Virus record (IMG/VR): IMGVR_UViG_3300045970_000732
Coordinates: 1 to 52,857 of that record
DNA from: a virus
Taxonomy: Duplodnaviria > Caudoviricetes
DNA length: 52,857 bases
Reading direction: 5' to 3' (one strand)
Under the pieces are notes generated by a model. The model had not been told where the DNA came from and did no database searches. It worked only from the letters and a program-made list of their open reading frames with translations. The position numbers and the translations under genes are program-made. Within the stretch, counting starts at the first letter, position 1; each line of letters begins with the position of its first letter. Below, piece after piece: positions 1 to 52,857 of the stretch.

Positions 1-164
1 GACTCAATCTCAGAAACGGGATAGACGCGCTCATTCGCGTTCTTGATCCCTCCTTGAATAAATATGCCTTTCATGTAAAGAGATTTTTTATTCCCTTCAC
101 CATCACTCTCAACCACCATACCAGCTTTGTCGAAAGTTAGATTTTCTCGTAAATAACTTGACAT
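1..164 (-). CDS. gp21: Prohead core protease (T4 gp21-like), 5' part only; runs off the window
   Basis: Not in the ORF track. Manual translation from ATG at 164 gives MSSYLRENLTFDKAGMVVESDGEGNKKSLYMKGIFIQGGIKNANERVYPVSEIE. The LYMKGIFIQ..KNANERVYP block matches the gp21 N-terminal motif. It lies downstream of the portal and has a TAATG overlap with the upstream ORF. Confidence 0.9.
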   Translation of the reverse strand, partial: MSSYLRENLTFDKAGMVVESDGEGNKKSLYMKGIFIQGGIKNANERVYPVSEIE

Positions 165-865
165 TATACTTTTCCTTTTGGACGGAATGACCATCCATTT
201 TTATTGTTCTTTGCCCAATTTTTGATGGTAGCATAGCTAACATCATAATCATGGCCGGCGATTGTTGGGGAATCATATTTCTTTCCAGTAGGATCAATAT
301 AATATCCAGCAAAGCTCGGATTTCTCTCTCCCGAATTCTTCTCGCTGTTTTTTAGCCTGGCTTCAGGGCTTTGAATTCTTCCTGCGCTTGATAAACCTAT
401 CAGTTTTCGTGTTTCGGTGGATGCCTTAGCACCACGACGACGGTCGCCAACTTTCGCCCCAAATCCAACTGGCTTCTTTACACCAGTCATTGCTGCTATT
501 CTGTTAGCTAGCCAGACTGGATCTTGAATAGATCCAACAGTCGTAAACTTTCCATCACCGTTATGTAGGTTATAGCTATTCGTATCTTGTTTGGCGTTAA
601 CCCGAGTTAGGTACCGGGCTTCAAGTTCTAGCATGTCTTTGGGTTCACCGATTGCAAGGATTTCTCGCTTCCATTCTGAAGGATTCTGTATAATAGCTGC
701 TTTTACTGTCCTACTGGAACAAAAATATCCATCTTCGGGGTGACTTCCGATGGCAGTACGAGACCCAACATACCATTTTCCGGATGGTATGTGTGTCCAA
801 CGATACACGAATGCTCTAGTTTTCACTAGAGACACTCTATCCTCATTCGCAAGATACAAAGCCAT
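164..865 (-). CDS. Free-standing GIY-YIG homing endonuclease (Seg-like) with NUMOD3-like C-terminal repeats
   Basis: AFVYRW..KWYVGS..GYFCSS..LELE catalytic domain followed by basic repeats (ASTETRKLIG, QSPEARLKNSEKNSGERNP). Start more likely the ATG at 865 (MALYL), just after the upstream stop, than 898. Confidence 0.85.
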   Translation of the reverse strand: MALYLANEDRVSLVKTRAFVYRWTHIPSGKWYVGSRTAIGSHPEDGYFCSSRTVKAAIIQNPSEWKREILAIGEPKDMLELEARYLTRVNAKQDTNSYNLHNGDGKFTTVGSIQDPVWLANRIAAMTGVKKPVGFGAKVGDRRRGAKASTETRKLIGLSSAGRIQSPEARLKNSEKNSGERNPSFAGYYIDPTGKKYDSPTIAGHDYDVSYATIKNWAKNNKNGWSFRPKGKV

Positions 866-872
866 TTCTATC

Positions 873-1718
873 TTACTTGCGTTTGCGTGATTCAACAACA
901 GACTTGTTGTTTACACCGGAGGCTTGACTCGTTGTTGGCTTTGGAGCCGCTTCCAAGTCTTGCTTCTTTTGTCCTGCAGCGTTTTTGTACGTGCCTGGGA
1001 TTTCTTTTGGAGCTGGAACTGTGCGTGTACCTGCTGCTGCGCCACCGGCAAAGTTAACTGCCTTAGCACCAGTAGCAACTACTTTTGGTTTCGTCAGTGC
1101 AGGGCTCTTGTTTTGAACGCCGTCATCACCGCCGATTTTCGAACCGTAGAGGCCCTTGACTGGCTGTAGTGCTGCTGATTCCATCATTGGCTCTTCTTCG
1201 TCGCCCATGTCGTCTCCACCGAAGTCGTCTCCACCTTCTTCACCACCGAATTCACCGCCCATGTCATCAGCGTCACCGTCTGGTGCTCCACCGAAGTCAT
1301 CAGCATCACCGTCGCCGCCTTCGGCTCCCATGATTTCTTCAAATTCAGCCATGAGTTCGTCGAGCTTGTCTTCCAGGCTTACAACGCGGTCTTCAAGACC
1401 TTCTTCACCAGCTTCTTCACCACCGAATTCGTCGCCGGCCATTTCGTCATCGCCGCCGAGTTCAATTTCTTGGCCTTCTTCGTCGCCCATGTCGTCACCG
1501 ATATCGAGGTCGTCATCTTCTTCGTTCATGCCGCTTTCTTCAGAACTGATTTCGTCCTGTAGATCACCGACTTGACCGGTCATGTCTTCCTCGTCCATCA
1601 TGGATTCATAGATTTCGCGGGATTTTTCCACAACTATGTCGTGGAAGAGGGCCTTAGCCTGATCAACATCTTCGTTGGTGATCAAGTTAATAAGTTGTTC
1701 AAATTTCTTGTTGTCCAT
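873..1718 (-). CDS. Highly acidic prohead core/scaffold-type protein
   Basis: 281 aa, D/E/G-rich with a coiled-coil segment (LEDRVVSLEDKLDELMAEFEE). Lies between portal and protease, with an AGGAG RBS and a TATAAATA upstream. Confidence 0.65.
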   Translation of the reverse strand: MDNKKFEQLINLITNEDVDQAKALFHDIVVEKSREIYESMMDEEDMTGQVGDLQDEISSEESGMNEEDDDLDIGDDMGDEEGQEIELGGDDEMAGDEFGGEEAGEEGLEDRVVSLEDKLDELMAEFEEIMGAEGGDGDADDFGGAPDGDADDMGGEFGGEEGGDDFGGDDMGDEEEPMMESAALQPVKGLYGSKIGGDDGVQNKSPALTKPKVVATGAKAVNFAGGAAAGTRTVPAPKEIPGTYKNAAGQKKQDLEAAPKPTTSQASGVNNKSVVESRKRK

Positions 1719-1755
1719 TGTTATCTCCTATAAGTAGAATGGCTTTCTCTGTAGT

Positions 1756-1763
1756 TATTTATA
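1756..1763 (-). promoter_or_regulatory. T4-type late promoter TATAAATA
   Basis: Exact gp55-dependent consensus 37 nt upstream of the 1718 start; a gp55 homolog is in the window. Confidence 0.8.
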
Positions 1764-1836
1764 GCATATGCCATAAAACTACTGAATAACTACTGATTTA
1801 TTGCGGTTTTGCTTAAACTATAAGCTTCGCGGAGAT

Positions 1837-2067
1837 TTAGAGTGACGGCATTGCGCCTTCTGGGGCTGGTTGTGCGTACTGTGTTTGAATTTTCTTGCGG
1901 TTTTGTGCTGTCTCATATTGGCGAACGTCCAGCATCTTACGGAGTTTTCTGATTTGTTTCAGTGTCAGCTTTGTCTTACGAGACTCTTTCCATTTTGGCT
2001 TGGAGTGATCACTACCAAGGTCTTGGTAGCCCTGAACTGGCTGATCATACATTTCAAAAAGTCGCAT
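1837..2067 (-). CDS. Small basic head-module protein (76 aa)
   Basis: MRLFEMYDQ...RKTKLTLKQIRKLRKM...; the ATG at 2067 sits 5 nt behind GATAAATA (2073-2080), immediately after the portal. Confidence 0.7.
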   Translation of the reverse strand: MRLFEMYDQPVQGYQDLGSDHSKPKWKESRKTKLTLKQIRKLRKMLDVRQYETAQNRKKIQTQYAQPAPEGAMPSL

Positions 2068-2072
2068 ATATC

Positions 2073-2080
2073 TATTTATC
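2073..2080 (-). promoter_or_regulatory. Late promoter variant GATAAATA
   Basis: TAAATA core 5 nt upstream of an ATG, in an intergenic gap. Confidence 0.6.
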
Positions 2081-2086
2081 TCCGAG

Positions 2087-3859
2087 TTACATTCCTGGAC
2101 CTGCCGGGGCGCCGCCGGGCATCGGAGCACCTTGTGCCGGGGTTCCTACTGGTGCGATAGACTCGGGACCTTGTGCGTTGGCATCTGGTGGGTTGTCCAT
2201 CTCCATACCCATCTCAGCATCAGCATCCATGTCACCAACAGACACGCCCACTGAGCGTAGGTCTGAGCCTTGTGGTACGTTTTCATCTTCTTTTTGATTT
2301 TCTTCGCGCCATGATTTTTCGTTCTCGGCGATTTCCTCTTTGGTCAGACCAAGGAAGCGTTCAAGCGCAAAGCGTTTGGAGATGTATGGATACGCCTCGA
2401 TTGTTGAAAATGTACCCACCCTGCTGGTGTCGAGTTCGGACTGGCGGTATGAAGCGAAGTTCTGTGGTGGGTTGAACTGTAGGGTGAACAGACCAGAGTC
2501 AATGTTCAGACCACGCCATCTTAGGAAGAGTTTGAACTCCTCGTCAAATTTCTGACTGATGTATTTCTGTAGGCGTTCACAGTATTGATTGAATCGGAAC
2601 TCTTGAATCATAGCAGTACCGACTTTGCCGTCACCCATGATGCGTTCGTTGTCATCGGGGCCAGTTGGTAGATAGCTGCTTGGAACTCGAAGACCACGGG
2701 CTAGCTTGTTGTTGAAGTAGCGCAAATCGTCAATCTCACCAAGGTTTTGACCACCTGGTAATGTTTCAACGCTGCTACCACGACCATCAGCAGTTGTTGG
2801 GAAGTAGTAATCTTCGTTCATGCTCATCGGATTGTATGTGGCGTCTGTGACCGACTGACCACCGAGTGACGATGGAATACGGCGTTGATGGACTTCGTTC
2901 TTAACTCGCTCCACGAATGCCATGGCCATGTGCGCCGGCATGTTGCCAACGTCAATCTTGAAAATTCTGCGTTCTGGGGCGCGTTGAACACGGTAGATCA
3001 GCACAGCGTCCTCAAGCAGTTCTTTTTGCTTGTAGACTTTGAAAATGTTTTCCAGGATTGACTGACCGAATGGCCAGAACCGGTCAAGACCTTCAGTAAG
3101 ACTTAGGTGAACTACGTGCTTGGCGTCAATGGCAGCTTCAGCGATACCAAGGGTGAAGCGAGAGCCTGATGTTGGGGAGTTAGGGACTGAGTAACCGCCA
3201 CCGGCCATGCCTGCTCCGGTTCCACCAGAGCCAGTTGCCGGGTTAGCTGCGAAGTCGTTGTTCGTTTTCTGTGCCACTGACAGATTTTCAAGGTTGATGT
3301 TCAGATCCTTGATGACGTATTGTTCTGGCTTCTTGCCTTCGCTCTCGTTTACTACGACCTTGATAACCTTGGTCATGTCGATCCAGTAGAGCTTGAAGTT
3401 TTCCGGGTCGCGGACGAAGCACTGGTCACCGTATTTCAAGGTGTTACGGAAGATTTTGAATGAGCGGGTGTCGAATTCGTTGAGCTTACACCACTGTTGG
3501 AGCTGCGTTTTCAGCAGTTCTACTTCGTGTGGAGTTGGATCTTCGGTGAATTCCAGTTCAAATGGGGTCTTGTTTTGTTCGTTTTTCTGAGTACAGAACT
3601 CAGCGATGATGTCAAGACATGCGTTGATTTCAGCATCAACATCCATCATTTCATAGGAGTTATAGCGCTCAATACGGTTTGGATGACCGACATATACCTC
3701 TGGTAGCTTGCTGGCATAGTTGTTATAACCGAACGAGTCAAGCGAAGTTGTCTTTTGCTTTTCGTTGTTGTTCCATGACCCTCGATTGCTATTGGCACCG
3801 GAGATTGGACTCATCTGGCCCGAAGTGTTTGGTGAGGAGAATCGTTTAGTGTAGGTCAT
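2087..3859 (-). CDS. gp20: Portal vertex protein (T4 gp20-like)
   Basis: Hallmark motifs LLEDAVLIYRVQRAPERRIFKIDVGNMP, EDYYFP..GRGSSVETLPGGQNLGEIDDLRYF. Start reassigned to ATG 3859 (MTYTKRF), behind a late promoter and clear of the upstream ORF. Confidence 0.95.
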   Translation of the reverse strand: MTYTKRFSSPNTSGQMSPISGANSNRGSWNNNEKQKTTSLDSFGYNNYASKLPEVYVGHPNRIERYNSYEMMDVDAEINACLDIIAEFCTQKNEQNKTPFELEFTEDPTPHEVELLKTQLQQWCKLNEFDTRSFKIFRNTLKYGDQCFVRDPENFKLYWIDMTKVIKVVVNESEGKKPEQYVIKDLNINLENLSVAQKTNNDFAANPATGSGGTGAGMAGGGYSVPNSPTSGSRFTLGIAEAAIDAKHVVHLSLTEGLDRFWPFGQSILENIFKVYKQKELLEDAVLIYRVQRAPERRIFKIDVGNMPAHMAMAFVERVKNEVHQRRIPSSLGGQSVTDATYNPMSMNEDYYFPTTADGRGSSVETLPGGQNLGEIDDLRYFNNKLARGLRVPSSYLPTGPDDNERIMGDGKVGTAMIQEFRFNQYCERLQKYISQKFDEEFKLFLRWRGLNIDSGLFTLQFNPPQNFASYRQSELDTSRVGTFSTIEAYPYISKRFALERFLGLTKEEIAENEKSWREENQKEDENVPQGSDLRSVGVSVGDMDADAEMGMEMDNPPDANAQGPESIAPVGTPAQGAPMPGGAPAGPGM

Positions 3860-3863
3860 TGTG

Positions 3864-3871
3864 TATTTATC
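3864..3871 (-). promoter_or_regulatory. Late promoter variant GATAAATA (portal)
   Basis: TAAATA core 4 nt upstream of the portal ATG. Confidence 0.65.
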
Positions 3872-3872
3872 G

Positions 3873-6773
3873 TTAGGCCATAGATTGTTGGTAAATTTCA
3901 CGCTGTAAATCGTTTGTTGCCTGAACGGTATCGTGTATTTTCTCAAGCGTTGATAACATGGCCATTACAGCCTTGTCAGATATTGGTGCTGCGGCATTCT
4001 GCACCTTCTTTTCATCTGGTGTTGCAGCTCCAGTACCACTGGGTTTTTGTGCTTGGGAAGGCGGTGGTGTCGGTGGCCATGGCACAGTCGTCACCGGTGA
4101 AGTAGCAGTTGGTGCTACTACAGGTGCTACTGGGGTTTGCGGCGTTTGTGACATGATCACTCCAGGGGACGGCGCTGGCATTGTTTTCGTTGCCTCCTCC
4201 TGAGTCATAGGTCGTCTAATTGGCTCGGTGTGAAGGTGGCCTCCGGTGCCACCTTCCGATAGTTTATACCACTCATTCAGTACAATCCTGTAACCGTTTG
4301 CTTCAGCCACTTTCTTCATGTCCGCTTCGAATTGGTCAATAACTCTCTTTTGAGCATCAGATAGAGCATTCTTACCCTTTTTGATATCTTCTAGTGTAGG
4401 TTTAGCTACTCCATTAGCAGCCCACATTTCATCAGTGATAGCCAGATCAACAGCCCCTCGTTTATGTGGATCGTTTTCGCCCTGATGTCCCTTGAAAGTA
4501 GCGGAATCATCCATTGCGGTAACTTTACCCGAGAATCCAGAAGATCCTAATGCTTGGAGAAACGTATTCTCCAACGGTGTGATTGCACCACTGCCAGCGT
4601 TCTCACCAACAACGAATTTACCAGTACCCGGTAATGGACCTGGGATGGGTGGATTCAACGATAGTATGTTTTGCTCAGTCTTTTTCCGTTCATCGGCTTG
4701 AGAGAGTAATGCCCTATCCGCTGTTAATTTAGCCTCTTCAGCCACCTTTTTGTCCTGGTCGAGTTGCGCCTTCAGTATATCATACTGTCCTTGTAGTAAT
4801 TTCGTGTTCTTTTCCTGCAGTTCCGCCATTTTTTTATTGATTTCAAGGGCCTCTTGATCAGTTCGTTCAGCAAAGCCTTTTTTATTCATGCCATTCTTTT
4901 CTCTGAACTCGGTAATTGCTGCACGGCCTCTAGCCTCTATGTCATTGTATCTTGCTTGCTCAACTGCGGTCTCATGCGATTGCGCATTGGGGTTCTTTCG
5001 CTTTTTAGATGATTCGAGTCGGGCCTTTTCTTCTTCAAGCTTTTCAATTCTAATTTTGTCTGCTGCCATACCATTGAATCCTTGCGTGGCATGCATGCCC
5101 ATCAAGCTTGATGTGGTAGGTTTCTTTATTTCAGCAATTTCGGCGTTGACTTTCTGTATCTTTGCGTTTAGTGATTCCTCAGTCGAGAACATGTCCATGA
5201 TGTCCTGACCTGCTTTATCAGCCCCCGGGAACCACAATGATTTTACCAATTTACCCATGGTGTATCCAAAGCTTTGCATACCTTCCATCAACATCGTAAA
5301 TGCATTGGTGACAGGACCAGATAACATATTGGCAAATGCATCCATAGCCTGATGTGCTGCCAGTTCAACAGCATTCATCTTAGTGAGGGCTTTCACACGG
5401 GCATCGTCTTCTGATTTACCAGACATTTGCAGAGCGATCAGATTTCTGTTGCGTGTTGCTGCCTCCTCGAAGCTCAGTCGCTGGTTTTGTACTACAGCAT
5501 TCTGCATAAGTTGTAGGTTACCAGCAAATATCTCTCCTGCTCCCTCAGGCATCATCAATCTGACGGTTTCAAATAGCTTGGATATAACTGCCTCTTGTCT
5601 TTTACCAGCGTCTGCTATGTTTCCGATGTTGTCGTACCCCTTCAACACCCGCATCGTAGCACGCATTATTATGTTACCGGTTGTTGCTGTGTAGTCGGTC
5701 AGTAATTTACCATCATTTGCAAGAGACAGCAACATAGACCCGAATTCCTTACTATTAGCCCCTAACAATCGTCCCAGTTCACTAGTTGCCATCAATCGGG
5801 TATTCTGTTCAGCTTCCATACTGGCAACGTTTTTTGCAGCAAGCTTCTTACGATCTTCATCATACTTACCTGTTTCGTCGGCTGCTACTGCTCTTTCGGC
5901 GTCTATTTTTCTTGCTATCTTTGCGTTTGCAGTTTGCCATGCCAAATGCCCTGCTGCTGCCTCTTGTCCCTGCCGAAGCTGATCACTGTTCATACCAGTT
6001 AGTGTTTGTAGCTCTATCATAGCATCAATATACTTCAACGATTGAATACGCAGCGCCTCGGGAGTCTTGGCAAGTGACATGCTGCTTGTCACCATTGTCT
6101 TTACGAAATCTGTTTGCGCTCCGGTAACCTTCTCCTGAGACCATCCAAGACGCATGTACTGGTCACGCTGGTCCTGAGTCAGAGAAATCATTCCGGTGAA
6201 AGTGGCAAGTCCCTCCTGCAGAGTATCACCAAGACCACGTAGGTTGGTGTTTAGTCTGCCGGCATTTTTAGTTATGATGTCTATGTTGCCAGAAAAATAA
6301 CCCGCTTTGAGGGTCATTTCGAGTAATTTGCCTGTGGTCAGTCCAACACTACCACCAAAATCACCCATGTCAGTGAAGGCTTTTATCAGGGCATCATTTT
6401 GTTTCAGAACAAGATCAGTGGAGATACTGATTGCTTTCGCCAGCAACGCAAGTGGGACACCAATGGCCATAAGAGGGCCCTTGAGCATCATAGCAAGCCC
6501 ACCTAGGGCATCAGCAGCACCTGACACCGACGATGAATATTTGTTCATCGTGCTGTTGGTGTTCATCACCGTTGTGCCTAATGTTGACACTGCCTTAGAA
6601 GCGTCACCAGAGGCCTTACCAAGGGCAGCCGTTCTAGCGGCATCTCTGGCTGCATCGGCAGCTTTCGCAGCGCCTGCTGCCTCTCGGGCGCCGGCCTCTA
6701 TTTGACCAGCTTCGGCGAGGTGCGCGAATGCCTCAATTAGCTGTTCTGTTCCGAGTATGGCTGCTGCTGACAT
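3873..6773 (-). CDS. Tape-measure-like / baseplate hub protein with a C-terminal putative Zn-peptidase domain
   Basis: 966 aa, Ala/Gly/Met-rich helical body with coiled coils. Late domain has DPHKRGAVD...GGHLH; Pro/Thr-rich linker; C-terminal helix. Adjacent to the gp26-like gene. Confidence 0.6.
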   Translation of the reverse strand: MSAAAILGTEQLIEAFAHLAEAGQIEAGAREAAGAAKAADAARDAARTAALGKASGDASKAVSTLGTTVMNTNSTMNKYSSSVSGAADALGGLAMMLKGPLMAIGVPLALLAKAISISTDLVLKQNDALIKAFTDMGDFGGSVGLTTGKLLEMTLKAGYFSGNIDIITKNAGRLNTNLRGLGDTLQEGLATFTGMISLTQDQRDQYMRLGWSQEKVTGAQTDFVKTMVTSSMSLAKTPEALRIQSLKYIDAMIELQTLTGMNSDQLRQGQEAAAGHLAWQTANAKIARKIDAERAVAADETGKYDEDRKKLAAKNVASMEAEQNTRLMATSELGRLLGANSKEFGSMLLSLANDGKLLTDYTATTGNIIMRATMRVLKGYDNIGNIADAGKRQEAVISKLFETVRLMMPEGAGEIFAGNLQLMQNAVVQNQRLSFEEAATRNRNLIALQMSGKSEDDARVKALTKMNAVELAAHQAMDAFANMLSGPVTNAFTMLMEGMQSFGYTMGKLVKSLWFPGADKAGQDIMDMFSTEESLNAKIQKVNAEIAEIKKPTTSSLMGMHATQGFNGMAADKIRIEKLEEEKARLESSKKRKNPNAQSHETAVEQARYNDIEARGRAAITEFREKNGMNKKGFAERTDQEALEINKKMAELQEKNTKLLQGQYDILKAQLDQDKKVAEEAKLTADRALLSQADERKKTEQNILSLNPPIPGPLPGTGKFVVGENAGSGAITPLENTFLQALGSSGFSGKVTAMDDSATFKGHQGENDPHKRGAVDLAITDEMWAANGVAKPTLEDIKKGKNALSDAQKRVIDQFEADMKKVAEANGYRIVLNEWYKLSEGGTGGHLHTEPIRRPMTQEEATKTMPAPSPGVIMSQTPQTPVAPVVAPTATSPVTTVPWPPTPPPSQAQKPSGTGAATPDEKKVQNAAAPISDKAVMAMLSTLEKIHDTVQATNDLQREIYQQSMA

Positions 6774-6796
6774 TATTATTTCCCCATTTTTACACT

Positions 6797-6819
6797 ACTA
6801 AATAGTTTATGTATTTAGC
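6797..6819. promoter_or_regulatory. Pair of oppositely oriented late promoters (ACTAAATA +, 6797-6804; GCTAAATA -, 6812-6819)
   Basis: Two TAAATA cores in the 78-nt gap between divergent structural genes. Confidence 0.6.
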
Positions 6820-6851
6820 ATCGGCCCACGATGCCCCATAAAGGAAAACCA

Positions 6852-7679
6852 ATGATTGAGAATAACCCCCTGAAACAATATTTTCGCCACCCGGCGATTT
6901 ACCTGCGTCTACCAAGTCTAGGCGAGGGGTACGCAAGTGATGTTGTGGAACTACCGACTAACGGTGAGCTTCCTGTTTATCCAATGACCGCGCTTGACGA
7001 CATCGCCACGAAAACACCCGACGGACTGTTCAATGGATCGTCAGTTGTTCATATCATCAAGAGTTGCATCCCCGGTATCAAGGACCCTTGGAAGATTACA
7101 AGCGTTGATATCGATGCTGTTCTTGTTGCGATCCGGATCGCATCTAACGGAGACTCCATGGAGATATCATCTACTTGCCCGGCATGTGGTGAGGGTGAAA
7201 CATACATGGTGAAGCTCCCAGCGATTCTGGCACAAATCAAACCCGGAAATTTCACAACTGAATTTCCAGTCAATGATCTTATGATACAGTTCAAACCGCT
7301 TACCTACAAGGAAATGACCGAGGTTAGTATAGAACAAATGGACCTTCAGAGACTACTAGTTTCCATATCAAATATGGAAGATGTGACTGAAAGGGCCAAA
7401 AAGAGCAAAGAAGCGCTGGACGGTATAACCAAAATGACGATGCGTATCATAACAAAAACCATCGCTCATATCAGGACGCCGGCAGCCTTTGTTGACCAAG
7501 TTGATTTCATCAGTGAATTTTTACAAAACTGTGACAAGAAAACCTTTGAACAGATAAAGGACCATGCTACCGGTCTGAAGTCGATGTCAGAAATCAAACC
7601 AATTCATATCGTGTGTGATTCATGTAAACACGAATACGACCAACCATTCTCTGTTGACGCCGGCTCTTTTTTCGGCTAA
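6852..7679 (+). CDS. gp26: Baseplate hub / tail assembly protein (T4 gp26-like)
   Basis: NPLKQYFR.P.IY..LPS, PMTA.D, two CxxC pairs (CPAC, CDSC), ends ...SFFG. AAGGA RBS before ATG 6852. Confidence 0.75.
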   Translation: MIENNPLKQYFRHPAIYLRLPSLGEGYASDVVELPTNGELPVYPMTALDDIATKTPDGLFNGSSVVHIIKSCIPGIKDPWKITSVDIDAVLVAIRIASNGDSMEISSTCPACGEGETYMVKLPAILAQIKPGNFTTEFPVNDLMIQFKPLTYKEMTEVSIEQMDLQRLLVSISNMEDVTERAKKSKEALDGITKMTMRIITKTIAHIRTPAAFVDQVDFISEFLQNCDKKTFEQIKDHATGLKSMSEIKPIHIVCDSCKHEYDQPFSVDAGSFFG

Positions 7680-7726
7680 AGCTTTTACACCTTGACCATG
7701 AGGGTGTTCAAAAGCTGTTAGATGGA

Positions 7727-7903
7727 ATGGAAGCTGAGTGTAAAGCGATAAAGAAAAGCGCACTCAGTTTATCATGGTATATGCGCGGTGGTGCTCCGTA
7801 CGCAGACGTAATGAACATGTCTAGTGAGGAACGGGTTCTCATCACTGAAATCATCACCTCTAATCTCGAAACCACAAAGACCTCAAAACTACCGTTTTTC
7901 TAA
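7727..7903 (+). CDS. gp51-like baseplate hub assembly protein (58 aa; possibly made as a -1 frameshift extension of the gp26-like ORF)
   Basis: Not in the ORF track (<60 aa). MEAECKAIKKSALSLSWYMRGGAPYADVMNMSSEERVLITEIITSNLETTKTSKLPFF. The frame is open upstream through the end of the previous gene. Confidence 0.75.
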   Translation: MEAECKAIKKSALSLSWYMRGGAPYADVMNMSSEERVLITEIITSNLETTKTSKLPFF

Positions 7904-7969
7904 GTAGTTTTTATCAACCAAATGATGGTTACCCAGGTCGTGGTATGTCATTTATTCTGTTTTCTCTCT

Positions 7970-8692
7970 TAGTGCTGGCTTTCGCCAGCAAGACCATCGC
8001 TACGCTCGGTCTTTATTCTTTTTTATTCTGATGATAAGAGCAGATAATTGGGTTGTTATTAGTTGTTTACAGCCCCATCATGTTTCGGGAGTCCATGGTA
8101 GTGCTTATGCAAGCACTACCAAGGGGAAAGAATTCATGTTCCAATCGCCGTTGTTGTCTCTATCCCAAGTGATTGAGCGTCTATCATCACTTGCCACCGG
8201 TTGCTCTGTAAAGTTTTTATGGATCTGTAGTGACTACTAGCCGATGCCCCGCATCCACACCATATAGATGTGGTAGCTACACCAACCTTCGCCGCAACGC
8301 ACGTCCCACAGATTCAAGACAAAGTAGAGTTCTCTGTGGACTCGTTCAAGGTTCACCTGCCAGTGAGAGCCTTGTCGGTATTCCTAGCGCCTTATTTGTA
8401 TGGTGTCTCTCGACGGGCCATACGGACAATGAGTTAGTCTCGGACGCAAACCACCCCGGTGGTTACTACGCCTACAGTCTGCTCATCGGCACTAGCTATA
8501 CTCCAGAATCTGACGGCACAGCACAACCTGTACAACCTCAAGGAGAATCCCCATATGGGATCAACGGCGATAATACTGAACGAGATGGTCTCTGGTGTTT
8601 GGCGACAGGTTAGTGTCTAAAATTTGGCGACGGGCTAGCGTCTTGATATTTGGCGACAGGTTAGTGTCTTGATGTAATATGAGATGGTCTCT
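7970..8692 (-). ncRNA. Candidate large structured non-coding RNA (unassigned family)
   Basis: No credible ORF. TATAAATA at 8697-8704 points into it. Long-range stems 8144-8153/8562-8571 and 8199-8209/8518-8528. Local hairpins at 8096-8121, 8166-8193, 8305-8339, 8449-8464 and 7973-7990. Ends are estimates. Confidence 0.6.
7973..8027. terminator. Twin hairpins plus T-rich tract: likely terminator for the + transcript and/or 3' end of the - strand RNA
   Basis: TGCTGGC-TTTC-GCCAGCA (7 bp; GAAA loop on the minus strand), then AGACC..GGTCT, then TTATTCTTTTTTATT. Confidence 0.5.
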
Positions 8693-8693
8693 G
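8582..8693. repeat. Three 21-nt direct repeats bracketed by two identical 13-nt repeats
   Basis: TTTGGCGACAGGTTAGTGTCT at 8598-8618 and 8649-8669, variant TTTGGCGACGGGCTAGCGTCT at 8623-8643; GAGATGGTCTCTG at 8582-8594 and 8681-8693. Confidence 0.95.
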
Positions 8694-8696
8694 TGA

Positions 8697-8704
8697 TATT
8701 TATA
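8697..8704 (-). promoter_or_regulatory. T4-type late promoter TATAAATA with no protein gene downstream
   Basis: Exact consensus, oriented into the non-coding structured interval. Confidence 0.7.
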
Positions 8705-8728
8705 GCGATAAAACGAGTGAAAATATTT

Positions 8729-9178
8729 CTATTTCACCTTTTTCATCAGGATTTCATCGGGGTGTTCAACCGGGGGCAAAAACTTGACTCCGGAGATTAT
8801 ACCGTTGAAGTATTTTCTGGTTCCATCAGGCATCCTTGCCCGTAGAACTTCTTCTGTTATTTGGTAGCGAACCTCAGCATAAACCAGTGAGGCACGGGTC
8901 TTGTGTAGGGACTCGATTTCAAACCTGAACTTATCCTTCCCAACAAGCTCAATGGCTTTGTTGATGTGGGTGGACGAACTGGTATAGGTCTTCCAGTCAG
9001 ATTCTTTGATTACTTTTTTCTTATTCACTTTACCCTTGACTGCCTTTCGCAGGTGCTGGTGGAACTGTTTTTTGCCGATATATTCTTTGCCGGTGGCAAT
9101 CTCGGTGATCCGATAGATGAAACCGAACCATTCCGTGATGTCGAACTCATGCTTGAATTCCCAGTGACCTTTGTCCAT
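8729..9178 (-). CDS. Single-domain GIY-YIG nuclease-family protein (149 aa)
   Basis: FGFIYRIT..TGKEYIGKK..ESDWKTYTSSS..YAE..FNG.I; no appended DNA-binding domain. GAGG RBS and CATAAATA (9194-9201) upstream. Confidence 0.85.
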   Translation of the reverse strand: MDKGHWEFKHEFDITEWFGFIYRITEIATGKEYIGKKQFHQHLRKAVKGKVNKKKVIKESDWKTYTSSSTHINKAIELVGKDKFRFEIESLHKTRASLVYAEVRYQITEEVLRARMPDGTRKYFNGIISGVKFLPPVEHPDEILMKKVK

Positions 9179-9193
9179 AAAATACCCTCGCGG

Positions 9194-9201
9194 TATTTAT
9201 G
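9194..9201 (-). promoter_or_regulatory. Late promoter variant CATAAATA
   Basis: TAAATA core in the gap between gp46 and the GIY-YIG gene. Confidence 0.55.
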
Positions 9202-9215
9202 CGTGTGTATGGTTC

Positions 9216-11300
9216 TCATTCGTTTTCCGTATCCGCATCAGTTGAGTAGCTTGTGAACCCGTTGCTTTTCACAACTCGGAGAACCGAACTCACTCGTGAA
9301 GCCAGATCGTCCTTGTGACTGATCAACCATATGGATTTGTGCCGATTTCGTGAGAGGTCCTTTAGCACGCCAATGGAGTTTTCAACGCCCACTGAGTCGG
9401 TACCGTTATCAAGCAGTTCGTCAATGAACATGACATTGATTGGCTTGTATAGGTTCTCCCACACATCGCGGAATGCCCACGACAGCGCCAAGATAACGCG
9501 ATTCATCTCACCCCGTGACAGGTTATGGAAGTCAAGGTCACGCCCAAGCTCTGTGATCTGAACATTCAGGTCATTTTGGAACAGCACTTGATGTGGTAAA
9601 CCGATCTTGTCGAGGTAGTGGGTCATGCGCTGATTCAGGTATGACAGATTCTGGTCAATGATTTTCTTTCTGACGAACGAATCCTTGCTTGTCAGCAGGT
9701 CCAGTAGGAACTTTTGATGCTCCATGGTCTTGTTCATGGCGTTCATGGCGTCAAAAGACACAACCTGAATGGCCTTGGTCTCCATATCCACGATCTGTTC
9801 GGCATACGGGTCAGACTCCTGGTGTTTTGACTCAATCTGGCTGATAAGACTGTCAACCCGGGTGTTGTGTTCAACCGCCTCAACCTCAGTATCATACACC
9901 GTCTTTGGTGGTAGACCTACTGGGACAACCTCAGGCAGCAACTCGGCGATGTGTTCAGCATACGGGTCAACCTCGTTGACCTTCAGTTCAATCTTGGCTA
10001 ATAACGAATCGCTCTCGCTACTGTGGCGGATAGCCTCAGCTTCGGTGCGATAGTGAGTAGAGGGCATCTTGCCAAGCACGACCAGTTCAGCCTCAATCCC
10101 AGATACAAGCGCTTGCGCCTGTGTCAGGTGATTCACGGCGAACGCCAGTGAGGCCTCTTTAGCCTTGACCACATCAGTGTGTTTCTCATCATGGAGGTCC
10201 TGTCCGCAGGCATAGCACTTGTGTTCTTGCAGAGAGGCAAGCTCACCCTCAATCTTGACACGATCATTGGTGTAGCGAACGATATCGGCTCGTCCCCGTT
10301 TCAGTTCAATGTCCTGTGCGGCCTTGTCTCGCACCCGTTGGTTATACTCGGCAACCTCGCGATGTTTGATCAGTTCGGCATCAATGTCAACCCGGTGCAT
10401 TTTCACAGCATCAGCCCGCAGCACCGCAACATCCCGATCACGCTTCTCAGACCAGGCGGTCTGTCTGGCAACCAAGGCGGTGTAGGTGTCAAAGACACTC
10501 TTGTGTTGATTGTAGATCACCAAGTCTCTATGAGCCTGTAGCTCGGCAACAATGTCAATCTTTGAGAGGTCGTCGTATTTTGTGACAAGCGCCTGTAGAT
10601 CAGTCTCCTGCTTCGCCGCCCATAACCGTTGCCGCCTCTTCAGGTTTTCAATCTGTTCAGCAATACGGACATTGGCATCTTCAATCGCCTTCACCCGAAA
10701 CTCTTCGGTCTTGATGGCATCCTTACTTGTGGTCAGTAGACCCTTCACAATCTCGGCCTTCTCAGACAGGATGGTGATACCAAGCAGTTGTTCAATGATG
10801 TCTCGTTGATCACCAGCAGCCATTGCCAGAAACGGCTTGGTGTAGGTGTTCAGAGCAACGATGTGTTGGAACATATCCGCTGACATGTTGATGATCTTCT
10901 CAATCGCCGCCTGAGTTTCTTTGTTCTCTCCTTGAGCATCGTCTGGGGTTTTCAACAGGTTGCTGTTCACATAAAACTTCAGAATATTGGGACGGCGACC
11001 ACGCTCAATCTTGTATTCAACGCTGTCAATGCTGAACTCAAGCGTGACCAACATGCCCTTGGCATTGGTTCGGTTGATCAGGTTGTCCTTGCGGATACCG
11101 TTGATGGGCACACCGAAGAGGGCATATGACAGGCCTTGGATGAGCGAGGTTTTTCCGGTGCCGTTACGAGCACCATCACCACCCAAGTCCAGATTGTCCC
11201 CAAGGATCAGTGTCAGGTCTTGTCGGTCAAAATTGACCGCTTGCGTGATCGCCCCGATACTAAGGAAGTTCCGGAGGGTGATATTTTTTATTTTGATCAT
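9216..11300 (-). CDS. gp46: Recombination endonuclease ATPase subunit (T4 gp46 / Rad50 / SbcC-like)
   Basis: RNFLSIG, Walker A RNGTGKTS, Zn-hook CYAC, signature LSRGE, Walker B FIDELLD, H-loop LISH. Confidence 0.95.
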   Translation of the reverse strand: MIKIKNITLRNFLSIGAITQAVNFDRQDLTLILGDNLDLGGDGARNGTGKTSLIQGLSYALFGVPINGIRKDNLINRTNAKGMLVTLEFSIDSVEYKIERGRRPNILKFYVNSNLLKTPDDAQGENKETQAAIEKIINMSADMFQHIVALNTYTKPFLAMAAGDQRDIIEQLLGITILSEKAEIVKGLLTTSKDAIKTEEFRVKAIEDANVRIAEQIENLKRRQRLWAAKQETDLQALVTKYDDLSKIDIVAELQAHRDLVIYNQHKSVFDTYTALVARQTAWSEKRDRDVAVLRADAVKMHRVDIDAELIKHREVAEYNQRVRDKAAQDIELKRGRADIVRYTNDRVKIEGELASLQEHKCYACGQDLHDEKHTDVVKAKEASLAFAVNHLTQAQALVSGIEAELVVLGKMPSTHYRTEAEAIRHSSESDSLLAKIELKVNEVDPYAEHIAELLPEVVPVGLPPKTVYDTEVEAVEHNTRVDSLISQIESKHQESDPYAEQIVDMETKAIQVVSFDAMNAMNKTMEHQKFLLDLLTSKDSFVRKKIIDQNLSYLNQRMTHYLDKIGLPHQVLFQNDLNVQITELGRDLDFHNLSRGEMNRVILALSWAFRDVWENLYKPINVMFIDELLDNGTDSVGVENSIGVLKDLSRNRHKSIWLISHKDDLASRVSSVLRVVKSNGFTSYSTDADTENE

Positions 11301-12313
11301 AGCTTGGAGTAGATTTCCCGTAGAATTTTGGTGTCGATTGTCTTGCTTTCAATCTTGTCGATGCTCTCAATGATAATCTGGTCCACAGACTCAAACTTGA
11401 TATCACCTGTTGCCCCCTCGCCAGTGACCTGATCAGCCCTCATGGGTATCAGCGTCATTTCACGGATGTTGTATTCGGGTATGAGGGTGTCTCGTATGAA
11501 GTTCGCTTCTTCGTAACTGATGTCGATGTCCAGATGAACACGAGCATGGGTGTTGGGTAGGAGTAACTCTTTGGTTTTCTCCAAAACATCACTGAGCTTG
11601 AACACACGGTATATGGGTTGATCCGGCCATGAGTGAAACTCGGGTGTTTGTCCCCATTCCAGGATCATCATACCACGAGCATCGTCATTGGCATCAGCGT
11701 AGTTATGTGGGAAGGCGTTTCCGATATACCAGATGTTTTTCTTTGCTTGTCGCTTATGAAAGTGACCGCTGAATACTGTTCCAGTTGATCCAAAATCATC
11801 AAGACTGATAATACCATGATCGGGCATCACGATTTGGGCATTCATCAGGAAGTGGGGTAGCTCAAAATGACCAAAAGTGTATGTTGACTTGATCTTTTTG
11901 ACAGTGGCAAGATCATCACCTACCATCCATGGGCAGAACGAGACATTGCCATCGGTGATGATGTCATTCACCACCGTGACATTGGGTAGGTAACCAGCCC
12001 ATGCAACAGAATGGATGTCCCGCTTCTCACGATAGAACAGGTCATGATTTCCTGTGATGAAAAATACCTGAGAAAAGTTCGCATTCAGGATGTCAAGAGC
12101 CTGCATGGAGTAGTGAAGCGTTTGGATGTTGATAGCAGCCCGATGATTATGCCAATCACCACATACGATTGCGGTGTCGCATCCATTAGACTTGGCTGTT
12201 GTGACGAACCATCTGATGAACGCGACACAATCCTCGTTGTGAACCACACTGTTGCCCTTGAGTCCAAGATGAAGGTCCGTGAGAACCGCTGCTTTTTTGA
12301 ATAAATTTGCCAT
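11297..12313 (-). CDS. gp47: Recombination endonuclease nuclease subunit (T4 gp47 / Mre11 / SbcD-like)
   Basis: Phosphoesterase motifs TDLHLG, GDWH, GNHD, GHFE, SGHFH; ATGA-type coupling to gp46. Confidence 0.95.
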   Translation of the reverse strand: MANLFKKAAVLTDLHLGLKGNSVVHNEDCVAFIRWFVTTAKSNGCDTAIVCGDWHNHRAAINIQTLHYSMQALDILNANFSQVFFITGNHDLFYREKRDIHSVAWAGYLPNVTVVNDIITDGNVSFCPWMVGDDLATVKKIKSTYTFGHFELPHFLMNAQIVMPDHGIISLDDFGSTGTVFSGHFHKRQAKKNIWYIGNAFPHNYADANDDARGMMILEWGQTPEFHSWPDQPIYRVFKLSDVLEKTKELLLPNTHARVHLDIDISYEEANFIRDTLIPEYNIREMTLIPMRADQVTGEGATGDIKFESVDQIIIESIDKIESKTIDTKILREIYSKL

Positions 12314-12361
12314 GTGTTAGTATACACTTTCCGAGGAGAAACCTCAATAGTATTGGAAGAA

Positions 12362-13273
12362 TCACTCCTCGAAGTGGGTAGCACCGTTTCCACTGTTTGC
12401 CTGTCTTGACCACGATGGGTTCAGGTTGTTCATCTGTAGAATGTCGTCCCTGATGTTTTGTGATCGTTTTTCAGTGTTCAACACCCGACAGAACGAATTG
12501 GTAATGGCTGCTGTATAGTACGCAAACGGGTTCGCTGACTTTGCTTCATTGAAGCGTAAACCGACATAGGTAAGCTGTAAAATCGCACTGTTCTGCATCT
12601 CATCCCTGTAGGTGTATCCTCTCCAGTTGTATTTCATGGCGTATTTTTCGCATAGCATGATATACATTCGGGCAAGCTTGTTCGTGATCTGTCCATGATC
12701 CTTGCTGAACGATCCTGTGACCAGGTCACCTTTCCAGTGTGAGTGTCCGATACACACGGCGGTGTTGGTGTCGTCAAAATGGTAATGTTTGAATGGTGGG
12801 AAGTTGACCTTGACATGAACCATGTCGTCCACTTCGGCTTTGGTTGAGACATCCTCTAGATCAGCAAAAATCTCATCTGGGTCATCTTCAAACTCAATGA
12901 TGTCCTTTGCTGTTCGTTTTTTCACCGTTTTGCGTGGTTGCTTCGGTGCCACTGGTATGTGTTCCCATGTCATGACCCTGAAGACAAGGTCCGTTATTGG
13001 TATGGTCAACGGGTCAACCGAATCTTTCACCCCTGCTTCAAGACTTAGCCGTGTGGCACGAGCCTCTCGGGCAAGCTGTATATTTTCGGGTCGCATAGCA
13101 TACGCCAAACAGTCATCAACTGATGCCTGAGGCATGTTGACGATCAGATCGTATCGGTGATGTTCTGGTCCGGTGTAGTGACAGTATGTGTTCTTGCTGG
13201 CATGAATTTCCTTGAGGATGTCACGATTGTTCAAGTAGTTGACGGGTTTTCTCGGGGCTGGTAGTAGTGACAT
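12362..13273 (-). CDS. gp55: Late-transcription sigma factor (T4 gp55-like)
   Basis: NYLNN.D, NWRGYTYRDEM, F...KS.NPFAYYT...NSF motifs; gp55-gp47-gp46 order. AAGGAG RBS before ATG 13273. Confidence 0.9.
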   Translation of the reverse strand: MSLLPAPRKPVNYLNNRDILKEIHASKNTYCHYTGPEHHRYDLIVNMPQASVDDCLAYAMRPENIQLAREARATRLSLEAGVKDSVDPLTIPITDLVFRVMTWEHIPVAPKQPRKTVKKRTAKDIIEFEDDPDEIFADLEDVSTKAEVDDMVHVKVNFPPFKHYHFDDTNTAVCIGHSHWKGDLVTGSFSKDHGQITNKLARMYIMLCEKYAMKYNWRGYTYRDEMQNSAILQLTYVGLRFNEAKSANPFAYYTAAITNSFCRVLNTEKRSQNIRDDILQMNNLNPSWSRQANSGNGATHFEE

Positions 13274-13301
13274 GGTTCTCCTTGATGTTATACTGTATAT
13301 T

Positions 13302-13330
13302 AGTATAGCACAACGGCCGCCCGAATACAA
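13302..13330 (-). promoter_or_regulatory. Sigma70-type promoter for the gp55-gp47-gp46 operon
   Basis: Minus strand TTGTAT-N17-TATACT with an extended -10 TG. Confidence 0.65.
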
Positions 13331-13350
13331 GTAAAAAGGTTAGGGTAGTA

Positions 13351-13379
13351 TATTTATCACCTTTCCGTTACGATAAATA
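13351..13379. promoter_or_regulatory. Divergent late promoters GATAAATA (- at 13351-13358; + at 13372-13379)
   Basis: Two TAAATA cores at the strand switch between gp55 and the baseplate operon. Confidence 0.6.
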
Positions 13380-13398
13380 CAGATACAGGAATACAACC

Positions 13399-14391
13399 AT
13401 GGCATTCACCCCAACCCCATCTTCTACCATAGTCGCCTCCCCTCCGACGACAAGCGTGTTCGATGCGTCAGCGGATGCTAAAGGAACGCGGTCATCAGCC
13501 CCGACTATCACTGATGAGGAAGCGATGGCACAACAACGAGCAACCGCCGAAATCGCAAATGAGAACACGCGCTTGACGAATCGTGGAATCTCTGTTCAGT
13601 TACGAAACACCCAAGAAGCTGCGGCAGCATCCTTTTCACAAAAGTCCGATTGGAGAGTCCGCCTCAGCCTTGCTCCAGGTGCGGACTACTTATATAGAGC
13701 CAAGACACCAGGGATTCTGGCTCCGCTTGTAGAGACTGATGGCATTATTTTTCCATACACTCCTACAGTGCAGGTTCAATACGCCGCCCAATACGACCCG
13801 GCAACACTCACTCATTCTAACTACAAGCTTTTTCAGTATGGATCCAGTAGTGTTGACAATATTCAAGTTACCTGTGAATTTACTGCTCAGGATACATACG
13901 AGGCAAACTACTTATTGGCGGTAGTACACTTTCTAAGGTCAGCGACAAAAATGTTCTATGGTAAAGATAGCGCACCACGTGCCGGAACACCCCCGCCGCT
14001 GTGTTATCTGACAGGGTTCGGGCAGTTTCAATTTGATTCTCATCCACTTGTAATCAACTCATTCAACTACTCATTACCGAATGAAGTTGACTACATCCGA
14101 GCCGACTCAAAGGCAACGGACACCGGAAGAATATCTGGCTTTGCTGTTGGTCCGGCCGCTGACAGAATAGCAGCTTCTGGTTTGAAATTAGGTGCCGCTG
14201 CAAAACCACCGCAATTCAACTACTCATCGGGAACAAATACACAAGCCACGTATGTTCCTACCAAAATGCAAATATCGTTCTCTGCCCACCCAATCGTCAC
14301 ACGAAATGACATTAGTAAGAACTTCAGTCTCGGCGAGTATGCTACTGGTAAGCTCACACAACATTCTGGTAACTCTGGAGGTATTTGGTAA
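13399..14391 (+). CDS. Baseplate/tail-tube-associated protein (gp48/gp54-like)
   Basis: DWRVRLSL, IFPYTP, TKMFYG..GTPPP, F...P.VI.SF...LP..VDY: tube-fold-type motifs; first gene of the baseplate operon, ahead of gp53. Confidence 0.55.
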   Translation: MAFTPTPSSTIVASPPTTSVFDASADAKGTRSSAPTITDEEAMAQQRATAEIANENTRLTNRGISVQLRNTQEAAAASFSQKSDWRVRLSLAPGADYLYRAKTPGILAPLVETDGIIFPYTPTVQVQYAAQYDPATLTHSNYKLFQYGSSSVDNIQVTCEFTAQDTYEANYLLAVVHFLRSATKMFYGKDSAPRAGTPPPLCYLTGFGQFQFDSHPLVINSFNYSLPNEVDYIRADSKATDTGRISGFAVGPAADRIAASGLKLGAAAKPPQFNYSSGTNTQATYVPTKMQISFSAHPIVTRNDISKNFSLGEYATGKLTQHSGNSGGIW

Positions 14392-14693
14392 TGTCAATGT
14401 ATTCCTCAGCAAGTCCGTACTTTTCGACTGATGCTGTTAACAACAAATTCCTGGATATTATGACCAATAGGCCGGTACCGGCGCTAGTAGACGATGTATA
14501 CTGGGAAATAACCCCAGTATACAATCAACGACCTGATCTTCTCGCTCACGATCTATATAACAATTCAAAGTTGTGGTGGGTGTTCGCAAGCAGGAACCCT
14601 AATCGTCTTATGGATCCGTTGTTTGATTTTACAACTGGCACTGGAATTTACTTACCAAAAATAGAAACGCTGCAATCGGCACTGGGGATATAA
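14391..14693 (+). CDS. gp53: Baseplate wedge protein (T4 gp53-like, LysM-like)
   Basis: RPDLLAHDLYNNSKLWWVF..RN motif; TAATG coupling at both ends. Confidence 0.8.
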   Translation: MSMYSSASPYFSTDAVNNKFLDIMTNRPVPALVDDVYWEITPVYNQRPDLLAHDLYNNSKLWWVFASRNPNRLMDPLFDFTTGTGIYLPKIETLQSALGI

Positions 14694-17095
14694 TGGCAAC
14701 ACGCATATTCACTGAGGCAGAACTCAAGTGGCTAGGTGGTGCCGATAGCACTGATCCGATAATACTGGCCAGAATGGATGCAGCACTTGGGAAGGTGTCA
14801 AGTGCTGAACCAACCGCAGGCGCCGGAAGAATGGGAGGTGACCGCGGCCAATCTGATGCGCCACGTACATTACCGCCCGAAGCCGATGACGACAGAAGCA
14901 AAACATCGTCACCTACGGTAACTCCTCAGACTACTACTAAGAAACAAGACAAGGATAAACCAGGTGTTAGAACATACAACCCGCTTAGTAAATTTTCGAG
15001 CTATACATACCAGATAACACTGTATATGATTACGCCGGATGCATATAACATATTCAATGATTCCGGGCGGCGCAATATTAGCATGTTGAATGCTCAAACC
15101 GATAACAAAGCTGGTGGCTCATTTATAATAGCACAAAGCGGTGGTGTATCATCTGATAACCCTAACGATCAACGCGCCCCGGGATTTGATTTAGATTTTT
15201 ACATAGATGATCTAACAATACGGTCATGGATTACTGCCCCATCATCTGGATCAGAGGCTAACACCACAAAGATAGAGTTCACGATAAAGGAACCATATGG
15301 TTTCTCGTTTATGACAAGCTTGAAAAAAGCCGCCGATGCCGTAAGCTCTTATTCCAAGATAATCGGAATCGACACCATAGAGAATGCTACTCGCCAGATA
15401 TTCATTCTTGGCGTTCGTTTCCAGGGGTATGATAAGGACGGAAAGGCGTTGTCCAGTAAGACCACGTTTAGTGATGACACGTTTACACACGGGGATTCGC
15501 AGGGCATTTTTGAACGCTTTATTGATATAGCCATAACCAAGATTGCTTTTAAGATAGATGGGATGGTAACTACTTATAGGTGTTCCGGAGTTACACTGCA
15601 GCCAGGCACTGCTTTTGGCACCAAGAGGGGCGCTATTACCGCTCCCGGTCAAATAGTTGCATCTACTCTTGCTGGTGCGTTAGGTGTCAAAGGCAACGCC
15701 GAAGAATCACACGCTGGAGTCCTGAGTCTTATGGATGTTCTTAAGGCAAACGAAAAGGCTAATGAAGCAAAACAAGGGACAACAAAAGGATTCGAGTCAA
15801 ATACTTATGAGGTCACCTTTGTCGGAAATCCAACTCATGTAAGTGATCTTAGGAATGCCAAGATGTCGCATTCGTCTGCCATTGACATAATCAAAAACGC
15901 CCCGGCCAGCAACGTGTCTAAATCGTCAGACTCTACTGCTGCGACATCCACGGATATAAGCAAGAATTTGGTATCCATAAAATTTGACGCCGGCGAACCA
16001 ATACTGAAAATAATTAGAAAACTTGTGATCAATAGTGATTATGCGAATAGGGCCCTCAATGTCATAAGTGCCACAGAGAAAGAAGCTGTTACCGGGCCAT
16101 CATCTAAAAATCCTTCTCCTAAGGACATCAAATGGTATCATGTTAGTGCAGATGTTAGATACAAGAAATGGGATCCAGCAAGAAATGACTGGGTTCTTCA
16201 CACCAATTATGTAATCGAACCGTATCTTACTCCCTCGATCACAAGTCCATACGTCAAGGTTTCTTCCGAGTCATATTATGGACCACACAAGAGATATGAC
16301 TATTGGTTCTCCGGTGAAAATACCGAAATCATAAAGTTTGAGCAAGTGTTGGATAACTCATACTATATGACTGTTCTTGACACTGACATTGAAGTCTCAC
16401 CTTCGGGGCCATCAGTTCAGCGCGGTCGTGCCAACGCCACTCAGGGCGCAGGAACTGGTGTTACTCAGGAAGCTAAAAATGACTTCTGGACTATAATCAA
16501 AGACCCTGCTTCATACACCAGAGCAAAAATCACAATACTTGGTGACCCTGATTTTCTGATGTCAGACTCAACTTCTGGTGTCGCTGAACTATATAACCTC
16601 TATTATGGGTCACAATCTACTGACTTCATAGTCAACCCCAACGGGAGTATGGTGTTTGTAGAAATAAATTTTAGTGAAGCGAAAGACTACAACAATGCCA
16701 GTGGCCTACTTGATATAAATCGTTCCATATCATTCTGGCAATATTCTCCTGAGATAATCGAGAAGTTACAACTGAAGGGTGTCGTTTACAAACTACTTCA
16801 AGTCGATTCGCGGTTTGTTGGTGGTAAATTTCAGCAAGACTTGCTTTGTACTATTCACACCTTTGATGACGCCACCACCCCTGCAACAAGAGAAGCTACT
16901 AAACCTACTGAGAATGCTGATGGTCGTGGTGTCAGCGCCCCGGCTGCGCCAGCAACTACCCGTACGGTTCCCAAACAAGAGATAAGTATTCCTGGCCTCA
17001 ATCTCACTGGAGTTCCTGATGCTCCTTTGTATGCGAACCCTGAATCAAAAAATCGGAACTTTGATAATTCGGGCAACCCAATACTCAGGAAATAA
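14693..17095 (+). CDS. Baseplate hub protein (gp27-like by position)
   Basis: 800 aa between gp53 and gp5; I.EPYG, ITILGDPDFL, GVVYKLLQVDSRFVGGKFQQ.L motifs typical of hub proteins. Confidence 0.55.
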   Translation: MATRIFTEAELKWLGGADSTDPIILARMDAALGKVSSAEPTAGAGRMGGDRGQSDAPRTLPPEADDDRSKTSSPTVTPQTTTKKQDKDKPGVRTYNPLSKFSSYTYQITLYMITPDAYNIFNDSGRRNISMLNAQTDNKAGGSFIIAQSGGVSSDNPNDQRAPGFDLDFYIDDLTIRSWITAPSSGSEANTTKIEFTIKEPYGFSFMTSLKKAADAVSSYSKIIGIDTIENATRQIFILGVRFQGYDKDGKALSSKTTFSDDTFTHGDSQGIFERFIDIAITKIAFKIDGMVTTYRCSGVTLQPGTAFGTKRGAITAPGQIVASTLAGALGVKGNAEESHAGVLSLMDVLKANEKANEAKQGTTKGFESNTYEVTFVGNPTHVSDLRNAKMSHSSAIDIIKNAPASNVSKSSDSTAATSTDISKNLVSIKFDAGEPILKIIRKLVINSDYANRALNVISATEKEAVTGPSSKNPSPKDIKWYHVSADVRYKKWDPARNDWVLHTNYVIEPYLTPSITSPYVKVSSESYYGPHKRYDYWFSGENTEIIKFEQVLDNSYYMTVLDTDIEVSPSGPSVQRGRANATQGAGTGVTQEAKNDFWTIIKDPASYTRAKITILGDPDFLMSDSTSGVAELYNLYYGSQSTDFIVNPNGSMVFVEINFSEAKDYNNASGLLDINRSISFWQYSPEIIEKLQLKGVVYKLLQVDSRFVGGKFQQDLLCTIHTFDDATTPATREATKPTENADGRGVSAPAAPATTRTVPKQEISIPGLNLTGVPDAPLYANPESKNRNFDNSGNPILRK

Positions 17096-17098
17096 TAT

Positions 17099-18589
17099 AT
17101 GGCAACAGACGTTTTCTCACCCAATAAGACTAGCAAGGCGTATACTTCGTCGGCTGGCTCGGCCAACCCACGTAGCGTTCCTGTTCTTGGAATTGTCAAG
17201 AACAATGTAGACACCTATAGGACCGGACGATTAGAGGTGTGGCTACTAGATTCGATGAACAAAAATCCAAACGACAGTAATAGCTGGGTGACTGTTCGAC
17301 AAATGAGTCCTTTTTATGGTCTGACACCTACTTCATCGGCAACCACTGGTGAAGGTGAATATACGAAAAACCCTAACTCATATGGTGTATGGACTAGTCC
17401 ACCAGATATCGGCACTACTGTAGTGTGTATATTCATCGACGGGTCCATTGATCACGGGTTCTGCATAGGGTGCGTCATGCAACCAGACGCTCTACACATG
17501 GTTCCTGCCATTGGAGCCGCAGACAAGGTGACGCTAAACGAAGGCGAAGCAGCATCATTCGGTGGAGCTACTCGCCTACCGGTAACAAACCTCAACACCA
17601 ACAACGTTGGTATCAGAGACTCGGAAAAGTTTTTAGACGCAACGAAACCAGTCCATACCTATGCAGCTGGCATCCTGTTCAAGCAAGGTCTGCTCCGTGA
17701 TCCAATGCGCGGAACAATAGGAACATCATCCCAACGAGAATCCCCAAGTAGAGTGGGTTACGGCATCAGCACCCCAGGTAGGCCAATTTACGAAGGCGGC
17801 TTCACAGATCAGACGATTGAGAGTAGCCTCAAAGAATCACCTGAGAAGCTGAAAGTTGTCGGCCGGCGCGCCGGCCATAGCTTCGTCATGGACGATGGTG
17901 ACATCCGCGGCTATGACCAACTGATTCGCCTCCGCACAGCCACTGGCCACCAGATCCTGATGAGCGATGACGGTGAGACCCTTCACATAATCCATGCCAA
18001 CGGACAGAGTTGGGTTGAGCTAGGTAAAGAAGGAACGATAGACCTATATTCTACGAACAGCGTCAACATCCGAACACACGGTGATTTGAACCTACACGCA
18101 GACAACAACATCAACATCAACGCAGCAAAGACGCTGAATGTCGCCGCCGAGAAAATCAACATTAGTTCCGAGAAGGAAACGACACAACTTGTCGGCACCA
18201 ACTTCAGTTTTTATGCCAAGGCAAACTACACCGTCAAGGTAGGATCTGGGATGAGCATGGCATCATCGGGTCAGGCAAGCTACGCCAGCTCAAGCACAAC
18301 ATACATCAACGGCGCCATTATCAACCTGAACACTGGCGCCGCAGGACTGACCCCGACAGAAGTGAAACCAATCCCAATCGTCGCCCACACTGACACCCTA
18401 TATGATGCCACAGTAGGCTACGCAGCGGCCCCGGGCAAGCTTATGTCAATCACCAGTCGCGCCCCGGCACACGCACCATGGGCCTCAGCAGGTCTGGGTG
18501 TTGATGTCAAGGTCAGTCTGAGCGCATCTACGGAACTACCAGGCGCACCAAGCCCAGCAGTTCAGAACCTTAACGGAGCCGCAGAATGA
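17099..18589 (+). CDS. gp5: Baseplate central spike (gp5/VgrG-like; OB-fold plus beta-helix, no lysozyme domain evident)
   Basis: GIVKNNVD..RTGRLEVW, PPDIGTTVVCIF, GHSFVMDDG, RLRTATGHQILMSD, GQSWVELGKEGTID and beta-strand repeats. Confidence 0.8.
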   Translation: MATDVFSPNKTSKAYTSSAGSANPRSVPVLGIVKNNVDTYRTGRLEVWLLDSMNKNPNDSNSWVTVRQMSPFYGLTPTSSATTGEGEYTKNPNSYGVWTSPPDIGTTVVCIFIDGSIDHGFCIGCVMQPDALHMVPAIGAADKVTLNEGEAASFGGATRLPVTNLNTNNVGIRDSEKFLDATKPVHTYAAGILFKQGLLRDPMRGTIGTSSQRESPSRVGYGISTPGRPIYEGGFTDQTIESSLKESPEKLKVVGRRAGHSFVMDDGDIRGYDQLIRLRTATGHQILMSDDGETLHIIHANGQSWVELGKEGTIDLYSTNSVNIRTHGDLNLHADNNININAAKTLNVAAEKINISSEKETTQLVGTNFSFYAKANYTVKVGSGMSMASSGQASYASSSTTYINGAIINLNTGAAGLTPTEVKPIPIVAHTDTLYDATVGYAAAPGKLMSITSRAPAHAPWASAGLGVDVKVSLSASTELPGAPSPAVQNLNGAAE

Positions 18590-19491
18590 CCATACAAGTC
18601 ACCTCGGCTATAGCAGCAACGGTGCCGACACCAACAGCAATCAGCAAGGCGCTTGACAGACCTATCACCTCGGCCCTGATCGGTCAGGTGTCAGCAATGG
18701 CAGCATCAACGACTCAGGGAGCCACAACCGTAGGCTATGGGGTCACGACAACGGCCCGTGGTCTGGTCCCAACTGTGGGCACTCTGGCGATGACACCCAA
18801 GGAAATGGAGACAGCAGGAATCATCAAGCCAGGTGCGTCAACTCTTGTCACGGCACTCGTTGCCAAAGGACTGCCACTACAAAAAGCACTCACACCAAAC
18901 CTGTTCACCGGAGTAGCTGGCGCCGAGAGCCTGAAGTCACTTGCCGCAAACCCCATCGCCCAGGTGACAGCAGCCACAGGCAATCTTAGTGTAGCCCAGA
19001 AGGCCCTGACATCAGCAGGCGCCATCACAAGCAATCTCGCCGGAGTTGCCATCGCCGGCCTTGTTCTATCAGCGGCAAAGAACGGCGTCCCGGCAACCCT
19101 TGCGGCCCTGAAGAACGGTCTCTCTGGAATAGGTGACAAGCTCAACTCCATCAAGGATTCGATAGCCGGAGGCAACTTCGCCGCTAAGCTAGGTGCCGGA
19201 CTGTCAAGCATCGCTGACAAAGTGAAGGGCGCAGCCGCAGGGGCATTCGCCGCAGTCACCAGCACATTCAAGGCCCTCAAGGCCCGTGTCCCACAGAACC
19301 TTACAGCCATTGCCAATGGTCAGGCATCAAGTACCACACCAACCACACCAGCCCCGTCGGCCTGGAAGACCGACCCTGATACCGGCCAGACTGTGAGAAA
19401 CTATAGCGCCGAAGACGAGGCAAAAATGCGCGAAAGCTCAGCGAACATAAACGCAACGCTGTCAGCACCGTTCAAAACCGCAGGAAAATAA
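18586..19491 (+). CDS. Ala/Gly/Thr-rich hypothetical virion protein
   Basis: 301-aa ORF with ATGA overlap to gp5, inside the baseplate operon. Confidence 0.6.
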   Translation: MTIQVTSAIAATVPTPTAISKALDRPITSALIGQVSAMAASTTQGATTVGYGVTTTARGLVPTVGTLAMTPKEMETAGIIKPGASTLVTALVAKGLPLQKALTPNLFTGVAGAESLKSLAANPIAQVTAATGNLSVAQKALTSAGAITSNLAGVAIAGLVLSAAKNGVPATLAALKNGLSGIGDKLNSIKDSIAGGNFAAKLGAGLSSIADKVKGAAAGAFAAVTSTFKALKARVPQNLTAIANGQASSTTPTTPAPSAWKTDPDTGQTVRNYSAEDEAKMRESSANINATLSAPFKTAGK

Positions 19492-20142
19492 ATGGAAAAC
19501 GACACCTTCATCAACGTGGTCAATAACGCAGCCCCAACAAAAGTCCCGGGTCTCAGTGATATCACTACCGCTATCAAAGAGAAGCTAGGTGGAATGTCGG
19601 CCAGCCTGAATTCCCTGACTGGATCAGTAGGTGCGCTTGTAACCAAGGGCCTTGACGCATCAAAATTACAATCAGGCTTGACAGCACTGACAAATGCCGG
19701 CCTTGACCCGGCGGCACAGGCGAAATTGAAGGCGGCAATTGGTTCAATGGGCACCGGCATAAAACTACCTACAGCGGCTACAAACACGACAAATACATCC
19801 GAACAGAAGGCTGGCTTGTTCGCTCTTGCTGGTGCCAATGCGAAATTCGCGTTCCCCTCATCCGATAGCTTTCCGAAGCTTGGTGACGCCAAGATAAAAA
19901 TGCCGACTGCTGAAGAAGCAAAGAAATATGACGACAACAAGGCTGCGATTGCAGCGGCGGAGGAAGCCTACTTCAAACAGCGCATCACCACTGGCAACGC
20001 CCAACAAAAATATGAAGAGGCGAAAAATACACTGCCACAAGGCGATCCGACTGTGGAATCACTCAAATCAGTCTGGCTGGCCGAAAACGAAAAGCTCATA
20101 GCCGCTGAAAAGACGCTAAAAGCTCGTCAGGCCAACGCATAA
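19492..20142 (+). CDS. Hypothetical protein with C-terminal coiled coil
   Basis: 216-aa ORF abutting the previous stop. Confidence 0.6.
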   Translation: MENDTFINVVNNAAPTKVPGLSDITTAIKEKLGGMSASLNSLTGSVGALVTKGLDASKLQSGLTALTNAGLDPAAQAKLKAAIGSMGTGIKLPTAATNTTNTSEQKAGLFALAGANAKFAFPSSDSFPKLGDAKIKMPTAEEAKKYDDNKAAIAAAEEAYFKQRITTGNAQQKYEEAKNTLPQGDPTVESLKSVWLAENEKLIAAEKTLKARQANA

Positions 20143-20145
20143 ATA
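20138..20145 (+). promoter_or_regulatory. Late promoter variant CATAAATA (gp25)
   Basis: TAAATA core 4 nt upstream of the gp25 ATG. Confidence 0.6.
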
Positions 20146-20149
20146 CATT

Positions 20150-20599
20150 ATGACTTCATATATCGGGTTCAGCACCATCAATACCAACAAACCACGATTC
20201 TCGGATCAGAACGAGGCGCGCAATGGCGGCCCAGGCGGAATCAAGACCCCGATTCTCGTTGGTAAAAAGTATCGCCTTACTGATGAACAGCTTGTCATTC
20301 AAGACTTCCTGAATGCGCTGAATATCCCACAGGGTCAAAAAGTGGGGAACCCAGGATATGGGACAACGCTATGGTCGTTTGTATTTGAACCGAATACCGC
20401 TGATGTTCAGTATCAACTTGAAACTGAAATCCGTAGAGTGGCATCACAAGACCCGCGGCTCATCGTCAATCTGGTAAAGGCATTCCCACAAGAATCCGGC
20501 ATCTTGATTGAAGTTGAGTTAGCCATTGCCCCGTTCAACAACGCGCAAGTGATGAGTGTGTTCTTCAATAACGCAACTTCAACCGCTGTCATTCAATAA
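20150..20599 (+). CDS. gp25: Baseplate wedge subunit (T4 gp25-like)
   Basis: LNIPQGQKVGNPGYGTTLWSFVFEP...DPR: gp25/GPW family motif; precedes gp6. Confidence 0.9.
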   Translation: MTSYIGFSTINTNKPRFSDQNEARNGGPGGIKTPILVGKKYRLTDEQLVIQDFLNALNIPQGQKVGNPGYGTTLWSFVFEPNTADVQYQLETEIRRVASQDPRLIVNLVKAFPQESGILIEVELAIAPFNNAQVMSVFFNNATSTAVIQ

Positions 20600-20610
20600 A
20601 GAGAAATACC

Positions 20611-23600
20611 ATGGCTTCATCCACAAGACAATCAGCCTTATTTGGCACAAACGACTGGCAAGCAATTTATCAGACATTCAAGGAAGCTGATTTCAAAAGT
20701 TATGACTATGAAACTCTGCGTAAGAGCTTCATTGATTACCTGCGACTTCACTATCCGGAGACATTCAATGACTACATTGAAAGCTCGGAGTTCATTGCTC
20801 TACTTGATGTCATTGCGTTTATGGGACAGGGCCTGGCATTCAGAAACGATCTGAACACCCGCGAAAACTTCATTGACACCGCAGAACGCCGCGACTCTGT
20901 GGTGAAATTGGCAAATCTCGTCGGATACACTCCTAAGCGAAATCTCACCGGACAGGGCTATCTAAAGGTAGTCAGCATCAAGACGACACAGAACATCAAC
21001 GACATCAATGGGTTCAACATGTCCAACTTGCCGGTCCTATGGAATGACCCGGCGAACATCAACTGGCTTGAACAATACAACACCGTGGTCAACGCAGCAT
21101 TGGTCAACTCACAGCGCATCGGCAGACCAGGCAACAGCCAGTCAATCCTCGGTGTCAAGACAGATGAATATTCTCTGGTGATACCAACTACTAACCTGCC
21201 GGTGATTCCGTTCTCGGCTACAGTGAACGGCACCAACATGAACTTTGAACTAGTGTCATCAACTAGTATCAACCAAGCGTATGTTTACGAACTACCACCT
21301 GGACCAACGAGCAAGTTCAACCTGCTGTATCGCAACGACAAGCTTGGTTACGGCAGCCCAAACACCGGGTTCTTCTTCTACTTCAAACAGGGTTCCCTAC
21401 AGACATACGACTTCAGCCTGGGCCAGCGCATCTCCAACCAAGTTATTGACATCAACATTCAGGGCGTAAATGATTCTGACACCTGGCTCTACCAGATTGA
21501 TTCAAACACCGGTATCCCTGCACAATGGAAACAGGTAGAAAATATCTACGCCGATGCATATCTACAGAGTGAATCAAACTCCAGACAAATCTTCTCGGTG
21601 CTGTCCAGGTTCAACGATCAGGTCAGTTACTCATTCGGTGACGGTGTGTTCTCTGAGATTCCAGTCGGTAGCTTCCGCTCGTATGTTCGCACCGGAAACT
21701 CACAAACATACTCAATTGATCCGATGGAGATGCAAGGAATATCAGTGAGCATTCCGTATATAAGCCGCACTGGCAATACCGAAACACTGACCCTGGGTCT
21801 TGAACTGAAACTACCGGTGTCCAACGCTCAAGCCCGCGAGACATTGGCAAGCATCAAGCAACGCGCCCCAACTCGTTACTATACTCAAAATCGTATGGTG
21901 AATGGTGAGGACTATAACAACTTCCCATACACCCTTTATAGCTCAATCATCAAGAGCAAGGCTATCAACCGTTCCTCCGTTGGTGTGGCAAGAAATCTGG
22001 ACCTGCTTGACCCTACAGGAAAATATTCCAGCACCAACTCATTCGCAGCAGACGGTGCCCTCTACCAAGACACAACACTGACGAACTCTCTGCTGACGAT
22101 TACTAATACTGGTAGTATCATCAAGTTCCTCAATGACGACCTGGCATTCACACTGTCACGCTCACGCGCAGTTCAGCACTACCTACACAACTATGCCAGA
22201 TACGACATAAATTCCACAACCGGTGACGGAGTTATTTACTGGCAGGGAAAAACTGTTGATGCCAACAGCCTCACCGGCTATATGTTCAAGACAGTCAGCA
22301 CCATTGATATACCTATTCCAATCGGAACCTATTCATCGCACAACGCCAAATACATAACAACAGGGTCAATGATAAAGTTCAGCGCCCCACCAGGTCAATA
22401 CTTCAACACTGACAACCGTTTGGTGTCTGGTATTCGCGGACCATCCGACCTACCATTCATCTGGACCTCTGTGTTGAATGTCAATGGTGACGGATACAAC
22501 AACGGTCTTGGGGCATTCACAAATGGCCTTGGTCCGGTCACCCTCAGTGAGTTTGTTCCGACTGGAGCAATACTAACCCAAGTCATTCCGGCATTTGACA
22601 ACTCCCTATCGACGGCAGTCATTCAAGAGTGCGTCATCAGAATGGAGCTTCAGCAGAGCTTCTCGTTGGTGTTTGATAACTCACTGACTATAGCAGAGGA
22701 CCGCTGGGCAGTCAGTTCCTACACAGATTCAAAATATTTTGTCAGGCTACAGGCCCTCGGCAACAACCGTTACTCCATCACATATCGTGCCCTGGCATAC
22801 TATTTTGCGTCAGTAGCAGACACAAGATTCTCCTACGAGTCAGCAAAGTTGGTGTATGATCCATCGTCTGGAAAGCAGTTGCAGGATTATGTTAGTGTGT
22901 TGGCATCCAACACTCGCCCAGGCTCAAATGTTCCGTTGGTCACCGATATCACGATGAATGTCATCGGTCAAAATGTTGAATCCGATGGATACATCAACAC
23001 ATTTGAGGCTGAGGTTACCAGTATCAATGTCAATAACCGTAGCATGATTACCAACCCTGATTTCTTCAATGTCATCACCGGGTATGTTGACGGAGCAGCT
23101 AACAAAAACATTTATGCCTTCTTTGAACTCGTGGAGGACGCCATTCATCTGTCTCGTAAGCAATTGATCCCTACATCAACCGTTGATTATCTATACGAGA
23201 CAAAAACACAGATTGAACTGGTGAAATACGAATACAAAGAAGGTCAGATTTTCTACGCGACAGCAGAGAACAAATTCTACAAGACCGTCCAGGATACAAC
23301 AGTAACGACACCATATTTCATACTGACCGAACAAGCAAACTACTATATGAAGCCGGGCCGTCAAGGACTACGCTTCCAATATCGTCATAACTCAAACAAC
23401 ACAGCCCGCATCGACCCGGCGACCACGAACATCATTGACCTGTATATCGTTACCCAGCCATACTACACCGCCTACCGTAACTGGATTCAAGACACAACCA
23501 ACACCGTTGCCCAACCAGATATGCCCACGATCAATGAGCTGAATCAGGCATACAGCAACATCAATAACTATAAGATGATGAGCGACAGTGTGATTCTGAA

Positions 23601-23982
23601 TAGCGTGGTATTCAAGCCGTTGTTTGGTTCTAAAGCCGCGCCGGCTCTGCAAGCAACGATCAAGGTTATCAAGACACAGGGTACAAACGCCAGCGACAGT
23701 GAAATACGCTCAGCTACCCTCGCGGCGATGAACTCGTATTTTGACATCAACAACTGGGGCTTCGGTGATGTGTTTTACTTCTCCGAGCTAAGCGCCTATC
23801 TACATACGACACTGGCCAGCCTGGTCAACTCCGTAGTACTGGTGCCAAATGACCCAACGATGAGCTTCGGTGACATGTATGAGATACGCTCCACACCGTA
23901 TGAAATATTCGTCAACGCTGCGACAGCCGCCGACATAACGGTTATCACCTCGTTGACATCTGCCCAACTTCAGATACGATAG
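20611..23982 (+). CDS. gp6: Baseplate wedge subunit (T4 gp6-like)
   Basis: DYETLRKS, DYIESSEF.ALLD, ENFIDTAERRDSV..LA..VGY.P, FGDG.F, ET..SIK..AP..Y..QNRMV..EDY. Confidence 0.9.
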   Translation: MASSTRQSALFGTNDWQAIYQTFKEADFKSYDYETLRKSFIDYLRLHYPETFNDYIESSEFIALLDVIAFMGQGLAFRNDLNTRENFIDTAERRDSVVKLANLVGYTPKRNLTGQGYLKVVSIKTTQNINDINGFNMSNLPVLWNDPANINWLEQYNTVVNAALVNSQRIGRPGNSQSILGVKTDEYSLVIPTTNLPVIPFSATVNGTNMNFELVSSTSINQAYVYELPPGPTSKFNLLYRNDKLGYGSPNTGFFFYFKQGSLQTYDFSLGQRISNQVIDINIQGVNDSDTWLYQIDSNTGIPAQWKQVENIYADAYLQSESNSRQIFSVLSRFNDQVSYSFGDGVFSEIPVGSFRSYVRTGNSQTYSIDPMEMQGISVSIPYISRTGNTETLTLGLELKLPVSNAQARETLASIKQRAPTRYYTQNRMVNGEDYNNFPYTLYSSIIKSKAINRSSVGVARNLDLLDPTGKYSSTNSFAADGALYQDTTLTNSLLTITNTGSIIKFLNDDLAFTLSRSRAVQHYLHNYARYDINSTTGDGVIYWQGKTVDANSLTGYMFKTVSTIDIPIPIGTYSSHNAKYITTGSMIKFSAPPGQYFNTDNRLVSGIRGPSDLPFIWTSVLNVNGDGYNNGLGAFTNGLGPVTLSEFVPTGAILTQVIPAFDNSLSTAVIQECVIRMELQQSFSLVFDNSLTIAEDRWAVSSYTDSKYFVRLQALGNNRYSITYRALAYYFASVADTRFSYESAKLVYDPSSGKQLQDYVSVLASNTRPGSNVPLVTDITMNVIGQNVESDGYINTFEAEVTSINVNNRSMITNPDFFNVITGYVDGAANKNIYAFFELVEDAIHLSRKQLIPTSTVDYLYETKTQIELVKYEYKEGQIFYATAENKFYKTVQDTTVTTPYFILTEQANYYMKPGRQGLRFQYRHNSNNTARIDPATTNIIDLYIVTQPYYTAYRNWIQDTTNTVAQPDMPTINELNQAYSNINNYKMMSDSVILNSVVFKPLFGSKAAPALQATIKVIKTQGTNASDSEIRSATLAAMNSYFDINNWGFGDVFYFSELSAYLHTTLASLVNSVVLVPNDPTMSFGDMYEIRSTPYEIFVNAATAADITVITSLTSAQLQIR

Positions 23983-24006
23983 ATGATTTTGGGGGTTATT
24001 TTGTAT

Positions 24007-24014
24007 GATAAATA
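24007..24014 (+). promoter_or_regulatory. Late promoter variant GATAAATA
   Basis: Intergenic, 21 nt upstream of the giant ORF. Confidence 0.6.
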
Positions 24015-24035
24015 CAATATAACGAGACTACTTAC

Positions 24036-27000
24036 ATGGCCCCAAGAATCAGAACCCTTACATTTTTGCCGGAAATCTTCAAGACCGAGACAAACACTCA
24101 GTTTTTACAAGCAACACTGGACCAGCTAACTGCCCAGCCTAATCTTGAGCGAATTGAGGGATATGTCGGTAGTAAGTTCGGGTATGGCGTTGACGCCACT
24201 AAGAACTATGTCCTTGAGAGCACCAAGCCGCGGACCGATTATCAGCTGGCCCCGGCAGTGGTATTCACCAAGACGAACAACAGCACTGCCCAAGACTTCA
24301 TCAGCTACCCTGGTATTATTGATGCTCTGAAGGCCGAAGGCGGAGTCACAAACGATCATTCTCGCCTGTTCGGCAGTCAAATATATTCCTGGGACTCGTT
24401 TGCTGACCTTGACAAGATCACAAACTTCAACCAATACTACTGGTTACCTGAAGGACCCGAAGCCGTTACTATTGCCTCGTCAATCGTGTATAGCCAGGCT
24501 GCGTATGAAGTTACCGACGAAGTTACGAGCTACGCCATCACTGTAGATGGTCAGGCAACTCCGGTAAATAATCCTAACATTACGCTGATGCGCGGTGGAT
24601 CGTACACATTCAAGGTGTCGCAGGGCTCGCCGTTCTGGATTCAAGGCTCACCTGGTCTTACTGGGTACAGCGCCACACAGACAAACCTACAGACCCGTGA
24701 TGTCGTCGGGGTCACAAACAACGGCGCGTCCACCGGTGAAATCACCTTTGATGTGCCAAGCAATACAGCGCAAAGCGAGTACACTTCACTGCCAAATCTC
24801 ACTTCGAACCCATCGTTTACTGACTTCATTCTTGACTTTGTAAGCACAACACCATTTGCTGATATAGACGGAAAATTAGTAAGTGAGTTTGTTAATGGTA
24901 TCGACGGGGTTACCTCGATCAATGAAATGAACATCATGTTCTATGGTACCGCTGATCACAAACTCAATTTTTATACGGTTCAGTATGACATAACGAGTCC
25001 TGGGTCGTATACCGACCCTGTTATTAGACTGATAGCAGGGGCACTTATTCCAGAAAATTATAGAATTACCGCTGCTTCAGGTCTTGAGTATTCCAATCGC
25101 TCCTTCGTCAAGAAACCATCTGCTGATGTGACACTGATTCCATATCTCAGCACAATCCTTGATACGCTATACTACCAAGACGGCACTTCACCGAGTAAAG
25201 TTGGTATCATCAAAATCATTGATAGTAACAGTACCCATCAATTGGACATCACTGATATCATCGGTCAGAAAGCATACACCTCTGTCAATGGTGTGACATT
25301 TACAAACGGGTTGAAAGTCACCTTCGTGGGTGATGTGTATCCATTGGAATACAAAAACACACCGTTTTATGTCGAGGGTGTTGGTACTGCAATTGAACTA
25401 CTACCAGTAACAGACTTCGTTGCCCCTGAATTATTCACCAGCGCATCATACATACCATTTGACACGCAGGCATTTGACATTGGCAACTTTGACAGTAGCC
25501 TATATATCCCGTTGACACCTGACTACTTCACCATTGCCAGAAATGCCTCAAGCAAGAATGCATGGTCCAGAAGTAATCGTTGGTTCCACGTGGATGTCAT
25601 AAATGCGACTGCCACTCACAACAACAAACCAGAGCTTGCCACACTATACACAACAACTGCGAACAAAGCAAAGCGCCCAATTATTGAATTTTATCCGAAT
25701 ATTCGGTTGTTCAATTCCGGTGTCGTCGGTAAGAACCCAGTGGACTTCATTGACTTCCGTAGCACAGATGCCTTTGCTGATTGTGCTGGAAAGACACGCT
25801 ATCATCCTGATGTGGCATCGTTCACCGACTCGACGGCAGTGATTGCCGCCGCAACCACAACCACAACAACCACAATAAACCTATCCACTTCTGTGATCAC
25901 GGGTTCACTAGTAGTGGGGCAGTCTGTTGCTGACGCTGCTAATGTACTTCCATCATCCGCAGTGATATCTGCGCTTACTACTGTGACCTCCGCCGGATTT
26001 ACAAGAATCACCGGTGCTACCGTAACCTGGTCCGGCGACCACACCATTAGCACAACGACAACCTCTATAGTGACAACGCCCGACAGTGCCAACAACTACG
26101 AGTTATTTGATGGCGCCCGCATCATCTTCGCAGCAGATACAAACGCCGGTGTCAGAAACAAGATTTACCAGGCTAGACTGTCTGTGACGACACCAGGTCA
26201 ACAATTCATCACCCTGACTGAAACAAACGACAGTGTTGTCAACGAAGATGATCAGACATTTGTGTATCGCGGATACCAATACGCCGGAAAAGATGTTCAT
26301 TATCTTGGTGGCTACTGGTCAGACGCTCAGCAAAAGTCAATGATAAATCAAGCACCACTGTTTGATGTTTTTGATGACAACGGGATAAGCTTTGGTGATA
26401 CGTCGGTATATGCTGGCTCATCGTTCAAGGGCACGAAACTATTCGCCTATGGCATCGGCAGCGGCACTGATGACTCGGTGCTTGGGTTCCCACTGCGCTA
26501 TGGCTCGGTCAACAACATCGGTGATATCAGCTTTGACATCTCACTAAACATAGACACCTTCTCTCATGTTGTGAACTCACTTCCAGTCACGCAGAAGGTG
26601 AACACCGGATTCGTCCATCATTCTCACTTGGGAATGGGTACGATAGAGCGTCATATTGGATGGCAGTCGGCAATCGCCAGAAGCGAACAGTATCAAATAT
26701 TTGACTTCCCATATTATGCCGCACTTCCTAAAGTCATGGTATGTGATGTTGCAGCTAAATCTGCTTCAGTAAGCAAGTGGCCCACAGTCAAGGTGTATAT
26801 GAACAATGTGTTGATGAACAGCACCGAATACACACTGACCATCGGCACTTCAACGACCACAGTGACTTTGCTCGGAACCATCACCACCGATACAGCTATT
26901 CTAGTGGCGGTGTTGAGCGATCAGGTCAGTGCCGTAGCATACTATGACATCCCTACCAACTTCAACAGCAATCCATTGAACGCTGAAATGCAGGTGGCAA

Positions 27001-30000
27001 ATGTCGGAGACATCCGCCGTCATTATCAGTCAATATTCCATAACTCCCCTGACATGACAGGCGACTTGTTCGGGTCCAATAACTACCGTGATCTACCGAA
27101 CCAAATACCATATGGAACGAGCATCATCCAAAACAGTGCGTCATTGGTGTTGCCTGGAATATTCCTTAGAAAGAAAAATCATAATCTGTTCAACGCTCTG
27201 TTGTTCAACAGCAGAGAATACCTGACATTCAAATCTCTGTTGACTAACACCGTTGCCAATAGCGATTACACTGTGTCATTGACACCGTCAGATATGCTTG
27301 ATGATGCGATGATTCAAATCACCGCTGCTAAATCCGATACTGGGTCATTCTTCTGGAGCGATATGCTACCGTCCAAGGCGGCATTCATCTCTCATAGCTA
27401 CTTCTTCGCAAACTCAATGGACACCAGCGTGTTCCCACTGAGTAGAATATACGATTACACCACGGCGAATTACCATGGGGTGTTGGTATATCTGACCAGA
27501 AAAATAGCAGGACGAGTCCGAACCATACAGCTTGTCCGAGACATAGATTACACCATTGAAACGAGCCTGCCTAATGTAACTGTCACACGCGATCTGGCAC
27601 CAGGTGATAAGATCACAGTCAAGGAATTCAACCAGACATACGGCAGTTATGTGCCGAACACGCCTACTAAGATGGGAATGTATCCAGCCTCAGTACCAGG
27701 TGTTGTGCTTGACGATACCTTCATGACTCCGACATATTTTATCCGCGGTCATGATGGTTCCCTCACGAAACTATACGGTGATTACGATTCAGTAAACAAC
27801 CTGCTTGTTGACTTCAGAGACCAGGTTCTACTAGAGTTTGAAAATCGCATTTACAACAACCTCAAAATTTCAGCCGTTCTTCCTATTAGTGAAATGGATG
27901 TGATGCCTGGTTTCTTCCGTGATACTCCATTCAGTTACGATGAAATGATCGAGGTTTACTCCCCGGCATTTCTGAACTGGGTTGGTCAAAACAGAATTGA
28001 TTACAAATCGCAAGTTTACTCTGTGACCGATGAGTTCACCTACAACTATTACCAGACAAAAACTAAAGCTGGTAATGTCACAATGACTCCAGGGTACTGG
28101 AGAGGTGTATATACATATCTCTATGACACCTGCAACCCACACACAGCACCATGGGAAATGCTTGGTCACCGAGACATGCCATCATGGTGGACCGCACACT
28201 ATGGAGCAGCCCCATATACCAGTGACAACTTGGTAATGTGGACTGATCTGGCAAACGGACTCGACTGGAACAACGGCGATCCTGTGACGATCACTTCGGC
28301 TATTCGCCCAACGCTCCTCAGTATGCTCCCTGTTGATTCCAGTGGCAACCTGTTATCCCCCGCTGCCTCAATGGTCGGCAACAGCATCAATGCCAGTTAC
28401 AACCGTGCCTGGAAAGTCGGCGACATGGGCCCTGCAGAGGCAGCATATCGTCGCAGCAGTTCATGGCCATTCGATCTGATGCGTATATTCGCCCTGACAC
28501 AACCTGCGCAGTTCTTCAATCTTGGTATTGATCTGGACACCTACAAATACTCAGCAGAATTCGATCAGAACCTGGTGAACAATCGTAGTCACCTTGTGTT
28601 TGGTAAGATTCAGGTATATGGTTCTGGCTTACCAAAGACAAGCTACCTCAACTGGATAGTAGATTACGAAAAACAAATGGGTATTGATGCGACAACAAGC
28701 GTTTCCGAATCACTGAGAAATATTGATGTTCGCTTGGTCTACCGCCTCGCAGGCTTCAGTGACAAAAACATGCTGAAGTTCTATGTTGAAAAGGGAACAC
28801 CAAATAACAAGAACAGTTCGTTGCTAATTCCAGATGACAGCTTCAATGTGTTGCTGTATGATAACCAATCGTTCAACCAAATAACATACAGTGGTGTCGT
28901 CATTCAAATCACCACCACCGGATTCAAGGTGTATGGTAATTCTCAGGCGTATGCTTACTTCAAGACGCTGACACCAAAAATCAATGGAAACTACGATAAA
29001 GTTACGATTGAAAACATCAGCGTACAGCTAGCCAACGACTATTTCTCTTCGGAGATGCTTGTGCCGTATGGCACCGAATTCGCCAGTGTTCAGGAAGTAT
29101 GCCAGTTCCTTGAGAACTATGGCCGTTATCTCGTTCAACAGGGCTGTAAGTTTGACCTCATTGAAAACGGTCTTGAGATTACATGGCGCCAAATGGTCGC
29201 TGAGTTCGTGTATTGGGTTCAACAAGGGTGGGAAGTTGGGTCTCTCGTAAATATCAACCCGGCCGCAACGAAATTGACCATTGACAAAGACAGCAATATC
29301 GTCCAGCCGCTCACCCTACAACAACAAAACTTTGTGCTGAATCAGGACCTGTATCCGATCCAAGCGTCTGATCTTGTTGTCACTCGTAATAGCACCCTAT
29401 TCTCAGTTAGCCCGCTGCGCCAAGGTGACACCATTAGTTATGGCGTGTTCAACGTCAGTGCTATAGAACACGGAGTCGTGTTTGATAATGTCACTGTGTT
29501 TGATGATGTGATTTACAACCTGTCAACAGGTCTGAGACAGTCACGCATCATCCTCAAAGGAACAAAAACCGCCGCTTGGGATGGGTCTGTTGATGCCCAA
29601 GGCTTCATACTGAATCAGGATAACATACTGGACTGGGATTCTAATACCAAGTACACCACTGGTTCTATTGTCAAGTACAAGAACAAATACTGGATCGCCA
29701 CCAAGATCATCCAAGCAGCATTGACATTCGAGGATACATCCTGGAAACAGACTGACTACAACACCATTCAGAAGGGCTTGCTGCCTAATCCAAGCACACG
29801 CTCATACGAGAGTATCCTGTATTATGATGCGAACAAAGCAAATCTGGAGAACGATGCCGACCTGTTGAGCTTCTCTCTAATCGGTTATCGCCCGCGCGAA
29901 TATCTGAACATCGCTGACTTGTCGGATGTTACTCAGTTGAATGTATATCGGAATCTGATCAAGAACAAGGGAACTGCCATTGCAGCAAACACCTTCAAGG

Positions 30001-33000
30001 GTTCTACACTCTCACAAGACACCATTGACTATGACATATATGAGAACTGGGCCATAAAGACATCATCGTTTGGTGGCGTAATGAACAGCAACTTCATTGA
30101 TGTTCGGTTGAATGAGTCGCTGATGACTGGAAAACCGTCGATCATCGGGCTTACAAACGGTAGCGTAATAGCAGGAACTGAACAAGCAGTGCCAATCCAA
30201 TCACTGTATAACTACGGTAGAGTGGTCACTGATGTGAATGTGCTGCCAACACTACAGGGCTTGTCACATACCGCTATTCTGCCAGACGCTGGATATGTCA
30301 ACTTTGATGATGTGAAAATGTCATCATATTACTATTCGGGAATGTCCGTAGCCAAAGACGCCGCAGGAACCGTTATCCCGTTGTCGCAACTTTATGTTCG
30401 TGATTATGTCTGGTTGGCAAATCATCTTGGCACATGGCAGGTCTACACTCCGGTATCGCTTGGTCAAATTACTACTGCGAAAAATAATCTGAACGGCACA
30501 GCGACAATCACTTTTGCTAAGGCACATTCGCTGGCAAAATATCAACCATTCGCCATTGTCGGCCTCTCCAATGTCGTTGACGGTTATCACACCGTGGCAA
30601 CGATCATCGACGGTTATCGTCTGACTATCAATCTGAATCTGCCATCAACGATCACTTCAGTCACTGGTGTGGCGGTTGGTTTTGCGTTCCAAAAACAGCG
30701 CGTTGATACGCCGGCAAACATCGGTGATCTTCCGTTGGCAGAAGCCGAGTTCATCAAGAATAAGGTGTGGGTTGATGAAGGAATTGACGGTAACTGGGCA
30801 GTCTATCGTAAGAGCATCAATTATCTGCACGAATCATCAATGACGATTGATGCCACCGGTCAATCATATGGCAGTGCTGTCGCATATACTACCAGAGGCG
30901 GCTACCTAATTGGCAATTCCGTCGCAAAAACGATCCAGCGCTACACATTCAATCCACTTGATAACACTTATGGACTGACTGAAACTATCACTGGTACCGA
31001 CGGCTTTGGTAAAATCATTGCTCACGCTGATAACAGGTTTGTTGTCGCATCTGATGCCACTGTGACGGTATACGAGCTTGAAGTCTCGCAACTGGTCAAC
31101 AGTCTAACACCAATACAAACGATTGCGTCCGCTGGTGTCACCAGCATTGCCCTGTCGGGTGATACGAATTGGTTATACTTGGCTAACGCCACCGGCATCA
31201 CGCTGTATCACTTCAATGGGACCACATACATATCGTCAACAGTGTTGTCAACACTCGCTGGTCAGGCATACGGAAAGTCAATCACCACTAACTACTATGG
31301 TGACATGCTCGTTGTTGGCGCGCCATATAAGGCAAACGGATCATTCGCACAGTGCGGTGCTGTATATGTCTACAGCAGATTTGAACAACGCCACGAGGTA
31401 CTCTACGGATACACTTCGTATGATGTCCTTCTGGCTGCTACACAAGGCACCGATGCCACTCTCGTTGATGTCTATGTCAACGGCACAGAAATATCTACCT
31501 ATACTCTGGCAGCAGGTAAGGTTACTATTACATCGTCGGTGACTGCCGGCGATATTGTTCGTGTAAGCGGCAACTCTCTTGTACTGGTTCAGGAATTTGC
31601 TTCCCTTGAGGCTGCTCACACCGGAGTACAATTCGGTAATTGTGTCACCGCAAATCAATCCGGAAACGAAATTCTCGTTGGTGCTCCGTTTGAACTTGTG
31701 ACACAAACAAGTGAAGGTGCCGTATACAGATTTACGGATGGTGGTGCTGACTACGGAACAATCATCGGCACCACAGCAGCAAATGTACTGACTCAGGGTA
31801 CTCTATTGATCAATGGTTATGCCGTTACGATCCCAGTTGGTAACGCCACGGCGGCAGCGACAGCAATCAACTTTGCCAAGATCACTAATGTTCAGGCAGT
31901 AGCCGACTCCGGTATACTCACAATAGGACTGATCAATCTGGCTCTGGCGCAAGCAACAGACAAGCTCACGCTAACAGCCACAACCACTGCGCTCATTCAA
32001 GAACTGGGAATACAGGTTTATACACCGACACAGACCATTACCAATATCCATTCATCTGGTGCCACTCAGTTCGGCTCGCTGGTCAAGTTCAACGATGCTG
32101 ATTCTATAGTCATATCGGCTCCATCGTCTACCAGATTCTCAGGCACAATGTTTGACTTCACAGACGATGAACACGACAACGACACCGTGTTTGATAACAA
32201 CACCACTCGTTTTGTGGATGAATTCAAGAACGCCGGCAGTATGTATATGTATGATTACCTAGGTGTTTACAACGAGACCCTTTCTAAGCCAGGGAAATTC
32301 GTGTACGCTCAGAGTGTCAATGATATTGGCGCTTCCTACGGTCTACAACCAATGTATGGCTACTCCGTTGACTTTCATGATAACCGTGTTGTCGTGGGTA
32401 CTCCGGGACAGCTAAATGGCACAGTGACAACCTATGTGAACGCCACTGGGGTTCGTGACTGGTCTATATTCCGCGCACCAAGTGCCATTGTAGATATCAA
32501 CCGCATTCAGGACATTCAGTTATACAGCGCAGAAACAAATACCACACTGGATCATCTGGACTTCATTGATCCATTACAAGGCAAGATCCTTGGCGCTGCC
32601 CGTGAAAATATTGATGTTGTGTCTAACATAGACCCAGCAGGATACACAACCGGAGTCAAGGGAAACATGGTGTGGGGGAATATGAATGTCGGTCAAACAT
32701 GGTTTGACACCTCAACGACACTCTTTGTCAACTACCACCAAGACGACCTCGTTTACAACAGCAAACACTGGGGAACCGTGTTCCCAGGTAGCGATGTCGC
32801 CGTATACACATGGGTCTCAAGTTCAACACCCCCGGCATCTTACCAAGGCCCAGGCACTCCGTATGATGTCACCAAGTATTCTATTGACTATGTAGTATCA
32901 GCAACAGGAACGCTTGTGCCATTCTATTGCTTCTGGGCACGAAATACCAATGTTGTATATACAAAAGCAGGCAAAACATTGTCTGATTCAAACGTCCAAT

Positions 33001-36000
33001 CGTACATCGCATCCCCGCTAAACTCGGGCGTGTCTTACTTTGCCCCATTGCTACCGAGCGCATTCGCCCTTTATAACTCGGCTGAAAATATCAACCATAC
33101 TGATTCTATCCTTCACGTTGGTTATGCCAACGGTGTGTCTGATGATGTGTCACATTCCCTACACGATCTGATTCGCACCGGGAACAAAGAAGACTTCCTT
33201 CCAGGTCTGCCATCTGAGTCAACAAATCATGTCCCTGAATCATTGTATGATCGGTTACTTGATAGTCTCTGTGGTGTAGATACATTCGGGGCAGTCGTTC
33301 CTAACCCGTATCTGCCTAAGCCTGTACAATATGGCATATTGGCACGACCTAACCAGAGTATGTTCATTGACCGCTTCGGCGCCCTCAAGAACTATCTGAT
33401 GTATGCCAACGCAGTGATGCTACAATATCCAATAGCAGAAACGAAACAACCGTCGATGCTTATGGCATCCGGACCATTCTACGACACAACCAAATACTGG
33501 AGTTATGTGGATTGGTGGGCAACTGGTTATAGCAGCGCAACAAAAGCAATCGTTCAAGTGGCGCAATACGCCGACCTCAGTCCGCTTGCTGCGTACCCGG
33601 GGCTAGTAGCTCAGGTGGCATCAAATGGTGATGGTAAATGGGAAACATACATTTACGATACGGCATGGACTCGAATCGGCCTCCAATCAGGCACGATTGA
33701 GTTTAGCAGCCTGTTGTGGGATTATGCCGCAGGCGGGTTTGGCTTCTCAAATAACTTCTTTGATACCACCCCATTCTCGGAATTCCCATCTGAAGAAACA
33801 CGGCAGATTGTTCGCTCACTCACTGAAGAAATCTACATTGAGGAACTTGCGATACATCGTAACAAGAGCTTGATTCTGTTGTTTGAATACATACAGAACG
33901 AAACTACCGGAGCCAACAACTATCTTCCATGGCTGAACAAGACATCGTTTGTTGATGTCAGTCACACCATCCGTGAATTGAAACCAAGCAAGGTGTTCCA
34001 GTCAGACAACAATGAGTTCCTTGAAGGTTATCTCAATGAAGTGAAACCATACCATGTGGTTATCAAAGAGTTCCTGTTCAAGTACACGAACCTGGATACC
34101 TTCACTGGTGTCATGACCGACTTTGATTTGCCGGCGACATTTGATGCCACTATAGAAAAATTCGTGTCTCCTGCTCTGGTGAACACACTCACCGGAGAGA
34201 CAAACGAATACCTTGCGACCGATCCAATCTGGACCACCACTCCATACTCTTCCTGGTATGCTGAACACGGGCTGAGCCTCACTGGTCTCCCAGACCAATC
34301 ACTGACTACCCTGTCATCCTATATCGCCCTGAACAGCGCAGCATTCTCCGTGGATAACGCCTATGGCTTCCCGACATCAGGCATCATCAAGGTAGATGAC
34401 GAGCATATCGGTTATTCAGTGGTTGATCGCAACGCCAGCACCCTCTCCGGTCTGTCCCGCGGAGCCAATGGCACCACAGTCACCACTCACGTCCCAGGCA
34501 CCGCAGTGATCATGGACCTTCCACCAGTCATCCTGCTTGACGGCGGCCGCGAATACGTTGAGCCACCGAAGATCATCGCCTATCTGGATCCGTCAACCCA
34601 CGCAGCACCATTGCGCCCTGCAGTGCTACAGGCTGTGATGAACCTAGACCAGATCCTACGCATCGACGTAATAGACCCGGGCCTTGGCTATGATGCCCTA
34701 CCTGAGATTTTGATCGACCCGGCAAAGACGGCAGTCATCCCAAGCTCCAGTACAAACACCAACATCGTGTCAAGCAACATCACCATGACAGTGCCATGGT
34801 TCGTGACCGGCGACATGGTCCGCTACGAAACAGGTGCCGGCACAACAGCCATTGGCGGCCTCGTCTCCGGTCAATACTACTACGTAGGCGTTCTTGAAAC
34901 GACACCTAAGCTTGTCTTGGCGCTATACAGCCGATACGCTGATGCCGTGAATAACCTCCGTCGTGTGTCACTGACGACTCTTGGCACCGGTCCAGAACAC
35001 CTATTCCATCTAACGGCCCGTGCCATTGCTGTCGCCACAGCAGAACCGATTCGTGAAAATCGCATGACGTTGCGTTTTGACAGAAGCACCTACAAATCTC
35101 ACATCCAGGATTGGACCTCTGGCGGGCTGTACGGTTCATTCTTCGCAGGAACAATGAACAACTCGGTGACCATCTCAAGTTCGTCGATATCCATGGAGAG
35201 CAGCCAGCCCTCGATTGACAACGTCCTGTCAAGCGGAGCAGGTGTCACGTTTGAAATCGTCAGTTCAACCTCGACAAACGACCTCACATGGTCGTCACGC
35301 ACAAGAATATTGACTGCCACGACATCAGCAGGCATCGTCACCATTGCGAACGCCCCCGGCGGCCCAGCAGGCTCCCCTGATGTGCTTCGTCCATGGGGAC
35401 CAGGTGATGTCGGCCCAATGGTTGGCTTCTACGTTGGAATGCCGATCAAGTTCAATGGTGGCATATTCGGCGGCATCGTCCCAGAAACGATCTACTATGT
35501 CGGCACCATGCTGACAGCTACAACATTCACCCTATGGACAACGCCAACGGGTGGAATACCGACCCTGACAGACACTGCCACTGGTGTTGCACCATGTTCG
35601 TTGTTCGTCGGCGAACTGACCAACACAGCGGTTGTCACCATTGACTACCCGGGTATCCTGCAAGTCACTGCGACCACATCAACCACTAACGCGATCACCG
35701 TGCCGATGACACTCAGCGGACAAGGCGGCACAAAATATTTCTATGTCGGCCTGCCGGTCTATTTCACCGGACCAACATTCGGTGGTATCGTGGAGAACGA
35801 GCAATACCATGTTACTACCATCATTGACCGAGAGCACTTCACCCTATCAAAAACGGATGGCCCATTGACACTGCCTATCATCAGCACCACAGATGCCGGC
35901 GACTTGATCAACCTCGCGGACCTTCACACGACCTACGGCCTGTTCGTAGACGACCGCGTGATATTCACAGACATGCGAGTGAACGCCCCTGACATGATCA

Positions 36001-39000
36001 CCGGCGTTCAGTATACAATCAGAACCCTTGGCAACACTGACTATACCCTCTACGGGGCAGAAATCAACGAAGTCGGACTGACATTCACCGCTACTTCCGC
36101 ACCAGCAACCGTAACCGCAGGAAGCTTTGTTATAGGAACGCAGTACCGAATCAAAGCTATAGGGAACACCGACTTTACTCTCATTGGCGCATCCGCCAAT
36201 GAAATCGGGCTTGTATTTGCTGCCACCGGAGTGGGTACTGGCACCGGTACTGCGTATGGTACTGGAACGGTCAATACGAAGAACCTAGGCGGTCTCATTG
36301 CAGGTACAACATACTACATCAGTAAGCTTGAGACCGGCGGAACATCGTTGACTGTATCAACAGCCCCGGGCATCACTCCGCTAGCTCTGACTACAGCAGT
36401 TGGTACTGCCAACATGACAAGTCAGCAAAAGACTGAGCCATTGACAACTTCAGTTGGATCAATGACACTAAACGTTGGTCTCCCTGTACACCCAGGACAG
36501 ATCGACGGTCAACAGTTTACGTTCTACTCAACTTCTGGGCAGTTCGCACAACCAGTATGGACGCTCACAAAGCAAATCTCCCTGAACATCACAGGGGCCG
36601 TAGCAAACAGTGTTCCAGGTGGCAACTATCTCTCCATAAGCAACCCTCCATATGAGTTTGCTGAGATGTATGTGAAGATGCCAGCCAAGACACCGATATC
36701 AATGCCAGCAACTTACTCCGGAGTTCTAGCTGCTAATACCACATACTACGTGAATGAAATCGGTAGCACCCACGCATTTATACTGAGTACTAACTCGTCT
36801 GACGTTCATACGAATTCGGCTATATCTAGCATTGTCTCTGGCTCGGACAGGTTAGTAACAGTTACATGCGCAACTCATACTTTTGTAAGTGGAGACTTTG
36901 TAACCATATCCGGTGTCACAGGAGAAACCCGATATAATGGGTCATTTACGATTATAGTATTAGACGCAAACACATTTACCTACACTGTAGTTGGTATGGG
37001 GGCACCAGCGGCTGTAATCAATAAGGGAAGTGCCGCTAGACACTGGATAGTTCTCGATGACGCAACCGGGTTCTATCCAAATATGAGTGTGACCCTCACG
37101 GGCGCCATCATTAGCCCTAGCTACTTCAATGGCACGACATGGGTTCAGAGTATCGCGGTCAATACGGTATATTACATAAAGACTGTTGATCACACCAATA
37201 ACCGAATCACTCTAGGTGTGCTCCCGGACGCTGGAATAGCAATCCCAGTGGCCGACGCTGTTTCCCCGAATGCCACATCGCTTCAAATCTCCGGTACGCC
37301 ATGGATCAGAATATCCGACACCGTTGGTGGGGCCGTGAAGGTGTTGTCTGCTTCTACCGCAGCGTACAACGACATCACCCTGCTCCAGACACCAGACACC
37401 CCGGCGCCAATCTTTGATGTGAGTTACAAGCTAGGCGGATACCGCGCTGTCATCCGTGAAGCTGGCAATGGCTGGGCCATTGGCAATCAAGTGACGATCC
37501 TCGGCTCTGCCCTCGGCGGAACATCCCCGGCGAACGACATGGTCATCACGATCAACGAAGTAAGCGCCCTTGGTGAGATCCTGTCATTGATCATCACAGG
37601 CGACCCCGCAGACATCACTGCGAAATACTACCTCAAGGTCATCTCTATGACCGAGTGTGAGGTGTATTCTGATCCACTGCTATCAATCCCAGTCAACAAG
37701 ACTGCGTTTGAGGTGTTTCATGGCATCAAATCAACGACGATCACTGCCACAACAGTAACCACAAATGTGCTGACGGCAGTAAGTGTGGCAGACTTCAGCA
37801 TCAATGATTCGGTTGTGTTCACGGGCACAACATTCGGTGGTATTGAATCTGGACGCACCTACTACATCAAGGCAACATCACCGTTGACCCTATCAAATAT
37901 CGTCGGTGGAACTACAGTGACGCTCTCGTCCGCCACAGGAACCATGACGATGGCTAAGGCAGGTGACTTCGTGTTGTTGCCAGAACCGTTCTACTTCCAA
38001 CAGTCTCTGGTGAAATACAATCACAAGGTGTATCAATGTATCATAAGCAACAACGATGCCGAGTTCATCTTCGGTAAGTGGGAGCTACTTGATTCTGGCA
38101 ACCGCCGCCTGAATGCGCTGGACCGTATCAATGGCTATTACGAGCCAACTGTCAATATGCCTGGCAATGACATCACTCAACTACTGGATGGTGTCGAGTA
38201 TCCGAACAGCATCTACAAAGGCAATGCGTTCAAGCCAGAAGATCAGTTTGATCTTGATGTGTTGCTCAGCGACAAGCCATTCTACCCGACAGAAGTGACT
38301 ACCACATCTGTTCTGTGGAACGGAACGACCTACATCGCCACAGCCAACACACCTACATATTCTGCCATTATCAACAGCACTGATGCTGTTCTGTGGAATC
38401 AAGATATCAAATCCGGTCAGCCACTTGGAATGACAGACATTGTATTCTCTGGTGATCTGTATGTCGCAACAACTACAAACTTGGCTATGCCAATACTTAC
38501 GAGTGTTGATGGTCTGAATTGGAGTGCAACCGGTGTCTACACACCGTGGGGCGCCACACAACCATTCACCCCTGTCAGCCTAAGCGCATCAGGAGCAAGA
38601 ATGTATAGTGTCACCTGGCACGACGGACTGTTCGTTGCAGTCGGTGATGTGATCATGACCAGTACCGACGGAATACATTGGAACGAGACATACAAGTTCT
38701 GGGACAACGGACTTGAAAACGTGTTGCTATCAGTACAACACACGACGATTACCACTACTGTAACCATTGATCAGTTCATTGCTGTGGGTTACGGTGCTGG
38801 AACTGGCGCCATCATTGGACAACGCATTGGTATCATGCTCACAAGCTTAGATGGTCAAACATGGCTTCCATCTCCAATGGCATCAACAACCGGATTAGCT
38901 GGTATAGCAGCAAGCGGCACGACTAACGTGGTAGTTGGAAACGACAATGCCATATATTGGTACGAACCGGGTAGCAACTGGACATTAGTAGCTGGACTGA

Positions 39001-42000
39001 CAGGAGACTTCACCGACGTTATATACACTGGTAGTCTGTTTGTGGCTATCGGAGACTCCGGGGTCATTTATACATCATCCAACGGTAAAGCATGGACTGT
39101 AAGAACGTCAGTTGTAACTACTAAACTGAATGGTATCGCGTACAACTCTGTATCATCGGAATACGTGATCGTTGGTGAGGGGAATACAATACTCAAGTCT
39201 GCTGATGCTATCACATGGACCAACTCATCGTTGTTCGCGCTTGATGAGTCAACGTATACTGTCCAAGGTGACCCATTCACAACTGGCTTCGGTCCAGAAG
39301 AGTTGGTACCGGGCGTTATTCAAGATCAACTGGCACTATGGGTTACTACACGACCAGGAACAAACTGGCCGGTCACCCTACACGGACACACCGGATACAA
39401 CGTGGTGTCCATCGAGAGCGTGTCACCGATGGCCAACACACTCGTTCATAGTTTTGACGGTGTCACCTCAACACCGGCGAGCGTGGCGGTGTCTGTGTTT
39501 GACTCCACTGGTCTCACAACAACACTACACACAACAGCCGACTACACCGTTGATTGGTTGATGAAGACCATTACAGTCGTTCCAGCTTATGCCGGAGCCA
39601 CACTGCGGATTGACGTGTATGAGGTTGGCAACGGTGATCAGCTGGTGAAATCAAACTCACATTGCGACCCAATCCATTTCAACCCGACAACAGGGTTTCA
39701 TCAGATCACATTGAACTGTCAATTCTCCGAGACGATATTCAACGGATCCGGTATCATACAACCGGGTACTGCAACCGTCAATATTGATGTACTGTCAACC
39801 TCGTCAGTAGACAACACAATACAAATGGCCACTACTGGCTTCGACTCGCTCCAACTGAATATGCCAATCACGTTCGTTCGTGGAACAAGCGCATCCACAG
39901 CAATCGGTGGTCTGACTCTGAATACACGCTACTTCATCAAGCACATAAGCGCAAGCACCTACAAAATCACTGTGTCGGCCTCACAAACAGCCCGCGGCGC
40001 CGCAGGCCCTGTAGTTACCCTGACAAATGGTACTGTGACATTACCGAACCAAGTGCTATTGAACCTTGCAGGCGGTGTCAACTGGACCTGGTCCCCGCCA
40101 ATGGTACTTCACAATGGCACCCCAATGACTCCGGGTTATAAATGTACTGTTATGAGCACCTCGGCGTCTTACACTCGTCCAACCACCGAAGTAGAAACTA
40201 ACATTGTCATGTGTGACACCACAACCGGATTCAATCCAGGTGACAGAATACACTTCGGTGAAGCAATCAGTAACATAACTGCTGGCCCGACATACTATGT
40301 CAGGGAAGTCATTGATCTGAATAGATTCACTATCTCCGCAAGCTACGGCGGTGCGGCAGTGGCACTAGCTGACGTAACTAAAAAGGTCGTTGCTGTCACA
40401 AACGACTTCGCCTTCGGTAGAGACACAAATCAAATATCTGCTGTGATGCTGCTCGCCGAACCACATGATGCTAACGTAGACTACATCTCGTATTCTATCT
40501 TCGGTGAGACACAGACGTATGCGTCAAACAGGATCACACGAACGTCAACATTTACGGCAACTGGTGGAAGTCAAACATTCCAACTATTGAATACAGTTCC
40601 TAACCCACTCGTTACTGTGAATGGGACAACGTTACTATCCTCACAGTACGTTGTAAACCACGCTGCAAGAACAGTGACGTTGACTGCATCGGCAGGGCAG
40701 ACTGTAGTAGTTCTATCCCAACCAGAAGATCGTATTCAGTATAACTATTCAATGCCAGTAACACAAACCTTCACAGGCACCGGCGCTGTGAAAACGTTTG
40801 TTGTTGATGGATGGCTTGGTTCTGATCTGATGACCAACACCATCGGTGTTGACAATCCGGCGAATGCCATTGTTGAAATCAATGGGCTGCGCCAGATGCC
40901 AAGTGTATATCGCTTTGACTTGACGACCAATAGCATTGTGTTCACTTCGGCACCAGCGCTGAATGCCACGATCACAGTCACGACCTTCAATGAAACTGAC
41001 CGTCAATACCTGCATACAGCTTACCTCACTGGCGCTACAGGACGCACAGTAGCACCTATCTCTAACCTGGGCGGAACATTGCCAATCGTTGCTACCTCCG
41101 GTATAACATCAATCACCAGCAGCGTTATAACGGTTGCCTCCACAACAGGATTTGTCTCCGGTCAATACGCCATATTCAGCGCCGGCTACGGCGGGATTGT
41201 CTCTGGTGTCGTGTATCAAATCAATACCGTTGGTACAGGTACTTTCACCATCAACAACATCATGAGTGGTACGCCAATCACCTTGTCTAACTCTACAAAT
41301 ACTGGTTGGACAGTATCAGTGTACACCAAAGTCACTACTCGCGTGGTCACTTCGGCAGCTCATACGCTGGTATCTTGGGACAAGGTAAGAATAGATGGTG
41401 TTGCTGGAGCCACTGAACTGAACAACTCTGTGTACTTCGCCCGACTAATATCAAGTACCCAACTTGACTTGTTCGCAGGAGTGTACGATCAATATGGCAT
41501 TCTTGCTGGTTTCGCACCAGTACAAGCATCGGCATACGGTGGTGGTGGATTTATCTGGAAAGACAAGCTGCACACCCTGACTACCACGACGGCTACGGTC
41601 ACCGAACTGAATGGTAACAAGATCACCGCAGGAGATACGCTTGAGTTAGCTACGAACACTCCAGTGATATTCACCAACATGACTAAAAAGTCAGGATATC
41701 TAACGGTTGGAAAGCAATACACAATCAAGACGCTAGGTGATACCAACTTCATGTTGCTTGGTGCGAAAACTAACGCCGCCGGTGTTGTATTTACGGCAAC
41801 TGGTACTGGTATCATCACTGCAGGTTCGTTTGTTGCTACGCAGTCATACACCATCGTATCGCTTGGTACCACAAACTTCACGTCAATTGGCGCAACCGGC
41901 AATGACGTTGGTCGTGTGTTCACAGCATCAGGAGCAGGTACTGGAACTGGAACAGCATACGAAACAAATGCTGGCACAGTTGAAGCTCAAGACTTCGGCG

Positions 42001-43067
42001 GACTAGTTGATGGCACGACTTACTACGTCAGAGACTTCGTGCCAGAAAGCACATCGGGTACCAAGTTGGCATACTTCACAGTGTCGGCAACATACGCCGG
42101 CCCAATCTTCAGCTTAACTGATTCGGTGACGACTGACGCCGGCGCCATGACAGTGACCCAATGGGAGCAGACCAACGTAGATCGGCTATGGGTGACAATC
42201 GACGGCAAGCGCGTTCCATCGTCCAAGCTACGGCTGAACCCAGACAATAACCTGAGCATCCTGGCTCCGATGACAACCGCAAGCAACCTGATCATCACCA
42301 GTATGGTTCCGACTGCATCGCCAAATGAGAGCATCTACCTGAACAACGTCACCAAAGACGGAGTAGGTAGCATCCATCGCGTCAACACGCACAACAGAAC
42401 CTGGCTGACACAGCCGCTGCTGCTGGCTGATGAGACAATGGTCGTAGCTGATGTTGAGCGCCTACTGAACAAGACCGTGCGAAGCGTTCAGGCCCCGGCC
42501 GCTGGCCCACTGTTCACCTTCACCATCGGCCTTGACGTTGACAAGTACATCCTGTCTCAGGTGATCATATTTAACGCGACACGAAATGCGTTTATTGACC
42601 CATCGTTATACTCTGTATCAACGCATGACCTGTCTCCAATCGTCGTGATCACCTCGGTACCGGTACCATTAGTGATTGCAGGCACCCCGATACCAGGGCA
42701 ATACACCTATGTAGTGGCAGAAAATGACAACCTCATCGTGACAACGCTGGAAGGCAACACCGTGTATGTTGCCGGGGAGCAAATAAGGTTCCGCACAGTA
42801 GATATCAACACGAACACAATATCCAACCTACAACGCGGAGCCAATGGAACTGCCGCACACGTGGCGTTAGATACTGACACTGAGGTGTTCAGTATGTTGT
42901 CACAAAATATGCTGCTGCCATCGCTTTACAACGATGATACATGGTCAGGTCGGTCATACAAGGACATTATGGGTGTATCTGGGGTGTATTCTACAGCAAT
43001 ACCACAGCAGACCAGCACAACAGTGGGCGCCCAGTTCCTACTCACTGATATAATGAATGATAAATAA
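24036..43067 (+). CDS. Giant (6343 aa) multidomain virion structural protein (baseplate wedge/fibre; gp7 position)
   Basis: Uninterrupted 19-kb ORF after gp6. Thr/Gly/Val-rich beta repeats, FG-GAP-like and Asp-box repeats, and the EVKPYHV.I motif seen in wedge proteins. Confidence 0.8.
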   Translation: MAPRIRTLTFLPEIFKTETNTQFLQATLDQLTAQPNLERIEGYVGSKFGYGVDATKNYVLESTKPRTDYQLAPAVVFTKTNNSTAQDFISYPGIIDALKAEGGVTNDHSRLFGSQIYSWDSFADLDKITNFNQYYWLPEGPEAVTIASSIVYSQAAYEVTDEVTSYAITVDGQATPVNNPNITLMRGGSYTFKVSQGSPFWIQGSPGLTGYSATQTNLQTRDVVGVTNNGASTGEITFDVPSNTAQSEYTSLPNLTSNPSFTDFILDFVSTTPFADIDGKLVSEFVNGIDGVTSINEMNIMFYGTADHKLNFYTVQYDITSPGSYTDPVIRLIAGALIPENYRITAASGLEYSNRSFVKKPSADVTLIPYLSTILDTLYYQDGTSPSKVGIIKIIDSNSTHQLDITDIIGQKAYTSVNGVTFTNGLKVTFVGDVYPLEYKNTPFYVEGVGTAIELLPVTDFVAPELFTSASYIPFDTQAFDIGNFDSSLYIPLTPDYFTIARNASSKNAWSRSNRWFHVDVINATATHNNKPELATLYTTTANKAKRPIIEFYPNIRLFNSGVVGKNPVDFIDFRSTDAFADCAGKTRYHPDVASFTDSTAVIAAATTTTTTTINLSTSVITGSLVVGQSVADAANVLPSSAVISALTTVTSAGFTRITGATVTWSGDHTISTTTTSIVTTPDSANNYELFDGARIIFAADTNAGVRNKIYQARLSVTTPGQQFITLTETNDSVVNEDDQTFVYRGYQYAGKDVHYLGGYWSDAQQKSMINQAPLFDVFDDNGISFGDTSVYAGSSFKGTKLFAYGIGSGTDDSVLGFPLRYGSVNNIGDISFDISLNIDTFSHVVNSLPVTQKVNTGFVHHSHLGMGTIERHIGWQSAIARSEQYQIFDFPYYAALPKVMVCDVAAKSASVSKWPTVKVYMNNVLMNSTEYTLTIGTSTTTVTLLGTITTDTAILVAVLSDQVSAVAYYDIPTNFNSNPLNAEMQVANVGDIRRHYQSIFHNSPDMTGDLFGSNNYRDLPNQIPYGTSIIQNSASLVLPGIFLRKKNHNLFNALLFNSREYLTFKSLLTNTVANSDYTVSLTPSDMLDDAMIQITAAKSDTGSFFWSDMLPSKAAFISHSYFFANSMDTSVFPLSRIYDYTTANYHGVLVYLTRKIAGRVRTIQLVRDIDYTIETSLPNVTVTRDLAPGDKITVKEFNQTYGSYVPNTPTKMGMYPASVPGVVLDDTFMTPTYFIRGHDGSLTKLYGDYDSVNNLLVDFRDQVLLEFENRIYNNLKISAVLPISEMDVMPGFFRDTPFSYDEMIEVYSPAFLNWVGQNRIDYKSQVYSVTDEFTYNYYQTKTKAGNVTMTPGYWRGVYTYLYDTCNPHTAPWEMLGHRDMPSWWTAHYGAAPYTSDNLVMWTDLANGLDWNNGDPVTITSAIRPTLLSMLPVDSSGNLLSPAASMVGNSINASYNRAWKVGDMGPAEAAYRRSSSWPFDLMRIFALTQPAQFFNLGIDLDTYKYSAEFDQNLVNNRSHLVFGKIQVYGSGLPKTSYLNWIVDYEKQMGIDATTSVSESLRNIDVRLVYRLAGFSDKNMLKFYVEKGTPNNKNSSLLIPDDSFNVLLYDNQSFNQITYSGVVIQITTTGFKVYGNSQAYAYFKTLTPKINGNYDKVTIENISVQLANDYFSSEMLVPYGTEFASVQEVCQFLENYGRYLVQQGCKFDLIENGLEITWRQMVAEFVYWVQQGWEVGSLVNINPAATKLTIDKDSNIVQPLTLQQQNFVLNQDLYPIQASDLVVTRNSTLFSVSPLRQGDTISYGVFNVSAIEHGVVFDNVTVFDDVIYNLSTGLRQSRIILKGTKTAAWDGSVDAQGFILNQDNILDWDSNTKYTTGSIVKYKNKYWIATKIIQAALTFEDTSWKQTDYNTIQKGLLPNPSTRSYESILYYDANKANLENDADLLSFSLIGYRPREYLNIADLSDVTQLNVYRNLIKNKGTAIAANTFKGSTLSQDTIDYDIYENWAIKTSSFGGVMNSNFIDVRLNESLMTGKPSIIGLTNGSVIAGTEQAVPIQSLYNYGRVVTDVNVLPTLQGLSHTAILPDAGYVNFDDVKMSSYYYSGMSVAKDAAGTVIPLSQLYVRDYVWLANHLGTWQVYTPVSLGQITTAKNNLNGTATITFAKAHSLAKYQPFAIVGLSNVVDGYHTVATIIDGYRLTINLNLPSTITSVTGVAVGFAFQKQRVDTPANIGDLPLAEAEFIKNKVWVDEGIDGNWAVYRKSINYLHESSMTIDATGQSYGSAVAYTTRGGYLIGNSVAKTIQRYTFNPLDNTYGLTETITGTDGFGKIIAHADNRFVVASDATVTVYELEVSQLVNSLTPIQTIASAGVTSIALSGDTNWLYLANATGITLYHFNGTTYISSTVLSTLAGQAYGKSITTNYYGDMLVVGAPYKANGSFAQCGAVYVYSRFEQRHEVLYGYTSYDVLLAATQGTDATLVDVYVNGTEISTYTLAAGKVTITSSVTAGDIVRVSGNSLVLVQEFASLEAAHTGVQFGNCVTANQSGNEILVGAPFELVTQTSEGAVYRFTDGGADYGTIIGTTAANVLTQGTLLINGYAVTIPVGNATAAATAINFAKITNVQAVADSGILTIGLINLALAQATDKLTLTATTTALIQELGIQVYTPTQTITNIHSSGATQFGSLVKFNDADSIVISAPSSTRFSGTMFDFTDDEHDNDTVFDNNTTRFVDEFKNAGSMYMYDYLGVYNETLSKPGKFVYAQSVNDIGASYGLQPMYGYSVDFHDNRVVVGTPGQLNGTVTTYVNATGVRDWSIFRAPSAIVDINRIQDIQLYSAETNTTLDHLDFIDPLQGKILGAARENIDVVSNIDPAGYTTGVKGNMVWGNMNVGQTWFDTSTTLFVNYHQDDLVYNSKHWGTVFPGSDVAVYTWVSSSTPPASYQGPGTPYDVTKYSIDYVVSATGTLVPFYCFWARNTNVVYTKAGKTLSDSNVQSYIASPLNSGVSYFAPLLPSAFALYNSAENINHTDSILHVGYANGVSDDVSHSLHDLIRTGNKEDFLPGLPSESTNHVPESLYDRLLDSLCGVDTFGAVVPNPYLPKPVQYGILARPNQSMFIDRFGALKNYLMYANAVMLQYPIAETKQPSMLMASGPFYDTTKYWSYVDWWATGYSSATKAIVQVAQYADLSPLAAYPGLVAQVASNGDGKWETYIYDTAWTRIGLQSGTIEFSSLLWDYAAGGFGFSNNFFDTTPFSEFPSEETRQIVRSLTEEIYIEELAIHRNKSLILLFEYIQNETTGANNYLPWLNKTSFVDVSHTIRELKPSKVFQSDNNEFLEGYLNEVKPYHVVIKEFLFKYTNLDTFTGVMTDFDLPATFDATIEKFVSPALVNTLTGETNEYLATDPIWTTTPYSSWYAEHGLSLTGLPDQSLTTLSSYIALNSAAFSVDNAYGFPTSGIIKVDDEHIGYSVVDRNASTLSGLSRGANGTTVTTHVPGTAVIMDLPPVILLDGGREYVEPPKIIAYLDPSTHAAPLRPAVLQAVMNLDQILRIDVIDPGLGYDALPEILIDPAKTAVIPSSSTNTNIVSSNITMTVPWFVTGDMVRYETGAGTTAIGGLVSGQYYYVGVLETTPKLVLALYSRYADAVNNLRRVSLTTLGTGPEHLFHLTARAIAVATAEPIRENRMTLRFDRSTYKSHIQDWTSGGLYGSFFAGTMNNSVTISSSSISMESSQPSIDNVLSSGAGVTFEIVSSTSTNDLTWSSRTRILTATTSAGIVTIANAPGGPAGSPDVLRPWGPGDVGPMVGFYVGMPIKFNGGIFGGIVPETIYYVGTMLTATTFTLWTTPTGGIPTLTDTATGVAPCSLFVGELTNTAVVTIDYPGILQVTATTSTTNAITVPMTLSGQGGTKYFYVGLPVYFTGPTFGGIVENEQYHVTTIIDREHFTLSKTDGPLTLPIISTTDAGDLINLADLHTTYGLFVDDRVIFTDMRVNAPDMITGVQYTIRTLGNTDYTLYGAEINEVGLTFTATSAPATVTAGSFVIGTQYRIKAIGNTDFTLIGASANEIGLVFAATGVGTGTGTAYGTGTVNTKNLGGLIAGTTYYISKLETGGTSLTVSTAPGITPLALTTAVGTANMTSQQKTEPLTTSVGSMTLNVGLPVHPGQIDGQQFTFYSTSGQFAQPVWTLTKQISLNITGAVANSVPGGNYLSISNPPYEFAEMYVKMPAKTPISMPATYSGVLAANTTYYVNEIGSTHAFILSTNSSDVHTNSAISSIVSGSDRLVTVTCATHTFVSGDFVTISGVTGETRYNGSFTIIVLDANTFTYTVVGMGAPAAVINKGSAARHWIVLDDATGFYPNMSVTLTGAIISPSYFNGTTWVQSIAVNTVYYIKTVDHTNNRITLGVLPDAGIAIPVADAVSPNATSLQISGTPWIRISDTVGGAVKVLSASTAAYNDITLLQTPDTPAPIFDVSYKLGGYRAVIREAGNGWAIGNQVTILGSALGGTSPANDMVITINEVSALGEILSLIITGDPADITAKYYLKVISMTECEVYSDPLLSIPVNKTAFEVFHGIKSTTITATTVTTNVLTAVSVADFSINDSVVFTGTTFGGIESGRTYYIKATSPLTLSNIVGGTTVTLSSATGTMTMAKAGDFVLLPEPFYFQQSLVKYNHKVYQCIISNNDAEFIFGKWELLDSGNRRLNALDRINGYYEPTVNMPGNDITQLLDGVEYPNSIYKGNAFKPEDQFDLDVLLSDKPFYPTEVTTTSVLWNGTTYIATANTPTYSAIINSTDAVLWNQDIKSGQPLGMTDIVFSGDLYVATTTNLAMPILTSVDGLNWSATGVYTPWGATQPFTPVSLSASGARMYSVTWHDGLFVAVGDVIMTSTDGIHWNETYKFWDNGLENVLLSVQHTTITTTVTIDQFIAVGYGAGTGAIIGQRIGIMLTSLDGQTWLPSPMASTTGLAGIAASGTTNVVVGNDNAIYWYEPGSNWTLVAGLTGDFTDVIYTGSLFVAIGDSGVIYTSSNGKAWTVRTSVVTTKLNGIAYNSVSSEYVIVGEGNTILKSADAITWTNSSLFALDESTYTVQGDPFTTGFGPEELVPGVIQDQLALWVTTRPGTNWPVTLHGHTGYNVVSIESVSPMANTLVHSFDGVTSTPASVAVSVFDSTGLTTTLHTTADYTVDWLMKTITVVPAYAGATLRIDVYEVGNGDQLVKSNSHCDPIHFNPTTGFHQITLNCQFSETIFNGSGIIQPGTATVNIDVLSTSSVDNTIQMATTGFDSLQLNMPITFVRGTSASTAIGGLTLNTRYFIKHISASTYKITVSASQTARGAAGPVVTLTNGTVTLPNQVLLNLAGGVNWTWSPPMVLHNGTPMTPGYKCTVMSTSASYTRPTTEVETNIVMCDTTTGFNPGDRIHFGEAISNITAGPTYYVREVIDLNRFTISASYGGAAVALADVTKKVVAVTNDFAFGRDTNQISAVMLLAEPHDANVDYISYSIFGETQTYASNRITRTSTFTATGGSQTFQLLNTVPNPLVTVNGTTLLSSQYVVNHAARTVTLTASAGQTVVVLSQPEDRIQYNYSMPVTQTFTGTGAVKTFVVDGWLGSDLMTNTIGVDNPANAIVEINGLRQMPSVYRFDLTTNSIVFTSAPALNATITVTTFNETDRQYLHTAYLTGATGRTVAPISNLGGTLPIVATSGITSITSSVITVASTTGFVSGQYAIFSAGYGGIVSGVVYQINTVGTGTFTINNIMSGTPITLSNSTNTGWTVSVYTKVTTRVVTSAAHTLVSWDKVRIDGVAGATELNNSVYFARLISSTQLDLFAGVYDQYGILAGFAPVQASAYGGGGFIWKDKLHTLTTTTATVTELNGNKITAGDTLELATNTPVIFTNMTKKSGYLTVGKQYTIKTLGDTNFMLLGAKTNAAGVVFTATGTGIITAGSFVATQSYTIVSLGTTNFTSIGATGNDVGRVFTASGAGTGTGTAYETNAGTVEAQDFGGLVDGTTYYVRDFVPESTSGTKLAYFTVSATYAGPIFSLTDSVTTDAGAMTVTQWEQTNVDRLWVTIDGKRVPSSKLRLNPDNNLSILAPMTTASNLIITSMVPTASPNESIYLNNVTKDGVGSIHRVNTHNRTWLTQPLLLADETMVVADVERLLNKTVRSVQAPAAGPLFTFTIGLDVDKYILSQVIIFNATRNAFIDPSLYSVSTHDLSPIVVITSVPVPLVIAGTPIPGQYTYVVAENDNLIVTTLEGNTVYVAGEQIRFRTVDINTNTISNLQRGANGTAAHVALDTDTEVFSMLSQNMLLPSLYNDDTWSGRSYKDIMGVSGVYSTAIPQQTSTTVGAQFLLTDIMNDK

Positions 43068-43070
43068 ATG

Positions 43071-43199
43071 ATGAGCGAACCAACAAAACCAGTTGAACCG
43101 AAACCAAATGAAAATGTTGGTTTCTACTTCTCCACGCATGTGAAGATTACCGACCCAAATACCAAAGAAGTGCTATTACAGACCCGAGGTGACGAATGA
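43071..43199 (+). CDS. Small hypothetical late protein (42-43 aa)
   Basis: Not in the ORF track. (M)MSEPTKPVEPKPNENVGFYFSTHVKITDPNTKEVLLQTRGDE fills the gap exactly; GATAAATA at 43059-43066; ATGA overlap with the next gene. Confidence 0.7.
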   Translation: MSEPTKPVEPKPNENVGFYFSTHVKITDPNTKEVLLQTRGDE

Positions 43200-43867
43200 C
43201 AGTAATCTACGAAACAATCAATCTGGTTAACCAGGCCACCGGGGTTTGTCCATGGAGATATATTGGCAGCGACCAAAATAATAATCCTGAGTATCTTGGT
43301 TCCAGTGAAACCTTACAGAGAGATATTGCGGCTTTAGGCCGTGCTAGTTTTGTCAAGCGAATATTGGAAGAGTGCGGTGATATAAGTAACCGCGACCTAC
43401 GTATGATAGAGACCGAGAAATATCTAAAACCACTCCGGGTGCGCACCGACGAAACGTTTTATAATAAGGTGGAAACATATAGTCCGGGGTGCGGGCAGAA
43501 AGGTATGAAGCATTCTAAAAAGTTCCCCAGAACTCAAGTCTGGAAAGACAGTAGGAAAGGTCACATAGTTACTACGGAGTCGCGGAAATTGATGGCCACC
43601 AAGAAGATTGGAACCCACGCGAGTAAGGCTACTACAGAAAAAATGTCAACTCAACGTGCAGGTTCTAAAAACGCAAACGCATTGGCTTGGACAGTAGTGA
43701 CCCCGTTTGGAGCAACAATACACGTAACGGCATTGCGTACTTGGGCAAAAAACAATGGACATAATTTCTATGATATCTATCATTGTAGAAATGGATGGGC
43801 AATAACGAGACACGGCGCCGGCAAGGGTGGCGGTAGAAAGAACAAGGAACAAGTAAATGGAAAATAA
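43196..43867 (+). CDS. Free-standing GIY-YIG homing endonuclease with NUMOD3-like repeats
   Basis: VIYETIN..RYIGSD..YLGS..E..YN catalytic domain; KGMKHS and KGHIVTTESRKLM repeats; overlaps both neighbours. Confidence 0.85.
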   Translation: MTVIYETINLVNQATGVCPWRYIGSDQNNNPEYLGSSETLQRDIAALGRASFVKRILEECGDISNRDLRMIETEKYLKPLRVRTDETFYNKVETYSPGCGQKGMKHSKKFPRTQVWKDSRKGHIVTTESRKLMATKKIGTHASKATTEKMSTQRAGSKNANALAWTVVTPFGATIHVTALRTWAKNNGHNFYDIYHCRNGWAITRHGAGKGGGRKNKEQVNGK

Positions 43868-44477
43868 CACAATGTCAATAAAGGGCCATATCACTATAAC
43901 GGATGTCACTGACGGTGTACATGTCGTGTTGGTGGATAAGGATAATAGTATAAATTACGAAAACTTCTCTGAGGCTCTTGCTGACACAATCAGTGGACGA
44001 GGCTTCGGTGAAATCTACCAAATGGCATTCGGCAACGGCGGAGCAACAGTGGATGAAATCGGGTCAATCGCTTACTTACCACCAAACACCACCGGACAGA
44101 ACGCGGCCCTCTATAACCGCACCTACACCAAGATCGTCAATGATACGAGCGTGTTCAACCTTGACCCTACACGCAACAAGATGACAGTATCGCACACCAC
44201 TGGAAAATACTATACTGACATCCTCGTTCAATGCTTGCTAGACTACGGCGAACCTGCAGGACAGGCGGCGTTTGATAACAGCACCCAAACTGATGCCAAT
44301 TACGTGTTTGACGAGCTTGGTCTTTTGGCTAACTACGGCACTGATAACGACGGCAACGTCATCACCCGGTTACTAACGCATGTGATCTTCCACCCGGTTC
44401 AGAAAAGTCTGAACAGACAGATTCAAGTCGATTACACCGTTCGGATTCAATCCCTCACCAACACTGTAACGATATAA
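43857..44477 (+). CDS. Virion structural protein (baseplate/fibre attachment region)
   Basis: MAFGNGG, CLLDYGEP, FDELGL, THVIFHPVQKSLNR; located in the tail operon. Confidence 0.6.
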   Translation: MENNTMSIKGHITITDVTDGVHVVLVDKDNSINYENFSEALADTISGRGFGEIYQMAFGNGGATVDEIGSIAYLPPNTTGQNAALYNRTYTKIVNDTSVFNLDPTRNKMTVSHTTGKYYTDILVQCLLDYGEPAGQAAFDNSTQTDANYVFDELGLLANYGTDNDGNVITRLLTHVIFHPVQKSLNRQIQVDYTVRIQSLTNTVTI

Positions 44478-44488
44478 CGGAGAAATAA

Positions 44489-45694
44489 ATGGCATATACA
44501 ATCATCAAAAGTGACTCGTCAATACTGGCAACAATCGCCGACGGCACAATAAACACATCGCGCACTCCGTTAGGACTTCCCGGCCGAAATTTCGCCGGCT
44601 GGGGTGAGAGTTACGTTACGAACGTGGTTCGTCAATTGGAGAACTTCGCTTCGGTTACACCACCGACTAATCCACTGCGCGGTCAGCTATGGTACAACAC
44701 CAATGCCAGCACCCTGTACATATGTCCAACAGACGGGGAAACAAATGCTGCGAACTGGCTTGCCCTGACTACTTCATCAAGCGGTTCCACATCAACATTC
44801 GGAAACGTGACTGTCACTGGTACGATATTGGCAACAACTGCTAATGTCACCGGAACATTTACAGGAAACACTATTTCTGTGGTAAACGCAACGGTATCTG
44901 GTACGGCAAACATTGCCACAGCCAATATCGCCAACGCCACGGTTACAGGCCCACTGACAGCGAACAGCATCACAAGCGGCAGCACATCAACCGCAGGTGC
45001 TCTTACTGGTCTATGGACAGTAACAGGAACCGGCGGAAACGTAGTCACCGTGTCTGGTGGTAATCTCGTAGCGACTACTGGTATCAAGTCAGACCATTAC
45101 TACTATTCCAACGGCGTATCAATCATCAACACCTCGTCATACACTGACGGGAACGTAGCAACGTATCTCAATGGAGCATACACCGGAAACCTCGGAAGCG
45201 TGACACCGTTGTCAAACGTAGCCACTGCCAAACTCACTGCGGTCAGTGGTGGTTCGACAATCAACGGAGTATGGACTTTGGCATCGGGCGCCAGACTGAA
45301 CGCATCTTACGCCGACTTAGCAGAACGCTTTGAGGCAGACGCACCCTATGACGCAGGAACGGTCGTTGAAATCGGCGGCACCAAGGAAGTCACGGCGGTT
45401 GTTGATGACCTCAGCGATAAAATATTCGGCGTAGTCAGTGACACCGCAGCTTACTTGATGAACTCGTCGGCAGGCACTGATGCCACTCACCCACAAATTG
45501 CTCAGATAGGCCGTGTCAACGTCAAGGTTGTGGGTCCAATCACTAAGGGTGATCGTCTTGTGTCCGCTGGTAATGGAGTGGCCCGTGCAGCAGCGCCAGG
45601 CGAAGCAACCGCGCTGAACGTCATCGGCAGAGCATTGGCTGATAAGACCGATCCAGCACTGGCGATGGTTATGTCAACAGTCACTACACGATAG
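44489..45694 (+). CDS. Tail fibre-like protein with C-terminal intramolecular chaperone / autocleavage-type domain
   Basis: N-terminal LENFA..P.NP..GQLWY, beta-repeat shaft, C-terminal YADLAERFEAD..YDAGTVV..GRV.VKV.G...KGD.LV. Confidence 0.7.
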   Translation: MAYTIIKSDSSILATIADGTINTSRTPLGLPGRNFAGWGESYVTNVVRQLENFASVTPPTNPLRGQLWYNTNASTLYICPTDGETNAANWLALTTSSSGSTSTFGNVTVTGTILATTANVTGTFTGNTISVVNATVSGTANIATANIANATVTGPLTANSITSGSTSTAGALTGLWTVTGTGGNVVTVSGGNLVATTGIKSDHYYYSNGVSIINTSSYTDGNVATYLNGAYTGNLGSVTPLSNVATAKLTAVSGGSTINGVWTLASGARLNASYADLAERFEADAPYDAGTVVEIGGTKEVTAVVDDLSDKIFGVVSDTAAYLMNSSAGTDATHPQIAQIGRVNVKVVGPITKGDRLVSAGNGVARAAAPGEATALNVIGRALADKTDPALAMVMSTVTTR

Positions 45695-45700
45695 GATTAT

Positions 45701-46732
45701 ATGGCTTACTCACAATACGGACTTGTAGCGGCAACTGATTACAACTACCTGATCAGTGCTTATCTTATTCCGATAGGACCAGACTGGGTTGTCAGTCCTA
45801 ACCCATTCAATAGTATCTGGGCCGCAGGAAATCAAAACAAGGGATACGGTCAAGGAGTATCCCTGACCAATGTTGCCGCTGGTTCTACCGTGTCAGCGGC
45901 ATCCTGGGCTGACCTGGTCAATAAAGTAGCCATCATGGCCGAGCACCAAGGCACCGCAATCACAGCCATCACCTCCCCGGCCACTACGAACCCAGTAACA
46001 TATCTACCGGCGCTCACAGACAACCTGGCCCTTGTGTATGCGAACCGAATGAACGTGGCAGCACAGGGCTCATCTGTGCCGAACACTGCGAGTAGCAACT
46101 TGACCTGGTCAGACTACCTCACATTCACGCACACGGTGACCTTCAATCCGGTAATCACCGGTTGGGGCACGATATCCGGAGCTGACGCAGCCCGTTACTT
46201 TTTCAACTCAGGTGGCCAACTAGCCCTGACATTCTCCCATGCAACCGCAACAGCAGGTATCAATCTACTTCTGAACAACCTGGCAATCGCTGCCGGAACC
46301 ATCGTCCTATCTTCCCCGACTTCGGGGACGATGAGCATCGCCGGCACGCCATTTACCGGTGTCACCAAGGTCGGAGGCTCCGGCACAGCAACAGTGAATA
46401 CCAACGCCGGCTACTACGCCCTCAACAACAGCGAGACTACCCTGTTCAACCAATACGCATCTACTGGTCCTGCAGGTTACCTGGGAACACGGCTGGTCAT
46501 AACAGCCCGGACTAATGGCACCCAGGGCCTTAACGGTGACACGGGAAGCGTGATCACAATCACATCAACCTTTGACGAGATGCCAGGTGGACTAATCCCT
46601 GCCACTGGAACCACAACCACACTCAGTATCCGACCACCAGCAACCATCACCGGCTTCACCAATGTTTGGGGAACCCCAACAGTATCGTCAGTCATCGCCG
46701 GCGCGCAAGGTGGCGAAGTCATCGCCCCATAA
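45701..46732 (+). CDS. Virion structural / fibre-associated protein
   Basis: MAY..G...A.DYN, GYGQ, ARYFFNSGG motifs; Thr/Gly-rich; AGGA RBS. Confidence 0.6.
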   Translation: MAYSQYGLVAATDYNYLISAYLIPIGPDWVVSPNPFNSIWAAGNQNKGYGQGVSLTNVAAGSTVSAASWADLVNKVAIMAEHQGTAITAITSPATTNPVTYLPALTDNLALVYANRMNVAAQGSSVPNTASSNLTWSDYLTFTHTVTFNPVITGWGTISGADAARYFFNSGGQLALTFSHATATAGINLLLNNLAIAAGTIVLSSPTSGTMSIAGTPFTGVTKVGGSGTATVNTNAGYYALNNSETTLFNQYASTGPAGYLGTRLVITARTNGTQGLNGDTGSVITITSTFDEMPGGLIPATGTTTTLSIRPPATITGFTNVWGTPTVSSVIAGAQGGEVIAP

Positions 46733-46755
46733 ATATTCCGGGCAAGACCTGACGC

Positions 46756-46763
46756 TCTAAATA
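46756..46763 (+). promoter_or_regulatory. Late promoter variant TCTAAATA heading the glyco cluster
   Basis: TAAATA core 4 nt upstream of ATG 46768; a second core (CATAAATA) lies at 46728-46735. Confidence 0.55.
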
Positions 46764-46767
46764 CGAG

Positions 46768-47073
46768 ATGGACACAAACCTTCTCGTTACCAAAGCCAAA
46801 TCCCGTTTCAACCACAACGCTGCCAAGGCGTATCTCAAGGACAAATACGATGCCCGTCTCCTTGTAGCCGATCAAGGTGGGCTGTGGCGTGCTGATCAGG
46901 CGACCATCTCCTTTCTGTCAACTTGTCCGATGAAGCCGATGATCATGTTGGACACATTCGGAAATCCGGTTCAGGTGTTCGGTCCGGCCCTGCTCAAGAT
47001 CCTATTCCAAACCTATCAGACCGTCATGACGGAGTGGCACCAAGAATGGACAGACCTCGAAGGTGAAAGATGA
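46768..47073 (+). CDS. Hypothetical protein
   Basis: 101-aa ORF, ATGA-coupled to the next gene. Confidence 0.65.
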   Translation: MDTNLLVTKAKSRFNHNAAKAYLKDKYDARLLVADQGGLWRADQATISFLSTCPMKPMIMLDTFGNPVQVFGPALLKILFQTYQTVMTEWHQEWTDLEGER

Positions 47074-47858
47074 CGACACGGGGCGCCCTACTATTCGCCT
47101 TCAACAATCCAAGGTGTAACTACTTTGCAATGGCGTCAGCAACAGCCGCGCGGATCCGCCGCCACCTTGACCTACCCACGACCGTGATCACGAACACAGA
47201 GAGCATAGGACCTGGCATCGCCTCGTTTGACAAGCTGATCGCCATCTCACCTGACACCAGCAACAACCGCGATGCCTCAATCTGGATCAACAAGGGCCGC
47301 TTCCAAGCCTATGACCTGACACCCTACGATGAAACTCTGCTACTTGACACGGATTTCATGGTGAACTCCAATCAGCTTCTCAAAACGTTTGAGACCTACG
47401 ACGATTTTTGCTGTCATAACAGCACATCGTTCCTGATGAATCCGGGAGTGGCGCAAGAGGCGCTATCACCACTGAGCTTCGACACCCTCTGGGCAACCGT
47501 AGTCACCTTCAGGAAGACCGACCGAACTCACGATATTTTTCAGGCATGGGAGATGGTTCAGAAAAACTACGACCACTATGCCAACCTACATGGCTTCGTC
47601 AATGGCTTCTACCGCAACGACTACGCCCTGACACTGGCACTGAGAATAGCCAACGGGCACTCCACCAACCCACGTGACACCATACCATGGCCCCTACTCC
47701 ACGCTGGTAAAAACACGCAGCTTGAGCGCCTTGACGACACCTCGTATCGCGTAGGCTACGACAACTGGACCCGCGGCAAAATCCGCAAGGAGCATGGCAT
47801 CATTCGTGACACTGACTTCCATGTGATGTCCAAGGACCTGTTCATGGAGCTTGTATGA
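47070..47858 (+). CDS. Nucleotide-diphospho-sugar transferase-like protein (GT-A fold)
   Basis: RGALLFAFN, AYDLTPYDETLLLDTD (DxD), RNDYA. Confidence 0.65.
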   Translation: MTTRGALLFAFNNPRCNYFAMASATAARIRRHLDLPTTVITNTESIGPGIASFDKLIAISPDTSNNRDASIWINKGRFQAYDLTPYDETLLLDTDFMVNSNQLLKTFETYDDFCCHNSTSFLMNPGVAQEALSPLSFDTLWATVVTFRKTDRTHDIFQAWEMVQKNYDHYANLHGFVNGFYRNDYALTLALRIANGHSTNPRDTIPWPLLHAGKNTQLERLDDTSYRVGYDNWTRGKIRKEHGIIRDTDFHVMSKDLFMELV

Positions 47859-48640
47859 GTAGAGGCTATGTGATCGTTGCCGAGAACACCGATGATGTGG
47901 ACTATGTCCGTTGTGCCACGGTCCTCGCCTCATCATTGAAGCGGACGATGCCGGGATGCTCGGTGACCCTGCTGGGCGAAGGCACCTCAAAATATTTTGA
48001 TCATGTCATCCCGCCTGTCCCCATTGACACAATTGACCCGTTCAAAATCGGCAACGACTGTCAGGTCTATGCTTTATCTCCCTATGACCTCACGATCAAG
48101 CTAGAAGCGGACCTCTTCATGTCGGCATCTATCGACCACTGGTGGCCGGTGCTGGAGAGCCGCGATCTGGTGGTCTGCACGACCATCCGTGATTACAAGG
48201 GACAGGTCAGCCACAACCGCACCTATCGTCGCTTCATCGAGGACAACCGCATCCCCAACGTCTACAACGCCATTACCTACTTCAAAAAATCAGCACTTGC
48301 TGAGGAATACTACGCCATAGTGCGAGACATCGCGGAGCACTGGCCGACCTACCGTGCCCTACTCCAATGCCGCCCGGACGAGCCAGTGACCACTGACTGG
48401 GCCTACGCCCTTGCAGCCCACATCCTGACCCCGGAGCGCACAACCCTGCCGACATTCGAGGCAATGTCAATGACCCATATGAAGCAGGCAATCACCGGCT
48501 CCATCACAGAAGACTGGTCCGAGAGCATGGTCACGGAACCCCTGCCACACTGCCTACGCATTCAGACCTACGCGCAGACATACCCATTCCACTATCACTC
48601 CAAGCAGTTCTGTGCTACACTAGAGCGTGTCTATGGTTGA
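47855..48640 (+). CDS. Nucleotide-diphospho-sugar transferase-like protein, paralog of the previous gene
   Basis: RGYVIVAEN..DYV.CA, YALSPYDLTIKLEAD (ExD in place of DxD), FHY. Confidence 0.6.
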   Translation: MSRGYVIVAENTDDVDYVRCATVLASSLKRTMPGCSVTLLGEGTSKYFDHVIPPVPIDTIDPFKIGNDCQVYALSPYDLTIKLEADLFMSASIDHWWPVLESRDLVVCTTIRDYKGQVSHNRTYRRFIEDNRIPNVYNAITYFKKSALAEEYYAIVRDIAEHWPTYRALLQCRPDEPVTTDWAYALAAHILTPERTTLPTFEAMSMTHMKQAITGSITEDWSESMVTEPLPHCLRIQTYAQTYPFHYHSKQFCATLERVYG

Positions 48641-48890
48641 ATATCGTCTATACCACGACAACGGCAAAGTCCTGTTCTACACATGCGAGGCACCTGAGGG
48701 CACCTTCATCACCGTAGATCGACAGACCTATGCCGAAGGCCGATATGATGTGCAGGTCGTCGATGGCCAGGTAGTCCGTAACATGGCACCGAAGCCAACC
48801 TACCTGATTCAAAGCACCACAGGCACCTGTTGCCACCCCGATGACGTAAGCGTGATCACCACTACGGGCATCTACTGGAGAATGAAATGA
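48627..48890 (+). CDS. Hypothetical protein
   Basis: 87-aa ORF (EYRLYHD..G) overlapping both neighbours. Confidence 0.6.
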   Translation: MSMVEYRLYHDNGKVLFYTCEAPEGTFITVDRQTYAEGRYDVQVVDGQVVRNMAPKPTYLIQSTTGTCCHPDDVSVITTTGIYWRMK

Positions 48891-49822
48891 TCCTTGACCT
48901 CGCAGACCTTGATGTAATCTTCTTGACGTATGATGAGCCTAACAAAGAAGAGGCATGGCTCAAAATCAAAAACATGGTGCCATGGGCGAAGCGCGTTGAC
49001 GGAGTGAAAGGCTCTGATGCCGCACACAAGGCAGCAGCCCGCGCCAGTGATACCGAGCGTTTCATACTGGTAGACGGCGATAACGTTCCTGACGAAGATT
49101 TCTTCAACAAGCAGCTTGACTTCACCGACAAGGATCCGTCGTTCTACACGGCACAGTTTCGTTGGAAGGCCAGAAACCATATCAACGGTTTGTGCTACGG
49201 CAACGGCGGGATATCATCATGGACAAAGACCTATGTGGAGAAGATGCGAACACACGAGGCCAGTGACGGTAACCCAAGCCACACTGTAGATTTTTGTATG
49301 GACTCGTCCGACAACCAATATTGGGCCATGCACGACTGCTACTCCACTACCTATCCAAACCACAGTCCCTTCCAAGCATGGAGGGCAGGCTTCAGGGAAG
49401 GCGTCAAAATGTGCCTTGTCAATGGTGACCTACCATCAGTCATAGATTTCAAAGCCACCGTTGCCACACGAAACATGAACAACCTCACGATCTGGCACAA
49501 CGTCGGGCTTGATGTTCAGAACGGAGCATGGGCAATCGCCGGCGCCAGATTCGGCACCTATCAGGTGATGCTCGGAGAGTGGGATCACCGGCGCGTCCAA
49601 TCATTCGAGGTCATCAACCGCCTATGGCAGATGTATGGTGACCTTGATCCAACTGAAGAGGCAGACCGCATGGGAATCATACTTCGAACGAAACTGGCTC
49701 TGCCTATCTGCACCCTTGATGCTGAACAATCAAGATTTTTCAAGCGCCATCAGCCGGAAGTCCGCAACCGTGGCCCTCTTGTAAAAGAGATGGATGTCAT
49801 CAGGAAGTTGGAGGGATGGTGA
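48887..49822 (+). CDS. Glycosyltransferase-like protein (GT-A fold)
   Basis: DVIFLTYDEPN, RVDGVKGSDAAHKAAA, FILVDGDN (DxD), NGL.YGNGG, AWRAGFREGVKM. Confidence 0.65.
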   Translation: MILDLADLDVIFLTYDEPNKEEAWLKIKNMVPWAKRVDGVKGSDAAHKAAARASDTERFILVDGDNVPDEDFFNKQLDFTDKDPSFYTAQFRWKARNHINGLCYGNGGISSWTKTYVEKMRTHEASDGNPSHTVDFCMDSSDNQYWAMHDCYSTTYPNHSPFQAWRAGFREGVKMCLVNGDLPSVIDFKATVATRNMNNLTIWHNVGLDVQNGAWAIAGARFGTYQVMLGEWDHRRVQSFEVINRLWQMYGDLDPTEEADRMGIILRTKLALPICTLDAEQSRFFKRHQPEVRNRGPLVKEMDVIRKLEGW

Positions 49823-51000
49823 GTATATACACTACAAGGCCGAATAGGATTTACAATATTGCGTGTAAGCATGTAGAGGATATTTTACGCAATGATCCAA
49901 ATCCAGGCCGACAATGTGCTATCCCTCATTTTTTCTATGAGTTCAACAATGACCCTGATGTAGTGGTGATTGATGCCTGCCCATCACCTGGGCCCAATGG
50001 AGTGAGCTTTTTGAACATACCTATTGGGGTATTATCATCATATTTGATCAGTGTCACAAAACCATCAACTAAACTCTGTTTTGATAATCTCTATGAGGGC
50101 AATCTCCTACCAATGATCAATGTAATTGCAGCAGCGATTCAGAATACTCCAATTAGAAATGACCAGATATATTATTTTTCCGGAGCATTGGATTGCAGCA
50201 CCTACACTGATATCCCCTTCCATTTATACGGCGGAACGATGTGGGAGGCTGCGACTCGGTCAAGAGAAATCCCACCGACTACCTTTTCCGTCTCACCTAA
50301 ACAAAAGATTTTTTTGTGTATGAATCGCGTCTTACGACCGCATAGACTGATGTTGGTTAGTTTGTTATTGGCGAAAAACATGGTCAGCAATTCATTCTAT
50401 TCATTTTTCCCACTAGGGAGTCATTCAGGTAACGCAACCTCGCACCAAGTTGATGGAACTCTTTCAGAACTTAGTCGCCTGTTGTCACCTGATACTTTCG
50501 CTATGGTTAACTCGTCGTATAGAAAGCACGAGAGTATGTTCCCGTTGACACTAAACATCGAATCCAGCAACAATAAAAACTTCCTCGATGCCAACGATAT
50601 TTATTTGTTCCAGAACAGCTATTTTTCGTTAGTGACAGAAACCTTTTTCTTCAGACGAGAGATGTATAATACAATTGATGAACAAACTATCTTCTTCACC
50701 GAAAAGATATTCAAACCAATATTGATGCACCACCCATTTATGGTAGTGTCGCGCCCAGGTACGCTTCACTATCTCCGTAAAATAGGCTATAAGACGTTTT
50801 CGCCATATGTTGATGAGTCATATGATCTTGTTGAAGATGATCAGGCTAGGATGATGGCTGTCGTAAAAGAAGTTGAGCGCTTGTCTGCATTTACTACAGA
50901 ACAGTGGTTAGAATGGCAGCAAAATGTCAAGGCAACGGTGGATTATAATTATGACACCATTATGAATAAGGCGCACCATAAGTATGCGTTTAGTAGATAG
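49816..51000 (+). CDS. Putative glycosyltransferase / polysaccharide-modifying protein
   Basis: FLCMNR..RPHR, SYFSLVTET, FFTEKIFKPI...HPF, L...GYKTF...DESYD motifs; visibly more AT-rich than its neighbours. Confidence 0.5.
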   Translation: MVSIYTTRPNRIYNIACKHVEDILRNDPNPGRQCAIPHFFYEFNNDPDVVVIDACPSPGPNGVSFLNIPIGVLSSYLISVTKPSTKLCFDNLYEGNLLPMINVIAAAIQNTPIRNDQIYYFSGALDCSTYTDIPFHLYGGTMWEAATRSREIPPTTFSVSPKQKIFLCMNRVLRPHRLMLVSLLLAKNMVSNSFYSFFPLGSHSGNATSHQVDGTLSELSRLLSPDTFAMVNSSYRKHESMFPLTLNIESSNNKNFLDANDIYLFQNSYFSLVTETFFFRREMYNTIDEQTIFFTEKIFKPILMHHPFMVVSRPGTLHYLRKIGYKTFSPYVDESYDLVEDDQARMMAVVKEVERLSAFTTEQWLEWQQNVKATVDYNYDTIMNKAHHKYAFSR

Positions 51001-51007
51001 GATAAAG

Positions 51008-52192
51008 ATGACAACAGTAGCAATGATTGGAGTTGGTAAGTTGGGTCAGGAATGTGCCGAAGTTATGGCACTACATTATGATGTTATCGGTTACGATGTT
51101 GTACCGCGAACACCGGCATTTCCAATGGCTGCGACAATAAAAGAGGCGGTCGTCGGACGAGACATGATCTTTATTGCAGCGCCAACAGGACATGATCCAA
51201 TTTATGGTGGTGAAACACCAACAAGCCATCTTCCCAATAAGGATTTTGATTACAGCATCGTCACAGGCATTCTGAATGAGGTCAACAAATACGTGACCAA
51301 GGATCAGTTGGTGGTTTTGATCAGCACTGTATTACCGGGCACTGTCCGCAACATCCTTGAACCCTGTATCACAAATGCCAGATTCATCTATAACCCATAT
51401 CTGATCGCCATGGGCACCACAAAATGGGACATGGTCAACCCGGAGATGGTGATCATCGGCACTGAAGATGGCAGCGTTACAGGTGATGCTGAGGAATTGA
51501 TGGCCTTTTATCGCCTATTCATGGAAAATGACCCGCGTTATGAAGTAGGTACATGGGACGAGGCAGAGTCGATCAAGATTTTCTACAACACATTCATTTC
51601 GACGAAAGTGGCCTTGGTCAATATGATACAGGATGTCGCAGAGACCAATGGCAACATCAACGTAGATGTGGTGACCAATGCGCTAAAAAATTCTACCCAA
51701 CGAATCACCGGACCGACCTACATGACAGCGGCAATGGGTGATGGTGGTGCCTGTCATCCCCGAGACAATATAGCCCTTCGTTACTTGGCCGAGCGTTTGG
51801 GCCTCGGATATGACTTGTTCGATGCCATCATGAAAGCTCGTGAGGTACAGGCCGAGAGAATGGCTAAAAAATGTATTACACACGGCAACCGCATCACTAT
51901 AGTTGGCAAATCATACAAACCAAAAGTACCATATACAAATGGTTCAGGCAGTCTCCTCGTAGGATACTACATTGAAAAACTAGGTGGTGAGGTGAATTAC
52001 TACGATATACACACCGGAGACCTTGACTTGCGATCAGAATGGAGTGAGGTGTATCTCATTGGTTATTGGGAAGAGTATGTGGAGGCATTAGTTTTCCCAC
52101 CGGGTTCTTTAGTTATTGATCCATGGCGCCGGATTACTGCCACGCAGCACCCAAGATTCATCCATTATGGTAATACGAGAATCCATCGATGA
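51008..52192 (+). CDS. ugd: UDP-glucose/GDP-mannose 6-dehydrogenase family protein
   Basis: Rossmann GVGKLG, ISTVLPGT, AESIKIFYNTF, catalytic GGACHPRD, GKSYKP, IDPWR. Confidence 0.9.
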   Translation: MTTVAMIGVGKLGQECAEVMALHYDVIGYDVVPRTPAFPMAATIKEAVVGRDMIFIAAPTGHDPIYGGETPTSHLPNKDFDYSIVTGILNEVNKYVTKDQLVVLISTVLPGTVRNILEPCITNARFIYNPYLIAMGTTKWDMVNPEMVIIGTEDGSVTGDAEELMAFYRLFMENDPRYEVGTWDEAESIKIFYNTFISTKVALVNMIQDVAETNGNINVDVVTNALKNSTQRITGPTYMTAAMGDGGACHPRDNIALRYLAERLGLGYDLFDAIMKAREVQAERMAKKCITHGNRITIVGKSYKPKVPYTNGSGSLLVGYYIEKLGGEVNYYDIHTGDLDLRSEWSEVYLIGYWEEYVEALVFPPGSLVIDPWRRITATQHPRFIHYGNTRIHR

Positions 52193-52857
52193 ATGATGTT
52201 TTCTATCTGAACGGCAAACCAAATGCCCATCCAAAAGAACGACATGCCGCCTCATTTGCGGATGCTGCCAAGTCATCATCTACGGACCACTTTTGGATCA
52301 TAGACGAACATTCAAACTACGCCGGATTCAACTGGGACTTTGACTTTGAAGCGTTGCCTGATGAGGATGTATGGGCGAAAGATTTTATCAATATATGGCC
52401 AAGCACACACACCAAGGATAGTGGCACATGGCTTTGTCCGAAAAACTTGGGAGATATGATTCAGATCATCAGGACTGATGTTACACCGCTGGCAAGAAAA
52501 CCTACGAGATGGAACATAACACCAGATACCGATGTGACAAACTTTGACTTCACCTGGCAACCCGAGTTTGAGATGCCACCATATATCTATCAGTTCGGAA
52601 CCCTCGTTGATCCGGACGATGGCCCTCGTTATGTGTCAGAGAACGACAACGGCATTGTGGTTCACATTGAGCGAACAGACAAGAAGATCAACGGCACAAT
52701 CTTCCCACGATACCCAATCAAGACTACCCTGCTTGACCTCATTGAGGAACACCCAAGCGAAATATTCTGGGCACTGAATCCCGACATAGACTACTCCAGT
52801 TTTGATTTCTCGTGGTATCCCAATGCCGAAAATGTCTACCATGTGAACACCTTCCTG
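52189..52857 (+). CDS. Hypothetical glycosyltransferase-related protein, 5' part; runs off the window
   Basis: Not in the ORF track. MNDVFYLNGKPN...TDHFWIID...FNWDF...FDFTWQP...YIYQFGT...IFWALNPDIDYSSFDFSWYP; ATGA overlap with ugd, internal FDF.W.P repeats. Confidence 0.65.
   Translation, partial: MNDVFYLNGKPNAHPKERHAASFADAAKSSSTDHFWIIDEHSNYAGFNWDFDFEALPDEDVWAKDFINIWPSTHTKDSGTWLCPKNLGDMIQIIRTDVTPLARKPTRWNITPDTDVTNFDFTWQPEFEMPPYIYQFGTLVDPDDGPRYVSENDNGIVVHIERTDKKINGTIFPRYPIKTTLLDLIEEHPSEIFWALNPDIDYSSFDFSWYPNAENVYHVNTFL

Follow-up and report, generated by a model that had tools for sequence, protein, structure and literature searches.

A covarying hairpin family in front of a large structured RNA in uncultured giant phages

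Genes and features of the locus

The window, by which we mean the whole stretch of DNA analysed, is an entire IMG/VR record of 52,857 bases with an estimated completeness of approximately 15%. Its source is a T4-related uncultured giant phage. By gp26, Sinorhizobium phage Phosso and others are its nearest cultured relatives, with identities of only some 32%; every one of the 95 records compared was <60%. The locus is flanked by a gp26-type baseplate hub gene on the plus strand (6831–7679) and, on the minus strand, by a gene for a SegE-like GIY-YIG homing endonuclease of 149 amino acids (8729–9178; PF19835, E 3.4e-36) and by gp46- and gp47-like genes (9216–12313); elsewhere in the window a single plus-strand open reading frame (ORF) encodes 6,343 amino acids (24036–43067). 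The SegE-like gene (segE) lies directly upstream of the hairpin array described below and on the same strand, and the approximately 800 bases between it and the convergent gp26 unit contain no minus-strand ORF of 60 amino acids or more. A tRNA scan of the whole window found none, and blastn searches with positions 7900–9200 and with the RNA of a typical relative gave no match among 50,697 phage records.

In relatives the usual upstream gene encodes a PDDEXK_15 nuclease (PF24608; phrog_244, 'RusA-like Holliday junction resolvase'), and the RNA usually lies downstream of it. This gene is fully substituted by segE in the window, in L013–L019 and in L169–L172; in L005 (1475–2543), L173 and L020–L027 segE replaces only the catalytic N-terminal part, and a 151-aa remnant ORF is left. 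The start of segE in the window is preceded by a 7-bp palindrome, CATAAATACC-GCGA-GGGTATTTTATG (9179–9210, minus strand), with late-promoter-like motifs on both strands. A TTTTTTC run (7667–7673, plus strand) occurs at the end of the gp26-like gene and is followed by a 58-aa ORF (7727–7903) in the –1 frame relative to that gene ((7727–6831) mod 3 = 2).

Layout of the array

On the minus strand the order is TATAAATA, a hairpin of type A, three units of type B, a second type A hairpin, 19 bases, and the hairpin that opens a long conserved RNA, so that the leader in the window holds five hairpins in the order A-B-B-B-A. The three 21-nt cores reported in the initial annotation were recovered at 8598–8618, 8623–8643 and 8649–8669 (plus-strand text TTTGGCGACRGGYTAGYGTCT), with start-to-start distances of 25 and 26 nt. 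On the plus strand copies 1 and 3 read GACA-GGTTAG-TGTC and copy 2 reads GACG-GGCTAG-CGTC, in agreement with the compensatory A-T to G-C swap that had been claimed for copy 2. In RNA-strand order, unit 1 (8649–8669, minus strand) is AGACA-CUAACC-UGUC-GCCAAA, unit 2 (8623–8643) is the compensatory copy with stem GACG/CGUC and loop CUAGCC, and unit 3 (8598–8618) has the same 21-nt core as unit 1; the consensus is AGACR-CUARCC-YGUC-GCCAAA. The cores are flanked by an exact 13-mer, GAGATGGTCTCTG in plus-strand text, that occurs at 8582–8594 and 8681–8693, 99 nt apart. On the RNA strand both copies, the promoter-proximal one (8681–8693) and the RNA-proximal one (8582–8594), read CAGAGACCAUCUC, with the hairpin GAGA-CCA-UCUC, and belong to the type A hairpins collected in alignment A4.

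The unit pattern, with up to three mismatches, has three matches in the window against 0.29 expected, a number reached in none of 100 shuffles. The 13-mer, with up to two mismatches, has five matches against 1.55 expected (reached in one of 100 shuffles), and only the two at the array are exact. When three random substitutions were introduced into the 21-nt unit, all four pairs remained Watson–Crick and one pair was changed on both sides in 1.3% of 400,000 trials. A search for sequencing runs with this sequence returned five DNA entries and no RNA entry. Of four runs compared with the window, the two probable source runs contain the same array. Contigs of these runs break or branch at 8508–8541, the most conserved segment of the RNA, and extra short contigs of other depth occur; probably, several related phages in one sample share this stretch. 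Between the hairpins and the RNA, the window carries the 11-mer ACGGCGATAAT (8564–8574, plus strand); L005 (2056) and L173 (3082) have it inverted, in the interval from the B unit to the promoter-like motif that comes next.

Late promoter and transcription unit

An exact match to the T4-type late promoter, TATAAATA, is located at 8704–8697 on the minus strand and reads leftwards into the array. Promoters of this class carry TATAAATA about six bases ahead of the start point; the window element belongs to the class by its sequence and is a predicted promoter. ATAAATA-type motifs stand just ahead of most gene starts in the window. The right-hand 13-mer on the minus strand (CAGAGACCATCTC, 8693–8681) begins after three intervening bases, and the ATG follows after four bases behind the ATAAATA-type promoters at 20139, 3870 and 46758; the equal offset asserted in the initial annotation therefore holds to within one base. 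Including a further case at 2079 (minus strand, as is 3870), these late promoters lie 4–5 bases before ATG, and thus late messages there would be leaderless or nearly so. Among relatives, a late-promoter-like TAAATA/TAAGTA precedes the first hairpin by 3–7 nt in L013, L017, L019 and L169. The type A hairpin of most relatives is embedded in a translated tail with no canonical late promoter ahead of it, and so its transcript context differs from that in the window.

In intrinsic terminators, a T run follows a GC-rich stem of 5 bp or longer. The stems here have 3–4 bp and a scan of 7600–9300 found no terminator-like site, which rules out reading the hairpins as intrinsic terminators. With no such terminator between segE and the array, transcripts from the segE promoter (9200) could also run through the array. 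The type A motif was likewise ruled out as a promoter, since nothing downstream of it is conserved at a constant distance. The A-rich sequence directly adjoining the RNA (ATAAAAAT) is unlike the TAAATA late promoters of the same phages. Downstream of the 3' hairpins of the RNA, a GATAAATGAATAGTTACGG-like motif is conserved in many relatives (alignment A2, columns ~725–760; window ~7940–7955, minus strand) and is late-promoter-like on the RNA strand.

A large structured RNA behind the array

Conserved blocks and RNAalifold delimit a large, structured non-coding RNA on the minus strand, about 550 nt long (7973–8575, approximate ends). Its landmarks, all on that strand, are the P1 hairpin (8546–8562), the motif CUCCUUGAGG (8545–8536), an invariant long hairpin (8097–8120) and a 3' hairpin with a GAAA loop (7973–7990). 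The conserved blocks recur in L005 and L007–L012 in the same relative strand throughout, six of these loci having been reached via gp26 (46–52% identity), and the invariant 10-bp hairpin of the RNA has matches in at least 120 IMG/VR stretches. For 37 members less than 80% identical, RNAalifold predicts 77 pairs, of which 52 show compensatory change, and many U-G pairs fit the minus strand only. The initial annotation had placed the array at the 5' side of a predicted RNA; it turns out that this structured RNA is real and that its strand is the minus strand.

The window has no Rfam match at the gathering score, and searches of 7600–9300 at E values up to 10 and of five related loci at E values up to 1 returned chance-level matches only. 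The hairpin motif likewise has no Rfam model, and a limited full-text literature search turned up no paper on the RNA or the motif. Like GOLLD and ROOL, the window RNA is long, highly structured and phage-borne, but it matches no Rfam model; the GOLLD and ROOL families are not known to have a dedicated upstream hairpin motif. A comparison of all alignment columns with the hairpin and its flanks found no covarying partner of the hairpin loop in the RNA, only low-complexity runs.

The type A hairpin in relatives

In relatives, type A is a 13-nt hairpin, AGAC-ACCAA-GUCA, with a stem of 3–4 bp and an ACCAA-like loop. Of 70 dereplicated leaders, 67 have a motif within three mismatches of AGACACCAAGTCA at a distance of 44–122 nt ahead of the CUCCUUGAGG of the RNA; L080 and L084 give two more similarity matches (at 182 and 187 nt), which probably arose by chance. 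The leaders without a match are L085, which carries GACACCGCGTC, L043, which matched under another anchoring, and L111, which has none. At a similar place in L111 (~150 nt before the RNA) we observed AGCU-CACCU-AGUU, a single case whose pairing would include one G-U and be possible on the RNA strand alone.

Alignment A4 consists of 79 instances picked by similarity alone plus the window's second copy (four mismatches), which was added by hand, giving 80 rows of which 65 are distinct. All 195 stem cells pair, eight of them are changed on both sides (GAG/CUC, GGC/GCC and UAC/GUA), and none is changed on one side only. The observed covariation score is reached in none of 500 shuffles, and shifted registers pair in 6–34% of cells. 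On the RNA tree, the GAG/CUC stem of the window arose apart from that of L042, L075 and L110, and a GGC/GCC stem is found in L080 and L084 and again as the second hairpin of L017.

Type A is contained in the coding tail of the PDDEXK nuclease gene in most relatives. It is in frame 0 in 64 instances and reads D-T-K/T-S there, whereas the rest of the Ser/Thr/Asn tail varies. Compensatory variants lead to a different peptide (ETNS, GTKP), the copy in L103 is in another frame, and 12 instances in eight leaders, the window included, lie within no long ORF; together these observations argue for selection on nucleotides. In five contigs of 221–349 kb, the type A pattern has six matches against two for a control pattern, and three of the six, each from a different genome, fall at the RNA locus. 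Type A is specific to the RNA locus and is no genome-wide signal. Its information content is limited to the 13 nt, and no –10 element stands at a fixed distance downstream.

The initial annotation described the flanking 13-mers of the window as brackets of the array. Their identity and 99-nt distance stand, but they are more than brackets: judged by the alignment, they are a local variant of an older type A hairpin that is nearly universal at this locus. Amplification at 24–27 nt spacing is seen in several lineages (L005; L010, L039 and L062; L033 and L053; L019; and the window), and where the region is coding it stays in frame (24 or 27 nt). Most relatives have a single type A and no array, which indicates that the array of the window is a lineage-specific amplification.

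The type B unit and its distribution

Type B has a 4-bp stem, a 6-nt loop and an RCCA-A tail, and occurs in one to three copies per locus. Its carriers are the window (three), L005 (one), L173 (one), the L017 group (one) and L019 (three at 26-nt spacing, the third without the tail). They were sought by similarity (up to five mismatches) over 152 loci, by a structural search over 566,919 bases, by two pattern scans of IMG/VR and by a segE-based metagenome search. A looser unit pattern gave 14 loci in IMG/VR, of which two are real and both were already known; the segE search of metagenome contigs gave 12 loci, with L169 and L173 the only new leader types. Comparison of copy number across relatives, which the initial annotation had put forward, thus yields one to three B copies in one clade and a single type A in most relatives.

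Alignment A3 holds nine B copies from five loci. Its rows were re-collected with a pairing rule, the loci having first been found by similarity alone (up to five mismatches, no pairing rule). All 36 stem cells pair, five of them with both partners changed. Pair 2 occurs as AU or UA and pair 4 as AU, GC or CG, with three further pair types. None of 500 shuffles reaches the observed score, and shifted registers pair in 8–44% of cells. Stem covariation, also put forward in the initial annotation, is thus borne out, with 36 of 36 B cells and 195 of 195 A cells paired and no one-sided change in A. At the level of the alignments, selection for base pairing is shown in both hairpin types.

In every B carrier segE has replaced the nuclease gene, wholly or partly. 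The carriers placed on the RNA tree all fall in one clade (eight rows, SH-aLRT 99), L019 being absent from the tree. The sub-clade L013/L015/L169/L170 has segE and two or three type A hairpins but no B. Confinement to one RNA clade means that the tie of B to segE is inseparable from descent and that few independent events lie behind B; on this tree, B is a clade-level innovation. B has AGACAC and the GUC arm in common with A, and its tail (GCCAAA, ACCAAA or GCCAUA) resembles the A loop ACCAA. We infer that B was derived from A. The 26-nt period, including the linker ACAUCAAGAC, is common to the window and L019. In both L005 and L173, the only B unit follows the segE stop by about 80 nt, stands upstream of a promoter-like motif and is separated from the RNA by about 570 nt.

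Pairing in a single strand

Three different stems coexist in the leader of the window (GACA/UGUC, GACG/CGUC and GAGA/UCUC) and three in that of L017 (GAC/GUC, GUCA/UGAC and GGC/GCC). Stems that differ and yet remain complementary within one leader favour single-strand pairing over half-sites in double-stranded DNA. The initial annotation had preferred hairpins to double-stranded iterons, and the relatives, with their two-sided changes only and different stems in one leader, lean the same way. Both A3 and A4 show the two-sided changes, beyond shuffled and shifted controls, that characterize conserved RNA stem-loops. No G-U cell occurs among the 231 stem cells of the two hairpin types, and the questions of strand and of RNA versus single-stranded DNA therefore rest on context: the hairpins lie on the sense strand of the RNA gene and, in the window, L013, L017, L019 and L169, just after a late promoter.

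The leader folds on the minus strand with –26 kcal/mol (z –1.32), an energy matched by 20 of 200 shuffles, and the z value on the plus strand is 0.01. With such weak stems and an ordinary folding energy, the hairpins probably need a bound factor. The minimum-energy structure is a nested fold, in which unit 1 pairs with unit 3 and 13-mer with 13-mer. This fold is not conserved, as the three different stems of L017 cannot form it, and the local hairpins are thus the conserved solution.

Comparison with known systems

CRISPR arrays have repeats of ~23–50 nt, which resemble those of a prokaryotic array, with unique spacers of similar length. In the window, 21-nt cores at a 25–26 nt period leave 4–5 nt between cores and hence no spacers. 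A search for exact matches to the pattern AGACNCYARCCNGTCGCCAWA in one genome from each of 185,579 species found 15 loci with a single match each and no array; the matches lie mostly in GC-rich, apparently coding sequence (by eye) and represent chance hits. The initial annotation was thus right to set CRISPR aside. What the array has in common with CRISPR repeats, solitary repeat units and RNA anti-CRISPRs is hairpin-bearing direct repeats behind a phage promoter, with no neighbouring cas gene.

The boxB-type nut sites of lambdoid phages and the boxB/boxA leaders of rRNA operons are short stem-loops with a conserved pentaloop that follow a promoter and are read as RNA; lambda-type boxB has a 5-bp stem, a GNRA-like pentaloop, a boxA and an N-type antiterminator. 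Such leaders resemble the window in placing short stem-loops after a promoter and before a long untranslated or terminator-rich stretch. However, the stems of the window have 3–4 bp instead of 5, the loops (ACCAA, CUAACC) are not GNRA-like, and up to five copies occur; by stem length and loops, the hairpins fall outside the lambda-type boxB/nut class. The 5'-terminal stabiliser hairpins, such as that of the ompA 5' UTR, are comparable in that the first hairpin of the window would start within a base or two of the predicted late start, but most relatives have the hairpin in the interior of a longer message, and the stems are far weaker.

ToxI-type antitoxin repeats of type III toxin–antitoxin systems have units of ~34–45 nt and lie beside a toxin gene. 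They and their phage mimics are, like the array, spacer-free tandem RNA repeats, and the array too could be cut to unit length. In contrast, the unit of the window is 25–26 nt, there is no toxin gene among its neighbours, and the older type A hairpin is usually single. Judged from the neighbours, an RNA gene downstream and segE upstream, the array does not belong to this class. An RNase P-type minihelix (stem plus RCCA tail) was also dropped, the stems having only 4 bp and the ACCA of type A lying in the loop. Iterons and operators are direct repeats in duplex DNA with a conserved half-site, helical phasing and an adjoining initiator or repressor gene; the varied complementary stems, the 25–26 bp spacing and the neighbours (segE and the RNA gene) place the array outside this class as well.

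Proposed role of the hairpins

On balance, we think that the array is the 5' leader of a minus-strand late transcript that runs from TATAAATA into the ~550-nt RNA, and that its five stem-loops form one locus-specific family of recognition modules. Related phages keep the hairpins by matched base changes, and the hairpins are thus most likely RNA signals that serve the large RNA; their function is probably that of recognition or processing modules in the RNA leader. The late transcript would start after TATAAATA (8704–8697, minus strand), with the first hairpin at its very 5' end. Type A would be the ancestral module, and type B a derived module of one clade, amplified to three copies in the window. 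The stems, too weak alone, would be recognised by a protein or ribonuclease through both their sequence and their shape. The bound factor may mark where the upstream message gives way to the stable RNA, and its effect may be to define or protect the 5' end of the RNA or to help the polymerase through untranslated RNA. Repeated copies would allow multivalent binding, as is suggested by copies at 24–27 nt that arose independently in several lineages. The SegE-like 149-aa neighbour, which displaced the usual upstream gene, is an unlikely partner.

Two other accounts concern the extra copies. That only single hairpins matter, the five-copy array being an idle by-product of slippage or unequal recombination, agrees with the single type A and missing B of most relatives, with a copy number from 1 to 5, and with the identical cores of units 1 and 3 and the exact direct-repeat 13-mers, which could mediate duplication. 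We regard it as unlikely, given that the stem of unit 2 is kept by a two-sided change (p ~0.013 by chance), that the whole 26-nt period with linker ACAUCAAGAC is common to the window and L019, and that amplification recurs independently in several lineages, in frame where coding. Somewhat less likely still is that the B units belong to a SegE cassette, either as a 3' UTR control of segE or as an element carried or protected by the mobile gene. B is indeed found only at segE loci (window, L005/L173, L017 group and L019) and in none of ~60 dereplicated leaders that lack segE, and in L005/L173 the unit lies close behind the segE stop and far from the RNA. However, B is missing from the segE loci of L020–L027 and of the L013/L169 group (whose protein is 78% identical), as it is from more distant segE genes at other loci; the B carriers all belong to one RNA clade, which confounds the association with descent, and the AGACAC 5' half and GUC arm of B recur in type A, which is unlinked to segE.

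Two further accounts move the hairpins from RNA to DNA. Covariation is blind to the difference between RNA and single-stranded DNA, no G-U was found in 231 cells, and recombination genes adjoin (gp46, gp47 and the resolvase-like nuclease), all of which would suit hairpins that form in single-stranded DNA as a signal for initiation of replication or recombination, or for hairpin-dependent transcription at a module boundary. Against this, stems of 3–4 bp cannot extrude from duplex DNA, the motif lies in a transcribed stretch on the sense strand of the RNA gene, and no initiator gene or AT-rich unwinding element was identified; we consider such a signal improbable. Double-stranded sites, an operator or iterons for a dimeric protein that reads inverted half-sites, seem very improbable to us: GAC-N5-GTC and GACA-N6-TGTC are palindromic and stand beside a promoter, but several half-sites coexist per leader and are still mutually complementary, a spacing of 25–26 bp does not correspond to an integral number of helical turns, the sites stand anywhere between 44 and 122 nt from the RNA start, and the motif is not reused elsewhere in the genomes.

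Returning to the RNA-leader reading, a bolder extension of it, which we put forward as a long shot, is that the hairpins and the large RNA form one system, with the hairpins as dedicated docking or substrate elements, either as the cleavage or assembly site of an RNA that is catalytic or serves as a scaffold, or as the place where a protein is loaded that builds an RNA–protein particle late in infection. If this is true, the five-copy array of the window would be a natural multivalent version of the signal.

Implications

The RNA behind the array represents an uncatalogued class present in at least 120 IMG/VR stretches of uncultured giant phages, and the hairpin is a first handle on its biogenesis. 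The motif predicts the place where a protein or nuclease would bind, and it offers a pull-down bait together with natural variants of one to five copies. Furthermore, the type A hairpin provides a clean case of selection at the nucleotide level that overrides the encoded peptide.

Follow-up and report, generated by a model that had tools for sequence, protein, structure and literature searches.

Few large RNAs have a conserved tertiary fold, and those that do have time and again led to new biochemistry, as with RNase P, tmRNA, guide RNAs, and self-assembling RNA cages. GOLLD and ROOL have a length of roughly 600–800 nt, compared to a core of ~330 nt in the RNA reported here. Like it, they are non-coding, highly structured, and pseudoknotted, have no known function, and turn up frequently in lake metagenomes; such large ornate RNAs often occur in phages and prophages (Rfam; Nature 2025, PMC12286853). 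A survey by Fremin, Bhatt and Kyrpides (2023; PMC10690425), which used the same source as our study (IMG/VR) and the same covariation-based logic, reported 8495 candidates with lengths of 29–151 nt (mean: 67 nt). Given this size range, the RNA as a whole cannot be one of these candidates; single hairpins of it may be among them.

The window (the whole stretch of 52,857 nt of viral DNA analyzed here) has a non-coding gap at 7904–8728. The comparison with its relatives shows that this gap holds a real, previously undescribed structured non-coding RNA gene on the minus strand (7970–8700), with the strand and the transcript ends being assigned by sequence logic. The conserved RNA core (approximately 8075–8575) spans ~500 nt in the window and ~330 nt in relatives. 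The window copy is the largest known because of two lineage-specific hairpin insertions (8381–8500 and 8226–8293), both of them at the tips of hairpins, where selection on the fold would be expected to tolerate them. The RNA originally predicted (~720 nt) is real, but its conserved core is smaller and is inflated in the window.

One 48-nt stretch of the gap is 85–94% identical in relatives, and nhmmer E-values for the gap reach down to 1e-18, although the neighboring gp26 is only 46–52% identical. While the flanking proteins are ~50% identical, the RNA core is conserved at the DNA level. Viral contigs with the core number at least 119, and metagenome contigs at least 120. The collection comprises 167 distinct copies (effective number 96), and each of five larger genomes carries a single copy. 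Judged from these contigs, the RNA family is common to a large group of uncultured freshwater jumbo phages (~350 kb).

That the RNA belongs to no recognized family had been predicted, and Rfam searches of the window and 12 relatives indeed gave no real match. The comparison covers GOLLD, ROOL, OLE, HEARO, RNase P, group I/II introns, tmRNA, 6S, and riboswitches. None of the Rfam 15 covariance models matched anywhere in the window at or above its gathering score. At E-values up to 10, region 7700–8900 yielded only two chance-level matches (Dictyostelium snoRNA, REN-SRE), and the 12 relatives yielded just two chance-level matches, neither of them to one of the RNA families considered. Cultured phages gave no DNA-similarity match when the window copy and one relative served as queries. 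A covariance model built from the central junction domain (model R1; 8195–8380) had no match in phages PA5oct, Phosso, and Atu_ph07 (positive control E = 1e-30) and a single 12.5-bit match (E = 0.9) in Vibrio phage 2.275.O. The hairpin pattern has no occurrence in the GTDB species genomes, and full-text literature searches found no description of this RNA. When sequencing runs were searched with the stretch, the strong matches were two pond-metagenome DNA runs and no RNA run.

A protein gene was rejected, as each anchored frame is open in at most 28 of 162 copies, and the lengths of the copies show no preference for a remainder modulo 3 (58, 50, and 59). Pfam gave nothing for the two longest ORFs of the interval and no frame is kept open in relatives, in agreement with the non-coding character that had been assigned to it. 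A tRNA or tmRNA was rejected, too (no tRNAs and no tmRNA in the window).

The question of whether the structure is real is decided by the comparative data. Over 96 distinct copies, 98.5% of the 6686 cells of the 70 proposed pairs are Watson–Crick or G–U, compared to 86.6% in the shuffled control (none of 500 shuffles reached the observed value). Compensatory changes occur in 41 of the 70 pairs (shuffled mean: 30.2), and there are 846 double-change cells (shuffled mean: 230). Sliding the partner by 1–3 columns reduces the paired cells to 31–45%, and the pairs with top mutual information are nearly all Watson–Crick. The RNAalifold consensus has 91 pairs on either strand, but G–U and A–C cells number 355 and 50 for the minus-strand consensus as opposed to 188 and 155 for the plus-strand consensus, which assigns the RNA to the minus strand. 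Of 96 cores, 83 fold more stably in the minus sense. Thus, covariation and strand counts bear out the large, multi-branched, pseudoknotted minus-strand RNA that was originally proposed. Variable hairpins (Ha, Hvar, and P-E) were judged by inspection and stand outside the column-by-column pair counts because MAFFT misaligns these regions.

Single-sequence folding is only moderately above chance. The z-scores are −3.69 (minus) and −2.00 (plus) for 7960–8700 (20 shuffles) and −2.35 (minus) and −3.61 (plus) for the core at 8075–8575 (100 shuffles). The folding energy is below that of shuffled sequences for both strands, and the core does not favor the minus strand.

The features of the locus are listed in Table 1. 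From 5′ to 3′, the fold consists of Ha, the H1 clamp (CUCC/GGAG) around H3, Hvar, the junction, P-F, the pseudoknots, and P-G. Within the junction, P-A closes P-B, P-C, and P-D/P-E. In the two pseudoknots, the loop of P-C and the internal loop of P-D pair with the strand that follows P-F.

Table 1. Features of the RNA locus, ordered from 5′ to 3′ on the minus strand (positions refer to the window).
Feature	Position	Strand	Evidence or remark
Promoter-like motif TATAAATA/ATAAATA, late type	8697–8704	−	specific to this window
Leader with three tandem 26-nt repeats (8593–8618, 8618–8643, 8644–8669)	8582–8693	−	repeat search and fold
Two 13-nt repeats bracketing the tandem repeats	8582–8594, 8681–8693	−	
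Closing helix P0, 5′ strand; pairs with 8144–8153 (10 bp in window)	8562–8571	−	fold
5′ hairpin Ha, variable in sequence, conserved in position	8546–8562	−	inspection
5′ domain: H1 (CUCC 8542–8545/GGAG 8501–8504) around H3 (8528–8533/8516–8521)	8501–8545	−	mapping
Window-specific branched insertion of 120 nt at the tip of Hvar	8381–8500	−	alignment gap in relatives
Central multi-helix junction (P-A to P-E)	8195–8380	−	covariation and mapping
P-A	8376–8380/8195–8199	−	3/5 pairs changed on both sides
P-B	8370–8374/8347–8351 and 8364–8366/8353–8355	−	4/5 and 2/3 pairs changed on both sides
P-C	8343–8345/8301–8303 and 8334–8340/8305–8311	−	10/10 pairs changed on both sides (plus one single apical pair)
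P-D	8294–8298/8200–8204	−	2/5 pairs changed on both sides
P-E, carrying a window-specific insertion	8226–8293 (insertion)	−	
PK1, 5′ strand, in the P-C apical loop; pairs with 8154–8159	8317–8322	−	5/6 pairs changed on both sides
PK2, 5′ strand, in the P-D internal loop beside invariant ACUACAG; pairs with 8162–8165	8221–8224	−	3/4 pairs changed on both sides
Hairpin P-F (8183–8193/8166–8177), then 3′ strands of PK2 (8162–8165) and PK1 (8154–8159)	8154–8193	−	P-F: 10/11 pairs changed on both sides
3′ module: word R1 (AACAUGA, 8134–8140), hairpin P-G (8096–8121), word R2 (AACAUGA, 8078–8084)	8078–8140	−	
A+T-rich unconserved linker	8015–8077	−	AT 0.70 vs. 0.58 in the core (113 loci)
3′ tail: Hx (7990–8014) and Hy (7973–7990, GAAA loop)	7973–8014	−	

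All complementarities listed in the original prediction exist, including hairpins 8096–8121, 8166–8193, 8305–8339, 8449–8464, and 7973–7990. The first three proved to be conserved family helices (P-G, P-F, and P-C, respectively), and the GAAA hairpin at 7973–7990 is part of the conserved 3′ tail module, which folds better in the minus sense. The long-range stems fared less well. The outer stem (8144–8153/8562–8571, here termed P0) is perfect over 10 bp in the window but weakly supported in relatives, where just 5–6 pairs are possible, G–U included; the matched leader/partner duplex has −4.79 kcal/mol compared to −4.54 ± 0.09 kcal/mol for permuted partners. The inner stem (8199–8209/8518–8528) has 10 of 11 pairs, with one G–A mismatch and a G–U found only on the minus strand. 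It is contradicted because it clashes with the covarying helices P-A and P-D and with H3. The RNA is pseudoknotted as had been proposed, but the conserved pseudoknots are located elsewhere (8317–8322/8154–8159 and 8221–8224/8162–8165; 98.3% and 98.4% of cells paired, respectively, with PK1 being among the top mutual-information pairs). The crossing pairings originally listed (8225–8230/8472–8477 and 8240–8246/8484–8490) touch insertions which are confined to the window, and a 7-bp match between the two insertions is close to chance (~0.5 expected by a rough estimate).

H1 and H3 are invariant in the 96 copies. In 49 divergent metagenome copies, other hairpin sequences replace H3, the competitor of the inner stem, and CUCCUUGAG..CUGGAG is retained. 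A–C mismatches of Ha on the plus strand become G–U on the minus strand. Hvar comprises ~20 nt in relatives; the insertion at its tip in the window has a folding energy of −42.1 kcal/mol by itself, is closed by a stem of 8 bp, and includes hairpin 8449–8464. Each of the 26-nt leader repeats holds a small hairpin (GACA..UGUC or GACG..CGUC). Among 100 distinct upstream regions of relatives, 92 have a small hairpin (GNC-ACNAN-GNC) in 1–2 copies between −121 and −56; its middle pair is A–U in 94 copies and G–C in 2, and the other strand has no matches.

Hairpin P-G of the 3′ module is invariant in most copies, with few G–U or compensatory variants. Five loci do not have the exact word of its 3′ arm; four of these (L012, L079, L100, and L116) are compensatory or G–U variants, and the fifth (L081) ends before the hairpin. 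P-G as an inserted mini-element was rejected, as there is no hairpin-free copy among the loci reaching that far. The words R1 and R2 are identical inside one genome and different across genomes (AACAUGA in the window, GGUGAA, GUUGAA, GCAAGUA, or GGCAUG in others, and GGCAA in most). The longest word shared by R1 and R2 has a mean length of 5.36 for matched pairs compared to 5.01 ± 0.05 for permuted ones (maximum 5.20 in 200 permutations), and the inverted-repeat control gave 3.90. One R1/R2 column pair is G/G in 105 and U/U in 35 of the 167 copies. No third RNA column was found to track this pair, and no complement of R1/R2 was found on the RNA strand within ±1.5 kb.

Between the core and Hx/Hy, 40–90 nt are unconserved. 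The tail motif itself is present in 95 of 96 distinct flanks, and its minus-sense fold is the more stable one in 85 of 95 (−17.5 vs. −15.0 kcal/mol). In the minus sense, Hx shows a tandem G–A motif and a GNRA-type loop. Since a T-run comes after Hx in the plus-strand direction, Hx probably also terminates the gp26–gp51 transcripts. Canonical terminators were not found above chance.

The RNA is always located 3′ of the gene string gp47–gp46–nuclease and is convergent with gp51–gp26. Among 126 sources, a PDDEXK_15 nuclease gene ends just upstream in 119 and a SegE gene takes its place in four (the window, L083, L092, and L125), all of which keep the RNA; the other three loci do not extend far enough for an assignment. 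A truncated PDDEXK gene is present at four additional loci. The adjacent nuclease is no obligate partner, because the clade of the window has lost the PDDEXK gene. A guide RNA of the adjacent nuclease (HEARO/omega-RNA type) was thus rejected: the SegE loci keep the RNA, and there is no obligate co-occurrence. An intron in the nuclease gene was rejected, as the PDDEXK_15 domain is complete before the RNA (profile 2–161 of 164). A group I intron would interrupt a gene with exons joining to a complete product, whereas no conserved reading frame follows the RNA. P-A, PK2, and P-F can be laid out like the group I elements P3, P7, and P8; however, PK2 has its 5′ strand within helix P-D, which is not known from group I introns. 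A template RNA of a reverse transcriptase was rejected, since PF00078 is absent from all five RNA-carrying genomes (three of them rated 100% complete; control genomes matched). Homing-endonuclease genes are inserted beside the RNA locus.

In relatives, the RNA starts a few bases after the nuclease stop codon, which suggests co-transcription with gp47–gp46. The exact late promoter of the original prediction (TATAAATA, minus strand) is present at 8697–8704, but the 8-mer is not enriched (two occurrences in the window vs. 0.96 expected, matched by 29 of 100 shuffles). Its 7-mer core ATAAATA occurs 13 times in the window (5.0 expected; none of 100 shuffles reaches 13) and, of 30 ORF-upstream regions, 9 contain it (0.37 expected). 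Late transcription does not hold as a family trait: among 100 distinct family copies, ATAAATA is found upstream of the RNA in just one, that of the window. Sites resembling sigma-70 promoters are no more frequent than chance.

The explanation which we favor, tentatively and at somewhat less than an even chance, is that the RNA acts in trans as a shape-dependent RNA or RNP which is made by operon read-through and trimming. In most phages, the RNA would arise by read-through of the early/middle recombination operon and would then be trimmed, with the small conserved upstream hairpins as candidate processing or protein sites. In the window phage, it might additionally be made from the added late-type promoter. 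The product would be a stable, autonomously folded RNA working via its three-dimensional shape, as a protein-binding RNP core or a decoy, which would set it apart from antisense RNAs, leaders, and plain terminators. A binding or active surface may be formed by the invariant junction bases (ACUACAG, UUACAG, GGAAUA, and CUCCUUGAG), and P-G, Hx, and Hy may protect the 3′ end. The fact that no promoter is conserved is a point against this mechanism. A passive 3′ element without a function of its own, be it a stabilizing 3′ UTR or an insulator between convergent units, would fit the location at the operon 3′ end between convergent genes and the resemblance of the tail hairpins to a bidirectional terminator pair. 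However, two covarying pseudoknots and invariant junctions over ~330 nt are more than a terminator or stabilizer needs, and the clade of the window keeps the RNA after loss of the upstream gene and adds a promoter-like motif of its own, so that we consider a passive element improbable. In size and complexity, the core is comparable to large aptamers, and it is upstream of terminal hairpins that face convergent late genes. A riboswitch-like sensor could thus decide whether operon transcription stops at Hy or continues as antisense into the late genes gp51–gp26, and repeated invariant words (CACUAC twice, GGCAA three times) could allow alternative pairings. Such a sensor is hardly probable, given that there is no Rfam riboswitch match, that the unconserved nucleotides intervene between core and Hx/Hy, that no canonical terminator follows, and that a GGCAA-based switch with P-D fails in genomes with other R words. 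The alternative pairing UACAG/CUGUG was excluded, as ACUACAG is invariant even where H3 is replaced. For a pure DNA element (a protein, recombination, or packaging site), one may cite the P-G arms, an inverted repeat of 12 bp that hardly varies and has direct repeats on either side, and the neighboring homing-endonuclease insertions, but compensatory changes and the one-strand excess of G–U over A–C are signatures of RNA. A decayed or short protein gene would be at odds with the lack of a conserved reading frame and of Pfam matches in local ORFs. An explanation of this DNA or protein type is very improbable.

The trans-acting model leaves unexplained that R1 and R2 are identical within each genome and that the locus is positioned in the turning zone of GC skew and gene orientation. 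Both would be accounted for if the RNA were the pre-primer of the principal replication origin of the phage, forming an R-loop in the A/T-rich linker, which we regard as possible if rather unlikely. The same logic underlies ColE1 RNA II and the origin transcripts of T4 (oriF/oriG). The co-transcriptionally folded core would present word R1 to the template DNA at R2, with P-G looped out; the RNA–DNA hybrid would persist in the linker and prime leading-strand synthesis into the long co-oriented gene arm, and late gp26–gp51 transcripts, being antisense to the tail hairpins, could switch the origin off. A pre-primer should have the same word twice on the RNA-like strand, and R1 equals R2 within genomes beyond the family consensus. 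One column pair co-varies without a third RNA column tracking it, and the word has no RNA-strand complement within ±1.5 kb, whereas a complement that necessarily changes along with it is at hand in the opposite DNA strand. Past R2, the linker is A/T-rich (0.70 vs. 0.58). In all three complete genomes, the RNA is inside a ~7-kb zone between two large opposed gene arms, 5–10 kb from the minimum of the cumulative GC skew and 5.3–5.8 kb from the coding-strand minimum; its transcription is directed into the arm with rising skew, and in G001 it occupies the largest non-coding stretch of the turning zone. However, the three complete genomes are syntenic, so that the position counts as roughly one observation. 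GC skew may here merely track gene orientation or transcription, and the divergence point is ~5 kb from the RNA. In T4-type phages, replication proceeds mostly via recombination, which also counts against an origin. Moreover, the RNA–DNA hybrid is purely predicted, the G–U variants of P-G favor an RNA hairpin over a DNA cruciform, and a double-pseudoknot core with many invariant junction bases exceeds the needs of known primer RNAs. If true, tailed phages would have their first example of a conserved origin RNA with tertiary structure, and the replication origins of giant phages, which are essentially unmapped, would gain a sequence marker. The same core might instead be catalytic, with the RNA excising itself from the operon transcript or processing other RNAs. 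The compact multi-helix junction, the two pseudoknots, and the many invariant unpaired bases agree with a ribozyme, and an RNA directly after a coding sequence needs a way of release. We consider a ribozyme distinctly unlikely: no conserved candidate cleavage site was found, and no Rfam ribozyme matched the window or 12 relatives at E up to 10. RNase P RNA was rejected, as its model is likewise without a match in this search; strings around P-A may loosely resemble the two core conserved regions of RNase P RNA (a lead only), and the helix order presumably matches neither group I introns nor RNase P.

The case for the RNA is strong, as it is single-copy, strictly syntenic, and better conserved than the surrounding proteins, with two covarying pseudoknots and an unusual 3′ module in which the two flanking words change in concert. 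It lends itself well to structure determination and to asking what giant phages need an RNA machine for.

Compared to known systems, the locus resembles ColE1 RNA II and T4 oriF/oriG in having a folded transcript with an upstream segment that can pair with downstream template DNA, followed by an A/T-rich stretch, and in lying beside recombination genes in a zone where gene orientation and GC skew turn. Its core is far more conserved and knotted than those transcripts, and no structure is known for the T4 origin RNAs. With phi29 pRNA, it shares being a phage-encoded structural RNA, presumed to act in trans, with a covarying loop–loop pairing, but there is no sequence or model similarity, and the locus is away from packaging genes in the window; T4-type packaging motors work without RNA. 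The cobalamin and lysine riboswitches and the glmS ribozyme likewise have a multi-helix junction, long-range loop pairings, and invariant junction bases. The RNA differs from these in having no Rfam match and no same-strand gene downstream, and in being located at an operon 3′ end. From GOLLD and ROOL, it is set apart by the lack of a covariance-model match, by another gene neighborhood, and by the absence of tRNA genes from the window. Nevertheless, PK1 connects a loop to a distant single strand and could, in principle, be intermolecular, as in self-assembling RNAs.

The gap between the gp51-like ORF and the SegE-type GIY-YIG endonuclease gene very probably holds the gene of a structured RNA, encoded on the minus strand (core about 8075–8575). 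In line with the original prediction, no protein gene is present: the two longest ORFs lack a Pfam match, and no open frame is conserved in relatives. A gap at the same place is found in six viral contigs with a gp26 that is just 46–52% identical, and their gap DNA matches window positions 8089–8386 (nhmmer E from 1e-18 to 2e-8). A 48-nt stretch shows 85–94% identity between the window and relatives, and a 25-base pattern taken from it matched at least 119 viral contigs. At least 120 metagenome contigs were matched by a 3′-hairpin pattern, those listed being mostly lake or other freshwater assemblies and a few marine ones (judged from record names); this pattern had no match in GTDB prokaryote species genomes. 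The 207 loci with both ends of the element represent 167 distinct copies (effective number 96). From 3′ hairpin to 5′ motif, the core spans 303–370 nt in 82 relatives, the 453 nt of the window being the longest.

Mutual information with average-product correction was computed for 96 and later for 167 distinct copies, and the top pairs were Watson–Crick-consistent almost without exception in both sets. The counted model (70 pairs in 12 helices, two pseudoknots included) was scored on alignment A2 with 500 shuffles as control. Both sides had changed in 41 of the 70 pairs (shuffled mean 30.2) and standard pairs filled 98.5% of cells (shuffled 86.6 ± 0.2%), values that none of the 500 shuffles reached. 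Double-change cells numbered 846 against a shuffled mean of 230, and the covariation score was 0.372 against 0.138. When the 3′ partner was slid by 1–3 columns, only 31–45% of cells were paired, with 64–103 double-change cells. Helices Ha, Hvar, and P-E, which MAFFT misaligns, were left out of these counts and are based on inspection. Helix H3 is swapped for other hairpin sequences in 49 divergent metagenome copies, which keep CUCCUUGAG..CUGGAG; P-G shows a few compensatory or G-U variants.

All complementarities listed in the original prediction exist in the window at the positions given, and folding relative to shuffled sequences gave a modest single-sequence signal: z = −3.69 (minus) and −2.00 (plus) for 7960–8700 with 20 shuffles, and −2.35 (minus) and −3.61 (plus) for the core 8075–8575 with 100 shuffles. 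RNAalifold consensus structures, one per strand with 91 pairs each, contain 355 G-U and 50 A-C cells on the minus strand versus 188 and 155 on the plus strand, their energies being −160.9 and −147.9, respectively. The minus-sense fold is the stabler one in 83 of 96 cores. We thus conclude that the RNA is read from the minus strand, as had been proposed.

Positions of genes, RNA helices (H and P), pseudoknots (PK), and other features in the window, with the pairs changed on both sides
Feature	Position	Strand	Both-side changes or remark
gp26-like T4 baseplate-hub gene (PF12322)	6831–7679	plus	
gp51-like ORF	7727–7903	plus	58 codons
Gap without annotated gene	7904–8728		
Hy, 3′ tail hairpin	7973–7990		
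Hx, 3′ tail hairpin	7990–8014		
Twin word R2	8078–8084		AACAUGA
P-G	8096–8121		1/10; mostly invariant
Twin word R1	8134–8140		AACAUGA
P-F	8166–8193		10/11
PK2	8221–8224 with 8162–8165		3/4
P-E	8226–8293		with 68-nt insertion
P-D	8294–8298 with 8200–8204		2/5
P-C	8301–8345		10/10, plus one single apical pair
PK1	8317–8322 with 8154–8159		5/6
P-B	8347–8374		4/5 and 2/3
P-A	8376–8380 with 8195–8199		3/5
Hvar	8381–8500		with 120-nt insertion
H3	8516–8533		0/6; invariant
H1 (CUCC/GGAG)	8542–8545 with 8501–8504		0/4; invariant
Ha	8546–8562		
SegE-type GIY-YIG endonuclease gene	8729–9178	minus	
gp46	9216–11300	minus	
gp47	11297–12313	minus	by likeness to relatives
ATAAATA sites, examples	1756–1762, 2073–2079, 3864–3870, 9194–9200, 13351–13357, 13373–13379, 20139–20145, 24008–24014, 46729–46735		

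When the family helices are mapped onto the window, three hairpins proposed from the single sequence (8096–8121, 8166–8193, and 8305–8339) are recovered. The proposed outer stem (8144–8153 with 8562–8571) is a perfect 10-bp helix in the window, but relatives form 5–6 pairs at most, with a slight advantage of matched over permuted partners (−4.79 vs. −4.54 ± 0.09 kcal/mol). The inner stem (8199–8209 with 8518–8528) is incompatible with P-A, P-D, and H3, and its half in the H3 loop is not conserved; the two crossing pairings involve insertions present in the window only. The insertions in Hvar and P-E each fold alone and are placed at the hairpin tip, and since growth is tolerated there, they fit a constrained fold.

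Beyond P-G, an unconserved linker (AT 0.70 vs. 0.58 in the core) leads to Hx and then Hy, a module that 95 of the 96 distinct flanks contain, 85 of them with the minus-sense fold as the stabler one. In this sense, Hx has tandem G-A pairs between short Watson–Crick steps and a GNRA-type loop, an architecture which is unusual for a mere terminator; the loop of Hy is GNRA or UNCG. In some relatives, Hx consists of several stacked Watson–Crick/G-A layers. Hx probably also ends the gp26–gp51 transcript because a T-run follows it on the plus strand. A canonical terminator was not found. Between the gp51 stop codon and Hy, a word at about 7938–7957 (minus strand) is conserved; it reads GAUAAAUGAAUAGUUACGG in many relatives and AAUAAAUGACAUACC in the window, and is similar to the ATAAAT promoter core.

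The window, a phage genome fragment of 52.9 kb (IMG/VR record rated 15% complete), has no tRNA genes. Synteny was analyzed by tblastn across 126 sources. Wherever the locus extends far enough, gp47 and gp46 are located upstream of the RNA, and gp51 and gp26 are convergent with it. Of the 126 sources, 119 have a gene for a PDDEXK_15 nuclease (PF24608, E about 1e-25), with a full-length match ending just 5′ of the RNA in 115; in the other four (L026, L078, L096, L109), a SegE gene is followed by a PDDEXK match without the N-terminal part. The SegE gene replaces PDDEXK_15 in four sources (the window, L083, L092, and L125), and three loci are too short to show which nuclease gene adjoins the RNA. 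SegE insertion beside a strongly conserved RNA gene looks like intron-less homing, with PDDEXK_15 displaced in the clade of the window. The larger records (223–367 kb, three rated 100% complete) each carry a single copy of the RNA. The structural-gene arm of the window includes one ORF that spans about 19 kb (24035–43067, plus strand; about 6,340 codons).

In relatives, the nuclease ORF extends to about 10–25 nt from Ha. Its unconserved C-terminal tail contains one or two copies of a small hairpin, GNC-ACNAN-GNC, which 92 of the 100 distinct upstream regions share and whose pattern has no match on their opposite strand; 94 copies have A-U as the middle pair and 2 have G-C. Where SegE took the place of the nuclease gene, the motif is retained as non-coding DNA. 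This survival, and the fact that the G-C variant alters the encoded amino acids, indicate a nucleic-acid signal. The window leader has three 26-nt tandem repeats, each with a hairpin of this type, with compensatory differences and a 13-nt repeat on both sides. The late promoter originally assigned to the RNA, TATAAATA, is present at 8697–8704 on the minus strand, but the window has two copies of it where 0.96 are expected, and it is not a family trait. Its 7-mer ATAAATA (8697–8703) occurs 13 times, a count attained in none of 100 shuffles (5.0 expected), and 9 of the 30 ORF-upstream regions contain it (0.37 expected). According to the site and ORF lists, ATAAATA(C) is mostly located 10–40 nt 5′ of an ORF start and shares the orientation of that ORF. 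Judged from this sequence pattern, ATAAATA is probably the late-type promoter core of the window phage; it is not identical to the exact T4 8-mer, for which no enrichment is seen. Upstream of the RNA, it is found in 1 of 100 distinct family copies. Sigma-70-like sites are at chance level.

As to function, we tentatively favor a trans-acting, shape-dependent RNA or RNP that would be made together with the early/middle recombination operon. A pre-primer (R-loop) RNA for an origin is possible but ranks lower, and is the sole model accounting for both the genome position and the twin words. The latter are one short word that occurs on both sides of the nearly invariant P-G, identical within a genome and different between genomes (in relatives GGUGAA, GUUGAA, GCAAGUA, GGCAUG, and in most GGCAA). 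The longest shared word averages 5.36 for matched flanks, whereas 200 permutations of the flanks gave 5.01 ± 0.05 with a maximum of 5.20, and an inverted-repeat control gave 3.90. One column pair covaries (G/G in 105 and U/U in 35 of 167 copies, several subgroups), and no third RNA column tracks it. The words have no complement in ±1.5 kb of RNA-strand sequence, no reverse-transcriptase gene was found in five genomes with the RNA, and among loci reaching that far there was no copy without the P-G hairpin. As the opposite DNA strand is one partner that always covaries, pairing of word R1 of the RNA with template DNA at R2 is suggested as a possibility.

Concerning position, the RNA is located in a zone of roughly 7 kb between two large opposed gene arms in all three complete relatives; as these share their gene order, this is close to one observation. 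The RNA hairpin, the cumulative GC-skew minimum, and the coding-strand minimum are at 55.4, 47, and 50.1 kb in G001, at 98.5, 108, and 104.3 kb in G002, and at 13.3, 20, and 19.1 kb in G003. In all three, GC skew may simply track transcription. In G001, the RNA occupies the largest non-coding stretch of the zone and is transcribed toward the arm with rising skew. These genomes (about 350–367 kb) have a single clear minimum and a single clear maximum of cumulative GC skew, resembling a bacterial replichore pair. Compared with the trans-acting RNA and the pre-primer, we consider a ribozyme unlikely, and a sensor controlling antisense read-through or a passive 3′ element, on a par with each other, more unlikely still. 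A DNA-only or coding element comes last and is highly improbable. A protein gene was rejected: frames anchored on four invariant motifs are open over ±30 codons in at most 28 of 162 copies, and copy lengths modulo 3 are evenly distributed (58, 50, and 59).

The RNA was predicted to belong to no recognized family, and indeed the window has no Rfam match at gathering score. When the threshold was relaxed to E = 10 for 7700–8900, only two chance-level hits appeared, and 12 relatives likewise gave only two chance-level hits to Rfam 15. Similar DNA was not found in GenBank phages, the nearest of which (PA5oct, Phosso, Atu_ph07) have a gp46 that is <40% identical; covariance model R1, built from the central domain, found nothing significant in four such phage genomes (at best E = 0.9, in Vibrio phage 2.275.O; control E = 1e-30). 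In PA5oct, a convergent structural gene follows 12 bases after gp46 (record 74404–74417). Because gp46 directly meets this gene, the RNA locus characterizes the uncultured clade rather than every jumbo phage with gp46. Sinorhizobium phage Phosso has an unannotated 1 kb by a Holliday-junction resolvase gene near gp46 (record 229759–230772; 8411–9424 of the extracted locus L248), which covariance model R1 does not match. Full-text literature searches yielded no description of the RNA. IMG/VR has been screened before, with candidates 29–151 nt long (Fremin et al. 2023; PMC10690425), among which fragments of this RNA may figure.
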